This document shows positions 1-43,136 of a stretch of DNA of 43,136 nt, one piece after another. How positions within the stretch are numbered: position 1 is the stretch's first letter; every line of letters starts with the position of its first letter. The DNA lies in the IMG/VR virus record IMGVR_UViG_3300029286_003722, positions 1 to 43,136 of that record. One strand, given 5' to 3'. The translations under genes and the position numbers were made by a program. This stretch comes from a virus (taxonomy: Duplodnaviria; Caudoviricetes). The notes under the pieces were generated by a model, which worked only from the letters and a program-made list of their open reading frames with translations, was not told the DNA's origin and made no database searches.

Positions 1-309
1 CTAGTGCCGAGCGTTAAAACCAGACACAATATCATTGGCAATATTGATAATCTCTTCATCGGTTTTGGCCTCCTCGATTTTCTCTTCTGTAACCTTCTGT
101 TCAGCCTGTATCTCCTCAGTCTTCGCTGAGGCCTCAATGACGGCCTCCTGGGAGACTTTATAGATATCACCCTGCTTCCTTTCCTTTTTGATCTCCTGAG
201 CCTGTTGGACAATCACCTTGTCCTTCTGCTTCCCCTTGTGTCGCTCGATACCAAGCCACCCTAGGAGCAGAGCGAACGCCCCAACGATCCAGACGATTAT
301 GTTACTCAT
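1..309 (-). CDS. Membrane-anchored coiled-coil lysis-cassette protein (i-spanin-like)
   Basis: ATG at 309 overlaps the upstream stop. One N-terminal TM helix (IIVWIVGAFALLLGWLGI) is followed by a charged coiled coil. Lies downstream of a holin-like gene. Confidence 0.5.
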   Translation of the reverse strand: MSNIIVWIVGAFALLLGWLGIERHKGKQKDKVIVQQAQEIKKERKQGDIYKVSQEAVIEASAKTEEIQAEQKVTEEKIEEAKTDEEIINIANDIVSGFNARH

Positions 310-640
310 TCCAGTTAAATCCATCGATATTCACTCCTTTCTGCTTGAGTAGGGCTTTTCCAATCGCCTTGCCGAGTTTCTTTATGAACAGCATGTCCAG
401 CGTGAACTGGCAGGCGAACATAATCCCCCCGTACAGGAAACACAATGGCCAATGGATGTTTTCATGGCTAAGTCCCCCATACGCCACCATGGTCAGCCCA
501 ACCGAGAATACCAGGGCGACTACCATGCACTCCCAGTTCTTTGCCCTATCCTTCCGGATGATCTTCTTGTACATCTCCAGAAACATGGCGATGCAGAGAA
601 CCGACAGGGCAAACACCACACCGAGAATCTTCCAATCCAT
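302..640 (-). CDS. Putative holin
   Basis: 112 aa with three hydrophobic segments and a Lys-rich C-terminus. GGAGAG RBS. Located after the tail genes. Confidence 0.6.
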   Translation of the reverse strand: MDWKILGVVFALSVLCIAMFLEMYKKIIRKDRAKNWECMVVALVFSVGLTMVAYGGLSHENIHWPLCFLYGGIMFACQFTLDMLFIKKLGKAIGKALLKQKGVNIDGFNWNE

Positions 641-650
641 ATCACTCTCC

Positions 651-950
651 CTATATTATATACATACGTATGACAGCCCCGATAACGGCTACCAACAGCG
701 TGATCACCAGCCATTTCACCACGGAATAGACACCGCTTTTCCATTTGGCATCGACAGCCTCATTTATCTGTATGGGGATGCTTTTCTTCAGCTCATCGAT
801 TTTTAAATCGAATTTCTGGTCGAGTGCGTCCATTTTCTTGTCCAATTTATCCAATCCTTTTTCCAGTTGTTCGAACATGATTGAAAACCGCTCCCCTAAT
901 CGTTCAATATCTTTTTCATTCTTTATGCCTTTCGGACAATCCTCGTTCAT
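651..950 (-). CDS. Small coiled-coil protein with C-terminal TM (XhlA/holin-associated-like)
   Basis: 99 aa heptad coiled coil plus C-terminal hydrophobic helix. Strong GGAGG RBS. Confidence 0.55.
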   Translation of the reverse strand: MNEDCPKGIKNEKDIERLGERFSIMFEQLEKGLDKLDKKMDALDQKFDLKIDELKKSIPIQINEAVDAKWKSGVYSVVKWLVITLLVAVIGAVIRMYII

Positions 951-1327
951 GCTTCCTCCTCCAGAACATCCACCACCTCGGTGAGGTGTAGGTAAGCCTT
1001 CACAAAGAGGTAAAGGGTATCCTTTTGGTCTGACTCGGAAACCGGTATGCTACCGGGGAAGATATCGGCTGTGGGGAATGTGGCCTCCCAGCTATGCAGT
1101 TTTGGCGTATAGGCCATTCCCACAGGGCCTCCCCAATTCAAAGTTGTTTCAACGGGAAACAATGTTTTGTATTTGGCCTCTCTTGAGGGGTATGCACAGA
1201 AATTGAACTGAGTGTATGAACATCCATTCAGGGTACTGAATATGATGTTCTCAATGCTCCAATAGGCATTTGGGAAATCCGTGTATAGGATATTGTCCTC
1301 TTTCGGTAGATTCATCAGAATAGCCAT
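947..1327 (-). CDS. Hypothetical protein, possibly tail-fibre assembly/accessory
   Basis: 126 aa, AAGGAG RBS, located after the fibre genes. Function inferred from position only. Confidence 0.5.
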   Translation of the reverse strand: MAILMNLPKEDNILYTDFPNAYWSIENIIFSTLNGCSYTQFNFCAYPSREAKYKTLFPVETTLNWGGPVGMAYTPKLHSWEATFPTADIFPGSIPVSESDQKDTLYLFVKAYLHLTEVVDVLEEEA

Positions 1328-1342
1328 TCGAAACTCCTTATA

Positions 1343-1933
1343 TTAATACGGATAATAAACCAGTTCGCTATCATCACTGGCGAGTATGGGGGAACCTCTC
1401 CTGTTGAGAGGATTGAAAATATTCGCCCGCACGTTCGCCTCATTGTCTGTCGTACCATCGGAATGGATTAAGCAGGTTGTCCCTGCACGTCCCCTTGATT
1501 TGATTAATTGTCCAGTTGGGTAGTTGTACCCAGCCAATCCCCAGCCACCAGCATAGATGGTAAGTGACCATCTGCTGTTTGACCGTGAAGGCCAATACCT
1601 GACCCTCCACAAAGGGTAGTTGGAATGATGGGAGGCATTGAGATTTCCCTCATCACGATTGTGACCATACCGCCGTGTGACCGCTCCACCCGTGGCACTC
1701 ACCTCATAATGGGATTCGGCAGACCATGCGGAGCCTGTCCAATAGGAAAGGTATATCTGGAATATCCCCGAGCCACCGAAAGCGGCGTAGGATGCGGTGC
1801 CAACGATATACCAAGCAGGACAGCACATATACACATATCTGGTCTGGTCTTTGGAGGAATGGCTATCAGACCACGTTTGAGACCATGCGCTACTGAAGTT
1901 TGCTTGCTGTATCCTACTGTATTGTGTACTCAT
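1343..1933 (-). CDS. Putative tail-tip/receptor-binding accessory protein
   Basis: ATG at 1933 directly follows the fibre stop at 1935-1937. 196 aa, rich in W/Y/S/G, beta-strand-like. Confidence 0.5.
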   Translation of the reverse strand: MSTQYSRIQQANFSSAWSQTWSDSHSSKDQTRYVYMCCPAWYIVGTASYAAFGGSGIFQIYLSYWTGSAWSAESHYEVSATGGAVTRRYGHNRDEGNLNASHHSNYPLWRVRYWPSRSNSRWSLTIYAGGWGLAGYNYPTGQLIKSRGRAGTTCLIHSDGTTDNEANVRANIFNPLNRRGSPILASDDSELVYYPY

Positions 1934-1934
1934 A

Positions 1935-4124
1935 TCAGTTGAATACCGCACCATATACAATCTTTGTAGTACCTGCGGAATTTACATTACCATTAACTTG
2001 TGTACCATTAACTGTTGTGAAATTTCCTTCTACAAACGGTTCGTTTTGAGTACCTATCACATTGAAATCCTTGCCATCACCGTTTGATTTTCGGAGTAGT
2101 GAAGATACTAATACACTTCGCATTTGCTCTACGATTATAAAATTTGTAGAATACCCGTCATATGCTCCGGATGTAGAACCTTGTGCGGGCCATATGTTTA
2201 TAATCCTTGTACCATTGTTAGTGTTGAGAGTGACACTAGACGCATTTTTTAGCACTGATAATACAGTAAGGTTCTCACTGGATGCACCTAAAGCATCATA
2301 AGTAAGTGTGCCACTTGCAGTATAGACAATTCCTCCTGTAAGCCCGCTTATCACAGATTGGGTAAACAGTGCATCCCCTTTCTTGTATTGTAGATTGCTT
2401 GCCGAACTCCACGAAGGGGAAGAAAGTGTCAGCACATCATCCCTATATTGCCCCTGAAGAATCGTACTATATGTACCATCTGTGAATCTCAACAAAACAC
2501 CGGGGCCGACATGTGCGGAAAGAGCTTTTAATGTATAAGGGCCAGCTTGCCCTGATACTCTCACAGGGTCTTCCGCATCCTCTACATAACCCCAGATAGA
2601 GCAAGTAAACACATCTCCCGGAACAGCAGGCCACGTCAAAGTCCTGTTCGCCACATCCGATGTATTACGCCATACACTTACATTGGCTCCTCCACCTGCC
2701 GGGGTCTTCATGATTCTAAATCCAGCGTCATATCCAGACATAGAAGCCCCAGAATATCCGGAAAACTCCACCATATCGCATCCAGCAGGTATAGTTATAC
2801 TATCAAGAATGGTTGGCCCCTCATCTTCGCCTATTGAAGCACTTCTTGTAACGGTTAAAAATGACTGTTTTGTTGAATTGGAAAGCCGTGATATCCCATT
2901 GATAGTCTTTCCACCATATGTCCCAGAAGCGGACACTGGTGCTATATTTTCCGTGATTCCAGTGAGGTCATTATATAGCTTTGTCGTGAGCCACAAATCC
3001 TTAGTGTTACTAAGAACAACACTGTTATTTGTTCCACCCTTATACTCCATAGTTTCCAATGCTTCATGTTTTATCTTTCCAGTGAATGTCCCCCCTTCGG
3101 CGGTCATGTCCTTCATGACAGCATTTCTGGACTTCATCGAACTGTTAGGCCCATCAAGATTAAAACCAGCGGTCGGTGTCCCTGAAGCGTCTTCCGCATA
3201 GTTGGGAGACTTGGCGTTCTGCACGACCAAGTTAGCGGCCAGCATTTCCACCGCCGCAAGACGCTTGAATACCTGTTGGGCCCCCAGAGCCTGAGCCCAA
3301 TCAGTGGCATCGCTTATATCCTCTTTGGCCAGAAGTTCGATAAGGTGGGATTTGCAGAAATCCTCCGGTTCGTAGCCAGTGAAAATCTTCATTTCGCTGA
3401 ACATCGCATTGATGTATTTGAAAGACCCGAACACGAAAGTATTGCCAGATATGTCTATCACGGCGGCGGTGTTGTAATCCTTCCACTCAATCCAATGGGC
3501 TGTACCACTAGACTGTGCGGACATTTTCGCGAATCGAGGACTTGCCCAAGCAGGATTGTACAGTACGTATCCCATTCCACTGCCAGTGAGGGCCAATGAG
3601 TAGGTCGGTACGGTCAATCCATCAGAGCCGCTCACACACATGATCCCACTGGCTGCCTGAAACGCTCCTGAAGAACTGAATGACCCAAGAATGAGGGTAG
3701 ACCCGGAAGTGGCCAGTCCAAGCTGGCCGGAAATACCGACAGGTCCGGTAGGACCGGTTTGCCCAGGATCACCCTGGTACACCTTGGTGATGCTGTACCG
3801 CTTGGTTATAGACGGCTCTCCACTCTTGGAAGCGGTGATATCCACATACGCGGAGTCGGCAGATACCGCTGTCACCGACAACACACCTGTAGCACTGTTG
3901 ATTGTTGAGGTAGCATTGGTTTGGGCTTTGGAGAACGTCCACCCGGTTTCAAGCACACTCCCACGATAGACATTCATCCTTGTAGTGAGTGGGGTGGTGG
4001 ACAATGGGGTTATCGGAGTCCCGGAAGCATTGACAGGCACAAGCCCTGCATCGCTAACGAGCAGGGCATACAGCATTTCATTGTGATCGTACAGTGTTAA
4101 TGATCCGACTCCGACAACCGCCAT
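1935..4124 (-). CDS. Tail fibre / receptor-binding protein (729 aa)
   Basis: Likely start is ATG 4124 with AAGGAG at 4131-4136. Ig-like N-domain, collagen-like GDPGQTGPTGPVG linker and S/T/G-rich beta C-terminus. Confidence 0.8.
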   Translation of the reverse strand: MAVVGVGSLTLYDHNEMLYALLVSDAGLVPVNASGTPITPLSTTPLTTRMNVYRGSVLETGWTFSKAQTNATSTINSATGVLSVTAVSADSAYVDITASKSGEPSITKRYSITKVYQGDPGQTGPTGPVGISGQLGLATSGSTLILGSFSSSGAFQAASGIMCVSGSDGLTVPTYSLALTGSGMGYVLYNPAWASPRFAKMSAQSSGTAHWIEWKDYNTAAVIDISGNTFVFGSFKYINAMFSEMKIFTGYEPEDFCKSHLIELLAKEDISDATDWAQALGAQQVFKRLAAVEMLAANLVVQNAKSPNYAEDASGTPTAGFNLDGPNSSMKSRNAVMKDMTAEGGTFTGKIKHEALETMEYKGGTNNSVVLSNTKDLWLTTKLYNDLTGITENIAPVSASGTYGGKTINGISRLSNSTKQSFLTVTRSASIGEDEGPTILDSITIPAGCDMVEFSGYSGASMSGYDAGFRIMKTPAGGGANVSVWRNTSDVANRTLTWPAVPGDVFTCSIWGYVEDAEDPVRVSGQAGPYTLKALSAHVGPGVLLRFTDGTYSTILQGQYRDDVLTLSSPSWSSASNLQYKKGDALFTQSVISGLTGGIVYTASGTLTYDALGASSENLTVLSVLKNASSVTLNTNNGTRIINIWPAQGSTSGAYDGYSTNFIIVEQMRSVLVSSLLRKSNGDGKDFNVIGTQNEPFVEGNFTTVNGTQVNGNVNSAGTTKIVYGAVFN

Positions 4125-4134
4125 TGCGTTCTCC

Positions 4135-5478
4135 TTACGACCTGCTGGCAGTGCAATAGATCGCGCAAGTCCCATCCACATCGATGTCACGCACCACAAA
4201 GGCAGTGGCCGCACTGGAAGAGCCTCTCCCTGCCGTCGCACCGCTTCCGATGTAGACATACAGTTTTCCACCGACAAACTGGTTCGCAGTGGGCACAGTG
4301 GATTCAAATCCATTCTGGGGTGATCGGATGGTGATGGTATTAGTAGCGACCGATGCGACCTCATAGGAGGCAATCGACAGCCCATCAGCTGAGACGACCC
4401 TGATAACCGAGCCAGCGACCAGACCCGAGATAGCCGCACCGTCATGGGTGATGGTTCCGGATATCGTGGTGCCATGGGCGGTGATGTTCCTGGCGTTCGT
4501 TCCATCCGTCTTGGTGCTGTCGATGAACCCGGACTTCTTCCCGAAACGGTCGTACAGGTCCCAGGCAAAGGTATATCCAGCCAGATCGGATACCAACGAA
4601 CCGCCATATCTGACCTGTGGGGTAAGGTTCTTTGTCCCCACTCCATTGAGGAATACTTCGGATTCAGGGCATTTCACGGTCACTTCGTAGGGATCGGACA
4701 GGTCATGCACCACGAAGCTCCTGGTAAAGGTGGTGCCACCAGCGTCCTTTGCTTTGACCTGGAACAACCCGATGTCGGTTATGGCCTCCTCACTGATCAC
4801 GATGGTCTTCACGTCTGCCCATGTTCCGTCCGCTGGATTGGATGCGGCGGCTCCGGCTGTCGTCTTGAAAGAGATTTTCCCCCCTGTGACCAGCGCGTGA
4901 TTGGCGTCAAGCTGGTCTGCGGCTGCATAGGGGGATATGAACCATTGGTAGGTGATTCCGGTGGTGTCTTCCGTTGATCCCCTGACAAGGCGGGCCGTAA
5001 TGGTGGCTTTGTTCTTCACCCCTTCAGCGGTTTTCTCAATGATGAATTGTCCATCGACATCGAGCGTCACTCCCGATGTGCCGTTACGCTGGCATGTGAG
5101 GGTGATGGAGGTCTGCACCACTGAAGCGATTCTGGTCACCGGATCGGTGTAGGTTCCCTCATAGAAAACCTGATAGACCGGAGAGGCTGAGGGGATGTTG
5201 GTGTTTTTGGATAGGGTCGCGCCGGTTCCCAAATCCGAGCCGCCGATGGTGGTGCCCCACTTGTGCCCAGTCATGACCGGATGCACGTTCACACCCCTCG
5301 CGTAGATGAAGGGAGTCAGCACGTTTGCCGTGCCTGCCCAGTTAGGGACATACGTGGTGGAGCCTTCCTCCTCAGTGTAGACCTGCTGCGATTTTTGCGA
5401 AGGACTGATGAGCGCCGTGATCGGTGCGGCATCATTGTGGTCGTATAATGTAATCTGGCCAGTTGAAACGATTCCCAT
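4135..5478 (-). CDS. Tail fibre segment with tandem Ig-like domains (447 aa)
   Basis: AAGGAG RBS. N-terminus MGIVSTGQITLYDHND. Three repeats with TYQWF/TFAWD-type strands. Confidence 0.75.
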   Translation of the reverse strand: MGIVSTGQITLYDHNDAAPITALISPSQKSQQVYTEEEGSTTYVPNWAGTANVLTPFIYARGVNVHPVMTGHKWGTTIGGSDLGTGATLSKNTNIPSASPVYQVFYEGTYTDPVTRIASVVQTSITLTCQRNGTSGVTLDVDGQFIIEKTAEGVKNKATITARLVRGSTEDTTGITYQWFISPYAAADQLDANHALVTGGKISFKTTAGAAASNPADGTWADVKTIVISEEAITDIGLFQVKAKDAGGTTFTRSFVVHDLSDPYEVTVKCPESEVFLNGVGTKNLTPQVRYGGSLVSDLAGYTFAWDLYDRFGKKSGFIDSTKTDGTNARNITAHGTTISGTITHDGAAISGLVAGSVIRVVSADGLSIASYEVASVATNTITIRSPQNGFESTVPTANQFVGGKLYVYIGSGATAGRGSSSAATAFVVRDIDVDGTCAIYCTASRS

Positions 5479-5490
5479 GATATTCTCTCC

Positions 5491-6609
5491 TTATAGATGG
5501 ATCTCAAGTGTGTAGGTTGCCCTAGCCTCAATAGAATCGGCGGTGATGTTCACCTGCCGATATCCGCTTGCGTGTGACAGGTTCCATGAGTAGTCATCAT
5601 CGGGTGGCAACCTCTCATGGAAACTGATACGCTTCCAGGTGAATGATGAATCAGGAAGATCGTTGGTAACCTCTATCCCGTTGAGATACACATGGCCGTA
5701 CAGGGTCGTGGACATGGCCTCACCCGGCTTGAACACGTCCCCGTTGCTCGACTCGACCACCGTCACATACGCCTTGCCCTGCTCCCCCTGTGGGCCTGGA
5801 ACCTCAACACTGATGGTGATGAATCCGGTCTTCGTGTAATACATGGTGTCGCTGTACTGATACCTGAACCGGCACAGGAAAGACGCCGAATCATACACCA
5901 GATCCCCGTACGATACGGTGAGCGTTTTTCCCGTGGGGCTTTCCCTCCAGGAAGCATCCGCCTCACGGTCCTCGGAGACCCGCTCCCAGGTAAAACAGCT
6001 ATCGCCATACTCACTGGTGACATCCACCCCCTCACGGAGAAGCATAGCCGAAAGCGTCGATGGGGAGTTGTCAGCGGGAACCGTCTGGCCAGTCGAACTG
6101 GAGACCACCACCTCGAATTTGATCCGGGAATCCAAACCGCCGATCAGCCCGGTGGTGTACCGGAAGATCTGCTCCTCCACAAGGGAGGAAAGGCGGTAGT
6201 ACTCACTGAAGAGAGCCATCAGGGAATCGAAAGAAGTGATCTCGGTTCCGGTAGCCATATCCGCCAGAATATCCTCCAGGTTCGCCGTCAATTCCTGGTA
6301 TGCTGCCAGATACTCCAGGAACACGTCCTGATCGGAGATCCCATAGGATTCGGCTTTGGCCACAAGCACCGGATGGTTGGCCGAAATGACACTGGCTTCC
6401 CGTGCGAGCACAGATTTCTCAGAGGCCGTTATGTAGTTATCGGCTCCTATCTGCTCGAGCTGGCCCAGGATCGCCTTCGTGTCGCGCTTGATGAGCTGCG
6501 CATCGAGTTGCTGGCGGAACTCCTGGACAGTGTTCTTCTTCCCACCCTTGAGTTCGATGACCTCATCGACCAGGAGAGACCTTCCCGCGTTGTTGTATTG
6601 GTTGCTCAC
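5491..6609 (-). CDS. Tail fibre proximal/adaptor protein (372 aa)
   Basis: GTG at 6609 overlaps the upstream TGA, with a GGAGG RBS. Helical N-region, then two Ig-like repeats (FTWERVS / FTWKRIS) separated by GPQGEQG. Confidence 0.7.
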   Translation of the reverse strand: MSNQYNNAGRSLLVDEVIELKGGKKNTVQEFRQQLDAQLIKRDTKAILGQLEQIGADNYITASEKSVLAREASVISANHPVLVAKAESYGISDQDVFLEYLAAYQELTANLEDILADMATGTEITSFDSLMALFSEYYRLSSLVEEQIFRYTTGLIGGLDSRIKFEVVVSSSTGQTVPADNSPSTLSAMLLREGVDVTSEYGDSCFTWERVSEDREADASWRESPTGKTLTVSYGDLVYDSASFLCRFRYQYSDTMYYTKTGFITISVEVPGPQGEQGKAYVTVVESSNGDVFKPGEAMSTTLYGHVYLNGIEVTNDLPDSSFTWKRISFHERLPPDDDYSWNLSHASGYRQVNITADSIEARATYTLEIHL

Positions 6610-9600
6610 AGATCCCCTCCAAAAACCCGCTCTCCGAATTTTCCCCACTCGGAGTTGACCAGGTACAGGGGATTCATCTCCTGCACCGATTTGATGGCTT
6701 TCTTCCCGATCCCCGCTGGCAAGCCCACCACTTTTGCTCCCTCAAACATCAGGTCTCCGATCCGGTCAAGGATCTTCACATCGTCTCCCGTGGTCAAAGC
6801 CTGGAGCAATGAGCCAAGGGGAGCCGGAGAGACAATGCCGGATCCAGACCATCCGGAAACTCCTTCAGACACCACCGAGCCGATCATGGGCATGGTGTCC
6901 TTCACCAATTCCTCCAGCAGCGCACCTTGGATTTTCTTCCGTTCCTTTTCCTCATCATCATCCTTGTCAGGCAGGAATGCTCCGGAGATTGCCATCTGCA
7001 ATCCAATATTCAATGCCAGGGAGACGGTGGTTCCGATGATCCGCCTGGAGTCATGCTGTTTCCAGTAGTAGGGGATATCGTGCCACACCTGGTTGATGTG
7101 CTGCATCGTGTCATTTGAGAACATGAACATGAGGCGGAGCCAGGGATTCTTGTTCCGCTGGATCTCATTCAGATCGGTCGCATTGGTGACGCTCTGGGTC
7201 TCGGCGATAAACTGAGAGGCCCTGAAGGCGGCTTCCCTACTCAGCGCATCAACATCACTAGAAGACTTTTCGTTCTTCTTCAGATACGATTGGTAGGCCG
7301 ACAGCCACAGGACGTGTTTGATTGACATGTCCATCCATCCGAGATGCGCCATGCCGATATCGAGCGTCTTCTGGAGCCCCCGGCCTGCAGAGGTCTTGCG
7401 CTTGGCGGCTCTCATGCGTGCCACATCGATATCGAACGCCTGGTGCTTCAATTCGGGAGCTAGACTCTCAATGGTCGCGATGGCTTCCGCATGGCTTTCC
7501 CAGTTCATCAGTTGTGCAGTCGCCTTGAAATACCCGTACAGAGAGATATCACCCCTGAAGAGCGCGGAGACTGATCCTACTTGCCGGAACAGTGACGATA
7601 CGGAGAACGCAAGCGTGGCCCCGGAAGCAGTGGAGACAATTTTGTTCACCATCTGGTCCATATCGGATAGCACCAAATTCGGGGATCCCACATCATTCAC
7701 ATAGTTCTGGACAGCCTTGCTGTAGGAAGCTCCATACCGGTCAGAAATGATTCTTCCCAGTGCTCCCTTGTTGGATAGCATGAAATTCAAATCCCGTACC
7801 CATTGTGCCCAAGCTATGAAGTGTTCCTGTCGGCGGACGTTCTTTTCGAATATGTTTGTCGCATCCAATCGGAGCGCATATTTGGCCCAATGGTTTATGG
7901 CCTTGGTGAATCCCTTGTCGGTATACCGCACCGGGTCACCTTTTGGCCCAACCAGGAGATCCGTGTTGCCCTCGGTGGTTTTGTTCTCCGCCTCGAAGGT
8001 GAAGTAGTTCCGCCTTTTTCCAAGGCGTTTGTTATACACGCGGTAGAACACCTCGGCAAGCCTCTGCCAGTGCCCTTCCCCTCCCAGGGCGGAGATCAGG
8101 TATTCGGCATATCCCTTTTCCCTGTCAGTCAGCTTCCCAACCGCCTCGGAGAGCTGTTCGGGATTCAGCCGATTGCCAACCACCTGGTCGTAGAGCTTGA
8201 TGCAACCTTCCTCCTCCTTGGAGAAGATGTACAGTCCGATCACCTGATCCCGGGTGAGACTGATCCCATCACCCTTCCCGATCTTGCTTTTCACCACCGG
8301 CGAATAGGTGTAGATGATTTTCTGCAGGCTTTCATCGGAGATCCCGAGCTCGGTTCTTTTCTGTTTCCCTTCGGCAATCCTGGTATCCGCGTTCTGGAAT
8401 TCATGCTGCTGGTTGTAGTGCGCTTTTCTCACAAGCTGGTCATACAGCACCCCTTCCTTCTGTCCATCAAGAAGCCGAGCGATGCGCTGCATCTTGGTCC
8501 ACCAGGCATTGGCTGTCCTGAGTTCCTTTCCAAGACCGTCATCCTTGACCTTCCCCCCTACAGTGGAGAGGTTGTCGGTCAGGTCGTAAGAGACGGATGC
8601 GGAGCCGGAGATGGTGGGATCCACACCGATGGTCTGCTTGTAGTATGCGACCTCCACAGCATCCCTTCGGGCGCTCTGATCAAGCATCCGGCCATTGTGC
8701 ATGATCCTGGCATCCCTGCCCATCATCCGCACGCCCAGGACAAGATCCTCCATATCCTCGACAGTCCACTGCTCAAGTTTCAACCCGCCAATGAGCATGG
8801 ACATGATCGATGGATCCAGATACTGCTCCAACACCGACCGGTCTTGTTCCCACGGAGAGTGTACGGAATCATCCTCTTTCCGTGCCAGGTGCAGGGCTTC
8901 CTGGACCCAGTGGAACACCGGCTCATAGGATGCATCCATGGTTTCATCCACAAACTGGAGGTTCTTTCTCACCCGGGCCTGGAGATCCTCAATATTTTCC
9001 CTGAGCTTTCTGGCTCGGTCCCTCCGTTCCCAGGCCCTTACCGTATCCTCAAGGGAGCGGACATTCTGATTCTGTTCTGTCAACTGGGTTCTCAGGGTCC
9101 TCACCCTTTCACGGCGGTCGGCAAGATCCCTGGCCAACTGGGCCGCTTTCGAAGCCTTCGCTGATTTCGCATCGAGTTGGTTGGCCAGGGAGGAGGACCG
9201 ATTACGCTCATCCTGCAGATTGGTTCTCACGGCTCTCAACTCGAGGCTATATTTCCCCAATGCTTCAGTAGTGGCCTTCAGTTCCTGTCGGCCGGTATCC
9301 AGCTGTTTTCTCAGGCCCTCAATCTCCGCAAGGTGGGCTTTCCCCTGGGCCCTGAGCTCGGCGTCCGCCTGGAGCTCCATGGCGTAGACACCACGGTGGG
9401 TTGCCAACCGGTCCCTGGCATCGAAGCGCTGCTGTTTGTCGGCACTGGTCCGCAGGTACTTGGCAACCTCACTGTCGGTCATCTCATTTAGAGCCAATGG
9501 CGCTAGGATTTCCTCCATCTCCTCCCCAAGAGCATCGTAATAAGCGTCCCGGGAAGCATCTCCGCGGGGAAGAATGCCTTTGTACTCAAGGACCCGGTCC

Positions 9601-12600
9601 TGAGCCTCCTGGACAGTCTGCAGGGCCTTCCTGTAGGATCTGGGATCCTGCTCCACCAGCTTCCTGGCTTTTTCGATCTCGGCCTTGCTGCTGTTTTTCG
9701 ACAGGTTCTTGACAAACGTGGACACCCCTTTGAAAGCTCCCCACCTCCAGATTGTCAGGCGGTTGTCCTTGTCCCTTCTGTTTACGGTTGAGCTTTTGCG
9801 CTGGCCGATATCCTGATAGGCTTTCAGGTCGTTGCCCAACCGGATAAGGCTGTCATCATTTTTCGCATAGTCCCGTAGGAATGCCCTATCCATCTCCTCG
9901 GGGGATTTGATGCGCGAATATGCATAGATCCTCCGGTGCCACTGCTCATCCTCATCAGTCCAGTTGAATTCCTTGTTTGCTCCCTGGCCCTGGATGTATT
10001 CCAGGAAATCATCGGCATCCTCGAACTTCCGGGCCTCTTCCAATGCCCAGGGATATTTCCTTAGGTGCTCTCGGAAACGGATCTCATTGTCAGCCCAAGG
10101 CTCACCGGCATATTCCTGCAGGGTACTGTCGGATACCCAGAACATCCGCTCGACAGCGTTTTTAACATCCTCTTTGCGGTTTTCAAGATAGGACTCCCTG
10201 GCTTCCTTGGAAAGCTGGTAGAGACGGGGAGACGTGGACTTGACTTCCTGTTCTAGCTGGATTACATTCTTACCAGAAGCAGTGCGAATGCTGTCCGTAT
10301 AATAGATGATACGGAAAAGCGCGGACTCGCTTCTTTTTTTATCGACAGCCAATAACCGGCCTGTCGAAGCTATTTCAGACAGCCGACCGCCCTGTGCGTC
10401 TTTATCCCAAGGGAATACACTGCGGACGAAGGTTGAGGTCTCTCCATTTGGGGTTTCAACATTTTTCAAAGCAATCACCACCGGTGTCATTTCCCCTTTG
10501 AATCGCACCATCATATCAGTCACAAAAAGCAACGACCCTTTATTGTCAGGACTATCGGCAACGACTACCGCGACAGGGTTGTTGATGAATTCCTGTACCC
10601 GTCTCAAATGGTCGTCCGTGATACACCAGTTGTGGTTTTTCATGACATGGGCACGGAGAGAACCCATGGCCTGGATACCAGCGGATCTGATCTTGAATTC
10701 ATTGGGAACATCCAGATTCCAGTACCACGGCTGATAATCCGCAAGCCGGAATATCTTGCTGGCATGTGCGAGCCGCTCTTGCTCTGAGGCGAAATCCCCG
10801 CTGATCACCCGCTCCAATTCAGCGTTGTAGTCATCGACACCATCGGGGAGCTGGAAAAGACGGGAAGGCTCAGAAGATTCTATTCCATCCTCAGATTCCC
10901 AGTTGTCGACAGTTCCCACCTGGCTATCGTCGAACACGATATAGATGTCGTGGATCTCCCCGTCTTCCTCAACTCCACGCACAATCACCCCATCATGGTC
11001 TTTCTTTGCTTGCTGGATGATACGGGAAAGATCCTCAGTACCTGAGAAACTGGAAGACTCAATCTCAAGGGGATGCTCGATATTGAGATAGGCACCGATG
11101 ATTGTGGGGTCGCCGTCCTCGGAATCCTCGACCTCATTGAGGATATCCCAATAGCGTATCGCCCGTGGATCCTCCTGGACGTCCTGCGATGTGGTGCTCC
11201 GTCCTTCTTTCTTGAATTCAGCGGCGATAGCCATGGCTTCCTTGGAGAGATCCATCGACTCCGGACTTTTCGCCCTAGCGGCATAGCCTTCGGCAATATA
11301 CTTTGAGGATGTGAAGAAAAAACCCTCGCGCGCATCATCGGCATGGGTATTCAGCCCCAAATACTTTTCATCGAAGGAGGAGAATGCGGACGTGGATCCG
11401 TGGTAGACCAAGAGTGGTCTTCCATCACTGCCTAGTACCTTGGAATTACCGAATTCCTCCTGGAATTCCCTGGATCCGACAGGAGGAGCCTTCTGGAACA
11501 GCTTGACTTTGGAATCCCCATCATCTATCATTTCTGGTAGGCGATCTACCTGCAAATCCGGTTCATAGCTTGACGTCAGTCCGGAGGTGGCATCATTGAT
11601 GGTGCCACTGGGTAGATGATTCTCATCATAATAATAAGCAGTAACAAGCCATGTTCTCTTTTTCCCATCCCAATCCAGCCTTATTGCGGCTTTCGCATCT
11701 CTTGTCTCTATGTGGTATCGGTCCTTATAAGCGCGAACAACCCTTCCAGTCCGAATCAAGTCCGATAAATGGGAGAGAATCTCTGGATGCATTTCTTGTA
11801 TATGGGCCAGTCCATACCCTTTTTCACCGGCCCTTCCATATACGAAATCAATAGGCCCGATCTCTTCCCTTGTTATGGCGGCCGGGACGCTACCCTTCTT
11901 GACCTTAAGCAAATGCTCAATCGCTTCCTCTGGATGGTTCGAGTATTCGGGAAATTCCGGTTTGAAATCCTCTTGGTAGAGAATGCTTGGATTGTCGGTA
12001 CCAAACGCTCCATTGTTGTCTGTGGCGGATTTGATGAGATTCGGATTCAATATGATAGGCCAGCTGTTGAGAGGATCAATGAAGGCGTCTATTCCAGTTT
12101 CCAGAGAAAACTCAAGGTTTGTCTTATCGATGTCCTCTGAATCCCTCTGCAACTCCTTCAACTCAGCCGCATATTTGTTTTTGTTTCCGTAAGCCAACTC
12201 AAAACGTCTGACATTCAGGAATGCGTCATATCTTCTTTTGCCTAGATTTGAGCTGATTGCCCCGTATTGCTGTGGGGTAAAGAAAATTCCTTTGATGCCT
12301 GAACTCCTGCTGTGTGATGCCTTGAACACATCAATGCCTTCGATATCGGTGAAATGATACCAAACCCTCGGTTCACCATTCTCATCCACAACCTTGGAGG
12401 AATTGAACTTGCCTCTATCACGCAACAGTGATACTATGAGCTTGGAGGCTGGTGTTGAGCTATCACCCTTAAGTGAGGTGTCTTGAAGTGGCTCATCGCT
12501 CAGCTTCCTTTTTATATCCACCTCATGCAGATAATATTCAGACTTGTTCCCCTTGCTCTTATTCACGACAACTTCTGCAATGTATTCCTCATTCCCGATG

Positions 12601-15600
12601 ATAAGGGGAGCGGCAACAACAAGGGAGGTGTATCCCCGTCCCTTATAATCCTCTATTTCACTGAAAATCCTTCCGTTTTTGAGAACATCGGGGACAGCCA
12701 TGAAAGCAGAGGCTTTTATTCTCCCCAATCCATGGGATATGGACGCTTTGATACCATCTTCGGCAAGAATGATATTCCCAAGAGTGGCAGTTGAAACCAC
12801 GCCACCGTATTCCTTGGCATAGTATTCTGATACCCGTTTTGATAGGGATACGTTTTCTTTCTGGAACTCATTTCCTGTAAGCCTTGATACCGGATCGGCA
12901 TCCATCAGCCATTTGAAATTCTGAGCAGCTTCCCAATCCCCGAACCATTCCTTGAATGCAGGGGCCCTCACCAGTACCCATTGTCTTTCAGTGAGGTTGG
13001 TGGGCTTTCCGTTTGGGGCCTTGAGCCATTGATCAGTACCCTTGTACCGGGCAACAACGGCATCGTACTGCGCTTGTAAATCGCTGGAAATGTCGGATTG
13101 GAACAGATTGTCGCTCCGGTAGTTGAACCGCTTGGATGGAGGAACAATGTTGCCTTCCTCATCGCGGACCACCGTGTCATTGAGCTTCCTGTTGTTCTTG
13201 GTGTCTTTATATGCGTAGGAACCGCCATCGTCATAGCCGAGTTCGGCTATCGAGTTCACATCCCACCACACATGCTCTATTGGCACAGAATGGTAGATGA
13301 TGCGGTATCCTTCAGGAATCATTGCTCCTTCATTCTGTGCATAGGCCCTGTCAGGGGTGACCCAGTCGCCGTTTCGGAACATGTCTTCCTTGATATTTTT
13401 AGGGATCGCTCGGTATAGTCGAATCCTGGCTTTTCCGTTCTTCCTGTACCGGTCGATAGCATTCTTCACCTGCCAGAAGGATTCTCTCTCTCCTTCTCCT
13501 GTATACCAATTGGGATGGTCCCAATAATCCTTGGGTACAAGATCGGACTCTCCAAGCTTCGAGAGGTTCTCATCCTCACGGTTCGGAGCCTTATGGTTCA
13601 TTCTGAAGTCATTGTCTGATAGATACCCTTTTTTTCTGGCAATATCGTCGACAATCTTACGTGCAGCTTCCTCATCCCCGTTCTCGAGTGCCTTGAAATA
13701 TCGGTCGTCAGCGTTCTGGAACATCACATATCCATCAGGACCGACAGGGATCTCCTGTTGCATGGACTTGCCCTGCAGGATCCTGCCGAAAGAGGCCTTC
13801 ACCTCAGGGGACAGATCAGAGCCAGCGAACTCCATGAAACCCCTGAGGATATCACGCATCCTGCGGAACACCCGTTTCAATCCGGTCGTGGGGGCCTCTC
13901 CGGTACGGAGGTAGCGGACAAAATCATCCGCGAACCGCTCCTCGAACGGACGGACCACCGCCATGGCCTCTTCCTCATTTCCATAGGTTTTCCCGTCCAG
14001 GGTGAACGTGCCATCCTGGTTCCTGGACACGTCCTCAATCCACAGTGCTCCGCCATAATGGCCTTTGAACTCATCGACCAGCGTTCTGTCAGCCGTTCCC
14101 CGGACAAAATGTCCCAATTCATGGAGGACCGTGGAGGCATCGGCCTTGCGCCCCAGGTGGATGGTGTACTTCTTTTTACCGTCCTCCGTGACGTTATCGA
14201 TATACCCCCTTGCTGGGGTCTGTGTGTCCAGCACAAACCCAAGGCCCTGGGAAAGCATCTCATCCGTACCCATGTGGAGCGCCTCGGCCACCATGATCAC
14301 CGCATCGACATTGCTTTCCAACGCCACAGGAGAGACCCGTCCACCGGTATGGCTTACCAGATCCCCGATACTGCTCTTCACCAGCTTCCGCTCCTGGTAT
14401 TGAAGATATTTATCCTCACCCAGCAGGGATCTCTGCTGCGGGTTCAACTCAGCATCGAACGCCTGTTCTGGTTCGGTGATCTCCATCTTCTCGGAGGGGT
14501 TGGCTGTGGCCGTAATCTTCACCAGATCGCCACTGGAATCCCGCATGACCATCGTGACCAGGTCCCCTTCCCTGGTCACCGCTTCGGTGAACGGCTCGAA
14601 TGAGGCGACACCCTGTTCAAGGTCCTCCTCAGAGGAGAACACCACGACATCGCTGTCCCCCACACGTGCTCCCATGGTCCTGGCGGCATCGTTGACCAGC
14701 GACACATGGTCGCTGTCGTTCAGATATTCACCCTCCTCCACCACAACGTTCATGGCCGGGGCTCCCTGGAGTTTCGCCTGGGCGGCCTTGTCCATCTCCT
14801 CCTGGTTGATGGGAACCAGGCGTGATCCTATGTGGGCGACACGTACTGGCTCGATCTTCCCAACGGTCTTCTTATCAGGCTTCCCAGATCCAGTTTTTTC
14901 TTTCCCTTCCGGCTTTTCTTTCTTATTCGATTCATCGTAAGCGGTGAGGACATCCTTGGTGGGAACGGAGACAAAGGAACTGTCTATAGGGATTGATTTC
15001 TCCGTGGATTTGAACGTCTTGTTCGCATTCAGGCGCATCGTTGTGGAATAGACCCCTTGGCCAACTCCTGCTGTGATGAAGCTGGTAAGGAACATGCTTC
15101 TGGCGGCCTCGGTAGTAGCCTTTGCAGCTTCCTTGGCTACTTCTTCAATCGACTTTATCTCAAAGGATGCTCCCTCTTTGTTGGCCATGAATTGCAGTGC
15201 TGAGATATACCCATTCTCTAGGCTTTTCCCGATACCTTCCTCCAACGCCTCTCCCGCGTCACCTTTCGCTGTTTCCCACAGGAAGTTCTTCGATGCGTTG
15301 AGGAATCCCTTCTCCAACTGTTTGGACAGCTCCCGGGTTCCAAACGCGGCTTTCAGTTGTTTGTACCATGGGAACAGCTCCATGCTGCCCACCTCCACCA
15401 GACCTGAAGTGATTGCCAGTGCATGGAACAGCAATTGGGACTGTGTTGATTCCCAGGGAAGCCTATTGCCCTCCGAGTCCTCCATCTGCATCACGTTGTA
15501 CAGGGTGTTGCCCATTTGGGTATACCCGGAAGAAACCACGTTCATTCCGGTAGCGATGGCCTGGCCTGCGCCCGATATGGCTTTCGCGACAGCTGGTCCC

Positions 15601-16181
15601 CATGCCAGATTCGCCACACCTCCCGGGATCCAGGACAATAGAGCGGATGTGGCAATGAACTCTGCGGAGGAGAGAAGCGTCTGAACACTGTCCAGCCCCA
15701 GTTCTCCAAACTCCCCGTAATCATTCAGAATCGGATTGGATATGATCCTCCGCTGGTACTCCTCTGCATTCTTCAGGAAACCGGTATTCCCCGTTATCAT
15801 GTACAATGAGGTGTTCTTGCCGAGCATGCTGTTGCTCCAATACTCGGATGCTTTGGTTTTCAGTGCTTCCCAATAACTCTTGTCTCCCAGATCTATGCCG
15901 GACACCGAAGAGGCCAGACCCATATCGGACAGTTCAAATGCCTGGTCAAGATCCATGCCGATGTTGTTGAGCATGAGCGCGGTATCATACCTGGCGACAA
16001 CGCCATTGGGATCATCCGATTTCTGGATCGAGTCAAGAAGTGATCCCTTGAGCTTCCGTTCGATATCGAGCCACCCCATTGCGGGAGCATCCTGCTTGAA
16101 ATCCTTCATTGAATCAGGATTTCCCATCTTCATGAGCCGAAGGGTCTCGCTGTTTGCCAAAGCCTGTGAGTAATTGTCCAT
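6606..16181 (-). CDS. Giant internal virion (ejected) polyvalent protein, 3191 aa: HExxH metallopeptidase plus ART-like, LPD3-like, BECR-RNase-like and MuF-C-like domains
   Basis: Occupies the last internal-virion gene position. HELGH...EERFA motif at 14109-14123. ART-PolyVal-type motifs (SKVVDENGEPRVWYH; GRPLLVYHGS...GFFFTS). PBECR-type motif (IDFVYG...GYGLAHI...WLVTAY). Coiled-coil and helical C-terminal half. Confidence 0.85.
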   Translation of the reverse strand: MDNYSQALANSETLRLMKMGNPDSMKDFKQDAPAMGWLDIERKLKGSLLDSIQKSDDPNGVVARYDTALMLNNIGMDLDQAFELSDMGLASSVSGIDLGDKSYWEALKTKASEYWSNSMLGKNTSLYMITGNTGFLKNAEEYQRRIISNPILNDYGEFGELGLDSVQTLLSSAEFIATSALLSWIPGGVANLAWGPAVAKAISGAGQAIATGMNVVSSGYTQMGNTLYNVMQMEDSEGNRLPWESTQSQLLFHALAITSGLVEVGSMELFPWYKQLKAAFGTRELSKQLEKGFLNASKNFLWETAKGDAGEALEEGIGKSLENGYISALQFMANKEGASFEIKSIEEVAKEAAKATTEAARSMFLTSFITAGVGQGVYSTTMRLNANKTFKSTEKSIPIDSSFVSVPTKDVLTAYDESNKKEKPEGKEKTGSGKPDKKTVGKIEPVRVAHIGSRLVPINQEEMDKAAQAKLQGAPAMNVVVEEGEYLNDSDHVSLVNDAARTMGARVGDSDVVVFSSEEDLEQGVASFEPFTEAVTREGDLVTMVMRDSSGDLVKITATANPSEKMEITEPEQAFDAELNPQQRSLLGEDKYLQYQERKLVKSSIGDLVSHTGGRVSPVALESNVDAVIMVAEALHMGTDEMLSQGLGFVLDTQTPARGYIDNVTEDGKKKYTIHLGRKADASTVLHELGHFVRGTADRTLVDEFKGHYGGALWIEDVSRNQDGTFTLDGKTYGNEEEAMAVVRPFEERFADDFVRYLRTGEAPTTGLKRVFRRMRDILRGFMEFAGSDLSPEVKASFGRILQGKSMQQEIPVGPDGYVMFQNADDRYFKALENGDEEAARKIVDDIARKKGYLSDNDFRMNHKAPNREDENLSKLGESDLVPKDYWDHPNWYTGEGERESFWQVKNAIDRYRKNGKARIRLYRAIPKNIKEDMFRNGDWVTPDRAYAQNEGAMIPEGYRIIYHSVPIEHVWWDVNSIAELGYDDGGSYAYKDTKNNRKLNDTVVRDEEGNIVPPSKRFNYRSDNLFQSDISSDLQAQYDAVVARYKGTDQWLKAPNGKPTNLTERQWVLVRAPAFKEWFGDWEAAQNFKWLMDADPVSRLTGNEFQKENVSLSKRVSEYYAKEYGGVVSTATLGNIILAEDGIKASISHGLGRIKASAFMAVPDVLKNGRIFSEIEDYKGRGYTSLVVAAPLIIGNEEYIAEVVVNKSKGNKSEYYLHEVDIKRKLSDEPLQDTSLKGDSSTPASKLIVSLLRDRGKFNSSKVVDENGEPRVWYHFTDIEGIDVFKASHSRSSGIKGIFFTPQQYGAISSNLGKRRYDAFLNVRRFELAYGNKNKYAAELKELQRDSEDIDKTNLEFSLETGIDAFIDPLNSWPIILNPNLIKSATDNNGAFGTDNPSILYQEDFKPEFPEYSNHPEEAIEHLLKVKKGSVPAAITREEIGPIDFVYGRAGEKGYGLAHIQEMHPEILSHLSDLIRTGRVVRAYKDRYHIETRDAKAAIRLDWDGKKRTWLVTAYYYDENHLPSGTINDATSGLTSSYEPDLQVDRLPEMIDDGDSKVKLFQKAPPVGSREFQEEFGNSKVLGSDGRPLLVYHGSTSAFSSFDEKYLGLNTHADDAREGFFFTSSKYIAEGYAARAKSPESMDLSKEAMAIAAEFKKEGRSTTSQDVQEDPRAIRYWDILNEVEDSEDGDPTIIGAYLNIEHPLEIESSSFSGTEDLSRIIQQAKKDHDGVIVRGVEEDGEIHDIYIVFDDSQVGTVDNWESEDGIESSEPSRLFQLPDGVDDYNAELERVISGDFASEQERLAHASKIFRLADYQPWYWNLDVPNEFKIRSAGIQAMGSLRAHVMKNHNWCITDDHLRRVQEFINNPVAVVVADSPDNKGSLLFVTDMMVRFKGEMTPVVIALKNVETPNGETSTFVRSVFPWDKDAQGGRLSEIASTGRLLAVDKKRSESALFRIIYYTDSIRTASGKNVIQLEQEVKSTSPRLYQLSKEARESYLENRKEDVKNAVERMFWVSDSTLQEYAGEPWADNEIRFREHLRKYPWALEEARKFEDADDFLEYIQGQGANKEFNWTDEDEQWHRRIYAYSRIKSPEEMDRAFLRDYAKNDDSLIRLGNDLKAYQDIGQRKSSTVNRRDKDNRLTIWRWGAFKGVSTFVKNLSKNSSKAEIEKARKLVEQDPRSYRKALQTVQEAQDRVLEYKGILPRGDASRDAYYDALGEEMEEILAPLALNEMTDSEVAKYLRTSADKQQRFDARDRLATHRGVYAMELQADAELRAQGKAHLAEIEGLRKQLDTGRQELKATTEALGKYSLELRAVRTNLQDERNRSSSLANQLDAKSAKASKAAQLARDLADRRERVRTLRTQLTEQNQNVRSLEDTVRAWERRDRARKLRENIEDLQARVRKNLQFVDETMDASYEPVFHWVQEALHLARKEDDSVHSPWEQDRSVLEQYLDPSIMSMLIGGLKLEQWTVEDMEDLVLGVRMMGRDARIMHNGRMLDQSARRDAVEVAYYKQTIGVDPTISGSASVSYDLTDNLSTVGGKVKDDGLGKELRTANAWWTKMQRIARLLDGQKEGVLYDQLVRKAHYNQQHEFQNADTRIAEGKQKRTELGISDESLQKIIYTYSPVVKSKIGKGDGISLTRDQVIGLYIFSKEEEGCIKLYDQVVGNRLNPEQLSEAVGKLTDREKGYAEYLISALGGEGHWQRLAEVFYRVYNKRLGKRRNYFTFEAENKTTEGNTDLLVGPKGDPVRYTDKGFTKAINHWAKYALRLDATNIFEKNVRRQEHFIAWAQWVRDLNFMLSNKGALGRIISDRYGASYSKAVQNYVNDVGSPNLVLSDMDQMVNKIVSTASGATLAFSVSSLFRQVGSVSALFRGDISLYGYFKATAQLMNWESHAEAIATIESLAPELKHQAFDIDVARMRAAKRKTSAGRGLQKTLDIGMAHLGWMDMSIKHVLWLSAYQSYLKKNEKSSSDVDALSREAAFRASQFIAETQSVTNATDLNEIQRNKNPWLRLMFMFSNDTMQHINQVWHDIPYYWKQHDSRRIIGTTVSLALNIGLQMAISGAFLPDKDDDEEKERKKIQGALLEELVKDTMPMIGSVVSEGVSGWSGSGIVSPAPLGSLLQALTTGDDVKILDRIGDLMFEGAKVVGLPAGIGKKAIKSVQEMNPLYLVNSEWGKFGERVFGGDL

Positions 16182-16189
16182 GAGGACTC

Positions 16190-19100
16190 CTATAGTCTTT
16201 CCCTGGGACTGTCAGAGGCGATCCCAAGGAGGTTCATGCGGTATTTCTGGATATCTGCCATAAGGGTGTCGAGCTCTTCTCTTTTTGCATCCCGGCTATC
16301 GACAATCCCACGGGTGGCGGGGTATAGCTGTTGGGCTCTCGTCGACTGGTAACTGTTCCCATCTCCTGCGTTCTTGCTCACACTGTCGTAAGTGGCGAGT
16401 CTTTTCTGGAAAATAGGATCAGACACCTGGCGGTTCAGGTCGGACAATTCGTAGGTGAGCTGTGGATCCACATACGATTTGAACACGATGAGATTCTTCA
16501 GAGCACTGTCGTCTCCAGTGAACATGCCCCAGCCCAGGGTACCGCGGTTTTTCGCATCGATATCGACAGGAAGGTAATACGCACTGTGATTCTGTGGATC
16601 CTGGTATGCCCACATTCTTCCCGTGACCTTCATGTCAGAGGGATGGACGCCAAAGGATCCTTCCAGAGCCTTCTCATATATCCTTGAAGAAGCGACAAAG
16701 TTCACGTTCGCCAACACCTCGAGCTTGTCGAACGATGTCCCCTTCTCCTGAAGCTCTTTGTACGTGCTGTAAGGGGAGAACTCTTTGGTGAACTCATCGA
16801 GCATCTTGTCGTTGGACAGATTGCGCAGCCTATACAGACTGTTCGCCTTGTCCCAATTGATCAGCAGATCGTAATCTCCATCCGAGACACCTTTCATGAA
16901 GGTCACGAAATCACCGTCATCGAAGTGGCCCAGTAGCTTGTCCACATCGCCCTCGGTCACCATTTTGGAGATTCCCGTCAGATTCTTGAGGAATCCTTTC
17001 GCGGTGGAATTCTGTGCGAACGATCTGAGCTGTATCTGCAGTTTGCCGAAATTCTCTCCAAGCAGTGAGGGATCCCGGGTTACGGCCCGTTCAGCCGCAT
17101 CGGTCAGCTCGTTGGTGAGGTAGGTCCTTTCGATTCCCGCTCCAGATCTATCCTTATAGATGGATCCAACAATCTCCTTGATGGATGTCTTCAGAACATC
17201 CGCATTGCCCAGATCGACAAATTTCCGATGGGTGGAGAGTGGCTCCCCAGTCTCGGCTCTGAGCAATCCTGCTGAGACAAAACCGCTTACCACCTGTTTG
17301 AGCGTGTCAGGCAGAACAGTTGCATCGCTTCTCAGACCATCCACAAAGGCCAGTACCGTTGGATCATCCACCACCAGAGTGTCAGTGGATCCAGCCATGG
17401 AGGAGATCTGCTGCCGGGTATCGTCGTTTTTAATCCAGGTGAGCATCTCCTGGGTGATTGAGGATCCTTCCCCGCTCTTGATCCTCTGGAACATCCCGCC
17501 GATCAGCGATTCCTGGGACATCCCCTTCTGGATGGGCGTGGTGCTCTGGGAACCCCCTGCCACAAGTTCTCCCCCTGCTTTCGCCTGGACGGCTTCCAAC
17601 TCCTCATTGGCCTTCCTTTCCCGGGAACCGATCAATCTGAGTTGGGCGTGTCCTGCTTCTGTCCTGTCAGCCCACAGCTGTTCCTGCACCGCATTGGCCT
17701 GCTGGGAGACAATCTCCCTGGCCACGGCGTTCTGGATCTCAGCATCGACCGGAGTCTTGTCCTTCTGCGGTCCCCTCTCCCCTTTTACCGTGTCCTGGGT
17801 GGGAACGGTCTCCTGAATCTCCGCTTCTGGAGATTCGGCCGCTGTCTCCCCGCCCCCGTTCGGGTCAAATGAGAACTTCGGCATTTGGAGAGAGAATGAC
17901 GGTTTACCGGCAAGGAACCGCACTACATCCTGTTTGTGTTCCTCCAGGTAGGCTTCCCCCTCTTTCCCATACCGGACACTATCGATGGGTGGAGCTTCTG
18001 CAAGGGCTGACTCGACAATGGGAGCGATATCCACATCCCCCACCATGACCGGCTCTGCCTGGGAAGACTCCCCCACAGTCTCCATCATCAGCTTGACCAC
18101 AGCGTCCACATCCCCCTGGCTGTCCAGATATTCCTTGGTGAGCCGCGCCACCGCATCGTTGCGGTTCTTCTGGGACATGGGACCTGTATTCTTTACAATG
18201 GACTCCCTGGCCTTGACCAGGGTCCCTCCAGAATGGATGATCCTGTTTCCCTCGTTGACCAGGGCCTGCTCATAGACCTTGTCGCGCTTGGTGGGATCAT
18301 GGATTTGCTCCACAACTCCCCAATCCTCAGTGGAGAACACTTTCCCATTATCCAGTTCCTTGAATATGGCTTGAGAGATCAGCACGTCATTGTTCGCCAC
18401 CGCCGTGTTCCGAGTCTTGTACAGCTCCAGCTGGTGCCGCCGTGGGACAGAGGGAATCAGACTGTCGATCGACTCAGGATCGAACACCTGGCCTTGTGTC
18501 TTGGCGCTTTCCACCTGGGTGAGGATCTCATTGTTTGTCTGGGTGAAGTTCTCATCCACGTTGGTGTCGAACTGTTTCCTCCACGTGGTGACGGCCTTCA
18601 CATAGGATGCGCTCTGTTTCGCGTCCAGCCCATAGGATCCCGCGATCTCCTTGGCCTTCGCATCGAAATCAAAGGAAGTATCCGCATAAGAGGCGGAGTA
18701 TGCGTTTTGGATATCCTGCGCGGCTTTGGCTGGAGCCGCACTGTAGCGGAAATCCTTTACCTTGCTGGCGATCATGCTATCCGTGTATGGGGTGTTGAGC
18801 ACCAGAAACGCGCTGTAGTCCCTTACCGCTGAGTCAAGATCGGCATCATTGGCGATGATCAAATTGCCCTTGTCCTCGATATCGGCCTCCAGCATCTTCA
18901 TGCGCCCGTTGGTGGCCTGGATGGAGGCCTTGGAGGCCACGGTACTCTTCAGTTGTGGCAGGGTGTTCTCCAGCAGATCCTTTTTAGCCAGATCCCCCAG
19001 CGTGCTGTCCGAGGATATCTCCGCGGCGAAAGTGCCGAACTGATCCTCAACCTCTTTCCCGTACGCATCGAAATCCGTGCTGTATTGCAGGTTGTTCAGG

Positions 19101-19285
19101 AACTCATTCGAACGGTTCACCAGATCGGTGTTCTTCCGGTCTGCCTCTGTCTTGGCCAGTGAGGCTTTCAGCTGGTCATCCAGCTGCTTGTGCTTTCCAA
19201 TTGTTTCCACCGCATTGAACGTGGTATCAACCAACGTGCTGACCCCTTCCTGGATCTGCCCCGCCACAAACGATCTGACTCCCAT
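16190..19285 (-). CDS. Internal virion protein (1031 aa)
   Basis: Large helical ORF between the small pilot-like protein and the giant protein, matching podovirus ejectosome synteny. AAGGAG RBS. Confidence 0.7.
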   Translation of the reverse strand: MGVRSFVAGQIQEGVSTLVDTTFNAVETIGKHKQLDDQLKASLAKTEADRKNTDLVNRSNEFLNNLQYSTDFDAYGKEVEDQFGTFAAEISSDSTLGDLAKKDLLENTLPQLKSTVASKASIQATNGRMKMLEADIEDKGNLIIANDADLDSAVRDYSAFLVLNTPYTDSMIASKVKDFRYSAAPAKAAQDIQNAYSASYADTSFDFDAKAKEIAGSYGLDAKQSASYVKAVTTWRKQFDTNVDENFTQTNNEILTQVESAKTQGQVFDPESIDSLIPSVPRRHQLELYKTRNTAVANNDVLISQAIFKELDNGKVFSTEDWGVVEQIHDPTKRDKVYEQALVNEGNRIIHSGGTLVKARESIVKNTGPMSQKNRNDAVARLTKEYLDSQGDVDAVVKLMMETVGESSQAEPVMVGDVDIAPIVESALAEAPPIDSVRYGKEGEAYLEEHKQDVVRFLAGKPSFSLQMPKFSFDPNGGGETAAESPEAEIQETVPTQDTVKGERGPQKDKTPVDAEIQNAVAREIVSQQANAVQEQLWADRTEAGHAQLRLIGSRERKANEELEAVQAKAGGELVAGGSQSTTPIQKGMSQESLIGGMFQRIKSGEGSSITQEMLTWIKNDDTRQQISSMAGSTDTLVVDDPTVLAFVDGLRSDATVLPDTLKQVVSGFVSAGLLRAETGEPLSTHRKFVDLGNADVLKTSIKEIVGSIYKDRSGAGIERTYLTNELTDAAERAVTRDPSLLGENFGKLQIQLRSFAQNSTAKGFLKNLTGISKMVTEGDVDKLLGHFDDGDFVTFMKGVSDGDYDLLINWDKANSLYRLRNLSNDKMLDEFTKEFSPYSTYKELQEKGTSFDKLEVLANVNFVASSRIYEKALEGSFGVHPSDMKVTGRMWAYQDPQNHSAYYLPVDIDAKNRGTLGWGMFTGDDSALKNLIVFKSYVDPQLTYELSDLNRQVSDPIFQKRLATYDSVSKNAGDGNSYQSTRAQQLYPATRGIVDSRDAKREELDTLMADIQKYRMNLLGIASDSPRERL

Positions 19286-19294
19286 GATGTCTCC

Positions 19295-20065
19295 TTAAAA
19301 ATATGAGTCGAGTTGCGCTCCGCTAGCCAATCCCCCGAACAATCCTCCGAAGAGGTCGGTTGTCGCGCCGAATTGCATCGCGCTCTTTCCCTTGGTCTGC
19401 AGGTATTCGAGATCGGAGGCAAGATAGCCTCCCTGGAGATTGTAGCTGTCCGTTGTCTGGTCCATCTGAAGCTGCAATGCCTCAAGCTGGCGGTCGGTAT
19501 CGGTCTGGTTCTGCTCGATTTTCCGATTGTATGAGGCCACCCGCTGGTTGGCATCGGTATAGGTGCTCACCGCTGAGGCGTAGGTCTGGTACTTGGACAG
19601 GTCGCTTTGCATCCTTGCCTGTGCCATGGCATCATCGGCAGAACTTTGGGTGTTCTTCACCACATTCTTCGCGGTGCCGGTTCCCCTAAAGCCGCTGGTC
19701 GCTGCGGCCTGGTTGGCCGCTCCGACAGACTGCTCGTTCTGCACCGCCAGCGTGGCGATCTGCGCCGCATCGAGCTGGCTCTGCATGCCCCCCGATGTGG
19801 CGGTCTGTTTGATCGCCATATCCCGGTTGGCAAGTGTCTCATCGGCAAGCAGTCCCAGTTCCTTGTTCGTGTCGGCCAGTGAGTCCTTGGCCTGGTCCAC
19901 CGAGAGGCTGTAACTGTCCTTGGCCTGGGAATACTGCTGGTTCAGCTGTTCCTTGGAACGGTTCAGCTCCTCCACCTTGTCCTGGTACTCGGCATTCCTG
20001 GAATTCGCACTGGCGATGCCCTTCGCGAGACCGCCGATCAGACCAAGAGCCAATAAAACGCTCAT
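19295..20065 (-). CDS. Internal virion/pilot protein (T7 gp14-like position)
   Basis: Hydrophobic Gly-rich N- and C-termini with a Q/A-rich coiled coil. Directly follows tail tube B. Confidence 0.7.
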   Translation of the reverse strand: MSVLLALGLIGGLAKGIASANSRNAEYQDKVEELNRSKEQLNQQYSQAKDSYSLSVDQAKDSLADTNKELGLLADETLANRDMAIKQTATSGGMQSQLDAAQIATLAVQNEQSVGAANQAAATSGFRGTGTAKNVVKNTQSSADDAMAQARMQSDLSKYQTYASAVSTYTDANQRVASYNRKIEQNQTDTDRQLEALQLQMDQTTDSYNLQGGYLASDLEYLQTKGKSAMQFGATTDLFGGLFGGLASGAQLDSYF

Positions 20066-21669
20066 CAACCTACCTCCATCGTCAACACCATCGCGAGGAT
20101 GGTCAGAGGAGCGTCCCCCACCGAGCGGATCTCCATTCTCAGCTCCTTCTCATACCCACCCCCGATATTCATCGGGACGTCGCCTTCCTCTATGGCTCCA
20201 TTGAAGGATTCCAGGCCACTGTACCCGGCCCTGAAAGGACCGCTGTCCAATAGCCTGAGGGTCACCCGGCTGATGCGCTTGTACTTGCCGATGCTGGATC
20301 CGCTTTGCAGCTGGGCCTCGATACGGTTGCCACGCAGGATCGAATCGAAGGGAATCGGGCTGTCGGTGTTGTGCTGGTCGCTATGGACATCCGAGTCCTC
20401 ATCGAACCGCTCAAGACAGTGGATCCCGTTGCGGTTGATGGCCATGCACACCTCCTGCCCGCCCGGTGTGTCGGTGACCGCCACGGACTCTACCAGGCCG
20501 CCAAAGGTCCACCGGGTCCAGGCCTGCAGGCCATAGAGCTTGTTGTAGGAAAGCACCGCCATGGTTCCATCGTTGAGCACACAGTACACCCTGGGCTCAG
20601 GAACCCGTTGGAATGTCCATTCCTTCACCCCACTGGCCAGCACGTGGTCGGCGATGTAGGTCATGTCGGGAGAGCTGTACCCATCGGAGGAGTACACATA
20701 GCCCCTGCACCGCTTGCGTCCGCTTTGGATGAACAGGATGTCCTCGTTAGCGTTCACGGCCTGCAAGGGTGCGGATCCATAGGCCGAGCTCTGCACGATG
20801 GACTGGTTGAGCGCATCGATGTTGCCAGGCATGATCCACTCACCGCTGGCCGTGCCCACCACCAGGTTCTGCCCCACGGTCAGCCACTCGATGCGGTCGT
20901 TCCGGTTGGATCCGACCTCGAGCACCATGGCGTTGTCCGCGCTGGTGACATCCCTGGTGGTCGTCTGCTCCTCATAGATCAGGCTCTGGTCCTCTTCCCA
21001 CCCCTCTGGCCAGGGTGCGTCCTTGATCACCTTCTCCTTGGTGGTCACCACATCGAACGTGGTGAAATCATGGGTCACGAAGGGTCTTGAGGCCCACAGC
21101 CTATACGGATGGTTATCCGATGAGGCGAACCACAGCCGGTTCGCACAGTAGGCGACACACCCGGGATAGTTGCCCGTCCCCTGGAACAATGAGGGATAGT
21201 GGCTGTCGGTGGTGGGCACCAGGGTGGACCAGGTGAAGGATCCCCCCAGGTAGGTCAGCATCCTGGGCGCATGGGAGCGGTGTGCGAGATACAGTGTCTG
21301 GTAATCCTGGGTGAACTGGACCTGGGACAGCTGGCCCTGCGTGTAGGGTATGGGGATCGCATCCACACTGAGGCCTTCCCACAGTAGCGGAAAAGGTGCC
21401 CCATCGGCATACTTGATGGACATCAGGCTAGGATGCAGTTCGATGATGAATGAGAGATCCACGCTGATGGTGAACGGAATGATCCTGCAGGGATCCGACA
21501 GAGTGCCTAGTAGGACCGTGCCAGGCCTTCTGGTCGCCCCACCCTGCAGCATGAGCAGGAAGTTCTCGATATGGGACGCTCCACTCTGGTATGCTGCCAG
21601 GTCATACCTTCCACCGAGTTTCGGAGAGACCTCGCCGGAGGTGAAATTGTTCACCAAGAGGTCACTCAT
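20065..21669 (-). CDS. Tail tubular protein B / nozzle
   Basis: N-terminal NNFTSGEVSP...R.DL..Y...NFL...QGGATRRPGT, plus YPGCVAY..NRLWF. Typical of the podovirus nozzle family. Confidence 0.85.
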   Translation of the reverse strand: MSDLLVNNFTSGEVSPKLGGRYDLAAYQSGASHIENFLLMLQGGATRRPGTVLLGTLSDPCRIIPFTISVDLSFIIELHPSLMSIKYADGAPFPLLWEGLSVDAIPIPYTQGQLSQVQFTQDYQTLYLAHRSHAPRMLTYLGGSFTWSTLVPTTDSHYPSLFQGTGNYPGCVAYCANRLWFASSDNHPYRLWASRPFVTHDFTTFDVVTTKEKVIKDAPWPEGWEEDQSLIYEEQTTTRDVTSADNAMVLEVGSNRNDRIEWLTVGQNLVVGTASGEWIMPGNIDALNQSIVQSSAYGSAPLQAVNANEDILFIQSGRKRCRGYVYSSDGYSSPDMTYIADHVLASGVKEWTFQRVPEPRVYCVLNDGTMAVLSYNKLYGLQAWTRWTFGGLVESVAVTDTPGGQEVCMAINRNGIHCLERFDEDSDVHSDQHNTDSPIPFDSILRGNRIEAQLQSGSSIGKYKRISRVTLRLLDSGPFRAGYSGLESFNGAIEEGDVPMNIGGGYEKELRMEIRSVGDAPLTILAMVLTMEVG

Positions 21670-22201
21670 CACGGCGCTCCTGGCGGTTGTTGTGGCACTC
21701 GGCAGAGATCAGGCCATTGAGCGCCCAGGTGTATTTCTGCAGGACCGCCTGGTCGGTTTTACCCTCGGGAGCCAGCATAGAGGCGATCTGGAACGCCAGA
21801 GCGTAGGCGATCAGCTCATAGAAGTCCTCTGGCACTCCCAGAAGAGGCATATCCTGCATCACCCCATATACGGTGGGATTTTCTGCATCGGTGTACAGCC
21901 TCCCCCCGGTCACAAGGTAGGGTAAATCATAGGATGCGTGGACCAGCTTCAGCAGATTGGTGGGGAGCAGGTACCCATGGGAAAACCCATGGCCTCCACC
22001 GTCATCGTCGGCCAGATCCACGTCAATCTTTACAAGAAGAAACGACCAGTCGAACTCCCTCATCGCCTTGCGTTTCGCCATCGGCAGGAACTGCCTGCAT
22101 AGACGCACCTCTTTTGCGGGGGACGTAGCATCCAGATCGGACTGCGCGAGTTGTTTGTCAAACTGGGACAGGGCAAGGTTGAAAAGCTCCAGATCGGTCA
22201 T
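21662..22201 (-). CDS. Tail tubular protein A / adaptor
   Basis: MTDLELFNLALS...REFDWSF...LLP...F.ELIAYALA pattern. ATG at 22201 with GGAG RBS. Confidence 0.8.
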   Translation of the reverse strand: MTDLELFNLALSQFDKQLAQSDLDATSPAKEVRLCRQFLPMAKRKAMREFDWSFLLVKIDVDLADDDGGGHGFSHGYLLPTNLLKLVHASYDLPYLVTGGRLYTDAENPTVYGVMQDMPLLGVPEDFYELIAYALAFQIASMLAPEGKTDQAVLQKYTWALNGLISAECHNNRQERRDE

Positions 22202-22214
22202 CTCAACTCCACTG

Positions 22215-22235
22215 ACAAAGGGGGCCGAAGCCCCC
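22215..22235 (-). terminator. Intrinsic terminator after head genes (probably leaky)
   Basis: GGGGGC-TTCG-GCCCCC followed by TTTGT on the minus strand. Confidence 0.7.
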
Positions 22236-22252
22236 ATTCTGATTCGAGAGGC

Positions 22253-22417
22253 CTAGGCCTCATCCTTCTTCTTCGATTTCACTGGAGCGGCCTTGCTGAC
22301 CGGCTCCAGGAACTCCTCTACGACCGATGTTCCGGCTCCCACCGTGATGGTTTCGCCCTTACGTAGGAAATTGCCGTTGTAGTAGCAATCCCTTTTCGCG
22401 CGGTAGACGTCCCCCAT
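22253..22417 (-). CDS. Small head-associated protein (54 aa; absent from ORF track)
   Basis: MGDVYRAKRDCYYNGNFLRKGETITV...KKKDEA*. Fills the gap between the cement gene and the terminator. Confidence 0.7.
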   Translation of the reverse strand: MGDVYRAKRDCYYNGNFLRKGETITVGAGTSVVEEFLEPVSKAAPVKSKKKDEA

Positions 22418-22418
22418 A

Positions 22419-22871
22419 TCACAGCGGCCTCACCGCACCGAACACAGCGCCCTTGATGAAATCGTAGGTGCTGGCATTGACCAGATCGATCTGGACATGC
22501 TCCTTGCACTTGTCAGGCAGAGCCTGCTTCACCAGGATCACACCTTCCTTCAGGCTGGCCAGTGCGAAAGTCTCACTGGTGAACAGTGTCTCCCAGGTCC
22601 CTGCAGCGCCGGTCGCGCTGGTTTTGACCTTGATCGCCAAGGTCGGGGCATGGGGGGTGATCACCTCGGGGTTCTCCCCCTCTGCGGGAGTAACGGTCTG
22701 TCCAGCGGTCGCGGTAGCAGCCACGAAGATCTCCAGGACCTCATTGGTCTCCACCATCTGGTTCTTGAACCCGAAATCGATATCCTGACCGCTCACGGTC
22801 TCCCCTCCCTCCACGGGAAGCAGGGGTTGCACGACGGGATTGAACGCCGCGCGGGTTTTCTCAAAGATCAT
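22419..22871 (-). CDS. Capsid cement/decoration protein (Bbp16-like)
   Basis: 150 aa beta-rich protein directly after the major capsid gene. AGGAGG RBS. Confidence 0.6.
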   Translation of the reverse strand: MIFEKTRAAFNPVVQPLLPVEGGETVSGQDIDFGFKNQMVETNEVLEIFVAATATAGQTVTPAEGENPEVITPHAPTLAIKVKTSATGAAGTWETLFTSETFALASLKEGVILVKQALPDKCKEHVQIDLVNASTYDFIKGAVFGAVRPL

Positions 22872-22882
22872 CTGATCACCTC

Positions 22883-23899
22883 CTAAGCGATCTTGGACTC
22901 GGTGGCGAGCATCGAGTCACATCTGCGGACTACATACTGGTCGAACATCACATCGCCGGTGGCGTTCTTCGGAACCGCATCGGCATACTTGGCGGGAACC
23001 ACGCGCTTGGCGAAGGCCTTGCGCATGTTCGCGATGGTCCGGTTGTTCGCATACAGGCGGACCTGGCCCTGGAACTCAACCGGGATCGCGGAGAACGCAT
23101 CGTAGATCGCCTCCTCCAACTTGGCCATGTTGGCGGTGATCTTGGTCGGATCATTGTCGATGTTCGCGATACGGACCACGGCTTTGCGGTTGGCGATTCC
23201 CAATCCAGCAGCCGCGGAGAACTTGCTGAGCGCGATCTCCTGGATGGTTCCATCCGGTTGCTTCACCGCCTGGTACGGATACGGAGTGAACTCGATTCCG
23301 CTGTTCGGCTTGTTGCTCGGATAGATCAGATGCGCGCCATCATCGATGGACCAGTACACCAGCAGCATGGAACTCATGCCCTTGGCGTTGTCGCCCCCAG
23401 CCCCCAGCGTGATGTACGGCAAAACCGCTTCCCTGGTCAGGCTCACACCATCGATATCCGTAAGCTCAGCGAACCGGGGCATGAAGCCTTGGAACTTGCG
23501 GGGGTCTTGGTTGCGGTTGCCGTACAGCAGTGCCTCCTCCAAGTCGAACCCGATTCCCCTCAGATGCCGCCGGTCCTCACGCCACCGCAATTCCTGCGCA
23601 TGGTCAGAGAGATCGACCACCTTCTTCAGCGTCTCGGACCATCCTTCGATCATACCGAGCTCTTCGGTGTATTTATCCGAGGATCCCTTGCTGGGTTTCC
23701 CACCCTCATCGACAGCCACCCAGGCTCCTCTGGGAGGAGTCCCCTCACGGCCTCCCATATCCCTCAGCATATCTGTCGAGGCCTTCCAGGGAGCGTCGTT
23801 CCACATGGTCACCGCTCGGCTCACCTCATCGACAACGGGAACCAGGTCCCCATTGTGGGTCGCGGCCGCCACATCTGCAAAAGTCATGTAATCAGGCAT
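22883..23899 (-). CDS. Major capsid protein (Bbp17-like)
   Basis: 338 aa with LLYGN....P.KF.GFMPRF, VVRIANID and C-terminal VRRCDSMLATE motifs. Follows the scaffold gene. Confidence 0.9.
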   Translation of the reverse strand: MPDYMTFADVAAATHNGDLVPVVDEVSRAVTMWNDAPWKASTDMLRDMGGREGTPPRGAWVAVDEGGKPSKGSSDKYTEELGMIEGWSETLKKVVDLSDHAQELRWREDRRHLRGIGFDLEEALLYGNRNQDPRKFQGFMPRFAELTDIDGVSLTREAVLPYITLGAGGDNAKGMSSMLLVYWSIDDGAHLIYPSNKPNSGIEFTPYPYQAVKQPDGTIQEIALSKFSAAAGLGIANRKAVVRIANIDNDPTKITANMAKLEEAIYDAFSAIPVEFQGQVRLYANNRTIANMRKAFAKRVVPAKYADAVPKNATGDVMFDQYVVRRCDSMLATESKIA

Positions 23900-23912
23900 T
23901 CTAGCCTCCTAT

Positions 23913-24659
23913 TCAGTCTGGATAGTGGACAGGTACCCTCGGATTCCTTCCGGTGCCGCCCGTTCGGTTGGATGGGACACTCCCATCCTCCTTGATCGAT
24001 TTGCCGATGCGCGAGAGCAGTTCGGCCACTGCTGGATTGATACTGGCCCCAGTGCGGTCCAATGCGGCGGCGAGATCCGTTCCCTGTCCGACAAGGGAGA
24101 CATACGCCCGTGTCATGGCCTTGCGGTTCGCCTCGTACTGGTCACCCCAGCTCTTCTTGAGCTGGGCCTCACACCAGGTCTTGCCTTTCTCCACCAGCTG
24201 GGTGGTCGAGCCCTTCTGCGCCTTGTCCAGCGCGTCGATCACCTTCAGAGCGACTTCCTCGCTCACCTGGGACGCTTCAAGGGTTTCCTTAAGCGACCCG
24301 GTGATCAGTCCGAACGGATCCGATTCCTCTCCCAGACTTTTCTCGAAACGGTATTTCACAGGCTCTGTTTTCTTCGCTTCGCCATCAGGAGCCTTGTTCC
24401 CATCGGATTTTCCTTTCGTCGATTTGACGAACTCTCCCAAAGTCGCATACTTCGCGAGATCCGGATCGGTCTTCAGGTCACTCGGCAACTGCGCCATCCA
24501 CGAAGGATTGGTCGTGCCCTGTCCACCCTCAGGGGTGGTTCCACCAGTGCTTTGGTTTCCCGCAGGTTGCCCTAGCCCCTGAGATTCCTTCCCATCAGCC
24601 ACAGGCGCCCCCGAAGCATCAGGTTCAACCACAGTGCCGGTCCCATTGTTATCTGCCAT
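23913..24659 (-). CDS. Capsid scaffolding/assembly protein
   Basis: Disordered N-terminus, then W...LP.DLK, LKKSWGDQYEAN and L.RIGKSIKED motifs. Lies between portal and capsid. Confidence 0.8.
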   Translation of the reverse strand: MADNNGTGTVVEPDASGAPVADGKESQGLGQPAGNQSTGGTTPEGGQGTTNPSWMAQLPSDLKTDPDLAKYATLGEFVKSTKGKSDGNKAPDGEAKKTEPVKYRFEKSLGEESDPFGLITGSLKETLEASQVSEEVALKVIDALDKAQKGSTTQLVEKGKTWCEAQLKKSWGDQYEANRKAMTRAYVSLVGQGTDLAAALDRTGASINPAVAELLSRIGKSIKEDGSVPSNRTGGTGRNPRVPVHYPD

Positions 24660-24678
24660 CGCTATTCTCCTTATCCGG

Positions 24679-24954
24679 TCAATCGACCGGTTTTTTCCAT
24701 TCGTGATCCTCCAGCATCCATTTCAACAGTGGGATCAGGGACTCCCCATCCAGGAGCCCAAGATCCTCCATCAAGCGGATACCGAAATTGTGCAGTGCAA
24801 TCATGCCTGGATCGGCGGCTACCTGGTCAAAAACCCCACACTCCCGCACAATACGCGCCAGTTCGTACGTTCCTTCCTCTGTCCGGTAGACGTTTTTAAG
24901 GAAATTCCGCTTGCTCAGGATTTCCTTTGTGACCTGTTGCCTGCTGTCTATCAT
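24679..24954 (-). CDS. Bbp19-like small protein
   Basis: 91 aa directly after the portal, with a VYRTEEG..EL..I...C pattern. Confidence 0.6.
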   Translation of the reverse strand: MIDSRQQVTKEILSKRNFLKNVYRTEEGTYELARIVRECGVFDQVAADPGMIALHNFGIRLMEDLGLLDGESLIPLLKWMLEDHEWKKPVD

Positions 24955-26621
24955 CTAGCCCCTCCATTCATAAGCTGTTGGGCGGAGGTGCCTGGGGCCT
25001 TTGCCATCTTTTGGGCCGTATCAGCCTGCATCTGGGCCTGCTGCGCCTGAGCCTGCTGCTGGAGCATCTCCTGCTGTTTCTTCTTGATTTCCTTCACATC
25101 CTTCTTTTCCCTGATGATCGTCTGTGGCATGCCGTTCGCACCCATCGCCTGGCGGATGAGTTCATCGAAGTCCACATTCACCTGGGAATCAGGGTTGAGC
25201 TGCATCACCGCGGCCAAAGCCTGCATGCCCTGGGTGATGCCGGTGGTCTGGTGGTAAGCCTTCATGCTTTGGGCCAGCGGTCCATCCAGCTGCACCTTGA
25301 CCTGCCCCTTCAGGGAAGCCTTCACCAACTCCTCAGGCGGTGGGGGAAGGATTCCTGATTTGGTGAGGATCGAATACGTCCGCATGACCAGCGGGGTGAT
25401 CTTCTCCTGCTGCATGTTCCCGATGATCGAGGAGAGTAGCACAAGCCCCTCACCCTTGATCTCGCGGACTTCAGTGGCTGTCCTCTGACGGTCCTGGCGC
25501 ATTAGGATGTTGAAAAGATCGGTGTATAGGTACCTCTCTAATTTTTGGAGCAACTGGGCTTTTTCCAAAGCAAGACCAGCAAGGTCGATTGAGGACTGGA
25601 ACAGCTCGGGCTTCCCAGTCTGGGCGATATTCACAAAGTTCATACCACCAGGGTTGAGATCCAGTCTTCCCATAAGGGTTTCAGGAGCGAAGACGGCGGG
25701 ATTCACCTGTTTGTCTATACCGGTGGCGTAGTTGTATTCATACTTATCCAGCTTTTTGGCTTCCTCGATCACCTCGATTACCGGGGAACTTCCGTAAGGG
25801 CTGGTCCCGTTCAGTTCCCACCGGTGTACGGACACTGGCAACTCGTCGTATCCACTCTCAAGGAACACCTGGTCCCCTGTGTAGCTGTAATGGACCGATG
25901 CGAATCGCTTCTCGGTCGATATGATCGCCTTCCCCTTCCGACTAAGCGCATCCTCGCGGGGATATATGGCATGCAGGAACTTCACCCGCTGGTGGCCTGC
26001 TCCATCACGCATCATGCGCTTGAGCTCTTTCGGCAGGGCCTCCCCCCATTTCTTGGAAGCATTCGTCACCGTCATCTCATAGACCCGGTAGAATGTGTCA
26101 ACGCGGCGGTGTTGGTCCTCAGAGATGTAGAACTCGTGAGGATCGATGGTGTCATACACCACTCCACCATTCCCGTCATCGATGACCATCTCGGCACTGG
26201 TCCCCTGGATAAACGCATCGGCTGTCGCAAGAGTTGTGGCAGCATAGAAGTTGCAGTTGTCAAACACGCTCAGGATTATGGAGACGGTCTTCTCCAGATA
26301 GTCCTTCGCTCCGTAGATGGTGTCACTGCCCTCGAAATTCTTCCCTTGGGTTTCGTAGTTGAACCATCTGATGTTTGAGGAGAGGAGATACCCCATGATC
26401 CCCGCAATAGTGGTCTTGGTGGCTTGGGCAACATCATTCTGGTGCAGTGTGATCTTTTCCATCTGCTCGTGGGTTCCCAGGTTGAAAGCCTCGGTCCGAT
26501 GCTTTACCAGCGCACAGGCTCCCCATCTCACGCTCTCGGTCCTGTGACGGATCGTCTCCATCTCCGTGAGAGTGCCTAAAATCGATTTTTTCAACTCTTC
26601 ATCGCGTCTGTTCTGTTCCAC
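24951..26621 (-). CDS. Portal / head-to-tail connector (Bbp21/T7 gp8-like)
   Basis: 556 aa with CNFY, RW....SPYGSSP and RTATEV motifs and a Gln-rich C-terminus. Confidence 0.92.
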   Translation of the reverse strand: MEQNRRDEELKKSILGTLTEMETIRHRTESVRWGACALVKHRTEAFNLGTHEQMEKITLHQNDVAQATKTTIAGIMGYLLSSNIRWFNYETQGKNFEGSDTIYGAKDYLEKTVSIILSVFDNCNFYAATTLATADAFIQGTSAEMVIDDGNGGVVYDTIDPHEFYISEDQHRRVDTFYRVYEMTVTNASKKWGEALPKELKRMMRDGAGHQRVKFLHAIYPREDALSRKGKAIISTEKRFASVHYSYTGDQVFLESGYDELPVSVHRWELNGTSPYGSSPVIEVIEEAKKLDKYEYNYATGIDKQVNPAVFAPETLMGRLDLNPGGMNFVNIAQTGKPELFQSSIDLAGLALEKAQLLQKLERYLYTDLFNILMRQDRQRTATEVREIKGEGLVLLSSIIGNMQQEKITPLVMRTYSILTKSGILPPPPEELVKASLKGQVKVQLDGPLAQSMKAYHQTTGITQGMQALAAVMQLNPDSQVNVDFDELIRQAMGANGMPQTIIREKKDVKEIKKKQQEMLQQQAQAQQAQMQADTAQKMAKAPGTSAQQLMNGGAR

Positions 26622-26673
26622 AACCTGATTGAAACATATTCATGAAAACACCGTGGTTCTGTGGGAACCGTGA

Positions 26674-28233
26674 TCAGAACGGCTCGTATTTCGGTGTGGA
26701 TCCACCTTGGAGACGGTTCCTAAGGAGGTTCTCGGCAGTGACCGGCTCCGGGAATGTGAGGAAAGGAGCCACCTGTTCATCGATGATCTTGGCCAGGGCA
26801 TCCATGGCATCATCGTGGGAGCAGTACGGGTATGCCAGGTACTCATCGTTGATGAACTGCTGGACAACATCCACCATCTCCCCCTCCCAGTTCTTTTCCC
26901 AGCGTTCTTCGGGGAAGTAGAACCGCCGGTTGCGGAACAGTGGTTCCAGGGCCTCGATCCTGAGGCCCTTTGAGCTGGTGGCATTGACCGGTATGAGGGA
27001 GAAACGGTAGTTTCTGTAAGCCATCTGTTCCTGGATATGCTGGATATCAGCCTGCATCCCAACGGATTCGTAGTAGACTCCCAGGTTCGGCCGGTATTTC
27101 TGGTGCAGGCCAAACAGCGCGTTGGTCCGTGCGGTCAACCCCAGCTTGTCACGGATGATGTCGATGATGTAGTAGTTCCGGTCCGAGCCAAGCCCTAGGA
27201 CCCACATGGTGGTGTAGTCGGTCTTTTTCTTCACCTTGTCCGCGGGATCCACGATGATGACCCGGTTGAGGTTTTCCCAGATCACCGGGTTCCACCGCAT
27301 GATCCACTCGAGCGCGAAGCCCTGGTTGCTGGACTGCCGAGGATCGCACATCATCTGAGAGGCGAATACCCATGAGCCAAGGTCCCTCTTCTTCGTGGCA
27401 AGGTATTCTCTGTCCAGCAACACTGGGTTTCCATCCCTGTCGATGCAGGGATAGATACGTGGGATAGCCGTCTGGGAACCGATGATGACCGAATAGGTGT
27501 CGGCAAAGTGGTAACGCGTCCCGATGATACGGATCCTGACAGGCTTGCCTGGAGAGCTGGCACCAGTGTTGAGTGACATCTGGAATGCGATGGTCGTAGT
27601 CTTGATCATCTCTGGGCTACGGACGCTATCCAGGGTCACCACATCATCGTAGATGAGGATGGTATAGTGTCCACCGGTTTTCTGCCCGGTGACCAGTCCT
27701 GAGGGAGTTACCGTGTCCTCTTTGGCACGGCTCTGACGTTTCACCCTGATACCATCCGATGTCCAGGGGATCCTCTGCCGGACTCCGTTCTCATCGATAT
27801 ATGTGCCTTTCAGCGGATCATCCCACAGGATCTCTGGGAATAGCCATTTCAATCGCCAGTTGCTCTCCAGCTCGGTCTTGATCTGGCCTACAAAGGCTCT
27901 TGCCAAGGTCTGGTTGTATGAGTTGATGCAGATCCGTTCCTCAGGATCGATCATGATGTCCTGGATAGTCTTCAGAAAGGTTATGATGGTGCTTTTATAA
28001 TGCTCACGGGCCCAAATGTCCATAAAACCGTCAGGTTCTGCCTGGACCTCCTGGCAACGCTCATACAGCCAGTCCCGGCTTATGTCCTCACGCTCACAGA
28101 CGAATACTCCAAGAAAGAAGATGTCACGGCGTACCATGTAGCGCATCCACTGCCTGAGCTCTTCCCGATTCTCACCAAATCCGGCGATGATCGCCTGGCA
28201 GTCCAGGATGAATTTCTCCCGGGGAGATATCAT
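26674..28233 (-). CDS. terL: Terminase large subunit
   Basis: Walker A variant AREHYKST, Walker B LIYDD, GTRYH coupling motif, nuclease VDPA...DYT and HDDAMDA. Confidence 0.93.
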   Translation of the reverse strand: MISPREKFILDCQAIIAGFGENREELRQWMRYMVRRDIFFLGVFVCEREDISRDWLYERCQEVQAEPDGFMDIWAREHYKSTIITFLKTIQDIMIDPEERICINSYNQTLARAFVGQIKTELESNWRLKWLFPEILWDDPLKGTYIDENGVRQRIPWTSDGIRVKRQSRAKEDTVTPSGLVTGQKTGGHYTILIYDDVVTLDSVRSPEMIKTTTIAFQMSLNTGASSPGKPVRIRIIGTRYHFADTYSVIIGSQTAIPRIYPCIDRDGNPVLLDREYLATKKRDLGSWVFASQMMCDPRQSSNQGFALEWIMRWNPVIWENLNRVIIVDPADKVKKKTDYTTMWVLGLGSDRNYYIIDIIRDKLGLTARTNALFGLHQKYRPNLGVYYESVGMQADIQHIQEQMAYRNYRFSLIPVNATSSKGLRIEALEPLFRNRRFYFPEERWEKNWEGEMVDVVQQFINDEYLAYPYCSHDDAMDALAKIIDEQVAPFLTFPEPVTAENLLRNRLQGGSTPKYEPF

Positions 28234-28742
28234 TCGCCCTTCCCCCGGTTTGCAAGCAGCCTTTCGGTCCGCTCCAGCAGTTCCTTCGCCATGCGGTCCC
28301 CTATGGGATCGGCAACCTGGATTGTGCCGGACAGATCATGCTTCTCGGCGATTCCCAGAGCATCGCGCTTGGTCTTGACCGCGAACTCGGCAAGACCCCG
28401 CCATTCGGTGGGACTCAGGGTCTTCTGGCCAAGGACAGCCAGCTGGGTGAGCAACACCTCCATGACCTGGTCCGACAGGGTGATGTGCTCCCTAGCGGTC
28501 CTGAGGATCTCGTTCTCCTGCTCGCTCTGCCGCTTGCCGTCAAGATATGCGTCCCAGGCCTTGGTCCGCTCATCCCACCTGTACCTGGCCGACCACCTGG
28601 CCAGCAGTGATTTGTATGATTTCTTCCTGTTATACTTCAGGACTACCTTCGACAGACTCCGCTCACCACCCATCTCCCGGTAGCGGGTGAACCACTCATA
28701 GGCGACTGCCGTTTCCCCATCCCGTTTGTCCCATGCTTCCAT
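28230..28742 (-). CDS. terS: Terminase small subunit
   Basis: W....GET..AY..F..YR.MG.ERSL...WS.RYRWDER..AWD pattern. Overlaps the terL start. Confidence 0.75.
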   Translation of the reverse strand: MEAWDKRDGETAVAYEWFTRYREMGGERSLSKVVLKYNRKKSYKSLLARWSARYRWDERTKAWDAYLDGKRQSEQENEILRTAREHITLSDQVMEVLLTQLAVLGQKTLSPTEWRGLAEFAVKTKRDALGIAEKHDLSGTIQVADPIGDRMAKELLERTERLLANRGKGE

Positions 28743-28760
28743 GCCTGGAGTGTCTCACAA

Positions 28761-28979
28761 TCAGGCTTCCCCCGGGTGTCCAGGGGAACCGTCATCCTGA
28801 TCGCTGTCGCAGGGGAAGTCGAACGTGGTGATCCCGTCATCCCAGGTGGAACCATTACGGATGAGTCTCTTCAGGGTCTTGCGGGATATGCCGAAAGCCC
28901 TGGCGCAGGATGTCATCGATTCATAGACATACACTGTCGTAGCCGTGTAGGTGATCACCCGCTCGTTTTTGTTCGCCAT
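28761..28979 (-). CDS. Small HTH DNA-binding protein (NUMOD1-like)
   Basis: VYESMTSCARAFGISRKTLKRLI helix-turn-helix pattern. ATG overlaps the upstream stop. Confidence 0.6.
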   Translation of the reverse strand: MANKNERVITYTATTVYVYESMTSCARAFGISRKTLKRLIRNGSTWDDGITTFDFPCDSDQDDGSPGHPGEA

Positions 28980-29752
28980 CAGTTTCCCGTCTTCTCCCAT
29001 TTCGGCCAGGAGGCGATGATCTCCACAGCTCCCAGCTTGCGGAGGATCGCCTCATCGAAATACTTGTGGATCTCCCCTGGCATGAGGTTCGAAGCCAGGA
29101 TGGTCTGCAGCTCATCGTTGCTCCGGTTCGTGATGATCTCCCCCAGGACCATGGCCTCGTACTCGGTCCATGAGGAGCGGCCGATCTCATCGATCCCAAG
29201 CGCCTTGCACCTGGAATACCGCTCGATCAACCGGCTTCCACTGGGGGTGTCCTTCCGTCCGGAATTGCTTTCCTTGATCTGCCGATACAATGTGGATTCG
29301 GTCACGTATATGGCCGACAGCCCCTGCAGGACGCATCCTTTGAGACTTGCCGCCATCAGGTGCGTCTTTCCCCGATCGGTCGGTCCACACAGGATCAAGG
29401 ACCGGATCTCCCCCTGTACGAACTTGACACACCGGTCCCTCGTGGTGCGCATCGCATCTGTCTGGCAGTCAAAGCCCTTGAGGGTGCATTGCGCGAATCT
29501 GCGGGGAATGCCGATATCACCGGTCATGAGAGCCATCCGGGTTGTCTCAAAGCCTACGGTGATCTGCTGCCGGTCCTGCTCATCACGGCACGTATCGCAG
29601 GCGGTCTCCCCAATCACCTCCTCGATCCCATTGTCGATGTAGCCATAGACCCTGGATTGGTAGAGCCCATGGATCGGACAGGTCTTCGGGACGGTCCTTA
29701 GCAATCCCAGGCGGTCGATCCCCGGTGCCAGGGTCTTCAGGAAATCATTCAT
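28979..29752 (-). CDS. DnaC/IstB-like helicase loader ATPase
   Basis: CPIHG...CDTC Zn site, Walker A GPTDRGKT, Walker B GIDEIG and TILASN. Start re-assigned to ATG 29752. Confidence 0.88.
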   Translation of the reverse strand: MNDFLKTLAPGIDRLGLLRTVPKTCPIHGLYQSRVYGYIDNGIEEVIGETACDTCRDEQDRQQITVGFETTRMALMTGDIGIPRRFAQCTLKGFDCQTDAMRTTRDRCVKFVQGEIRSLILCGPTDRGKTHLMAASLKGCVLQGLSAIYVTESTLYRQIKESNSGRKDTPSGSRLIERYSRCKALGIDEIGRSSWTEYEAMVLGEIITNRSNDELQTILASNLMPGEIHKYFDEAILRKLGAVEIIASWPKWEKTGN

Positions 29753-29946
29753 ACGCCATTCCCCTTGAGATTTTTCTCCACTGCATTCCCTGAAAGTTCT
29801 GCCTCTTTCCATGCGGTTTCCATCATCTCGGTAATTTTCAACAGCTCGTTGCGGTTCCCGGCGAAGGTGTTCAAATGGTCTATCCGCCGTTTCAGGATTT
29901 CCCATGCCACATGCTCTTTCGAACGCGTTTTCTTTATTCCGCTCAT
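29749..29946 (-). CDS. Hypothetical protein (65 aa)
   Basis: Tiles with overlapping start/stop junctions between its neighbours. Confidence 0.6.
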   Translation of the reverse strand: MSGIKKTRSKEHVAWEILKRRIDHLNTFAGNRNELLKITEMMETAWKEAELSGNAVEKNLKGNGV

Positions 29947-30149
29947 AGAACATCCTTCGGCTGATCTACCTCAACATACTCCAGCCTTTCAAGCCACAGA
30001 TATCCTAGCTGCACCAGTGCTGATTTTGCCCCACCTATGGTCTTGTACAGTTTTGCTTCCGCTAGTGTTGCCACCGCCGGGTACGATTGTGTTCTCCTGG
30101 AATACTTCCCCATGTAAAGTCCGTTAGATTTGCGCCTGATTGCGACCAT
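29943..30149 (-). CDS. Hypothetical protein (68 aa)
   Basis: GGAGG RBS and ATG at 30149. Tiles the operon. Confidence 0.6.
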   Translation of the reverse strand: MVAIRRKSNGLYMGKYSRRTQSYPAVATLAEAKLYKTIGGAKSALVQLGYLWLERLEYVEVDQPKDVL

Positions 30150-30151
30150 AA

Positions 30152-31060
30152 TCACCCCTCCTTCGGTTTTGTGCCTTGCAGATACTCCTCCCACCGAGCC
30201 TCATTCCCCAGCTCCCGCTGGGAAGGTTTCTCCGATGGGAATCCCCGCGGGGAAGGACTTCCCCTATCCTGGCCTTTCGCCAACCACCGGTTCACAAACG
30301 ACGGGATATCTGTCTTGGCGTTTTTCGGATGGGCCTGGAGCCAGATCTTCATTCGCCTGAGCTCCCCCATGATGTCCAGAGCCGGGAAAGCCTCCGAGTA
30401 GTCCTTCAGCTGTTTCTCGAAGAACATACACTCAGTGCCATCACGTCTGGGAAGCGAGAAGACCGGAAGCTCGGGAGGGAGGCCGGAGTCAGACGTTTTC
30501 GGCTGCTCCGGGCTACTCTTCTCCTGCTCTTGCTCTTGTTGTTGCTCTTGTTCATGCTCCTGATAAGAATCAATGATGCCATTGCCATCACTTTCCAATG
30601 GCATTGGAATGGCATTCGAATGGCATGGACATGCCATACGGGTGGCATTGGTATTCCTTGTGAGATACCTGGCCATGCCATTGCAGTACTCTTTCACACA
30701 GGAAATGAACGCGGCATCCAGGGGACTATCCAAAAGCCGGTTGTATTCATTCGCAGCACCCTTGTAGTGCAGTTCGGTACCCAGGGAATTCCATTTCAGA
30801 AACTTGGGGATCAGCACGGCTCCGGTTTTCGCGTCATACGCTATCAGACCATCCTTTACCAGAGATGAGATCGATTTCTCGATCTTCTGCTGGGGACGGC
30901 GAAGGTCTATCGCCATATATCCAATTGGCAGACGGAAAAACCCGATGTTGTTGCAGTGCTCGCATGAGAGCAGGTAGATGTACAGCTCCCGGGCCTCTAG
31001 ATCGAGTGCCATCACCTTCTCATCGTGCCACATGTCCGCATAAATCTTCGCATACCTCAT
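30152..31060 (-). CDS. Replication initiator / replisome organiser
   Basis: N-terminal wHTH-type motif (W.DEKV..L...ARELYIYLLS..H.N.IG), central iterons with EQ-rich linker, and C-terminal EL..M..WL...P...FVNRWL domain. Upstream of the DnaC-like loader. Confidence 0.85.
   Translation of the reverse strand: MRYAKIYADMWHDEKVMALDLEARELYIYLLSCEHCNNIGFFRLPIGYMAIDLRRPQQKIEKSISSLVKDGLIAYDAKTGAVLIPKFLKWNSLGTELHYKGAANEYNRLLDSPLDAAFISCVKEYCNGMARYLTRNTNATRMACPCHSNAIPMPLESDGNGIIDSYQEHEQEQQQEQEQEKSSPEQPKTSDSGLPPELPVFSLPRRDGTECMFFEKQLKDYSEAFPALDIMGELRRMKIWLQAHPKNAKTDIPSFVNRWLAKGQDRGSPSPRGFPSEKPSQRELGNEARWEEYLQGTKPKEG
30516..30681. repeat. Putative replication origin iterons
   Basis: ATGGCAT at 30598, 30609 and 30620 (11-bp period). 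Inverted ATGCCAT at 30576, 30631 and 30675. Adjacent strand-asymmetric tract at 30516-30562. Confidence 0.7.
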
Positions 31061-31062
31061 GG

Positions 31063-31326
31063 TCAATTCTCTCCTGGTGATGGAAGCCCGCCATCGGCTT
31101 TGCCAACCTTCAGATACTTGCTGGATCCGGATCGGGACACAATGCCGAAGGAAAGCTTCCTCTCCCTCTGCCGCCTCAGCACAACATCATCAAGTGGGAC
31201 TTCCTCTATCCCGTGATCCAGCAGATGCTTGTACGTAATTCCACGGATCTCTTTGGCGTTGCGGATCTCACCGACCGGCCACTCGGTGAGCATGTCGATC
31301 ACCGCCTGCGTTATGGTGTAGCTCAT
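31063..31326 (-). CDS. Hypothetical protein (87 aa)
   Basis: Tiles the operon with overlapping start/stop. Confidence 0.6.
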   Translation of the reverse strand: MSYTITQAVIDMLTEWPVGEIRNAKEIRGITYKHLLDHGIEEVPLDDVVLRRQRERKLSFGIVSRSGSSKYLKVGKADGGLPSPGEN

Positions 31327-31703
31327 AGTCCCTTCTCCTTGCGTATCGAACGGATACTGGCCTCGTACTGCTTTTTCAGAAGACTGTAGTCCTTTCGCTC
31401 ATACATATCTTTCCTGGCCAGCACGGCAGCGACACGATCCTGGCCAATCAGCCCCACCAGGGTTCTCTCATACTCTTCCTGGCTGATGTTCCCGAAGCGG
31501 TTGCAGACCACGCACTGTGGCCAGACATTGTCATGCTCCACCTCGGTCCCCCGAAACCGTCTGGGAACCATGTGGCCACCATCGCACTGTGTCCACCGCA
31601 TGACACGGCCACAGGTGACGCACCGCACATACCCCAGATTGGACGCCTCCTGCAAGCGTCTCAGCTTGCAGAAGGCGGATATCGCTTTCTCTCTATCCGA
31701 CAT
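31323..31703 (-). CDS. ninG: NinG/Rap-like HNH recombination nuclease
   Basis: CVTCG...DGGHMVPR...NVWPQCVVCNRF motif. Confidence 0.85.
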   Translation of the reverse strand: MSDREKAISAFCKLRRLQEASNLGYVRCVTCGRVMRWTQCDGGHMVPRRFRGTEVEHDNVWPQCVVCNRFGNISQEEYERTLVGLIGQDRVAAVLARKDMYERKDYSLLKKQYEASIRSIRKEKGL

Positions 31704-31711
31704 GGTCCACC

Positions 31712-32281
31712 TCAGAACGGAATATCATCGTTGAAAGACTCAGGTCCCGGAAAATCCGCTCCTCTTGGTCCCAGTGCTGGATCGAACGCTCCATTCCGCT
31801 GTGGAGGAGGCCCAAAAGCACTGGTAAACTGTGTCTGCTGAGGCTCAGGTCTCCGCTGGACTTGACTCGGCGGTGGGTTCCGGTAGTTCTGGTTCTGGTT
31901 CGGATTCGGATTTGGATTGCCTTCCTGGGGTTCCATTCTCCTGGAGTTCGGTTCGGACAGCAGCTGGATCTGGAAAGCGGTTATCACCACCTTGCTCCGA
32001 TTCTGTCCGGATTGCTGGTCCTGCCAGGTGTCCTGCTTCAGGCGGCCCTGGATAGTGATCTGTCGGCCTTTGGTGAGATACTGCTGCAGACTCTCGGCAC
32101 TCTTCCCCCAGAACTGGATGTCGAAGAAACAGGCCTTGTCAGCGTAGGATCCATCCTGCTGCTTTGCCGATTCATTCACCGCGATGGAGAAATTGCTCAC
32201 CGCGGTCCCATTGTTTGTGTATTTCAATTCGGCATCCTTGGTAAGCCGACCGGTAAGTACCGTCACGTTCATGTCATTCAT
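31712..32281 (-). CDS. ssb: Single-stranded DNA-binding protein
   Basis: N.V.LTGRLTKDAELKYT OB-fold and C-terminal DDIPF tail. GGAGG RBS before ATG 32281. Confidence 0.97.
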   Translation of the reverse strand: MNDMNVTVLTGRLTKDAELKYTNNGTAVSNFSIAVNESAKQQDGSYADKACFFDIQFWGKSAESLQQYLTKGRQITIQGRLKQDTWQDQQSGQNRSKVVITAFQIQLLSEPNSRRMEPQEGNPNPNPNQNQNYRNPPPSQVQRRPEPQQTQFTSAFGPPPQRNGAFDPALGPRGADFPGPESFNDDIPF

Positions 32282-32729
32282 GGTTTCCTCCAATCAATGC
32301 CAGCTGTTCTCCCTCCACTGGCCGTACTTCAATCACGATCCGTGGTTTGGTTGAGTACCATTTGCCGAATGGCTCTCGATAGCTCACCACCTGGCTGTCA
32401 TCAGCCCATACCACACCCTTCAGCGCGTCCTTGATCCCCTTGACATAGTTGTCCAGATCCGGCCGTGTCGTGGGTCTCAGAGCACCCCTGAGGGCCTCAC
32501 CTGTCCGGATTTTCGACCAGGAGGCGGGAAGCCCCCGGTATACCACGATGGAGAGCGACAGCGCGCCCTCCATCGGGGAGTTCCCCTCCATCTGCTGGGA
32601 AGCGGCAAGCCTCACATATTGTTTGTAGTCCTTGGACTTTGCAGGATCATAGGCCCTTACAAATCCACTGGCGGTGGAAAAGCGTGGCCTTCCCTGAGCT
32701 ACCGGTTCTCCCATGATCACTATCTTCAT
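32274..32729 (-). CDS. rusA: RusA-family Holliday junction resolvase
   Basis: GEPVAQGRPRF, RPDLDNYVKGIKDAL and WADDSQVV motifs. Confidence 0.95.
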   Translation of the reverse strand: MKIVIMGEPVAQGRPRFSTASGFVRAYDPAKSKDYKQYVRLAASQQMEGNSPMEGALSLSIVVYRGLPASWSKIRTGEALRGALRPTTRPDLDNYVKGIKDALKGVVWADDSQVVSYREPFGKWYSTKPRIVIEVRPVEGEQLALIGGNHE

Positions 32730-33265
32730 AGTTGATCCTCCCAGCCCTGCAGGGGATCGACAACGTCCTCACCGTCAGCATCGCTCTTCCCATCGGTACC
32801 ACCGTCAATGTCCAATCTCAGCTGGGCCCTCTTGCCATCGACCACGAAAGCCCTGGCTTCCGCGATGCATCCCTCGATGGATTCATTCTCCTGATCGGTG
32901 AGCTTGCCCGGATACTGGGAGGGATCCTCGATGTCTTCCCAGAATTCCGACCCGGGATATCTGAGCTTCGGACAGACCAGCTTGTGGGCCACCAGGTTTG
33001 CGGTGTAGACTCCGCTGATGCGGTACCATCTGCCCACATCATCTTTTCCCGATTCGAGTCCGATGACATGGATCCGCTCGCTCACGCTCTCCAGTTGCAT
33101 CCGGGTGATGAAGATCAACACCAGATCGGCGAGTGCCTTGGTCAGATCCGGATGGGGCCGGTCCTCCGTCTCGATACGGAAGGATCCTTCATCGGCCTCG
33201 TAGCCGATACGCAGGTTGTTGTCGTAACGCACAAGGGTGATGTCGATTTGTTTTTCTTCTTCCAT
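32726..33265 (-). CDS. Hypothetical protein (179 aa)
   Basis: GAGG RBS. Tiles the operon. Confidence 0.65.
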   Translation of the reverse strand: MEEEKQIDITLVRYDNNLRIGYEADEGSFRIETEDRPHPDLTKALADLVLIFITRMQLESVSERIHVIGLESGKDDVGRWYRISGVYTANLVAHKLVCPKLRYPGSEFWEDIEDPSQYPGKLTDQENESIEGCIAEARAFVVDGKRAQLRLDIDGGTDGKSDADGEDVVDPLQGWEDQL

Positions 33266-33267
33266 GA

Positions 33268-33702
33268 TTATTCCTCTTTCAATATCATTCCGAGTTCGGA
33301 AGCCAATTGATGCGTTGCCTCAATGAGGATCGCGCACTCTTGTGTGGAAGAGTCAGCTTCCGATATCCCCATGACACGGCCCCAGATATCGGTCTGGACC
33401 GCGCCATCAGGTTTGTAGAGCATCGGGTATCCCATCCCCACCGCCAGGTATTTCACCTCCAGCTTGATTGAATCGAACGGCATGCCGGTATCGACTGCGA
33501 GCTGCTGGATGTGTCCATTCAGGTGGTGGGACTGTGAATTTTCCCCGGTGGTCCTGGGCTTGCGAGGGGTCTCGATAGTGATGGTCACATGTCCCCCGAA
33601 CTTTTTATCTGAGAGCGCATAGATTTCCTTGAGCTCTTCTTTTGATGTCCGGGGAGGGATCAGCGCTATTGATTCCCGCGAGCAGGTCCAGGTTGTCTTC
33701 AA
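33268..33702 (-). CDS. NinB/Orf-like recombination accessory protein
   Basis: KPRT...SQ.HHL.GHIQQLA..TG...S.A..S..E...LIE pattern recalls the NinB family. Confidence 0.5.
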   Translation of the reverse strand: MKTTWTCSRESIALIPPRTSKEELKEIYALSDKKFGGHVTITIETPRKPRTTGENSQSHHLNGHIQQLAVDTGMPFDSIKLEVKYLAVGMGYPMLYKPDGAVQTDIWGRVMGISEADSSTQECAILIEATHQLASELGMILKEE

Positions 33703-34628
33703 AATGGCAGCTCCTCATACTCAATCCCCGCAAAATCCAGCACGGACCGGACTCCCTGGAAGGCTTGCTCGGTCATGAGGAACACCAGGGTGAAGGTCCT
33801 TACCGGATTGTCATCCTTGGGAGGAACCATAATGGTGTGCGCCACACTTGGGATACTGCTGGGAGCCACAGACCTGACCATATTGCCCAGTGAAGTAGGG
33901 ATCGCTGGGATCACCGGTGCGCTCGGTTGTACCGGGGTTTCTCTCTGCTCCCGCTCCAAGCGCATCTTCTCAGCCCTGGCCTTGGCTACCTTCAGGCCGT
34001 TGAGTTTCTCCAACGCAGCTCCCAGATCACCGTTGATCCTGAAATCCTCAAGCACCTGGTCGACATATTCTCCGGCGACATTCTGTATGGTCGCCACCGA
34101 GTTGGCGCAGTTCTGCACCACCTTGGCCAGTTCTTCCTTCAGGGCCTTCGTGGCGTTCCCCGTGGCGGTCCAGTACGATTCGGCCACCCATTTGTCACTC
34201 ATATGCCATGGAGCCGAGAATAGGAAATCCTTCCCGCTTTCAGAGAGAGCAGAGGCTTCTGATTCAAGCATGGCTTTGATCAGCTTTTTGCGGTCATCCT
34301 TCACCTTTGCCTCGGCTTCCTTGATCTGTGAATCGATTTCCTGGATTGGTTTCTCCAGTATCGCAAGGAAGGATTTGACCTTCGCCTCCAACGCCTCATA
34401 CGGCATCAGGACTTTCTTCTTGGCCTTGATCTTCTCATCGTTGAGCACGGTCTGGAGCGTGCGCAGATCCGCCCGGATCTTCTTCCCCTGTGGGATATCC
34501 GTGAGCACGATTCCCTTGAAGCTCTCCGCGATAGCCATGACCTTGAACTCCAGGGTATCAAGGTTGTCCTGGATCTTCCCGTCCACCACATCTATCAACG
34601 GTACAAGTTCATTCTTCAATTCTTCCAT
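33699..34628 (-). CDS. DUF1351-like coiled-coil protein
   Basis: KKIRADL......LNDEKI..KK....PYEALEAKVK.....I..IDSQIKE pattern, typical of phage recombination modules. Confidence 0.75.
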   Translation of the reverse strand: MEELKNELVPLIDVVDGKIQDNLDTLEFKVMAIAESFKGIVLTDIPQGKKIRADLRTLQTVLNDEKIKAKKKVLMPYEALEAKVKSFLAILEKPIQEIDSQIKEAEAKVKDDRKKLIKAMLESEASALSESGKDFLFSAPWHMSDKWVAESYWTATGNATKALKEELAKVVQNCANSVATIQNVAGEYVDQVLEDFRINGDLGAALEKLNGLKVAKARAEKMRLEREQRETPVQPSAPVIPAIPTSLGNMVRSVAPSSIPSVAHTIMVPPKDDNPVRTFTLVFLMTEQAFQGVRSVLDFAGIEYEELPF

Positions 34629-34639
34629 TTGTTCACTCC

Positions 34640-35386
34640 TCAGAATGGCTGTGCCACAGTGGACACATTCTTCGCCATGGCGACGAACGGGTTGTTCTTA
34701 AGACGCCGGTCGCTCAGCCAGTAATAGACCACCACCAGGAAATTGAAGAGGTTGGTCATCCGATCGATATCCTTCTCGACAGGTTTGAATGTCGGTTCTC
34801 CCGTCTCCTTGTTCAGGTGCAGGATCGCAAGGTTCTCTATGCGTTCCTGGCCTTCCTCAAGTGCCTCGTTGTAAGCCTGGCGGTAGGCGCAGACCTGCCA
34901 CCGCATCTCATCGTAGATATCCTTGGAGGTCTTGAAATCGATCAGGTATAAATGCCCGTTGATCCTTGCGATGGCATCGAAACGCCCGGCATAGCCGTGA
35001 AGCACGGATACAACTTCACATTCTGTTTTTACCCATTCGACATGGTTCTTGTCCTCCCAGGATCGGAAGGCAAGGAAGCCTGTCCGCGCCTGGTCCGATA
35101 CCAGGATGTGCTCATAGGGTTTGCCGGTGATATAGGCCTCGATTGCCTTGTGGCACTGGGTCCCGAACCCAGCTGCCTCGACCTTCTTCACCGCATAGGC
35201 TTTGCGTGCCTGTTCAAGGATGTCCTCCCCGCGGTGGACATCGCACGGATCCTTCACCTCATCCATGTGCTCCTTGATGAAGTCAACGGCGCAGTTCGCC
35301 GCCCATCCAAGCAGGGCGGGTTTGTCGAGGATGGAGGTTATCGTGGTGACGGAGGGGTATTCCACCCCATTGAATGAATATGCCAT
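34640..35386 (-). CDS. PD-(D/E)XK exonuclease
   Basis: YPSVTTI, GTQCHKAIE, YAGRFD, LIDFKTS and QVCAY motifs. Start at ATG 35386. Confidence 0.9.
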   Translation of the reverse strand: MAYSFNGVEYPSVTTITSILDKPALLGWAANCAVDFIKEHMDEVKDPCDVHRGEDILEQARKAYAVKKVEAAGFGTQCHKAIEAYITGKPYEHILVSDQARTGFLAFRSWEDKNHVEWVKTECEVVSVLHGYAGRFDAIARINGHLYLIDFKTSKDIYDEMRWQVCAYRQAYNEALEEGQERIENLAILHLNKETGEPTFKPVEKDIDRMTNLFNFLVVVYYWLSDRRLKNNPFVAMAKNVSTVAQPF

Positions 35387-36342
35387 TATCGCGCTCCCTT
35401 GAGAGAGGCTTCGGCCCTCTCGATGACGTTCTGCGCCTGAGCCCATGTAAGGTTGGCCTCGGCAGATTTGACCAGGTACTGGCTCGCATAGCCGGTCATC
35501 TGGGTGGACAGCTCAATCAGTCTTGCTTTCTGGGTGGAGGTCATTGGTTCGTTTCCATCTTGGACATCCCCAGTCGGCACAAGATCAGGTTGTCTCTCGG
35601 GTTCTCCTGTGGACAGATTGCTCTGTGTCACAGGACTGTCCTTCAGTGTCAGGGGAGCCATGGAGGACATGAGATCAGCCCAGCCTGTGGTCTCTCCGAT
35701 CTCCACGGTCGGGGGTATGCGTCCGGTGCGGTCTTTGGAATCGAAGGATCCCCCCTGGGTTGGGGTGTACAATATCCGGGAGATCCCGTTGTCCCTTTTT
35801 TGGATTCCCAGATAGCTGATGACATCCACCATGTTGGGGATCTCATCGGAGAGTTTTGTCGCCACCTGGATGCGGTGTTCCAGTCCCTGATCCGTGGCGA
35901 TCTCAGCCACATGGGAGACGATGATGACGTTCTTTCCAGTATCCCGGAGGAATTTGATGAAGGAGCGCATCTGCTTTTTGACTTCGCCCCAACCTGCCAT
36001 GGTGAGGCCTCCATCGGAGGTGCGGAACTTGGCACCTTTGATCTCATCCGAGTCGATGAGCTTCTCCATCGCCTCCCCCAGTGGATCTAGCACGATGGTC
36101 TCATGGGTCTTCAGCATCTGCCTAAGATCAGTCTTGTCGGCTCCTGTCAGCCAGTGCGCCATGCGTACGACATCGCACTGGAATCCCCGCTCCCCCAGGT
36201 ATTTGGTCCCATTCTCAAAATCAAGGATCAGCGGAGACGGAGAAGATGCCGCGAAAGTAGTCTTGCCAACTCCGCCTTTCCCGTATACAATCATGACGAG
36301 GTTGTCCGTTGTCTTGATGTCTCCTGTGTTCTCTATGATCAT
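35386..36342 (-). CDS. Sak4-like AAA_24 single-strand annealing ATPase
   Basis: YGKGGVGKTT, LDFENG, TIVLD, IIVSH and KDRTG motifs. Adjacent to exonuclease and SSB. Confidence 0.88.
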   Translation of the reverse strand: MIIENTGDIKTTDNLVMIVYGKGGVGKTTFAASSPSPLILDFENGTKYLGERGFQCDVVRMAHWLTGADKTDLRQMLKTHETIVLDPLGEAMEKLIDSDEIKGAKFRTSDGGLTMAGWGEVKKQMRSFIKFLRDTGKNVIIVSHVAEIATDQGLEHRIQVATKLSDEIPNMVDVISYLGIQKRDNGISRILYTPTQGGSFDSKDRTGRIPPTVEIGETTGWADLMSSMAPLTLKDSPVTQSNLSTGEPERQPDLVPTGDVQDGNEPMTSTQKARLIELSTQMTGYASQYLVKSAEANLTWAQAQNVIERAEASLKGAR

Positions 36343-36710
36343 TTGGACACCTCACCACCCACCGAGTCGGATGCGTCATCATCCGGCTTGTTTTTTTTCT
36401 GGAGCGACATCTTGGGGAGTCCCGGTCCTGGCAAAGATCCGATCCACCATTGGTAGTATTCATCCCGGCTCTTAATCGCTTCCCTCAACTGGGATTCCAA
36501 ACTACAGACCTCATAAGCTTTCGCTTCGAAGTCCCCAGTTAGTTTCTCTTTTTCCTCCTCAAGATCCTCAATGCGCATGCGGGCCTCATTGAGCTCATCG
36601 CGGATCTCCAGCTCCCTGTCGGACATCTCCTGCTTAGCCTGCAGGATGACGCCCATAGCCTGTCCAGCAAAATCTGCCAGCATGCTCTTCGCCAACTCGT
36701 CACTCTTCAT
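36339..36710 (-). CDS. Hypothetical coiled-coil protein (123 aa)
   Basis: AAGGAGG RBS before ATG 36710. The longer ORF-track start runs through a tRNA-like element. Confidence 0.7.
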   Translation of the reverse strand: MKSDELAKSMLADFAGQAMGVILQAKQEMSDRELEIRDELNEARMRIEDLEEEKEKLTGDFEAKAYEVCSLESQLREAIKSRDEYYQWWIGSLPGPGLPKMSLQKKNKPDDDASDSVGGEVSK

Positions 36711-36747
36711 GGTGACCTCCTTGAAATTGTTTTCCGTTTTACGGGTA

Positions 36748-36832
36748 TGGGACCGAAACCGAATCGAACGCATGTTCTTCCAGATCTCTTTGACTACCGA
36801 TCTGGACGTGCTAGCCATTGCACCACGGTCCC
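36748..36832 (-). ncRNA. tRNA-like element C (85 nt; extended non-canonical anticodon arm)
   Basis: GGGACCG/CGGTCCC+A acceptor. D-arm GTGC-AATGGCTA-GCAC. 8-bp stem TCCAGATC/GATCTGGA with 12-nt loop. TTCGATT T-loop on an imperfect stem. Confidence 0.75.
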
Positions 36833-36839
36833 GAGAGAA

Positions 36840-37082
36840 TCACGTGTTTCCACGCAGATATTCGCTAAACCGCTGTTCCCTGAGTGCCTGGATCTGGGAA
36901 ACACCCAAGCCCCGGCGATCCTGTTTTGGGATGTGGAAGTAATAGGAGCTCTGAGAGTAGATCCTGTTTGCCAGGGCCTTCTTCTAACTCACCCCGCGGA
37001 TCCTCGGTGCAGAGGCTTTCGTCGGTACCTGGCCCCTGCTCCAATTCAAAAACATCAGCAACCTTTGGAAATTGTTCGTCAT
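36840..37082 (-). pseudogene. 80-codon ORF interrupted by an in-frame TAG at codon 33
   Basis: AAGGAG RBS, ATG at 37082, TAG at 36984-36986. The frame stays open to TGA 36840-36842, ending just before the tRNA-like element. Confidence 0.5.
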
Positions 37083-37127
37083 GCCTGTTCTCCTTCTTCT
37101 CGTTTACTTGGTAACACCTGGAATCAG

Positions 37128-37490
37128 TCAAACCAGGTGTGTGCCTTCCACGTTCCTGGCCTCTCTATCAAGAGTCCGCTTCCGCAGCCACATCACAGCC
37201 TCCTCGAGTTTGGTGAGAGCAAGGGCATTCTCACGACAGGCGTAAGGACTGTTCTGGAACTGCTGGAGTCGGGTGATCACCATGAGCAATAGGTCCTCAT
37301 TGGCAACACCGTTCACGCCACATTCTTTGATGGGACCCTTCTGGAACTTCACAACTTGCGTAAAGGCAACCTCTGTGGTTGGGATCTCCACAGGCTGTAC
37401 GGTAAACGTGTTGTATGCATTGAAATCGAAATCGTCTCCGGAAACCTCTGTATACTTGCTCGTGAACAGCGCATTCTTGATTTTTTCCAT
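37128..37490 (-). CDS. tad1: Tad1-family (Thoeris anti-defence) nucleotide-signal sponge
   Basis: KFQKGPIKECGVNGV.NEDLL..V..RL..FQ.SPYACRENALALTKLEEA.MWL.KRT.DRE.RNVEGT matches the conserved Tad1 core as I recall it. Confidence 0.85.
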   Translation of the reverse strand: MEKIKNALFTSKYTEVSGDDFDFNAYNTFTVQPVEIPTTEVAFTQVVKFQKGPIKECGVNGVANEDLLLMVITRLQQFQNSPYACRENALALTKLEEAVMWLRKRTLDREARNVEGTHLV

Positions 37491-37516
37491 ACATTATCCT
37501 TTGCCCTTTGGCTGAT

Positions 37517-37589
37517 TGGGACTGGCAGGAATCGAACCTGCACTCTGGTGGTTGTCCAGTCACGCGACTACCAATTCCGCCACAGTCCC
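37517..37589 (-). ncRNA. tRNA-like element B (73 nt; no canonical anticodon arm)
   Basis: GGGACTG/CAGTCCC+A acceptor. Leu-like D-arm GCGGAATTGGTAGTCGC. Perfect T-arm GCAGG-TTCGATT-CCTGC. Central arm is only CTGG-ACAACCA-CCAG and out of register. Confidence 0.8.
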
Positions 37590-37740
37590 GATTCACCACG
37601 AGTGCTGTCGTGGCCACAGATCCCCGGCTTTTTCGCTGGTCTCCCGGTAGCCCACCGGTCAATGGGGGTTGATGCGCCCCTGCCAGACTCGCTTACTATT
37701 TCAGACCTTTTTTTTACGCCACCCATACGGGCCGACGTTT
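37590..37740 (-). ncRNA. Structured non-coding spacer (several hairpins)
   Basis: Stems ACGTCGGCCC/GGGTGGCGT and CCACGA/TCGTGG. GGGG/CCCC and CCGGT/ACCGG hairpins are enclosed by CTGG/CCAG. No convincing ORF. Confidence 0.45.
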
Positions 37741-37802
37741 TAAATGAAGTGGGAATTGCACCCACACAGATGGATGGATCCACCTGTCGGCTTTGTTCAT
37801 CT
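37741..37802 (-). ncRNA. Mini tRNA-like element A (62 nt)
   Basis: AGATGAA/TTCATTT+A closing stem, unpaired 8-nt linker, 9-bp hairpin and T-arm-like GTGGG-TGCAATT-CCCAC. Confidence 0.5.
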
Positions 37803-37804
37803 CT

Positions 37805-38155
37805 TTACCGTTTGGATTTAGATTCCGCGACAAAACGCTTTCTCTCCGCTTCTAGATGCTCATGCCACATCTCAATTCTTTTTTTAGGATCGATAGATCG
37901 CCAGGATAGGTATTCTTCAAGAGGCCATCGGATGGATCCTGCCGGAAAAGCAGACTGTCCAAATCTTGGAAGAAGATAGGCTTCTGTTTGGTATAGTTGC
38001 CGAGAAGAGACGTTTTCCATTTTTGCCACATCCTTCACCCGAACTATCTTGGGAAGACAGTTGCTATCGGCATAAAGCTGGATCAGCGCTCTCACTTCGC
38101 CTAATTCCTTTCTAAGTTGCTGAAAATCCTCTTTGGTTGCGATTTCAACACTCAC
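37805..38155 (-). CDS. Excisionase/AlpA-like HTH protein
   Basis: IVRVKDVAKMENVSSRQLY...LP......IRW..EE...W winged-HTH pattern. GTG start with GGAGGAG RBS. Confidence 0.65.
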   Translation of the reverse strand: MSVEIATKEDFQQLRKELGEVRALIQLYADSNCLPKIVRVKDVAKMENVSSRQLYQTEAYLLPRFGQSAFPAGSIRWPLEEYLSWRSIDPKKRIEMWHEHLEAERKRFVAESKSKR

Positions 38156-38251
38156 CTTTTCTCCTCCCTTGATTTTTCTATGGACCCCTCCTCCACCTGT
38201 GGTATGATTGATCTCTCAACATCTATCAGCCACAAGGCGAAGGAGGCAGAA

Positions 38252-38473
38252 ATGCCTAGTAATATGAGTGGGATGCCGTGCTTTGATGATGCGGTGCATA
38301 CACCAATGACATGCCCGTTCTGTAAGAAACCCCTGAAATTCGAACTGTTCCCAGAGGAACAAGTTCCCACAACAATCAATGACATCGCCATTACAGGGAC
38401 TCTTCTCTTCTGTTCAAATCCTGAGTGCCGGAAATTGCTTGGGATAGTGGAGAGCAAGATATCTGAACATTAG
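38252..38473 (+). CDS. Small zinc-ribbon protein antisense to the early operon (73 aa)
   Basis: AAGGAGG RBS at 38240-38246. CPFC...CSNPEC motif. Extended -10 TGnTATGAT at 38200-38208. Confidence 0.7.
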   Translation: MPSNMSGMPCFDDAVHTPMTCPFCKKPLKFELFPEEQVPTTINDIAITGTLLFCSNPECRKLLGIVESKISEH

Positions 38474-38717
38474 GTCTTCCAGGTTCCGCATACCGGAATA
38501 CAATCCTGATATCGTTAACCTGCAATCCTATGGAAGTGAAAGCATCGATGATTCCTTTGTAGACAGATCCTCCTTCGTTCGTTGTATTCATCAGGAAGTC
38601 TAGATTTTCTCCGGCACTCGGAATCAGAGCATCTCCAGCGTAAATCTGGAATCCACAAGGTTTGATAGCCTCGTTCAGCCCTGCGTATCTTTGAGCCATT
38701 AATTCTACGTATCTCAT
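38391..38717 (-). CDS. Hypothetical early protein (108 aa)
   Basis: AAGGAG RBS at 38725-38730 and ATG at 38717. Its 3' end overlaps the antisense zinc-ribbon gene. Confidence 0.55.
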   Translation of the reverse strand: MRYVELMAQRYAGLNEAIKPCGFQIYAGDALIPSAGENLDFLMNTTNEGGSVYKGIIDAFTSIGLQVNDIRIVFRYAEPGRPNVQISCSPLSQAISGTQDLNRREESL

Positions 38718-38721
38718 ATCT

Positions 38722-38961
38722 CTACTCCTTAGACGTAAAAGAGGCGCCCTCCCCCTGTGACTGATCACGGGGAGAAGACGCCTCTTGTTTTAATGATGAA
38801 AGGACTGACTGGGCTTTCTCGACAATCGCCCGGCGATAGAACTCGGTCTTCCTGAGTCCTAATATCTGACAAGCACTTGATATTTCTTTGCGATCCTCAG
38901 TTGAGAATGGCGATACCCATATCTGTTTCTTGTCTACCGTTGTATACCTTGACTGTTCCAT
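38722..38961 (-). CDS. Cro-position regulator, ribbon-helix-helix-like (79 aa)
   Basis: First gene of the lytic operon. Beta-strand QIWV, then helices EDRKEISSACQILG and KTEFYRRAI. Apparently leaderless. Confidence 0.65.
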   Translation of the reverse strand: MEQSRYTTVDKKQIWVSPFSTEDRKEISSACQILGLRKTEFYRRAIVEKAQSVLSSLKQEASSPRDQSQGEGASFTSKE

Positions 38962-39032
38962 GCAGTCATTATTGTCTACGATTGGAGTAATGTCAAGATA
39001 AATACATCTTTTTTTATCGACAAATGTAGACA
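38931..39032. promoter_or_regulatory. Three operators, consensus TGTCTAC-N4-GTAGACA, at 42-bp spacing
   Basis: 38931 TGTCTAC-CGTT-GTATACC; 38973 TGTCTAC-GATT-GGAGTAA; 39015 TATCGAC-AAAT-GTAGACA. Confidence 0.75.
38968..38996 (-). promoter_or_regulatory. Early lytic promoter
   Basis: TTGACA-17 bp-AATAAT, 6 nt upstream of ATG 38961. Confidence 0.7.
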
Positions 39033-39045
39033 CGTTACGTATACT
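39017..39045 (+). promoter_or_regulatory. Repressor maintenance promoter
   Basis: TCGACA-17 bp-TATACT, 6 nt upstream of ATG 39052. Confidence 0.75.
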
Positions 39046-39051
39046 GTTACC

Positions 39052-39426
39052 ATGAAAATTGATGCTGAGAAATTCTGGGCTCGTTTTGACGAACTCAAGG
39101 ATAAAAGTGGACGTACTATCCTAAAACTCTGTGAGTTGGATCCTGATCTTGTCTACAGGACAATCACCCAACAGCGAACAAGAAGAATCACCCCCAGCAT
39201 TGAGGTGATCGCTTCTTTTTCTAGAGTATTCAACGTCTCAATTGATTTCCTCGTCACCGGTGCGGATCCCAAACCTGCACCGAGGATCATGACCACCTTC
39301 ACCGAGAGCAAAACCCTCATGAGTATCGCCCATGCACTGGCAAAGGCCGATCAGCGACAGATCGATGCCGTGCAACTCATCCTGGGTGTTCCCCCAAGAG
39401 AGGAGTCAAGTAAAGTCCTTGCGTGA
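39052..39426 (+). CDS. XRE-family HTH prophage repressor (no S24 peptidase domain)
   Basis: PSIEVIASFSRVFNVSIDFLVTG HTH signature. Divergent from the lytic operon. Confidence 0.88.
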   Translation: MKIDAEKFWARFDELKDKSGRTILKLCELDPDLVYRTITQQRTRRITPSIEVIASFSRVFNVSIDFLVTGADPKPAPRIMTTFTESKTLMSIAHALAKADQRQIDAVQLILGVPPREESSKVLA

Positions 39427-39544
39427 TCCTACAGTTCCCGGATATACGTCTTATAAAATAATGGTATTCTCGCATATTTCAAGCCTTTTTTGTTGACTTC
39501 GTGATGTTTCGATTGCACAATACACATATCCAAGAGGAAGCGGA

Positions 39545-39742
39545 ATGGATCTGGAATGCAGGCAGGAGACTCGACAGGATAGGCCACAAGAGAAAACCAC
39601 TACTGGATCCATCTGCAGGAAAACCGGCTGCTATTCGTGTTCAATACATAGATACAGAGCAATCTGGCTTGAGAAGGGAAAACGCTTCCCACCCTGCATG
39701 GGTGTAAGAGGTGGTCATGGGGCGAGGTGGGAGGAGGTGTAG
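39545..39742 (+). CDS. Small Cys/His protein (YjzC-like)
   Basis: TG.IC.KTG.Y.C..H......KG..FPPC.......W pattern. GAGGA RBS. Possible TTGACT-17-CACAAT promoter at 39493-39521. Confidence 0.6.
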   Translation: MDLECRQETRQDRPQEKTTTGSICRKTGCYSCSIHRYRAIWLEKGKRFPPCMGVRGGHGARWEEV

Positions 39743-40027
39743 GTTCTTCAGGATGGAGATTTATCTATGCTCTATGTAGTATGAGAGGAGCCTTCGCAAC
39801 AATGATAAATCAAATATCCGTTGGTTTTGGCATTGATATTAAAGATAATTTAGCTAATATTTTATCACTTGAAAAACCGGGAGAAATAAAACTGTAAATT
39901 CCATGTGAGGCTAGATATTGAGGACCTGTCCAACAGAAAATAATAACCTATTACTATAACTTTCTTGGCTTATAATTGGGATGTATCTTTCTCAACAATA
40001 AAGGTGTACAACATTTTAGGAAATAAA

Positions 40028-41287
40028 ATGACAATTAACCATATATACAACGCAGATTCGAGAAGCATTTCTGAAGTGTTAAACTGTGGAGAAGTGGTCA
40101 ATACAACCATTACATCTCCTCCGTATTTTGATATGAAAGATTATGGAAGTGAAAACCAAATCGGTTTTGGTCAAGAATATGAAGAATACCTTGAGGACCT
40201 GAAATTAGTTTTCCAAAATATTTATAATATTACAAAGGAAGATGGATCCCTGTGGATTGTAATAGATACTTTTAAAAAAGAGAAAAGCGTTGTACCTCTC
40301 CCCTTTGATCTGGTATCAAAATTAATAGGTATAGGATGGAAATTAAAAGATATCATCATTTGGAAAAAAGATAAAACCGTTCCTTGGTCTACAAAGGGTT
40401 TTGTACAAAGAAAGTTTGAATACATCCTTTTTTTTTCCAAGACAGATAATTTCAAATACAATATTGACCGGGTACGAGCGTACGATACATCCCATTTAAA
40501 AAGATGGTGGGTTAAATATCCTGAAAGATATAATCCTAAAGGTAAAGCTATAGATGAAGTCTGGGAATATCCAATCCCAACTCAAGGATCGTGGGGAAAT
40601 AAATATATACGACATTTTTGTCCTCTTCCAATTGAGATGGTGGGGAACATGATTCAACTAACAACAGATGAAGGTGATTTAGTGTTGGATCCATTTTCTG
40701 GAAGTGGCTCTGTTCCAGCACAAGCATGTTTTATGAAACGTAATTATGTTGGGTTCGAGTTAAATAAATCTTACATTGATATGTTTGAGGATTATATTAA
40801 TAACTCATTTACTGTTGAAAGAAAAAAATATAATTTGTTGTGTGAAAATGATGATCAGTCTCAATTTGAGATCACAATAATGGAATTGAGATGTTTAAAA
40901 TATGCCAGACTATTAAGAAATTATATTAAAAAATCCATAGACATTAGTAACATTATAATTTTTACTGAATTCGTAAGAAAGATTGAAGAATCCAATAAAA
41001 TCATTGATGCAAATTTTATAGTTTGTTGCGATCATAATGAAACAATATTAAAACCAATCATCGACCAAGTCGTAAAAAGACCTCCATTATCGAAATTTGG
41101 CATCAAACCGTCAATTTTCTTTCACGAACCAATAAATAAAGATTTTATGTCTGGAAAAGAAATGTTTGGCTATACCTCTACAAATTCTCATTCAACTTTT
41201 GGAGAGGTAAATTATGAAGATTTAGATAAACGATGTGCGGTAATTTCTCCTATTAAAATGATGATCAATGAAAATGATTATAATTAA
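40028..41287 (+). CDS. Beta-class N4-C/N6-A DNA methyltransferase with C-terminal extension
   Basis: Catalytic TSPPY (40112-40126) precedes SAM-binding DPFSGSG (40688). IIWKK and HFCP motifs. About 150 extra C-terminal residues. ATG at 40028 with AGGA RBS. Confidence 0.92.
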   Translation: MTINHIYNADSRSISEVLNCGEVVNTTITSPPYFDMKDYGSENQIGFGQEYEEYLEDLKLVFQNIYNITKEDGSLWIVIDTFKKEKSVVPLPFDLVSKLIGIGWKLKDIIIWKKDKTVPWSTKGFVQRKFEYILFFSKTDNFKYNIDRVRAYDTSHLKRWWVKYPERYNPKGKAIDEVWEYPIPTQGSWGNKYIRHFCPLPIEMVGNMIQLTTDEGDLVLDPFSGSGSVPAQACFMKRNYVGFELNKSYIDMFEDYINNSFTVERKKYNLLCENDDQSQFEITIMELRCLKYARLLRNYIKKSIDISNIIIFTEFVRKIEESNKIIDANFIVCCDHNETILKPIIDQVVKRPPLSKFGIKPSIFFHEPINKDFMSGKEMFGYTSTNSHSTFGEVNYEDLDKRCAVISPIKMMINENDYN

Positions 41288-41297
41288 AGGATAACAA

Positions 41298-43136
41298 ATG
41301 ACCAAAAAAATCAAAAGGAATAAAAAGCGTGTATTGACTCCTGACCAAAAAAAAGATAAAGAGAAAAAAGACTATATCAAATTAGTTCAACATATTCTTC
41401 TTTCGATGGGATTTAAGAGAATCAAAGATGTTTCAGATAAAAACTTTTTCTATAAAGAAAGACAAACAGAATTGGATGATATTTTTATTTTAGAAAATTT
41501 AATTATCTTTACAGAATATACTAGTAGAAAAGATCCAGAAGCTCATTTGAAAAATAAAAATTTTATTTATGATAGAATTATAAAAAATAAAAGGGATTTT
41601 TTAACATTTTTAACAACTGAAAATACTTTTCCTGAACTTTCAGAATTAGTTAAAAGTATTGATTGTAAATTTCAAGTCACTCAGTTTCAACTTTCAATAT
41701 TATACTGTTCTAGATATAAGGTTGAAGATGAATATAAAAAAATAATGGTTGATGGCATTAAATATTTTGACTTTCCAGTTGTTAAATATTTTGAGTCATT
41801 AGTAAATGTTATTAAAAAAACTGCAATATTTGATTTTTTAGATTTTTTATCAATTGAGTCCAAACAATTTGGTGATAATATTTTTAAAGCAGCATCATAT
41901 AGTAGTAGCAGTTATGAAGCACAAATATTACCAGAAGATCGTAGTTTATTTTCAAGAGGACAAAAAATTATTTCATTCTATATTGATGCTCAATCTTTAT
42001 TAAAGAGAGCTTATGTACTTCGAAGAGATGGATGGAAAAATTGCGAGAATATTGGCCATTACCAAAGAATGCTAGTCACAAAAAAAATTAATAGTATGAG
42101 GAAATATTTATCTGAAAAAGAAAGGGTTTTTGTCAACAATATTATTACCACAATTTCGACAAAGGATATTAGTTTACTTGATAAAGATGACAATGAGATA
42201 AAATTAAAACCAAATGGTGAATATGAAGAAGGAAATCAAAATAATCTTCCAGTTAAAGTACAAATTCCAGACAAACCAAATATTATTGGGATCATTGATG
42301 GACAACACAGAACCTATTCATATTATGAAGGCAGTGATATATATGAGCCTAAAATTGCTAAATTTAGAAGAGCTCATAATTTATTAATCACTACAATACT
42401 ATCCCCTATAACTTGGAATGATGATCAAAGAATAAAATTCGAGGCTGATCTTTTTATGGAGATAAACTCAAATCAGACTAGTGCGGAAGGACTTCTTAAA
42501 CAAGAGATTGAATTAATTATTCATCCATACTCACCCATTGCTATTGCTAAGCGAGTTCTAAATATTTTAAAATCAGATGGTCCACTATCAGGATTACTTG
42601 AGAATTATTGGTATGACTATAATTCAATAAAAACAACTACAATCGTAAGTTATGGTTTAAAGCCTCTAACAAGACTTGATAGTAGTGATAGCATATTCAC
42701 TGTTTGGGATCATCCTGAAAAAAATAAGATAGAAGGAACTAAAGATACTGAAACTAGCGCATTGCTCGATTTATATATTAAGTTTGCTGCAAAAACAATT
42801 AATAATATTCTCTCGGGATATGAAATCAACCTCTCTACTAAGGAATATACATTGTGGAGATTAAGTAAGAATTTTCCTGATGGGATTTTATCTGTTTCTT
42901 CAGTCATTGGGATGTTTAATTCCTTGCGACTTCTAATTAGAAACGAGAAACACGTATATAATTTTGATAAATATAAGGAAATTTTTAAGGATGTGTATGA
43001 TTTTAAATTTAAAGACTACAAATCTAGTCAATATATGAAAATGGGGGAAGCTCTACATAAAAGATTTTTTACAAATCAAACTCCAAGTAATGATGATGCA
43101 AATAAAGTTCTTGATAACCCGACAATATTAACTTAA
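41298..43136 (+). CDS. DGQHR (DndB/ParB-Srx-like) domain protein with N-terminal restriction-endonuclease-like region
   Basis: YQRML, IIDGQHR (DGQHR at 42297-42311) and LFMEINSNQ motifs. N-terminal ELDDIF...IIFTEYT resembles PD-(D/E)XK. Starts 10 bp after the MTase. Confidence 0.85.
   Translation: MTKKIKRNKKRVLTPDQKKDKEKKDYIKLVQHILLSMGFKRIKDVSDKNFFYKERQTELDDIFILENLIIFTEYTSRKDPEAHLKNKNFIYDRIIKNKRDFLTFLTTENTFPELSELVKSIDCKFQVTQFQLSILYCSRYKVEDEYKKIMVDGIKYFDFPVVKYFESLVNVIKKTAIFDFLDFLSIESKQFGDNIFKAASYSSSSYEAQILPEDRSLFSRGQKIISFYIDAQSLLKRAYVLRRDGWKNCENIGHYQRMLVTKKINSMRKYLSEKERVFVNNIITTISTKDISLLDKDDNEIKLKPNGEYEEGNQNNLPVKVQIPDKPNIIGIIDGQHRTYSYYEGSDIYEPKIAKFRRAHNLLITTILSPITWNDDQRIKFEADLFMEINSNQTSAEGLLKQEIELIIHPYSPIAIAKRVLNILKSDGPLSGLLENYWYDYNSIKTTTIVSYGLKPLTRLDSSDSIFTVWDHPEKNKIEGTKDTETSALLDLYIKFAAKTINNILSGYEINLSTKEYTLWRLSKNFPDGILSVSSVIGMFNSLRLLIRNEKHVYNFDKYKEIFKDVYDFKFKDYKSSQYMKMGEALHKRFFTNQTPSNDDANKVLDNPTILT

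Follow-up and report, generated by a model that had tools for sequence, protein, structure and literature searches.

A recurring aromatic-centred motif at the module joints of a giant phage polyvalent protein that carries a predicted zinc metallopeptidase

Introduction

The polyproteins of picornaviruses and potyviruses, both RNA viruses, are cut by 3C-type cysteine proteases at LFQ/YFQ-like sites. Among phages, the closest described systems are the polyvalent proteins, for which the main text of Iyer et al. (2017) proposes that domains are released by a metallopeptidase (MPTase), likens the arrangement to viral polyproteins and cites the processed DdrB protein of phage P1 (PMC5512222). The same article also includes MPTase-bearing proteins that are nevertheless packaged or transferred whole, namely N4 vRNAP, ArdC and TraC1 (PMC5512222). 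DdrB and DarA from P1 are head-packaged multidomain proteins that include an MPTase and are reported to undergo proteolytic processing, albeit as one event before packaging, in a myovirus, and with no repeated motif described in the relevant part of that article (PMC5512222). A further point of comparison is the internal virion protein IVP-D of the Epsilon15 group, as exemplified by gp16 from Pseudomonas phage AF and by Bbp10 from Bordetella phage BPP-1, which Table 2 of PMC4819975 gives as IVP-D. The passages of PMC9144972 consulted contain nothing on processing.

The window, by which is meant the whole 43,136-nucleotide stretch of IMG/VR virus record IMGVR_UViG_3300029286_003722 that was analysed, encodes a giant protein in which MPTase, ART, PBECR1, MuF-C and LPD3 domains occupy one chain among virion genes, as in the proteins of the 2017 survey (PMC5512222). 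Unlike that account, whose main text does not use the word 'linker' and in whose consulted passages neither a repeated joint motif nor a cut site is named, the present analysis centres on a short motif at the joints between modules. The preliminary description had proposed an undescribed system, which is too strong, since the family and the idea of MPTase processing date from 2017 (PMC5512222). The part that may be new is the motif itself; no paper describing it was found in the literature searched, in which subscription titles lay mostly outside coverage.

The giant protein and its gene neighbourhood

The protein and its surroundings comprise the following features:

20065..28742 (-): podovirus morphogenesis genes (tail tube B and A, major capsid, scaffold-like, portal, terminase large and small)
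16190..20068 (-): two genes (1031 aa and 257 aa), putative ejection proteins 1 and 2 from position and order
6606..16181 (-): polyvalent protein, 3191 aa (359 kDa), last of the internal-virion (ejection) trio from open reading frame, gene order and mass
14403..16181 (-): N-terminal chassis, conserved, aa 1-593, without family match
13785..14231 (-): predicted zincin-like metallopeptidase (MPTase), aa 651-799, with HELGH at 14109-14123 and the third-ligand helix EERFA at 13929-13943
6606..10214 (-): C-terminal chassis, conserved, aa 1990-3191, without family match

The giant gene is surrounded by virion genes, with terminase, portal, capsid and tail-tube genes upstream and tail genes downstream, and the morphogenesis block matches Pfam GP7, Head-tail_con and Terminase_6C as well as PHROGs 376, 394, 6299 and 458. 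It is the last and largest of three genes running from tail tube to tail fibre, which is the Epsilon15/T7-type IVP-D slot, and the putative ejection-gene pair is placed between the tail-tube genes and the giant gene, an order that recurs in phages AF and BPP-1 as well as at locus L001. The gene is in the final ejection-protein slot of a temperate podovirus whose host is probably among the Sphaerochaetaceae, and this slot suggests that the protein is likely packaged in the virion and ejected with the DNA.

Unrelated biochemistries are joined in the one chain, with LPD3, ART-PolyVal (in two stretches), PBECR1 and MuF_C all above Pfam cut-offs; these domains and the neighbouring morphogenesis genes support the original view of a polyvalent protein within a virion module. 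The N-terminal chassis is colinear across homologues at 30-46% identity, and the C-terminal chassis shares 31-39% identity with five full-length homologues. A PHROG search with both chassis regions gave no match. Bbp10 and AF gp16 occupy the same gene slot, their peptidase is weakly similar (tblastn E 1e-4 to 6e-4, the peptidase alone being compared), and FYQ or LNQ lies 31-39 aa upstream of HExxH. Unlike the protein described here, they are ~2050-2200 aa in length, have few recognisable motifs and place the peptidase after the variable part.

Six copies of one motif bound five cassettes

Between the peptidase and the C-terminal chassis, the chain is divided as follows:

13716..13724 (-): junction motif 1, MFQ, aa 820-822
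13107..13715 (-): cassette 1, aa 823-1025, widespread uncharacterised domain (phrog_2579, E 4.5e-23)
13098..13106 (-): junction motif 2, LFQ, aa 1026-1028 (block pLDDT 52)
11982..13097 (-): cassette 2, aa 1029-1400, lead segment, LPD3 (aa 1112-1212) and ART-PolyVal
11973..11981 (-): junction motif 3, LYQ, aa 1401-1403, at the end of the conserved ART tail
11502..11972 (-): cassette 3, aa 1404-1560, PBECR1 predicted RNase (PF18809, aa 1435-1519)
11493..11501 (-): junction motif 4, LFQ, aa 1561-1563
10860..11492 (-): cassette 4, aa 1564-1774, ART-PolyVal (PF18760, aa 1586-1760, E 2.3e-21)
10851..10859 (-): junction motif 5, LFQ, aa 1775-1777
10224..10850 (-): cassette 5, aa 1778-1986, MuF_C, BECR-fold (PF18819, aa 1849-1952)
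10215..10223 (-): junction motif 6, LYQ, aa 1987-1989, start of the C-terminal chassis

The layout largely bears out the preliminary description: all six motifs are where it placed them, at spacings of 206, 375, 160, 214 and 212 aa, the pattern [ILMV][FY]Q is absent from the rest of the 3191 aa, and HELGH (aa 687) and EERFA (aa 747) are both present. The motifs had been described as falling at domain boundaries, and none lies inside any Pfam domain. The five units are indeed bounded by motifs, but they hold six domains rather than five, because unit 2 combines LPD3 with an ART domain and no motif separates the two. Motif 1 is coil with pLDDT <50 in one predicted structure but helical at ~65 in another. 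Upstream of the motif the flanks are hydrophilic, with a hydrophobic fraction of 0.195 vs 0.31 (33 junctions).

In aa 687-2000, 0.27 occurrences of [LM][FY]Q are expected vs the 6 seen, and in 20,000 shuffles the count never exceeded 4. Of the three-class patterns tried, this one ranks first, and once its post hoc choice is corrected for, an equally extreme pattern arises in 1 of 60 shuffles; the single sequence alone therefore gives only p ~0.03. Rather than this sequence, it is the homologues that settle the reality of the motif. The correction, together with the helical model of motif 1, is what speaks for chance or for a structural element of the domains. This explanation is largely refuted by the homologues, in which the motif is conserved at the joints, follows unrelated folds and shifts its form with the carrying protein, not with the domain, leaving it extremely improbable.

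Cassette 1 is matched by at least 2564 giant proteins and by no Pfam family. It possibly adopts an ADP-ribosyltransferase-like fold, a weak lead from modelling with a match to KptA at E 3.4 only, and it could not be aligned with the ART cassette (probability 0.1). Cassette 2 matches PF18798, plus PF18760 in two stretches, and has homologous units in relatives, while cassette 3 has a motif-to-motif counterpart, 58% identical, in the homologue P0007. No homologue of cassette 5 was found among 548 candidates. Sequence matches to biotin carboxylase and EsxA were treated as chance, and the Atlas comparison returned unnamed clusters only. By their family names, the modules other than cassette 1 may be anti-host effectors.

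Modules are exchanged at the motif

Both chassis ends are common to eight homologues, whose module sets differ. As anticipated, the motif is kept at their junctions: it is present at joints in the seven close homologues, and L[YF]QLS at motif 6 occurs in 12 of the 12 chassis homologues used. Cassette gain and loss are concentrated there as well, with 170 of 413 homology-block ends lying <=5 aa from a motif vs 4.5% by chance, although the homologue rows are related and the counts hence not independent. For example, a single 197-aa unit distinguishes P0002 from L020, which are 96% identical, and the PBECR1 unit distinguishes P0007 from L026, with the break in each case just after a motif.

The proposal that the motif is also the junction for exchange therefore holds as to position but not as to a DNA site, and exchange occurs elsewhere too, LPD3 having been exchanged within unit 2 without a motif. 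The 33 motifs from 7 genes draw on each of the six Leu codons and on the two Gln codons at near gene-wide frequencies; this synonymous variation makes the motif a protein signal rather than a DNA site. Equally, a conserved integron-like DNA recombination site at the joints is absent, given the synonymous variation over the 33 motifs and unrelated flanking codons.

Not every joint has the canonical form. At the first junction, the P0002/L020/L032/L033 lineage has LKQ, L026 has LFE and L025 has LYD, and no recognisable motif is found at the first junction of P0015 or at the joint before the extra module of L033. L025, from the same chassis family, has L[FY]S instead, which is an independent switch of the motif.

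The motif changes form in step

Of 72 dereplicated relatives, 69 have an aromatic residue at the end of cassette 1, in the form x[FY]Q in 30, x[FY]S in 31 and otherwise in 8. The flank upstream of the cassette has the same form in 23/30 of the Q and 26/31 of the S proteins. When ART-type tails not adjacent to cassette 1 (n=21) are set against the cassette 1 form of their protein, 8 are Q/Q, 8 S/S and 1 A/A; two have no aromatic call (LHQ and IRKS), each matching its own protein, and the other two are false hits of the pattern. Rare forms likewise recur within one protein, as with the four copies of RFA in P0031 and the three of YHQ in P0054. Thus, in the sequences compared, one three-residue motif changes in step at different joints, lineage by lineage.

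These observations bear on whether the motif is a functionless footprint of accretion, in which insertions duplicate the end of a linker and the joints match via descent or gene conversion. Such a history accords with n modules being accompanied by n+1 motifs, with the single LFG carried by cassette-free paralogues, with a 10-aa remnant in L026 that holds two motifs, and with a somewhat high use of TTC/TAC codons (27/33 vs 19.7). Yet the codons vary synonymously while the residues stay fixed, the three residues persist between proteins ~40% identical whose flanks are unalignable, and one and the same ART tail closes with LFQ, RYS or RFA depending on the protein that carries the module. A footprint of this kind is consequently very unlikely.

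On the peptidase tree, the motif form changes 2 times vs 11.8 when shuffled (39 rows). However, the cassette tree divides Q from S no less well, also with 2 changes (same 39 rows) and with one side at support 100 (37 rows), and the co-variation of motif and peptidase may therefore reflect shared ancestry. The comparison of trees did not separate chassis from cassette ancestry, and the single incongruence (p-AU 0.014) concerns a group picked after the trees were seen.

The predicted metallopeptidase

In the peptidase alignment, the catalytic residues H94, E95 and H98 and the downstream E155 are invariant (24/24 rows). The model consists of three strands (54-58, 66-73 and 76-83) followed by helices at 89-103, which carries HExxH, and 143-167, with pLDDT 80-97. 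Fold matches are weak and within the background range: PprI (Z 5.1, rmsd 3.1, 79 aligned), ArdC (Z 5.0, rmsd 5.5, 110 aligned) and lethal factor (Z 5.0, rmsd 5.3, 131 aligned). A SprT-like match is also weak (E 2.5e-3), a Foldseek search of the PDB at E<=0.001 gave nothing for the peptidase or cassette 1 models, and a scan of viral contigs with the peptidase yielded no locus. The peptidase profile matches only 39 of the 72 cassette 1 relatives, with HExxH present in most of the others. No residue that separates Q from S peptidases was seen by eye in the 24-row alignment.

The motif flanks the peptidase too, on the module-facing side. Of the 11 proteins whose peptidase lies downstream of the modules, 6 have a Q motif that precedes HExxH by 30-31 aa; a Fisher test on this peptidase-side motif was set aside because the rows are related and those without an upstream motif had been dropped.

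These features suggest that the motif likely marks cut sites of the protein's own predicted zinc protease. A signal that is bound and left uncleaved, such as a docking or pause site that the chassis or a partner ejection protein would recognise during head packing or tail threading of the unfolded chain, would explain the protein-level conservation and the in-step change equally well. It would also tolerate the degenerate joints, and N4 vRNAP, with its MPTase, is packaged whole according to the 2017 text (PMC5512222). Such a signal is nonetheless unlikely, as modules with different targets would remain tethered, and neither the position of the motif beside the peptidase nor the invariant catalytic residues would be expected of it.

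Cleavage might instead fall to a host protease, whose lineage the motif form could follow, or to a phage head protease, for which a 248-aa gene between portal and capsid with a match to phrog_458 (annotated as 'protease', E 2.9e-10) is a candidate. Its product, however, looks like a low-complexity scaffold and is encoded in the scaffold position, capsid and scaffold lack the motif, and an intact peptidase is present in cis; cutting by another protease is accordingly a distinctly unlikely explanation. The other window proteins are not enriched in the motif, although [LM][FY]Q is found in five of them vs 2.9 expected, so that the three residues alone cannot confer specificity.

A probable self-cleaving polyprotein

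Taken as a whole, the locus probably encodes an ejected polyprotein, with fixed ends, a predicted zinc peptidase and five swappable modules, for which the motif would be the cut site that yields seven pieces. The giant protein would be packed in the virion and ejected with the DNA, whereupon the cis zincin, presumed to be catalytic, would cut the chain at the motifs and free the ART, RNase-fold and uncharacterised modules to counter host defences soon after infection begins. Modules would move through ordinary or microhomology recombination, with selection likely retaining those products whose modules are flanked by motifs that the resident peptidase accepts.

Such a protein would resemble the 3C-type polyproteins in its single embedded protease, its repeated, short and similar-looking sites and its unrelated enzymes, the release of which is here only predicted. 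Unlike in those systems, the predicted enzyme is of the HExxH zincin type, and roughly half of the relatives have another residue in place of the Gln. With a zincin as the enzyme and with S, A or R able to stand in for Q, the similarity is due to convergence or accident. Within the motif, it is the aromatic residue that is nearly invariant, and zincins that read the residue following the cut are known. By this analogy, the bond before F/Y is a first guess at the scissile bond, with that after Q as second choice.

Cuts at all six motifs predict fragments of 90, 24, 42, 18, 24, 24 and 137 kDa, and with the motif defined, a single construct and its point mutant would suffice to test the 2017 proposal of MPTase release, while the cultured relatives AF and BPP-1 permit virion proteomics. 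The motif further sets the exact borders of modules such as cassette 1, and thereby offers a way to catalogue early anti-defence factors. More tentatively, and with a chance somewhat short of even, the motif may be a private cleavage code, in which the zincin of each lineage reads its own aromatic-centred motif (LFQ, RYS, RFA or YHQ), with every module tagged accordingly and the code gating what a phage can take up from a common module pool. If this code is true, thousands of giant proteins would become parsable into effectors, and their peptidases would form a family of sequence-specific proteases.

Joints and domains of the giant protein

The giant protein is an ordinary member of the known polyvalent family, with the following gene and Pfam domains:

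6606-16181, minus strand: giant gene, an ORF of 3191 aa
aa 1112-1212: LPD3
aa 1435-1519: PBECR1
aa 1586-1760, plus a second stretch: ART-PolyVal
aa 1849-1952: MuF_C

As the preliminary description had stated, the protein carries a zincin motif (HELGH at aa 687, EERFA at aa 747) and six [LM][FY]Q motifs (aa 820, 1026, 1401, 1561, 1775 and 1987), with no further copy elsewhere, even when isoleucine or valine is admitted at the first position. None lies inside a Pfam domain, in keeping with their proposed placement at domain boundaries. The motifs do delimit five units, but the "five effector cassettes" hold six domains, because unit 2 contains both LPD3 and an ART domain. The GC content of the units (0.46-0.52) is below that of the two protein ends (0.54-0.55). 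Whether the motifs lie in linkers receives a divided answer from the structure models: motif 1 is predicted as coil with pLDDT below 50 in one model and as helix at about 65 in the second, in which motif 2 sits in a block at pLDDT 52. The 14 residues upstream of 33 motifs have a hydrophobic fraction of 0.195, against a background of 0.31.

Unit 1 (window 13107-13715, minus strand) is highly conserved, with invariant residues (YR..., NGDW and E-G-D) that suggest an enzyme. It is present in at least 2564 giant proteins and has no Pfam match; its model has a confident core without a significant fold match, the sole structural lead being a non-significant match to KptA, of the ART fold.

In aa 687-2000, [LM][FY]Q is expected 0.27 times, and the maximum in 20,000 shuffles was four. 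As a post hoc control, every three-class pattern from 21 residue groups was scanned; [LM][FY]Q ranked first, and an equally extreme pattern arose in 1 of 60 shuffles. Because the pattern was chosen post hoc and shuffles occasionally match it, this one sequence only suggests that the motif is real, and it is the homologues that settle the matter. Taken together, a chance origin is very improbable.

Module exchange among homologues

Eight homologues have both terminal parts (the chassis) in common and differ in the middle, with the motif at the joints of the seven close ones. Local alignment of 12 chassis homologues gave 413 ends, of which 170 fall within 5 aa of a motif, compared with 4.5% for uniform positions. 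These pairs lack independence, and alignment ends are slightly anchored by the motif itself. Unit 1 stands first in the giant protein, third in homologue P0010 and later in P0002, always running from motif to motif. A single 197-aa unit distinguishes P0002 from locus L020, and the PBECR1 unit distinguishes P0007 from L026, the break in each pair lying a few residues past a motif. The proposed exchange of cassettes at the motif is thus borne out by the clustering of ends, but change is seen at other places too: LPD3 may follow the conserved lead segment of unit 2 or be missing there, the interiors of ART domains differ between homologues, and the extra unit of homologue L033 starts without a motif. 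That the motif is a footprint of accretion, devoid of function, seems to us quite unlikely.

The first junction is degenerate in some relatives (LKQ in the P0002 lineage, LFE in L026, LYD in L025), and that of P0015 has no recognisable motif. One genome, G133, carries three giant-gene copies (L022, L023 and L026), two of them in tandem, with differing cassettes; in L026, two motifs stand 10 aa apart at the site lacking the PBECR1 unit.

The motif changes form in step

The 120 proteins with unit 1 were reduced to 72 at below 85% identity. An aromatic residue marks the end of unit 1 in 69 of the 72: the form is x[FY]Q in 30, x[FY]S in 31, R[FY]R in 4 and a different one in the last 4. Of the 30 Q proteins, 23 also have [FY]Q within 22 aa upstream of the unit; of the 31 S proteins, 26 have [FY]S there. 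In the rest of the chain, Q proteins contain the Q pattern 141 times (71.7 expected) and S proteins 66 times (79.5 expected), and the corresponding counts of R[FY]S are 13 against 23.9 and 60 against 21.9. Among 21 non-adjacent ART-type tails, eight are Q in Q proteins (the window's own being one) and eight S in S proteins; the remainder comprise one RFA in an RFA protein, two without an aromatic call and two false pattern hits. Rare forms likewise recur inside one protein. Since the forms match at unrelated modules, a protein-specific factor appears to set the motif.

On a tree of 39 peptidases found by profile, Q versus S requires 2 changes, against 11.8 with shuffled labels. The unit-1 tree requires 6 changes across 61 rows; restricted to those 39 it, too, requires 2, and with 37 rows the Q and S forms separate completely. 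The trees thus show that modules move mostly inside the motif classes, and they fit either the peptidase or common descent as the cause.

Across 33 motifs in seven genes, all six leucine and both glutamine codons are used near gene-wide frequency, and only the middle codon is skewed (27 C-ending against 19.7). This variety rules out a conserved DNA recombination site at the joints and indicates that selection acts on the peptide. Such a peptide could be a docking signal that is never cleaved, a reading we consider unlikely.

The predicted peptidase and proposed processing

HExxH and the downstream glutamate are kept in all 24 aligned peptidase rows. The modelled fold has three strands plus the catalytic helices, and its structural matches (PprI, ArdC, lethal factor) belong to the expected class but score Z of about 5, inside the background range. 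A Q motif lies 30-31 aa upstream of HExxH in 6 of 11 proteins with the peptidase after the modules, and also in Bbp10; the peptidase is therefore itself often motif-bounded. In the cultured phages BPP-1 (L035, 4685-10843, Bbp10) and AF (L036, 4076-10717, gp16), FYQ or LNQ stands 31-39 aa before HExxH. Loci L027-L029 are paralogues of about 1900-2300 aa without cassettes, HExxH intact, in which a single DLFG joins the peptidase linker to the C-terminal part.

We consider it rather probable that the joints are cut in cis by this zincin. The chain would be packaged and then ejected, and cuts at the six motifs would yield seven pieces (90, 24, 42, 18, 24, 24 and 137 kDa), freeing ART, BECR-fold and function-unassigned modules. 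Cutting by another protease finds a candidate in a 248-aa gene in the scaffold slot (23913-24659, minus strand), which matches PHROG 458, labelled "protease"; however, that gene reads as low-complexity scaffold, and other proteins of the window show no excess of the motif (5 against 2.9 expected), so we regard this alternative as unlikely.

Genome setting and host

Leftward, the window encodes terminase, portal, a scaffold-like protein, major capsid, two tail-tube genes, 257-aa and 1031-aa genes, the giant gene and tail genes, which is the ejection-protein trio order of T7/epsilon15-type podoviruses. The peptidase region weakly matches Bbp10 and AF gp16, both in the same gene slot, and in Table 2 of PMC4819975 Bbp10 appears as internal virion protein D. 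We infer that the giant protein is packaged and ejected. The host probably belongs to Sphaerochaetaceae, because the nearest homologues carry that name and 14 of 258 genomes of its order match.

Three other regions deserve mention. A divergent 124-aa ORF (39052-39426, plus strand) ahead of the leftward early genes likely encodes, to judge from its position, a temperate phage's repressor. The stretch 39965-43136 (plus strand; GC 25-32%), encoding an N6/N4 DNA methylase and a DndB-like protein, is probably a piece of host DNA or a defence island next to the prophage. Within 1935-5478 (minus strand), a 903-aa ORF shares about 510 bases with a 447-aa tail ORF, and the true start of the 903-aa ORF is probably near "MAVVGVG", at about aa 175.

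Relation to known polyvalent proteins

PMC5512222 defines the polyvalent family, proposes MPTase processing, cites P1 DdrB as processed and reports that some MPTase proteins remain whole. The suggestion of an undescribed system must accordingly yield the family and the processing idea to that paper and keep the motif: our search of the literature, in part-accessible sources, turned up no description of a motif that recurs at junctions, and the supplements of PMC5512222 may show it in alignments. What is new here is the motif code, together with the way it changes in step. In L025 (genome G245; aa 750-1600 of a 2836-aa ORF), a member of the same chassis family, the joints read LYD, LYS and LFS; these are an independent Q-to-S switch, which is useful for locating specificity residues.

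Follow-up and report, generated by a model that had tools for sequence, protein, structure and literature searches.

tRNA-like RNA elements between early genes of a tad1-carrying phage: candidate RNase P and RNase Z cut marks

The window analysed here is a viral record of 43,136 nt. Its genes for head, tail, replication and recombination lie on the minus strand, and a repressor gene diverges from them; from this layout we infer a phage of the temperate type. Its Sak4-like gene has relatives in eight genome loci, six of which are labelled Spirochaetaceae, Sphaerochaetaceae or Pleomorphochaeta, so that the likely hosts are spirochaete bacteria. A promoter-like site (Table 1) is the likely source of the transcript of an island about 1.2 kb downstream, situated between a 116-aa ORF, for which we found neither a family match nor a real relative, and a conserved coiled-coil gene. 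The stretch 36018-39088 has an identical copy in a 151-kb metagenome contig (L131), which may come from the same sample. The early operon is interrupted by a small antisense gene (38117-38473, plus strand), which has a promoter-like site to itself; a related phage locus (L099) shares DNA around the start of this gene. Elsewhere in the window, 39965-43136 (plus strand) encodes a DNA methylase (PF01555) followed, at the contig end, by a DndB-like protein, possibly a defence or modification locus.

Table 1. Coordinates of the early island and its surroundings.
Feature	Coordinates	Strand	Description
Repressor gene	39052-39426		divergent from early genes
Promoter-like site	38968-38996	-	11/12; divergent from repressor gene; consensus match only
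116-aa ORF	37805..38155	-	opens island; slot occupied in relatives by an HTH_17 (excisionase-like) gene
Element A	37741..37802	-	7-bp acceptor, 9-bp hairpin, T arm, A73; no D arm
Three-way-junction RNA module	37635..37689	-	CAUUGA ... hairpin ... GAGA; not tRNA-like
Hairpin	37596..37613	-	ends 6 nt before +1 of B
Element B	37517..37589	-	tRNA-Leu-type body, non-canonical middle hairpin; member of RGGACYG phage family
Small hairpin	37503..37512	-	4 nt past B's discriminator, before tad1 ribosome-binding site
tad1	37128..37490	-	Thoeris anti-defence 1 sponge family, 120 aa; PF24729 above cut-off
32-codon ORF	36984..37082	-	strong SD; TAG at 36986
Element C	36748..36832	-	acceptor, D arm, 8-bp hairpin with 12-nt loop, degenerate T arm, A73
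Coiled-coil gene	36339..36710	-	conserved, 123 aa; closes island, ahead of Sak4-like gene

The island includes an anti-defence gene, tad1, whose identity, proposed in an earlier note on this DNA, is upheld by the PF24729 match and by full-length similarity to PDB 8KBB (residues 12-130 of 8KBB, E 1.3e-37); by these matches tad1 is a genuine member of its family. The small ORF that the same note described as bracketed together with tad1 is present, and is corrected here to a frame of 32 codons. Past its TAG the frame runs on to 80 codons, ending at a TGA 7 nt before element C, and it is possibly a broken 80-aa gene; no homologue was found for it, read-through frame included. Amber suppression of this ORF was considered and is unsupported, as the read-through is without homologue and no element has a CUA anticodon. 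The hairpin upstream of element B is predicted to protect the upstream 3' end, and the small hairpin downstream of B is found as the same module in another phage locus (L001). The three-way-junction module is common to six relatives (L099, L102, L103, L121, L123, L124), where it follows the excisionase-like gene; CAUUGA and GAGA are invariant, the stems compensate, and Rfam holds no match to it. This module, more constant in these phages than the tRNA-like elements, could be an antitermination or protein-binding site. In two other loci (L111:2640-3210 and L112:2600-3210), about 600 gene-free nucleotides before an early gene contain modules shared with the island. A pattern search for the upstream module matched two loci, both already in the set.

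Three tRNA-like elements (A, B and C) lie in gaps of the early operon where the earlier note had placed them, all intergenic and all on the minus strand, as are the early genes. Element A (MFE z -2.78) has a 5-bp T stem, the loop UGCAAUU and an unpaired A; lacking a D arm, it has a three-stem shape and not that of a cloverleaf. Among 239 loci it has no homologue except the identical copy in L131. Its T arm plus U-rich tail was also flagged as terminator-like. Element A begins 2 nt past the stop codon of the upstream ORF (37741-37807 for both together), and a ribosome standing there could obstruct the acceptor stem, so that folding would be coupled to translation.

Element B (z -2.54) matches the Rfam tRNA model (RF00005) at 44.6 bits, against a gathering threshold of 29, and is the only ARAGORN call in the window ('tRNA-???', anticodon unassigned), the kind of call that had been expected. 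In the canonical register, two of the five anticodon-stem pairs form and U33 is absent; a 4-bp hairpin with the loop ACAACCA lies 3 nt off the anticodon-arm register, and there is no long variable arm. The MFE structure of B is a rod, from which forcing the acceptor and T arm costs 1.3 kcal/mol and the full cloverleaf 5.2 (for 65 canonical tRNAs, the 75th percentile is 0.5 and the 90th 1.7).

In element C (z -3.37) the acceptor, a 4-bp D arm and the 8-bp hairpin fold well, but the T stem requires a 3-nt bulge and is not predicted to form (pair probability 0.01). C ends 37 nt ahead of the next start and overlaps a 5' extension of the mechanical ORF, whose SD-led start is at 36710. B and C have ends in common; the homologue search with C returned only one, unrelated, tRNA-Gly-like match.

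In short, B has a tRNA-Leu-type body, A has no D arm, and the T arm of C is broken. Of the features of a decoding tRNA, the 7-bp acceptor, 5-bp T stem, T loop and unpaired discriminator A are present in A and B, and in C in bulged form only; none has a 5-bp anticodon stem with a 7-nt loop, U33 and purine 37, and the earlier statement that no element has a valid anticodon arm is borne out. The absence of an encoded CCA (0/3) is also correct, but not distinctive: the proxy host genome (G001) has 47 tRNAs, with an encoded CCA in none of the 14 read, so that its absence is what one would expect of tRNAs in the likely host. Scanning for an acceptor combined with a T arm, with a clause admitting C that was added after C had been seen, gave three matches in the window and one in 40 dinucleotide shuffles (0.025 expected per window); a stricter scan retained A and B only, with no match in 955 kb of shuffled sequence. 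Neither Rfam nor ARAGORN gave a match to tmRNA or to bacterial Y RNA. A, B and C are real, non-random RNA elements and, judging by comparative anatomy, probably functional.

An IMG/VR scan with the 3' half of B yielded 44 loci. Some contain canonical tRNAs, some tRNAs of large phages that probably bear introns, and some elements that do not decode. We hand-picked a 'B family' of 12 non-decoding members with an RGGACYG acceptor, one of them from a metagenome scan; the family counts omit duplicates and the long-insert elements of L062, L075 and L083 (probable intron-bearing tRNAs). Positions 1-15 of the family are 0.88 identical, though outside the search pattern. U8 and A14 are present in all 12 members, the D-loop GG and A73 in 11 each, and the 15:48 pair is kept throughout (A:U in 10, G:C in 2). 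The middles, by contrast, range from 18 to 103 nt, are no more similar to one another than shuffles are (0.746 vs 0.745), and reach a fold z below -2 in one member of 12, and a tRNA frame kept around unrelated middles is not explained by random decay. A 20-row alignment, which has a gap column at one T-stem pair and is out of line in the T arm of three rows, shows two-sided changes at all seven acceptor pairs, a covariation that is partly built in because the elements were chosen by a pairing scan. The combination named beforehand as contrary evidence, ordinary anticodon arms in homologues and no covariation, was absent.

The proxy host's tRNA-Leu(CAG) has a D arm that matches that of B at all but one base, and from this near-match the B family probably descends from a tRNA-Leu; in L074 and L130 the middles still resemble the anticodon and variable arms of tRNA-Leu. 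A search of 258 host-family genomes for the B-family body, limited to exact matches with a gap of 30-60, found it in none, which speaks against a fresh copy from the host. Searches of cultured phages returned matches to tad1 only and none to the elements. Two identical 77-nt B-family copies lie 222 nt apart in L074 (1449-1525 and 1671-1747).

Further phages carry elements with unrelated acceptor sequences and the same fold, including minimal forms of 42-48 nt that consist of acceptor, linker and T arm only, without a D arm. Among four loci these minimal forms covary, with a switch between UUCGA and UGCAA, the loop form of A. A curated set of 29 elements, from which mis-parsed and canonical rows were dropped by hand and which includes C and three elements of L102, has A73 in 25 and an encoded CCA in none (it is encoded by 15 of 52 canonical tRNAs from phages and metagenomes). 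The 40 nt past the discriminator fold more stably than shuffles (mean z -1.21, n=29) when compared with those of canonical tRNAs (-0.25, n=54) or random sites (-0.26, n=174), and an SD-led ORF begins within 50 nt downstream of 12 of the 29 elements vs 25 of 174 random sites; the p-values obtained here (~3e-4) are overstated, since the loci are related. Upstream flanks fold as canonical tRNA flanks do (z -1.01 vs -1.04). Immediately downstream of other elements one finds, among others, a MazG-like gene and one for a dNTP diphosphohydrolase; ten of 12 downstream genes tested had no PHROG match. ARAGORN labelled some of the elements Pro, Cys or His. In the sequences compared, the common denominator of the elements is the top half of a tRNA (acceptor plus T arm). 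In four loci with a Tad1 nearly identical to PDB 8KBB (L162, L168, L171, L193), minimal elements of 42-45 nt lie upstream, two each in L162, L168 and L171, with variable genes between them and tad1.

Six relatives with the same early gene order were inspected. One of them (L102) carries three elements in this slot, while its 14-kb record lacks tad1, and two more records without a tad1 match contain one and three elements. In the five other relatives (L099, L103, L121, L123, L124), scans found no element in the slot; with five of six relatives lacking it, the element is dispensable. By this comparison the island is built, mosaic-like, from RNA modules that can be exchanged, of which the tRNA-like ones are optional. 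Among close tad1 homologues, the sole element of the record adjoins tad1 in L001, L002 and L004, and the records of L003 and L005 contain none; an 8-nt T-loop clause was added to this discovery scan after L002 had been seen. In L001, the combination of tad1, a B-like element and the hairpin recurs at another position.

A coupling specific to tad1, which looked strong in this discovery set, found no support in another 77 tad1 loci: 65 are free of elements within 2 kb, seven have elements in tad1-flanking gaps and five in other gaps, an adjacency that is not significant with the crude gene calls used (p 0.06 by length, 0.11 by gap count). With one locus per 85% cluster the counts are 4 vs 4 (p 0.23 and 0.28). 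In Sak4 neighbourhoods, nine matches were found in 142 kb over 17 of 29 Sak4 loci, a density like that near tad1. Matches lie on the sense strand in 18 of 19 cases near tad1 and in all nine near Sak4 genes. The tRNA-like elements are not, on these counts, specific to tad1, and in related phages stand beside many other genes; a trend toward tad1 adjacency is possible.

The best explanation, to which we give slightly less than an even chance, is that the elements are cut marks for RNase P and RNase Z that would punctuate the early transcript in the manner of mitochondrial t-elements. RNase P and RNase Z, like the CCA enzyme, recognise the top half of a tRNA, and the proxy host has both RNase P RNA and RNase Z. 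Cutting at both ends is suggested by the frequency of A73, the lack of CCA, the folding trailer and SD-led ORFs downstream, and the presence of both enzymes in the proxy host. The elements share with t-elements and mascRNA a top half without a decoding arm, the sense orientation and a location at gene borders. The early transcript would start from the promoter-like site, RNase P would cut at +1 and RNase Z after A73, and separate mRNA pieces would be freed, each with a separately set stability. The freed tad1 mRNA would begin about 26 nt before its ATG, behind the small hairpin, and the excised pieces, once given a CCA end, would remain as small RNAs. Of the three, B probably makes the best substrate, and C may be a weakened or decaying element. 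As precedents, the available parts of PMC1920247 and PMC4919922 describe, respectively, plant mitochondrial t-elements and mascRNA as processing signals, the latter with RNase P and RNase Z acting on non-tRNA substrates. The earlier note had proposed processing signals that release and stabilise the tad1 mRNA; a processing signal fits what is seen, namely relatives that keep the acceptor/T-arm top half and the discriminator, and a likely host family that has both enzymes, but the part specific to tad1 does not stand, given elements without tad1 and a prospective adjacency that is not significant. The lack of an element in five relatives, the T arm of C and the copies that L080 has inside a genuine tRNA cluster count against cut marks. 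Since cutting needs only the top half, the B family, with its D arm, its Levitt pair and its long middles, also has more than cut marks would explain.

This surplus bears on another reading, possible if rather unlikely, in which the released RNAs are themselves the product: stable, tRNA-shaped and trans-acting, as a scaffold for an exchangeable middle domain, a leucylated non-decoding RNA or a sink for toxins of the acceptor end. The B family retains the whole L-shape core, with a D arm in B nearly that of host tRNA-Leu(CAG). In the accessible portion of PMC2377443, LeuRS needs A73 and the U8-A14, G18-U55 and G19-C56 core, not the anticodon arm, and these are present in B and in 11-12 of the 12 family members; by the same account leucylation needs a correctly oriented variable arm, and B is without the long one. 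Some defence toxins act on the acceptor end. One is the toxSAS FaRel2, which probes the acceptor stem and has a link to immunity against phages (10.1101/2024.07.05.602228, in the section available); AbiE-type nucleotidyltransferases are other candidates. The neighbouring genes (tad1, MazG-like, dNTP diphosphohydrolase) are in keeping with such a role, whereas the unrelated middles, which mostly fold no better than shuffles, the variation of acceptor sequences between lineages, and the missing D arm of A and of the minimal forms are not. A fuller version, which we think unlikely, would have a conserved Leu-type frame, holding an insert of 18-103 nt that can be swapped, be released by RNase P and RNase Z, receive a CCA tail and act as the RNA arm of the anti-defence island beside Tad1, soaking up acceptor-end toxins or displaying cargo RNAs. 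It is distinctly improbable that the elements are decaying tRNA genes, mostly tRNA-Leu, riding without function in an accessory island: the broken T arm of C, which adjoins a possibly broken ORF, the Leu-like middles of L074 and L130 and the patchy presence among relatives would suit decay, but change is limited to the middle while stems compensate, the host-family genomes offer no source for a fresh copy, and perfect minimal forms are hard to reach randomly.

Three further readings carry little weight with us. If the conserved ends were homology blocks at the DNA level that shuffle accessory cassettes such as tad1, the shared ends of B and C, the identical copies in L074, the recombination of flanking modules between phages and the recurrent cassette of L001 would be accounted for; we regard this as very unlikely, since compensatory changes preserve pairing and not sequence, lineages with unrelated acceptors keep the same fold, and orientation is strictly sense. 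Antisense immunity RNAs of the C4/CI type, with loops pairing to targets in the same operon, would also be expected in an early operon, and the middles of A and C give borderline pairing with the early region (4/60 and 3/60 target shuffles as good). For B, however, 10/60 are as good, the result is not significant over three tests, no Rfam C4-family match was found, and the best sites lie within coding sequences 2-5 kb away and require the elements' own stems to open; we regard this reading, too, as very unlikely. Least probable of all is the earlier suggestion of decoys for anticodon nucleases (PrrC, PARIS AriB, retron PtuAB, OLD). A genuine anti-defence gene adjoins the elements, and in three other phage records the sole element lies beside tad1; yet the part that these enzymes cut is missing or unconstrained here, adjacency in the prospective set fell short of significance, and in the part of PMC12445682 available, toxicity of PtuAB, AriB and OLD is rescued by tRNAs with the matching anticodon, which the elements do not have.

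Processing signals of tRNA-like form are already known, and mRNA punctuation by tRNA is familiar from mitochondria and MALAT1; what appears new, no print description having been found, is the setting in phage early operons. Our literature search, mostly of the main text of open-access papers, found no description of anticodon-less tRNA-bodied elements there. The t-elements (PMC1920247) and mascRNA/menRNA (PMC4919922), as far as the accessible passages describe them, resemble A-C in having a T arm and acceptor and no usable anticodon, and lie at mRNA ends, cut by RNase P and RNase Z, where here cut marks are predicted; they differ from the present elements, which occupy bacteriophage early operons and, in the B family, enclose an exchangeable 18-103-nt middle. 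B shares with bacterial tRNA-Leu the 7/5 stems, Leu-type D arm, A15:U48, G18G19, T loop and A73 but, without a canonical anticodon stem, U33 or long variable arm, cannot decode. P4 CI is a small structured phage RNA of the early region. The P1/P7 C4 RNAs are likewise small structured RNAs from the early region of temperate phages, as here, and the C4 precursor is an RNase P substrate (PMC4919922, in the portion available); unlike C4 and CI, the present elements lack an Rfam match of this kind and a convincing cis antisense target, and have a true tRNA T loop.

T4 RNA C/D and the T5 stable RNAs are tRNA-like phage RNAs of unknown function. The elements, likened to them by description, occur one at a time in a small temperate phage, each in a gap between protein-coding genes. 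Closer to T4 and T5 in arrangement is L080, a 147-kb phage record in which three B-family 5' bodies, one truncated and two with different middles, lie inside an ordinary tRNA cluster (480-1950). Allo-tRNAs and irregular tRNA polycistrons are non-canonical genes in mobile contexts, some proposed to be non-coding, and allo-tRNAs have 8/4 or 9/3 stems and anticodons (PMC5389517, the part consulted), whereas A and B have 7/5 stems and none. For viruses, five tRNA-overlapping candidates are named without a function in the available text of PMC10690425.

Cut marks of this kind, if confirmed, would add to phage gene control a layer driven by host enzymes, recurring and unannotated; tRNA finders miss or mislabel such elements. 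Were the released RNAs to act in trans, they would constitute a new RNA-based counter-defence. Among the loci set aside from the family, L062 (1501-1612, 2084-2205) and L083 (201-318, 1176-1299, 1408-1525) contain tRNA genes with anticodon-arm inserts of about 40-50 nt, which have a CAGCAA motif in common and look like intron-bearing tRNA-Lys, Cys and Gly.
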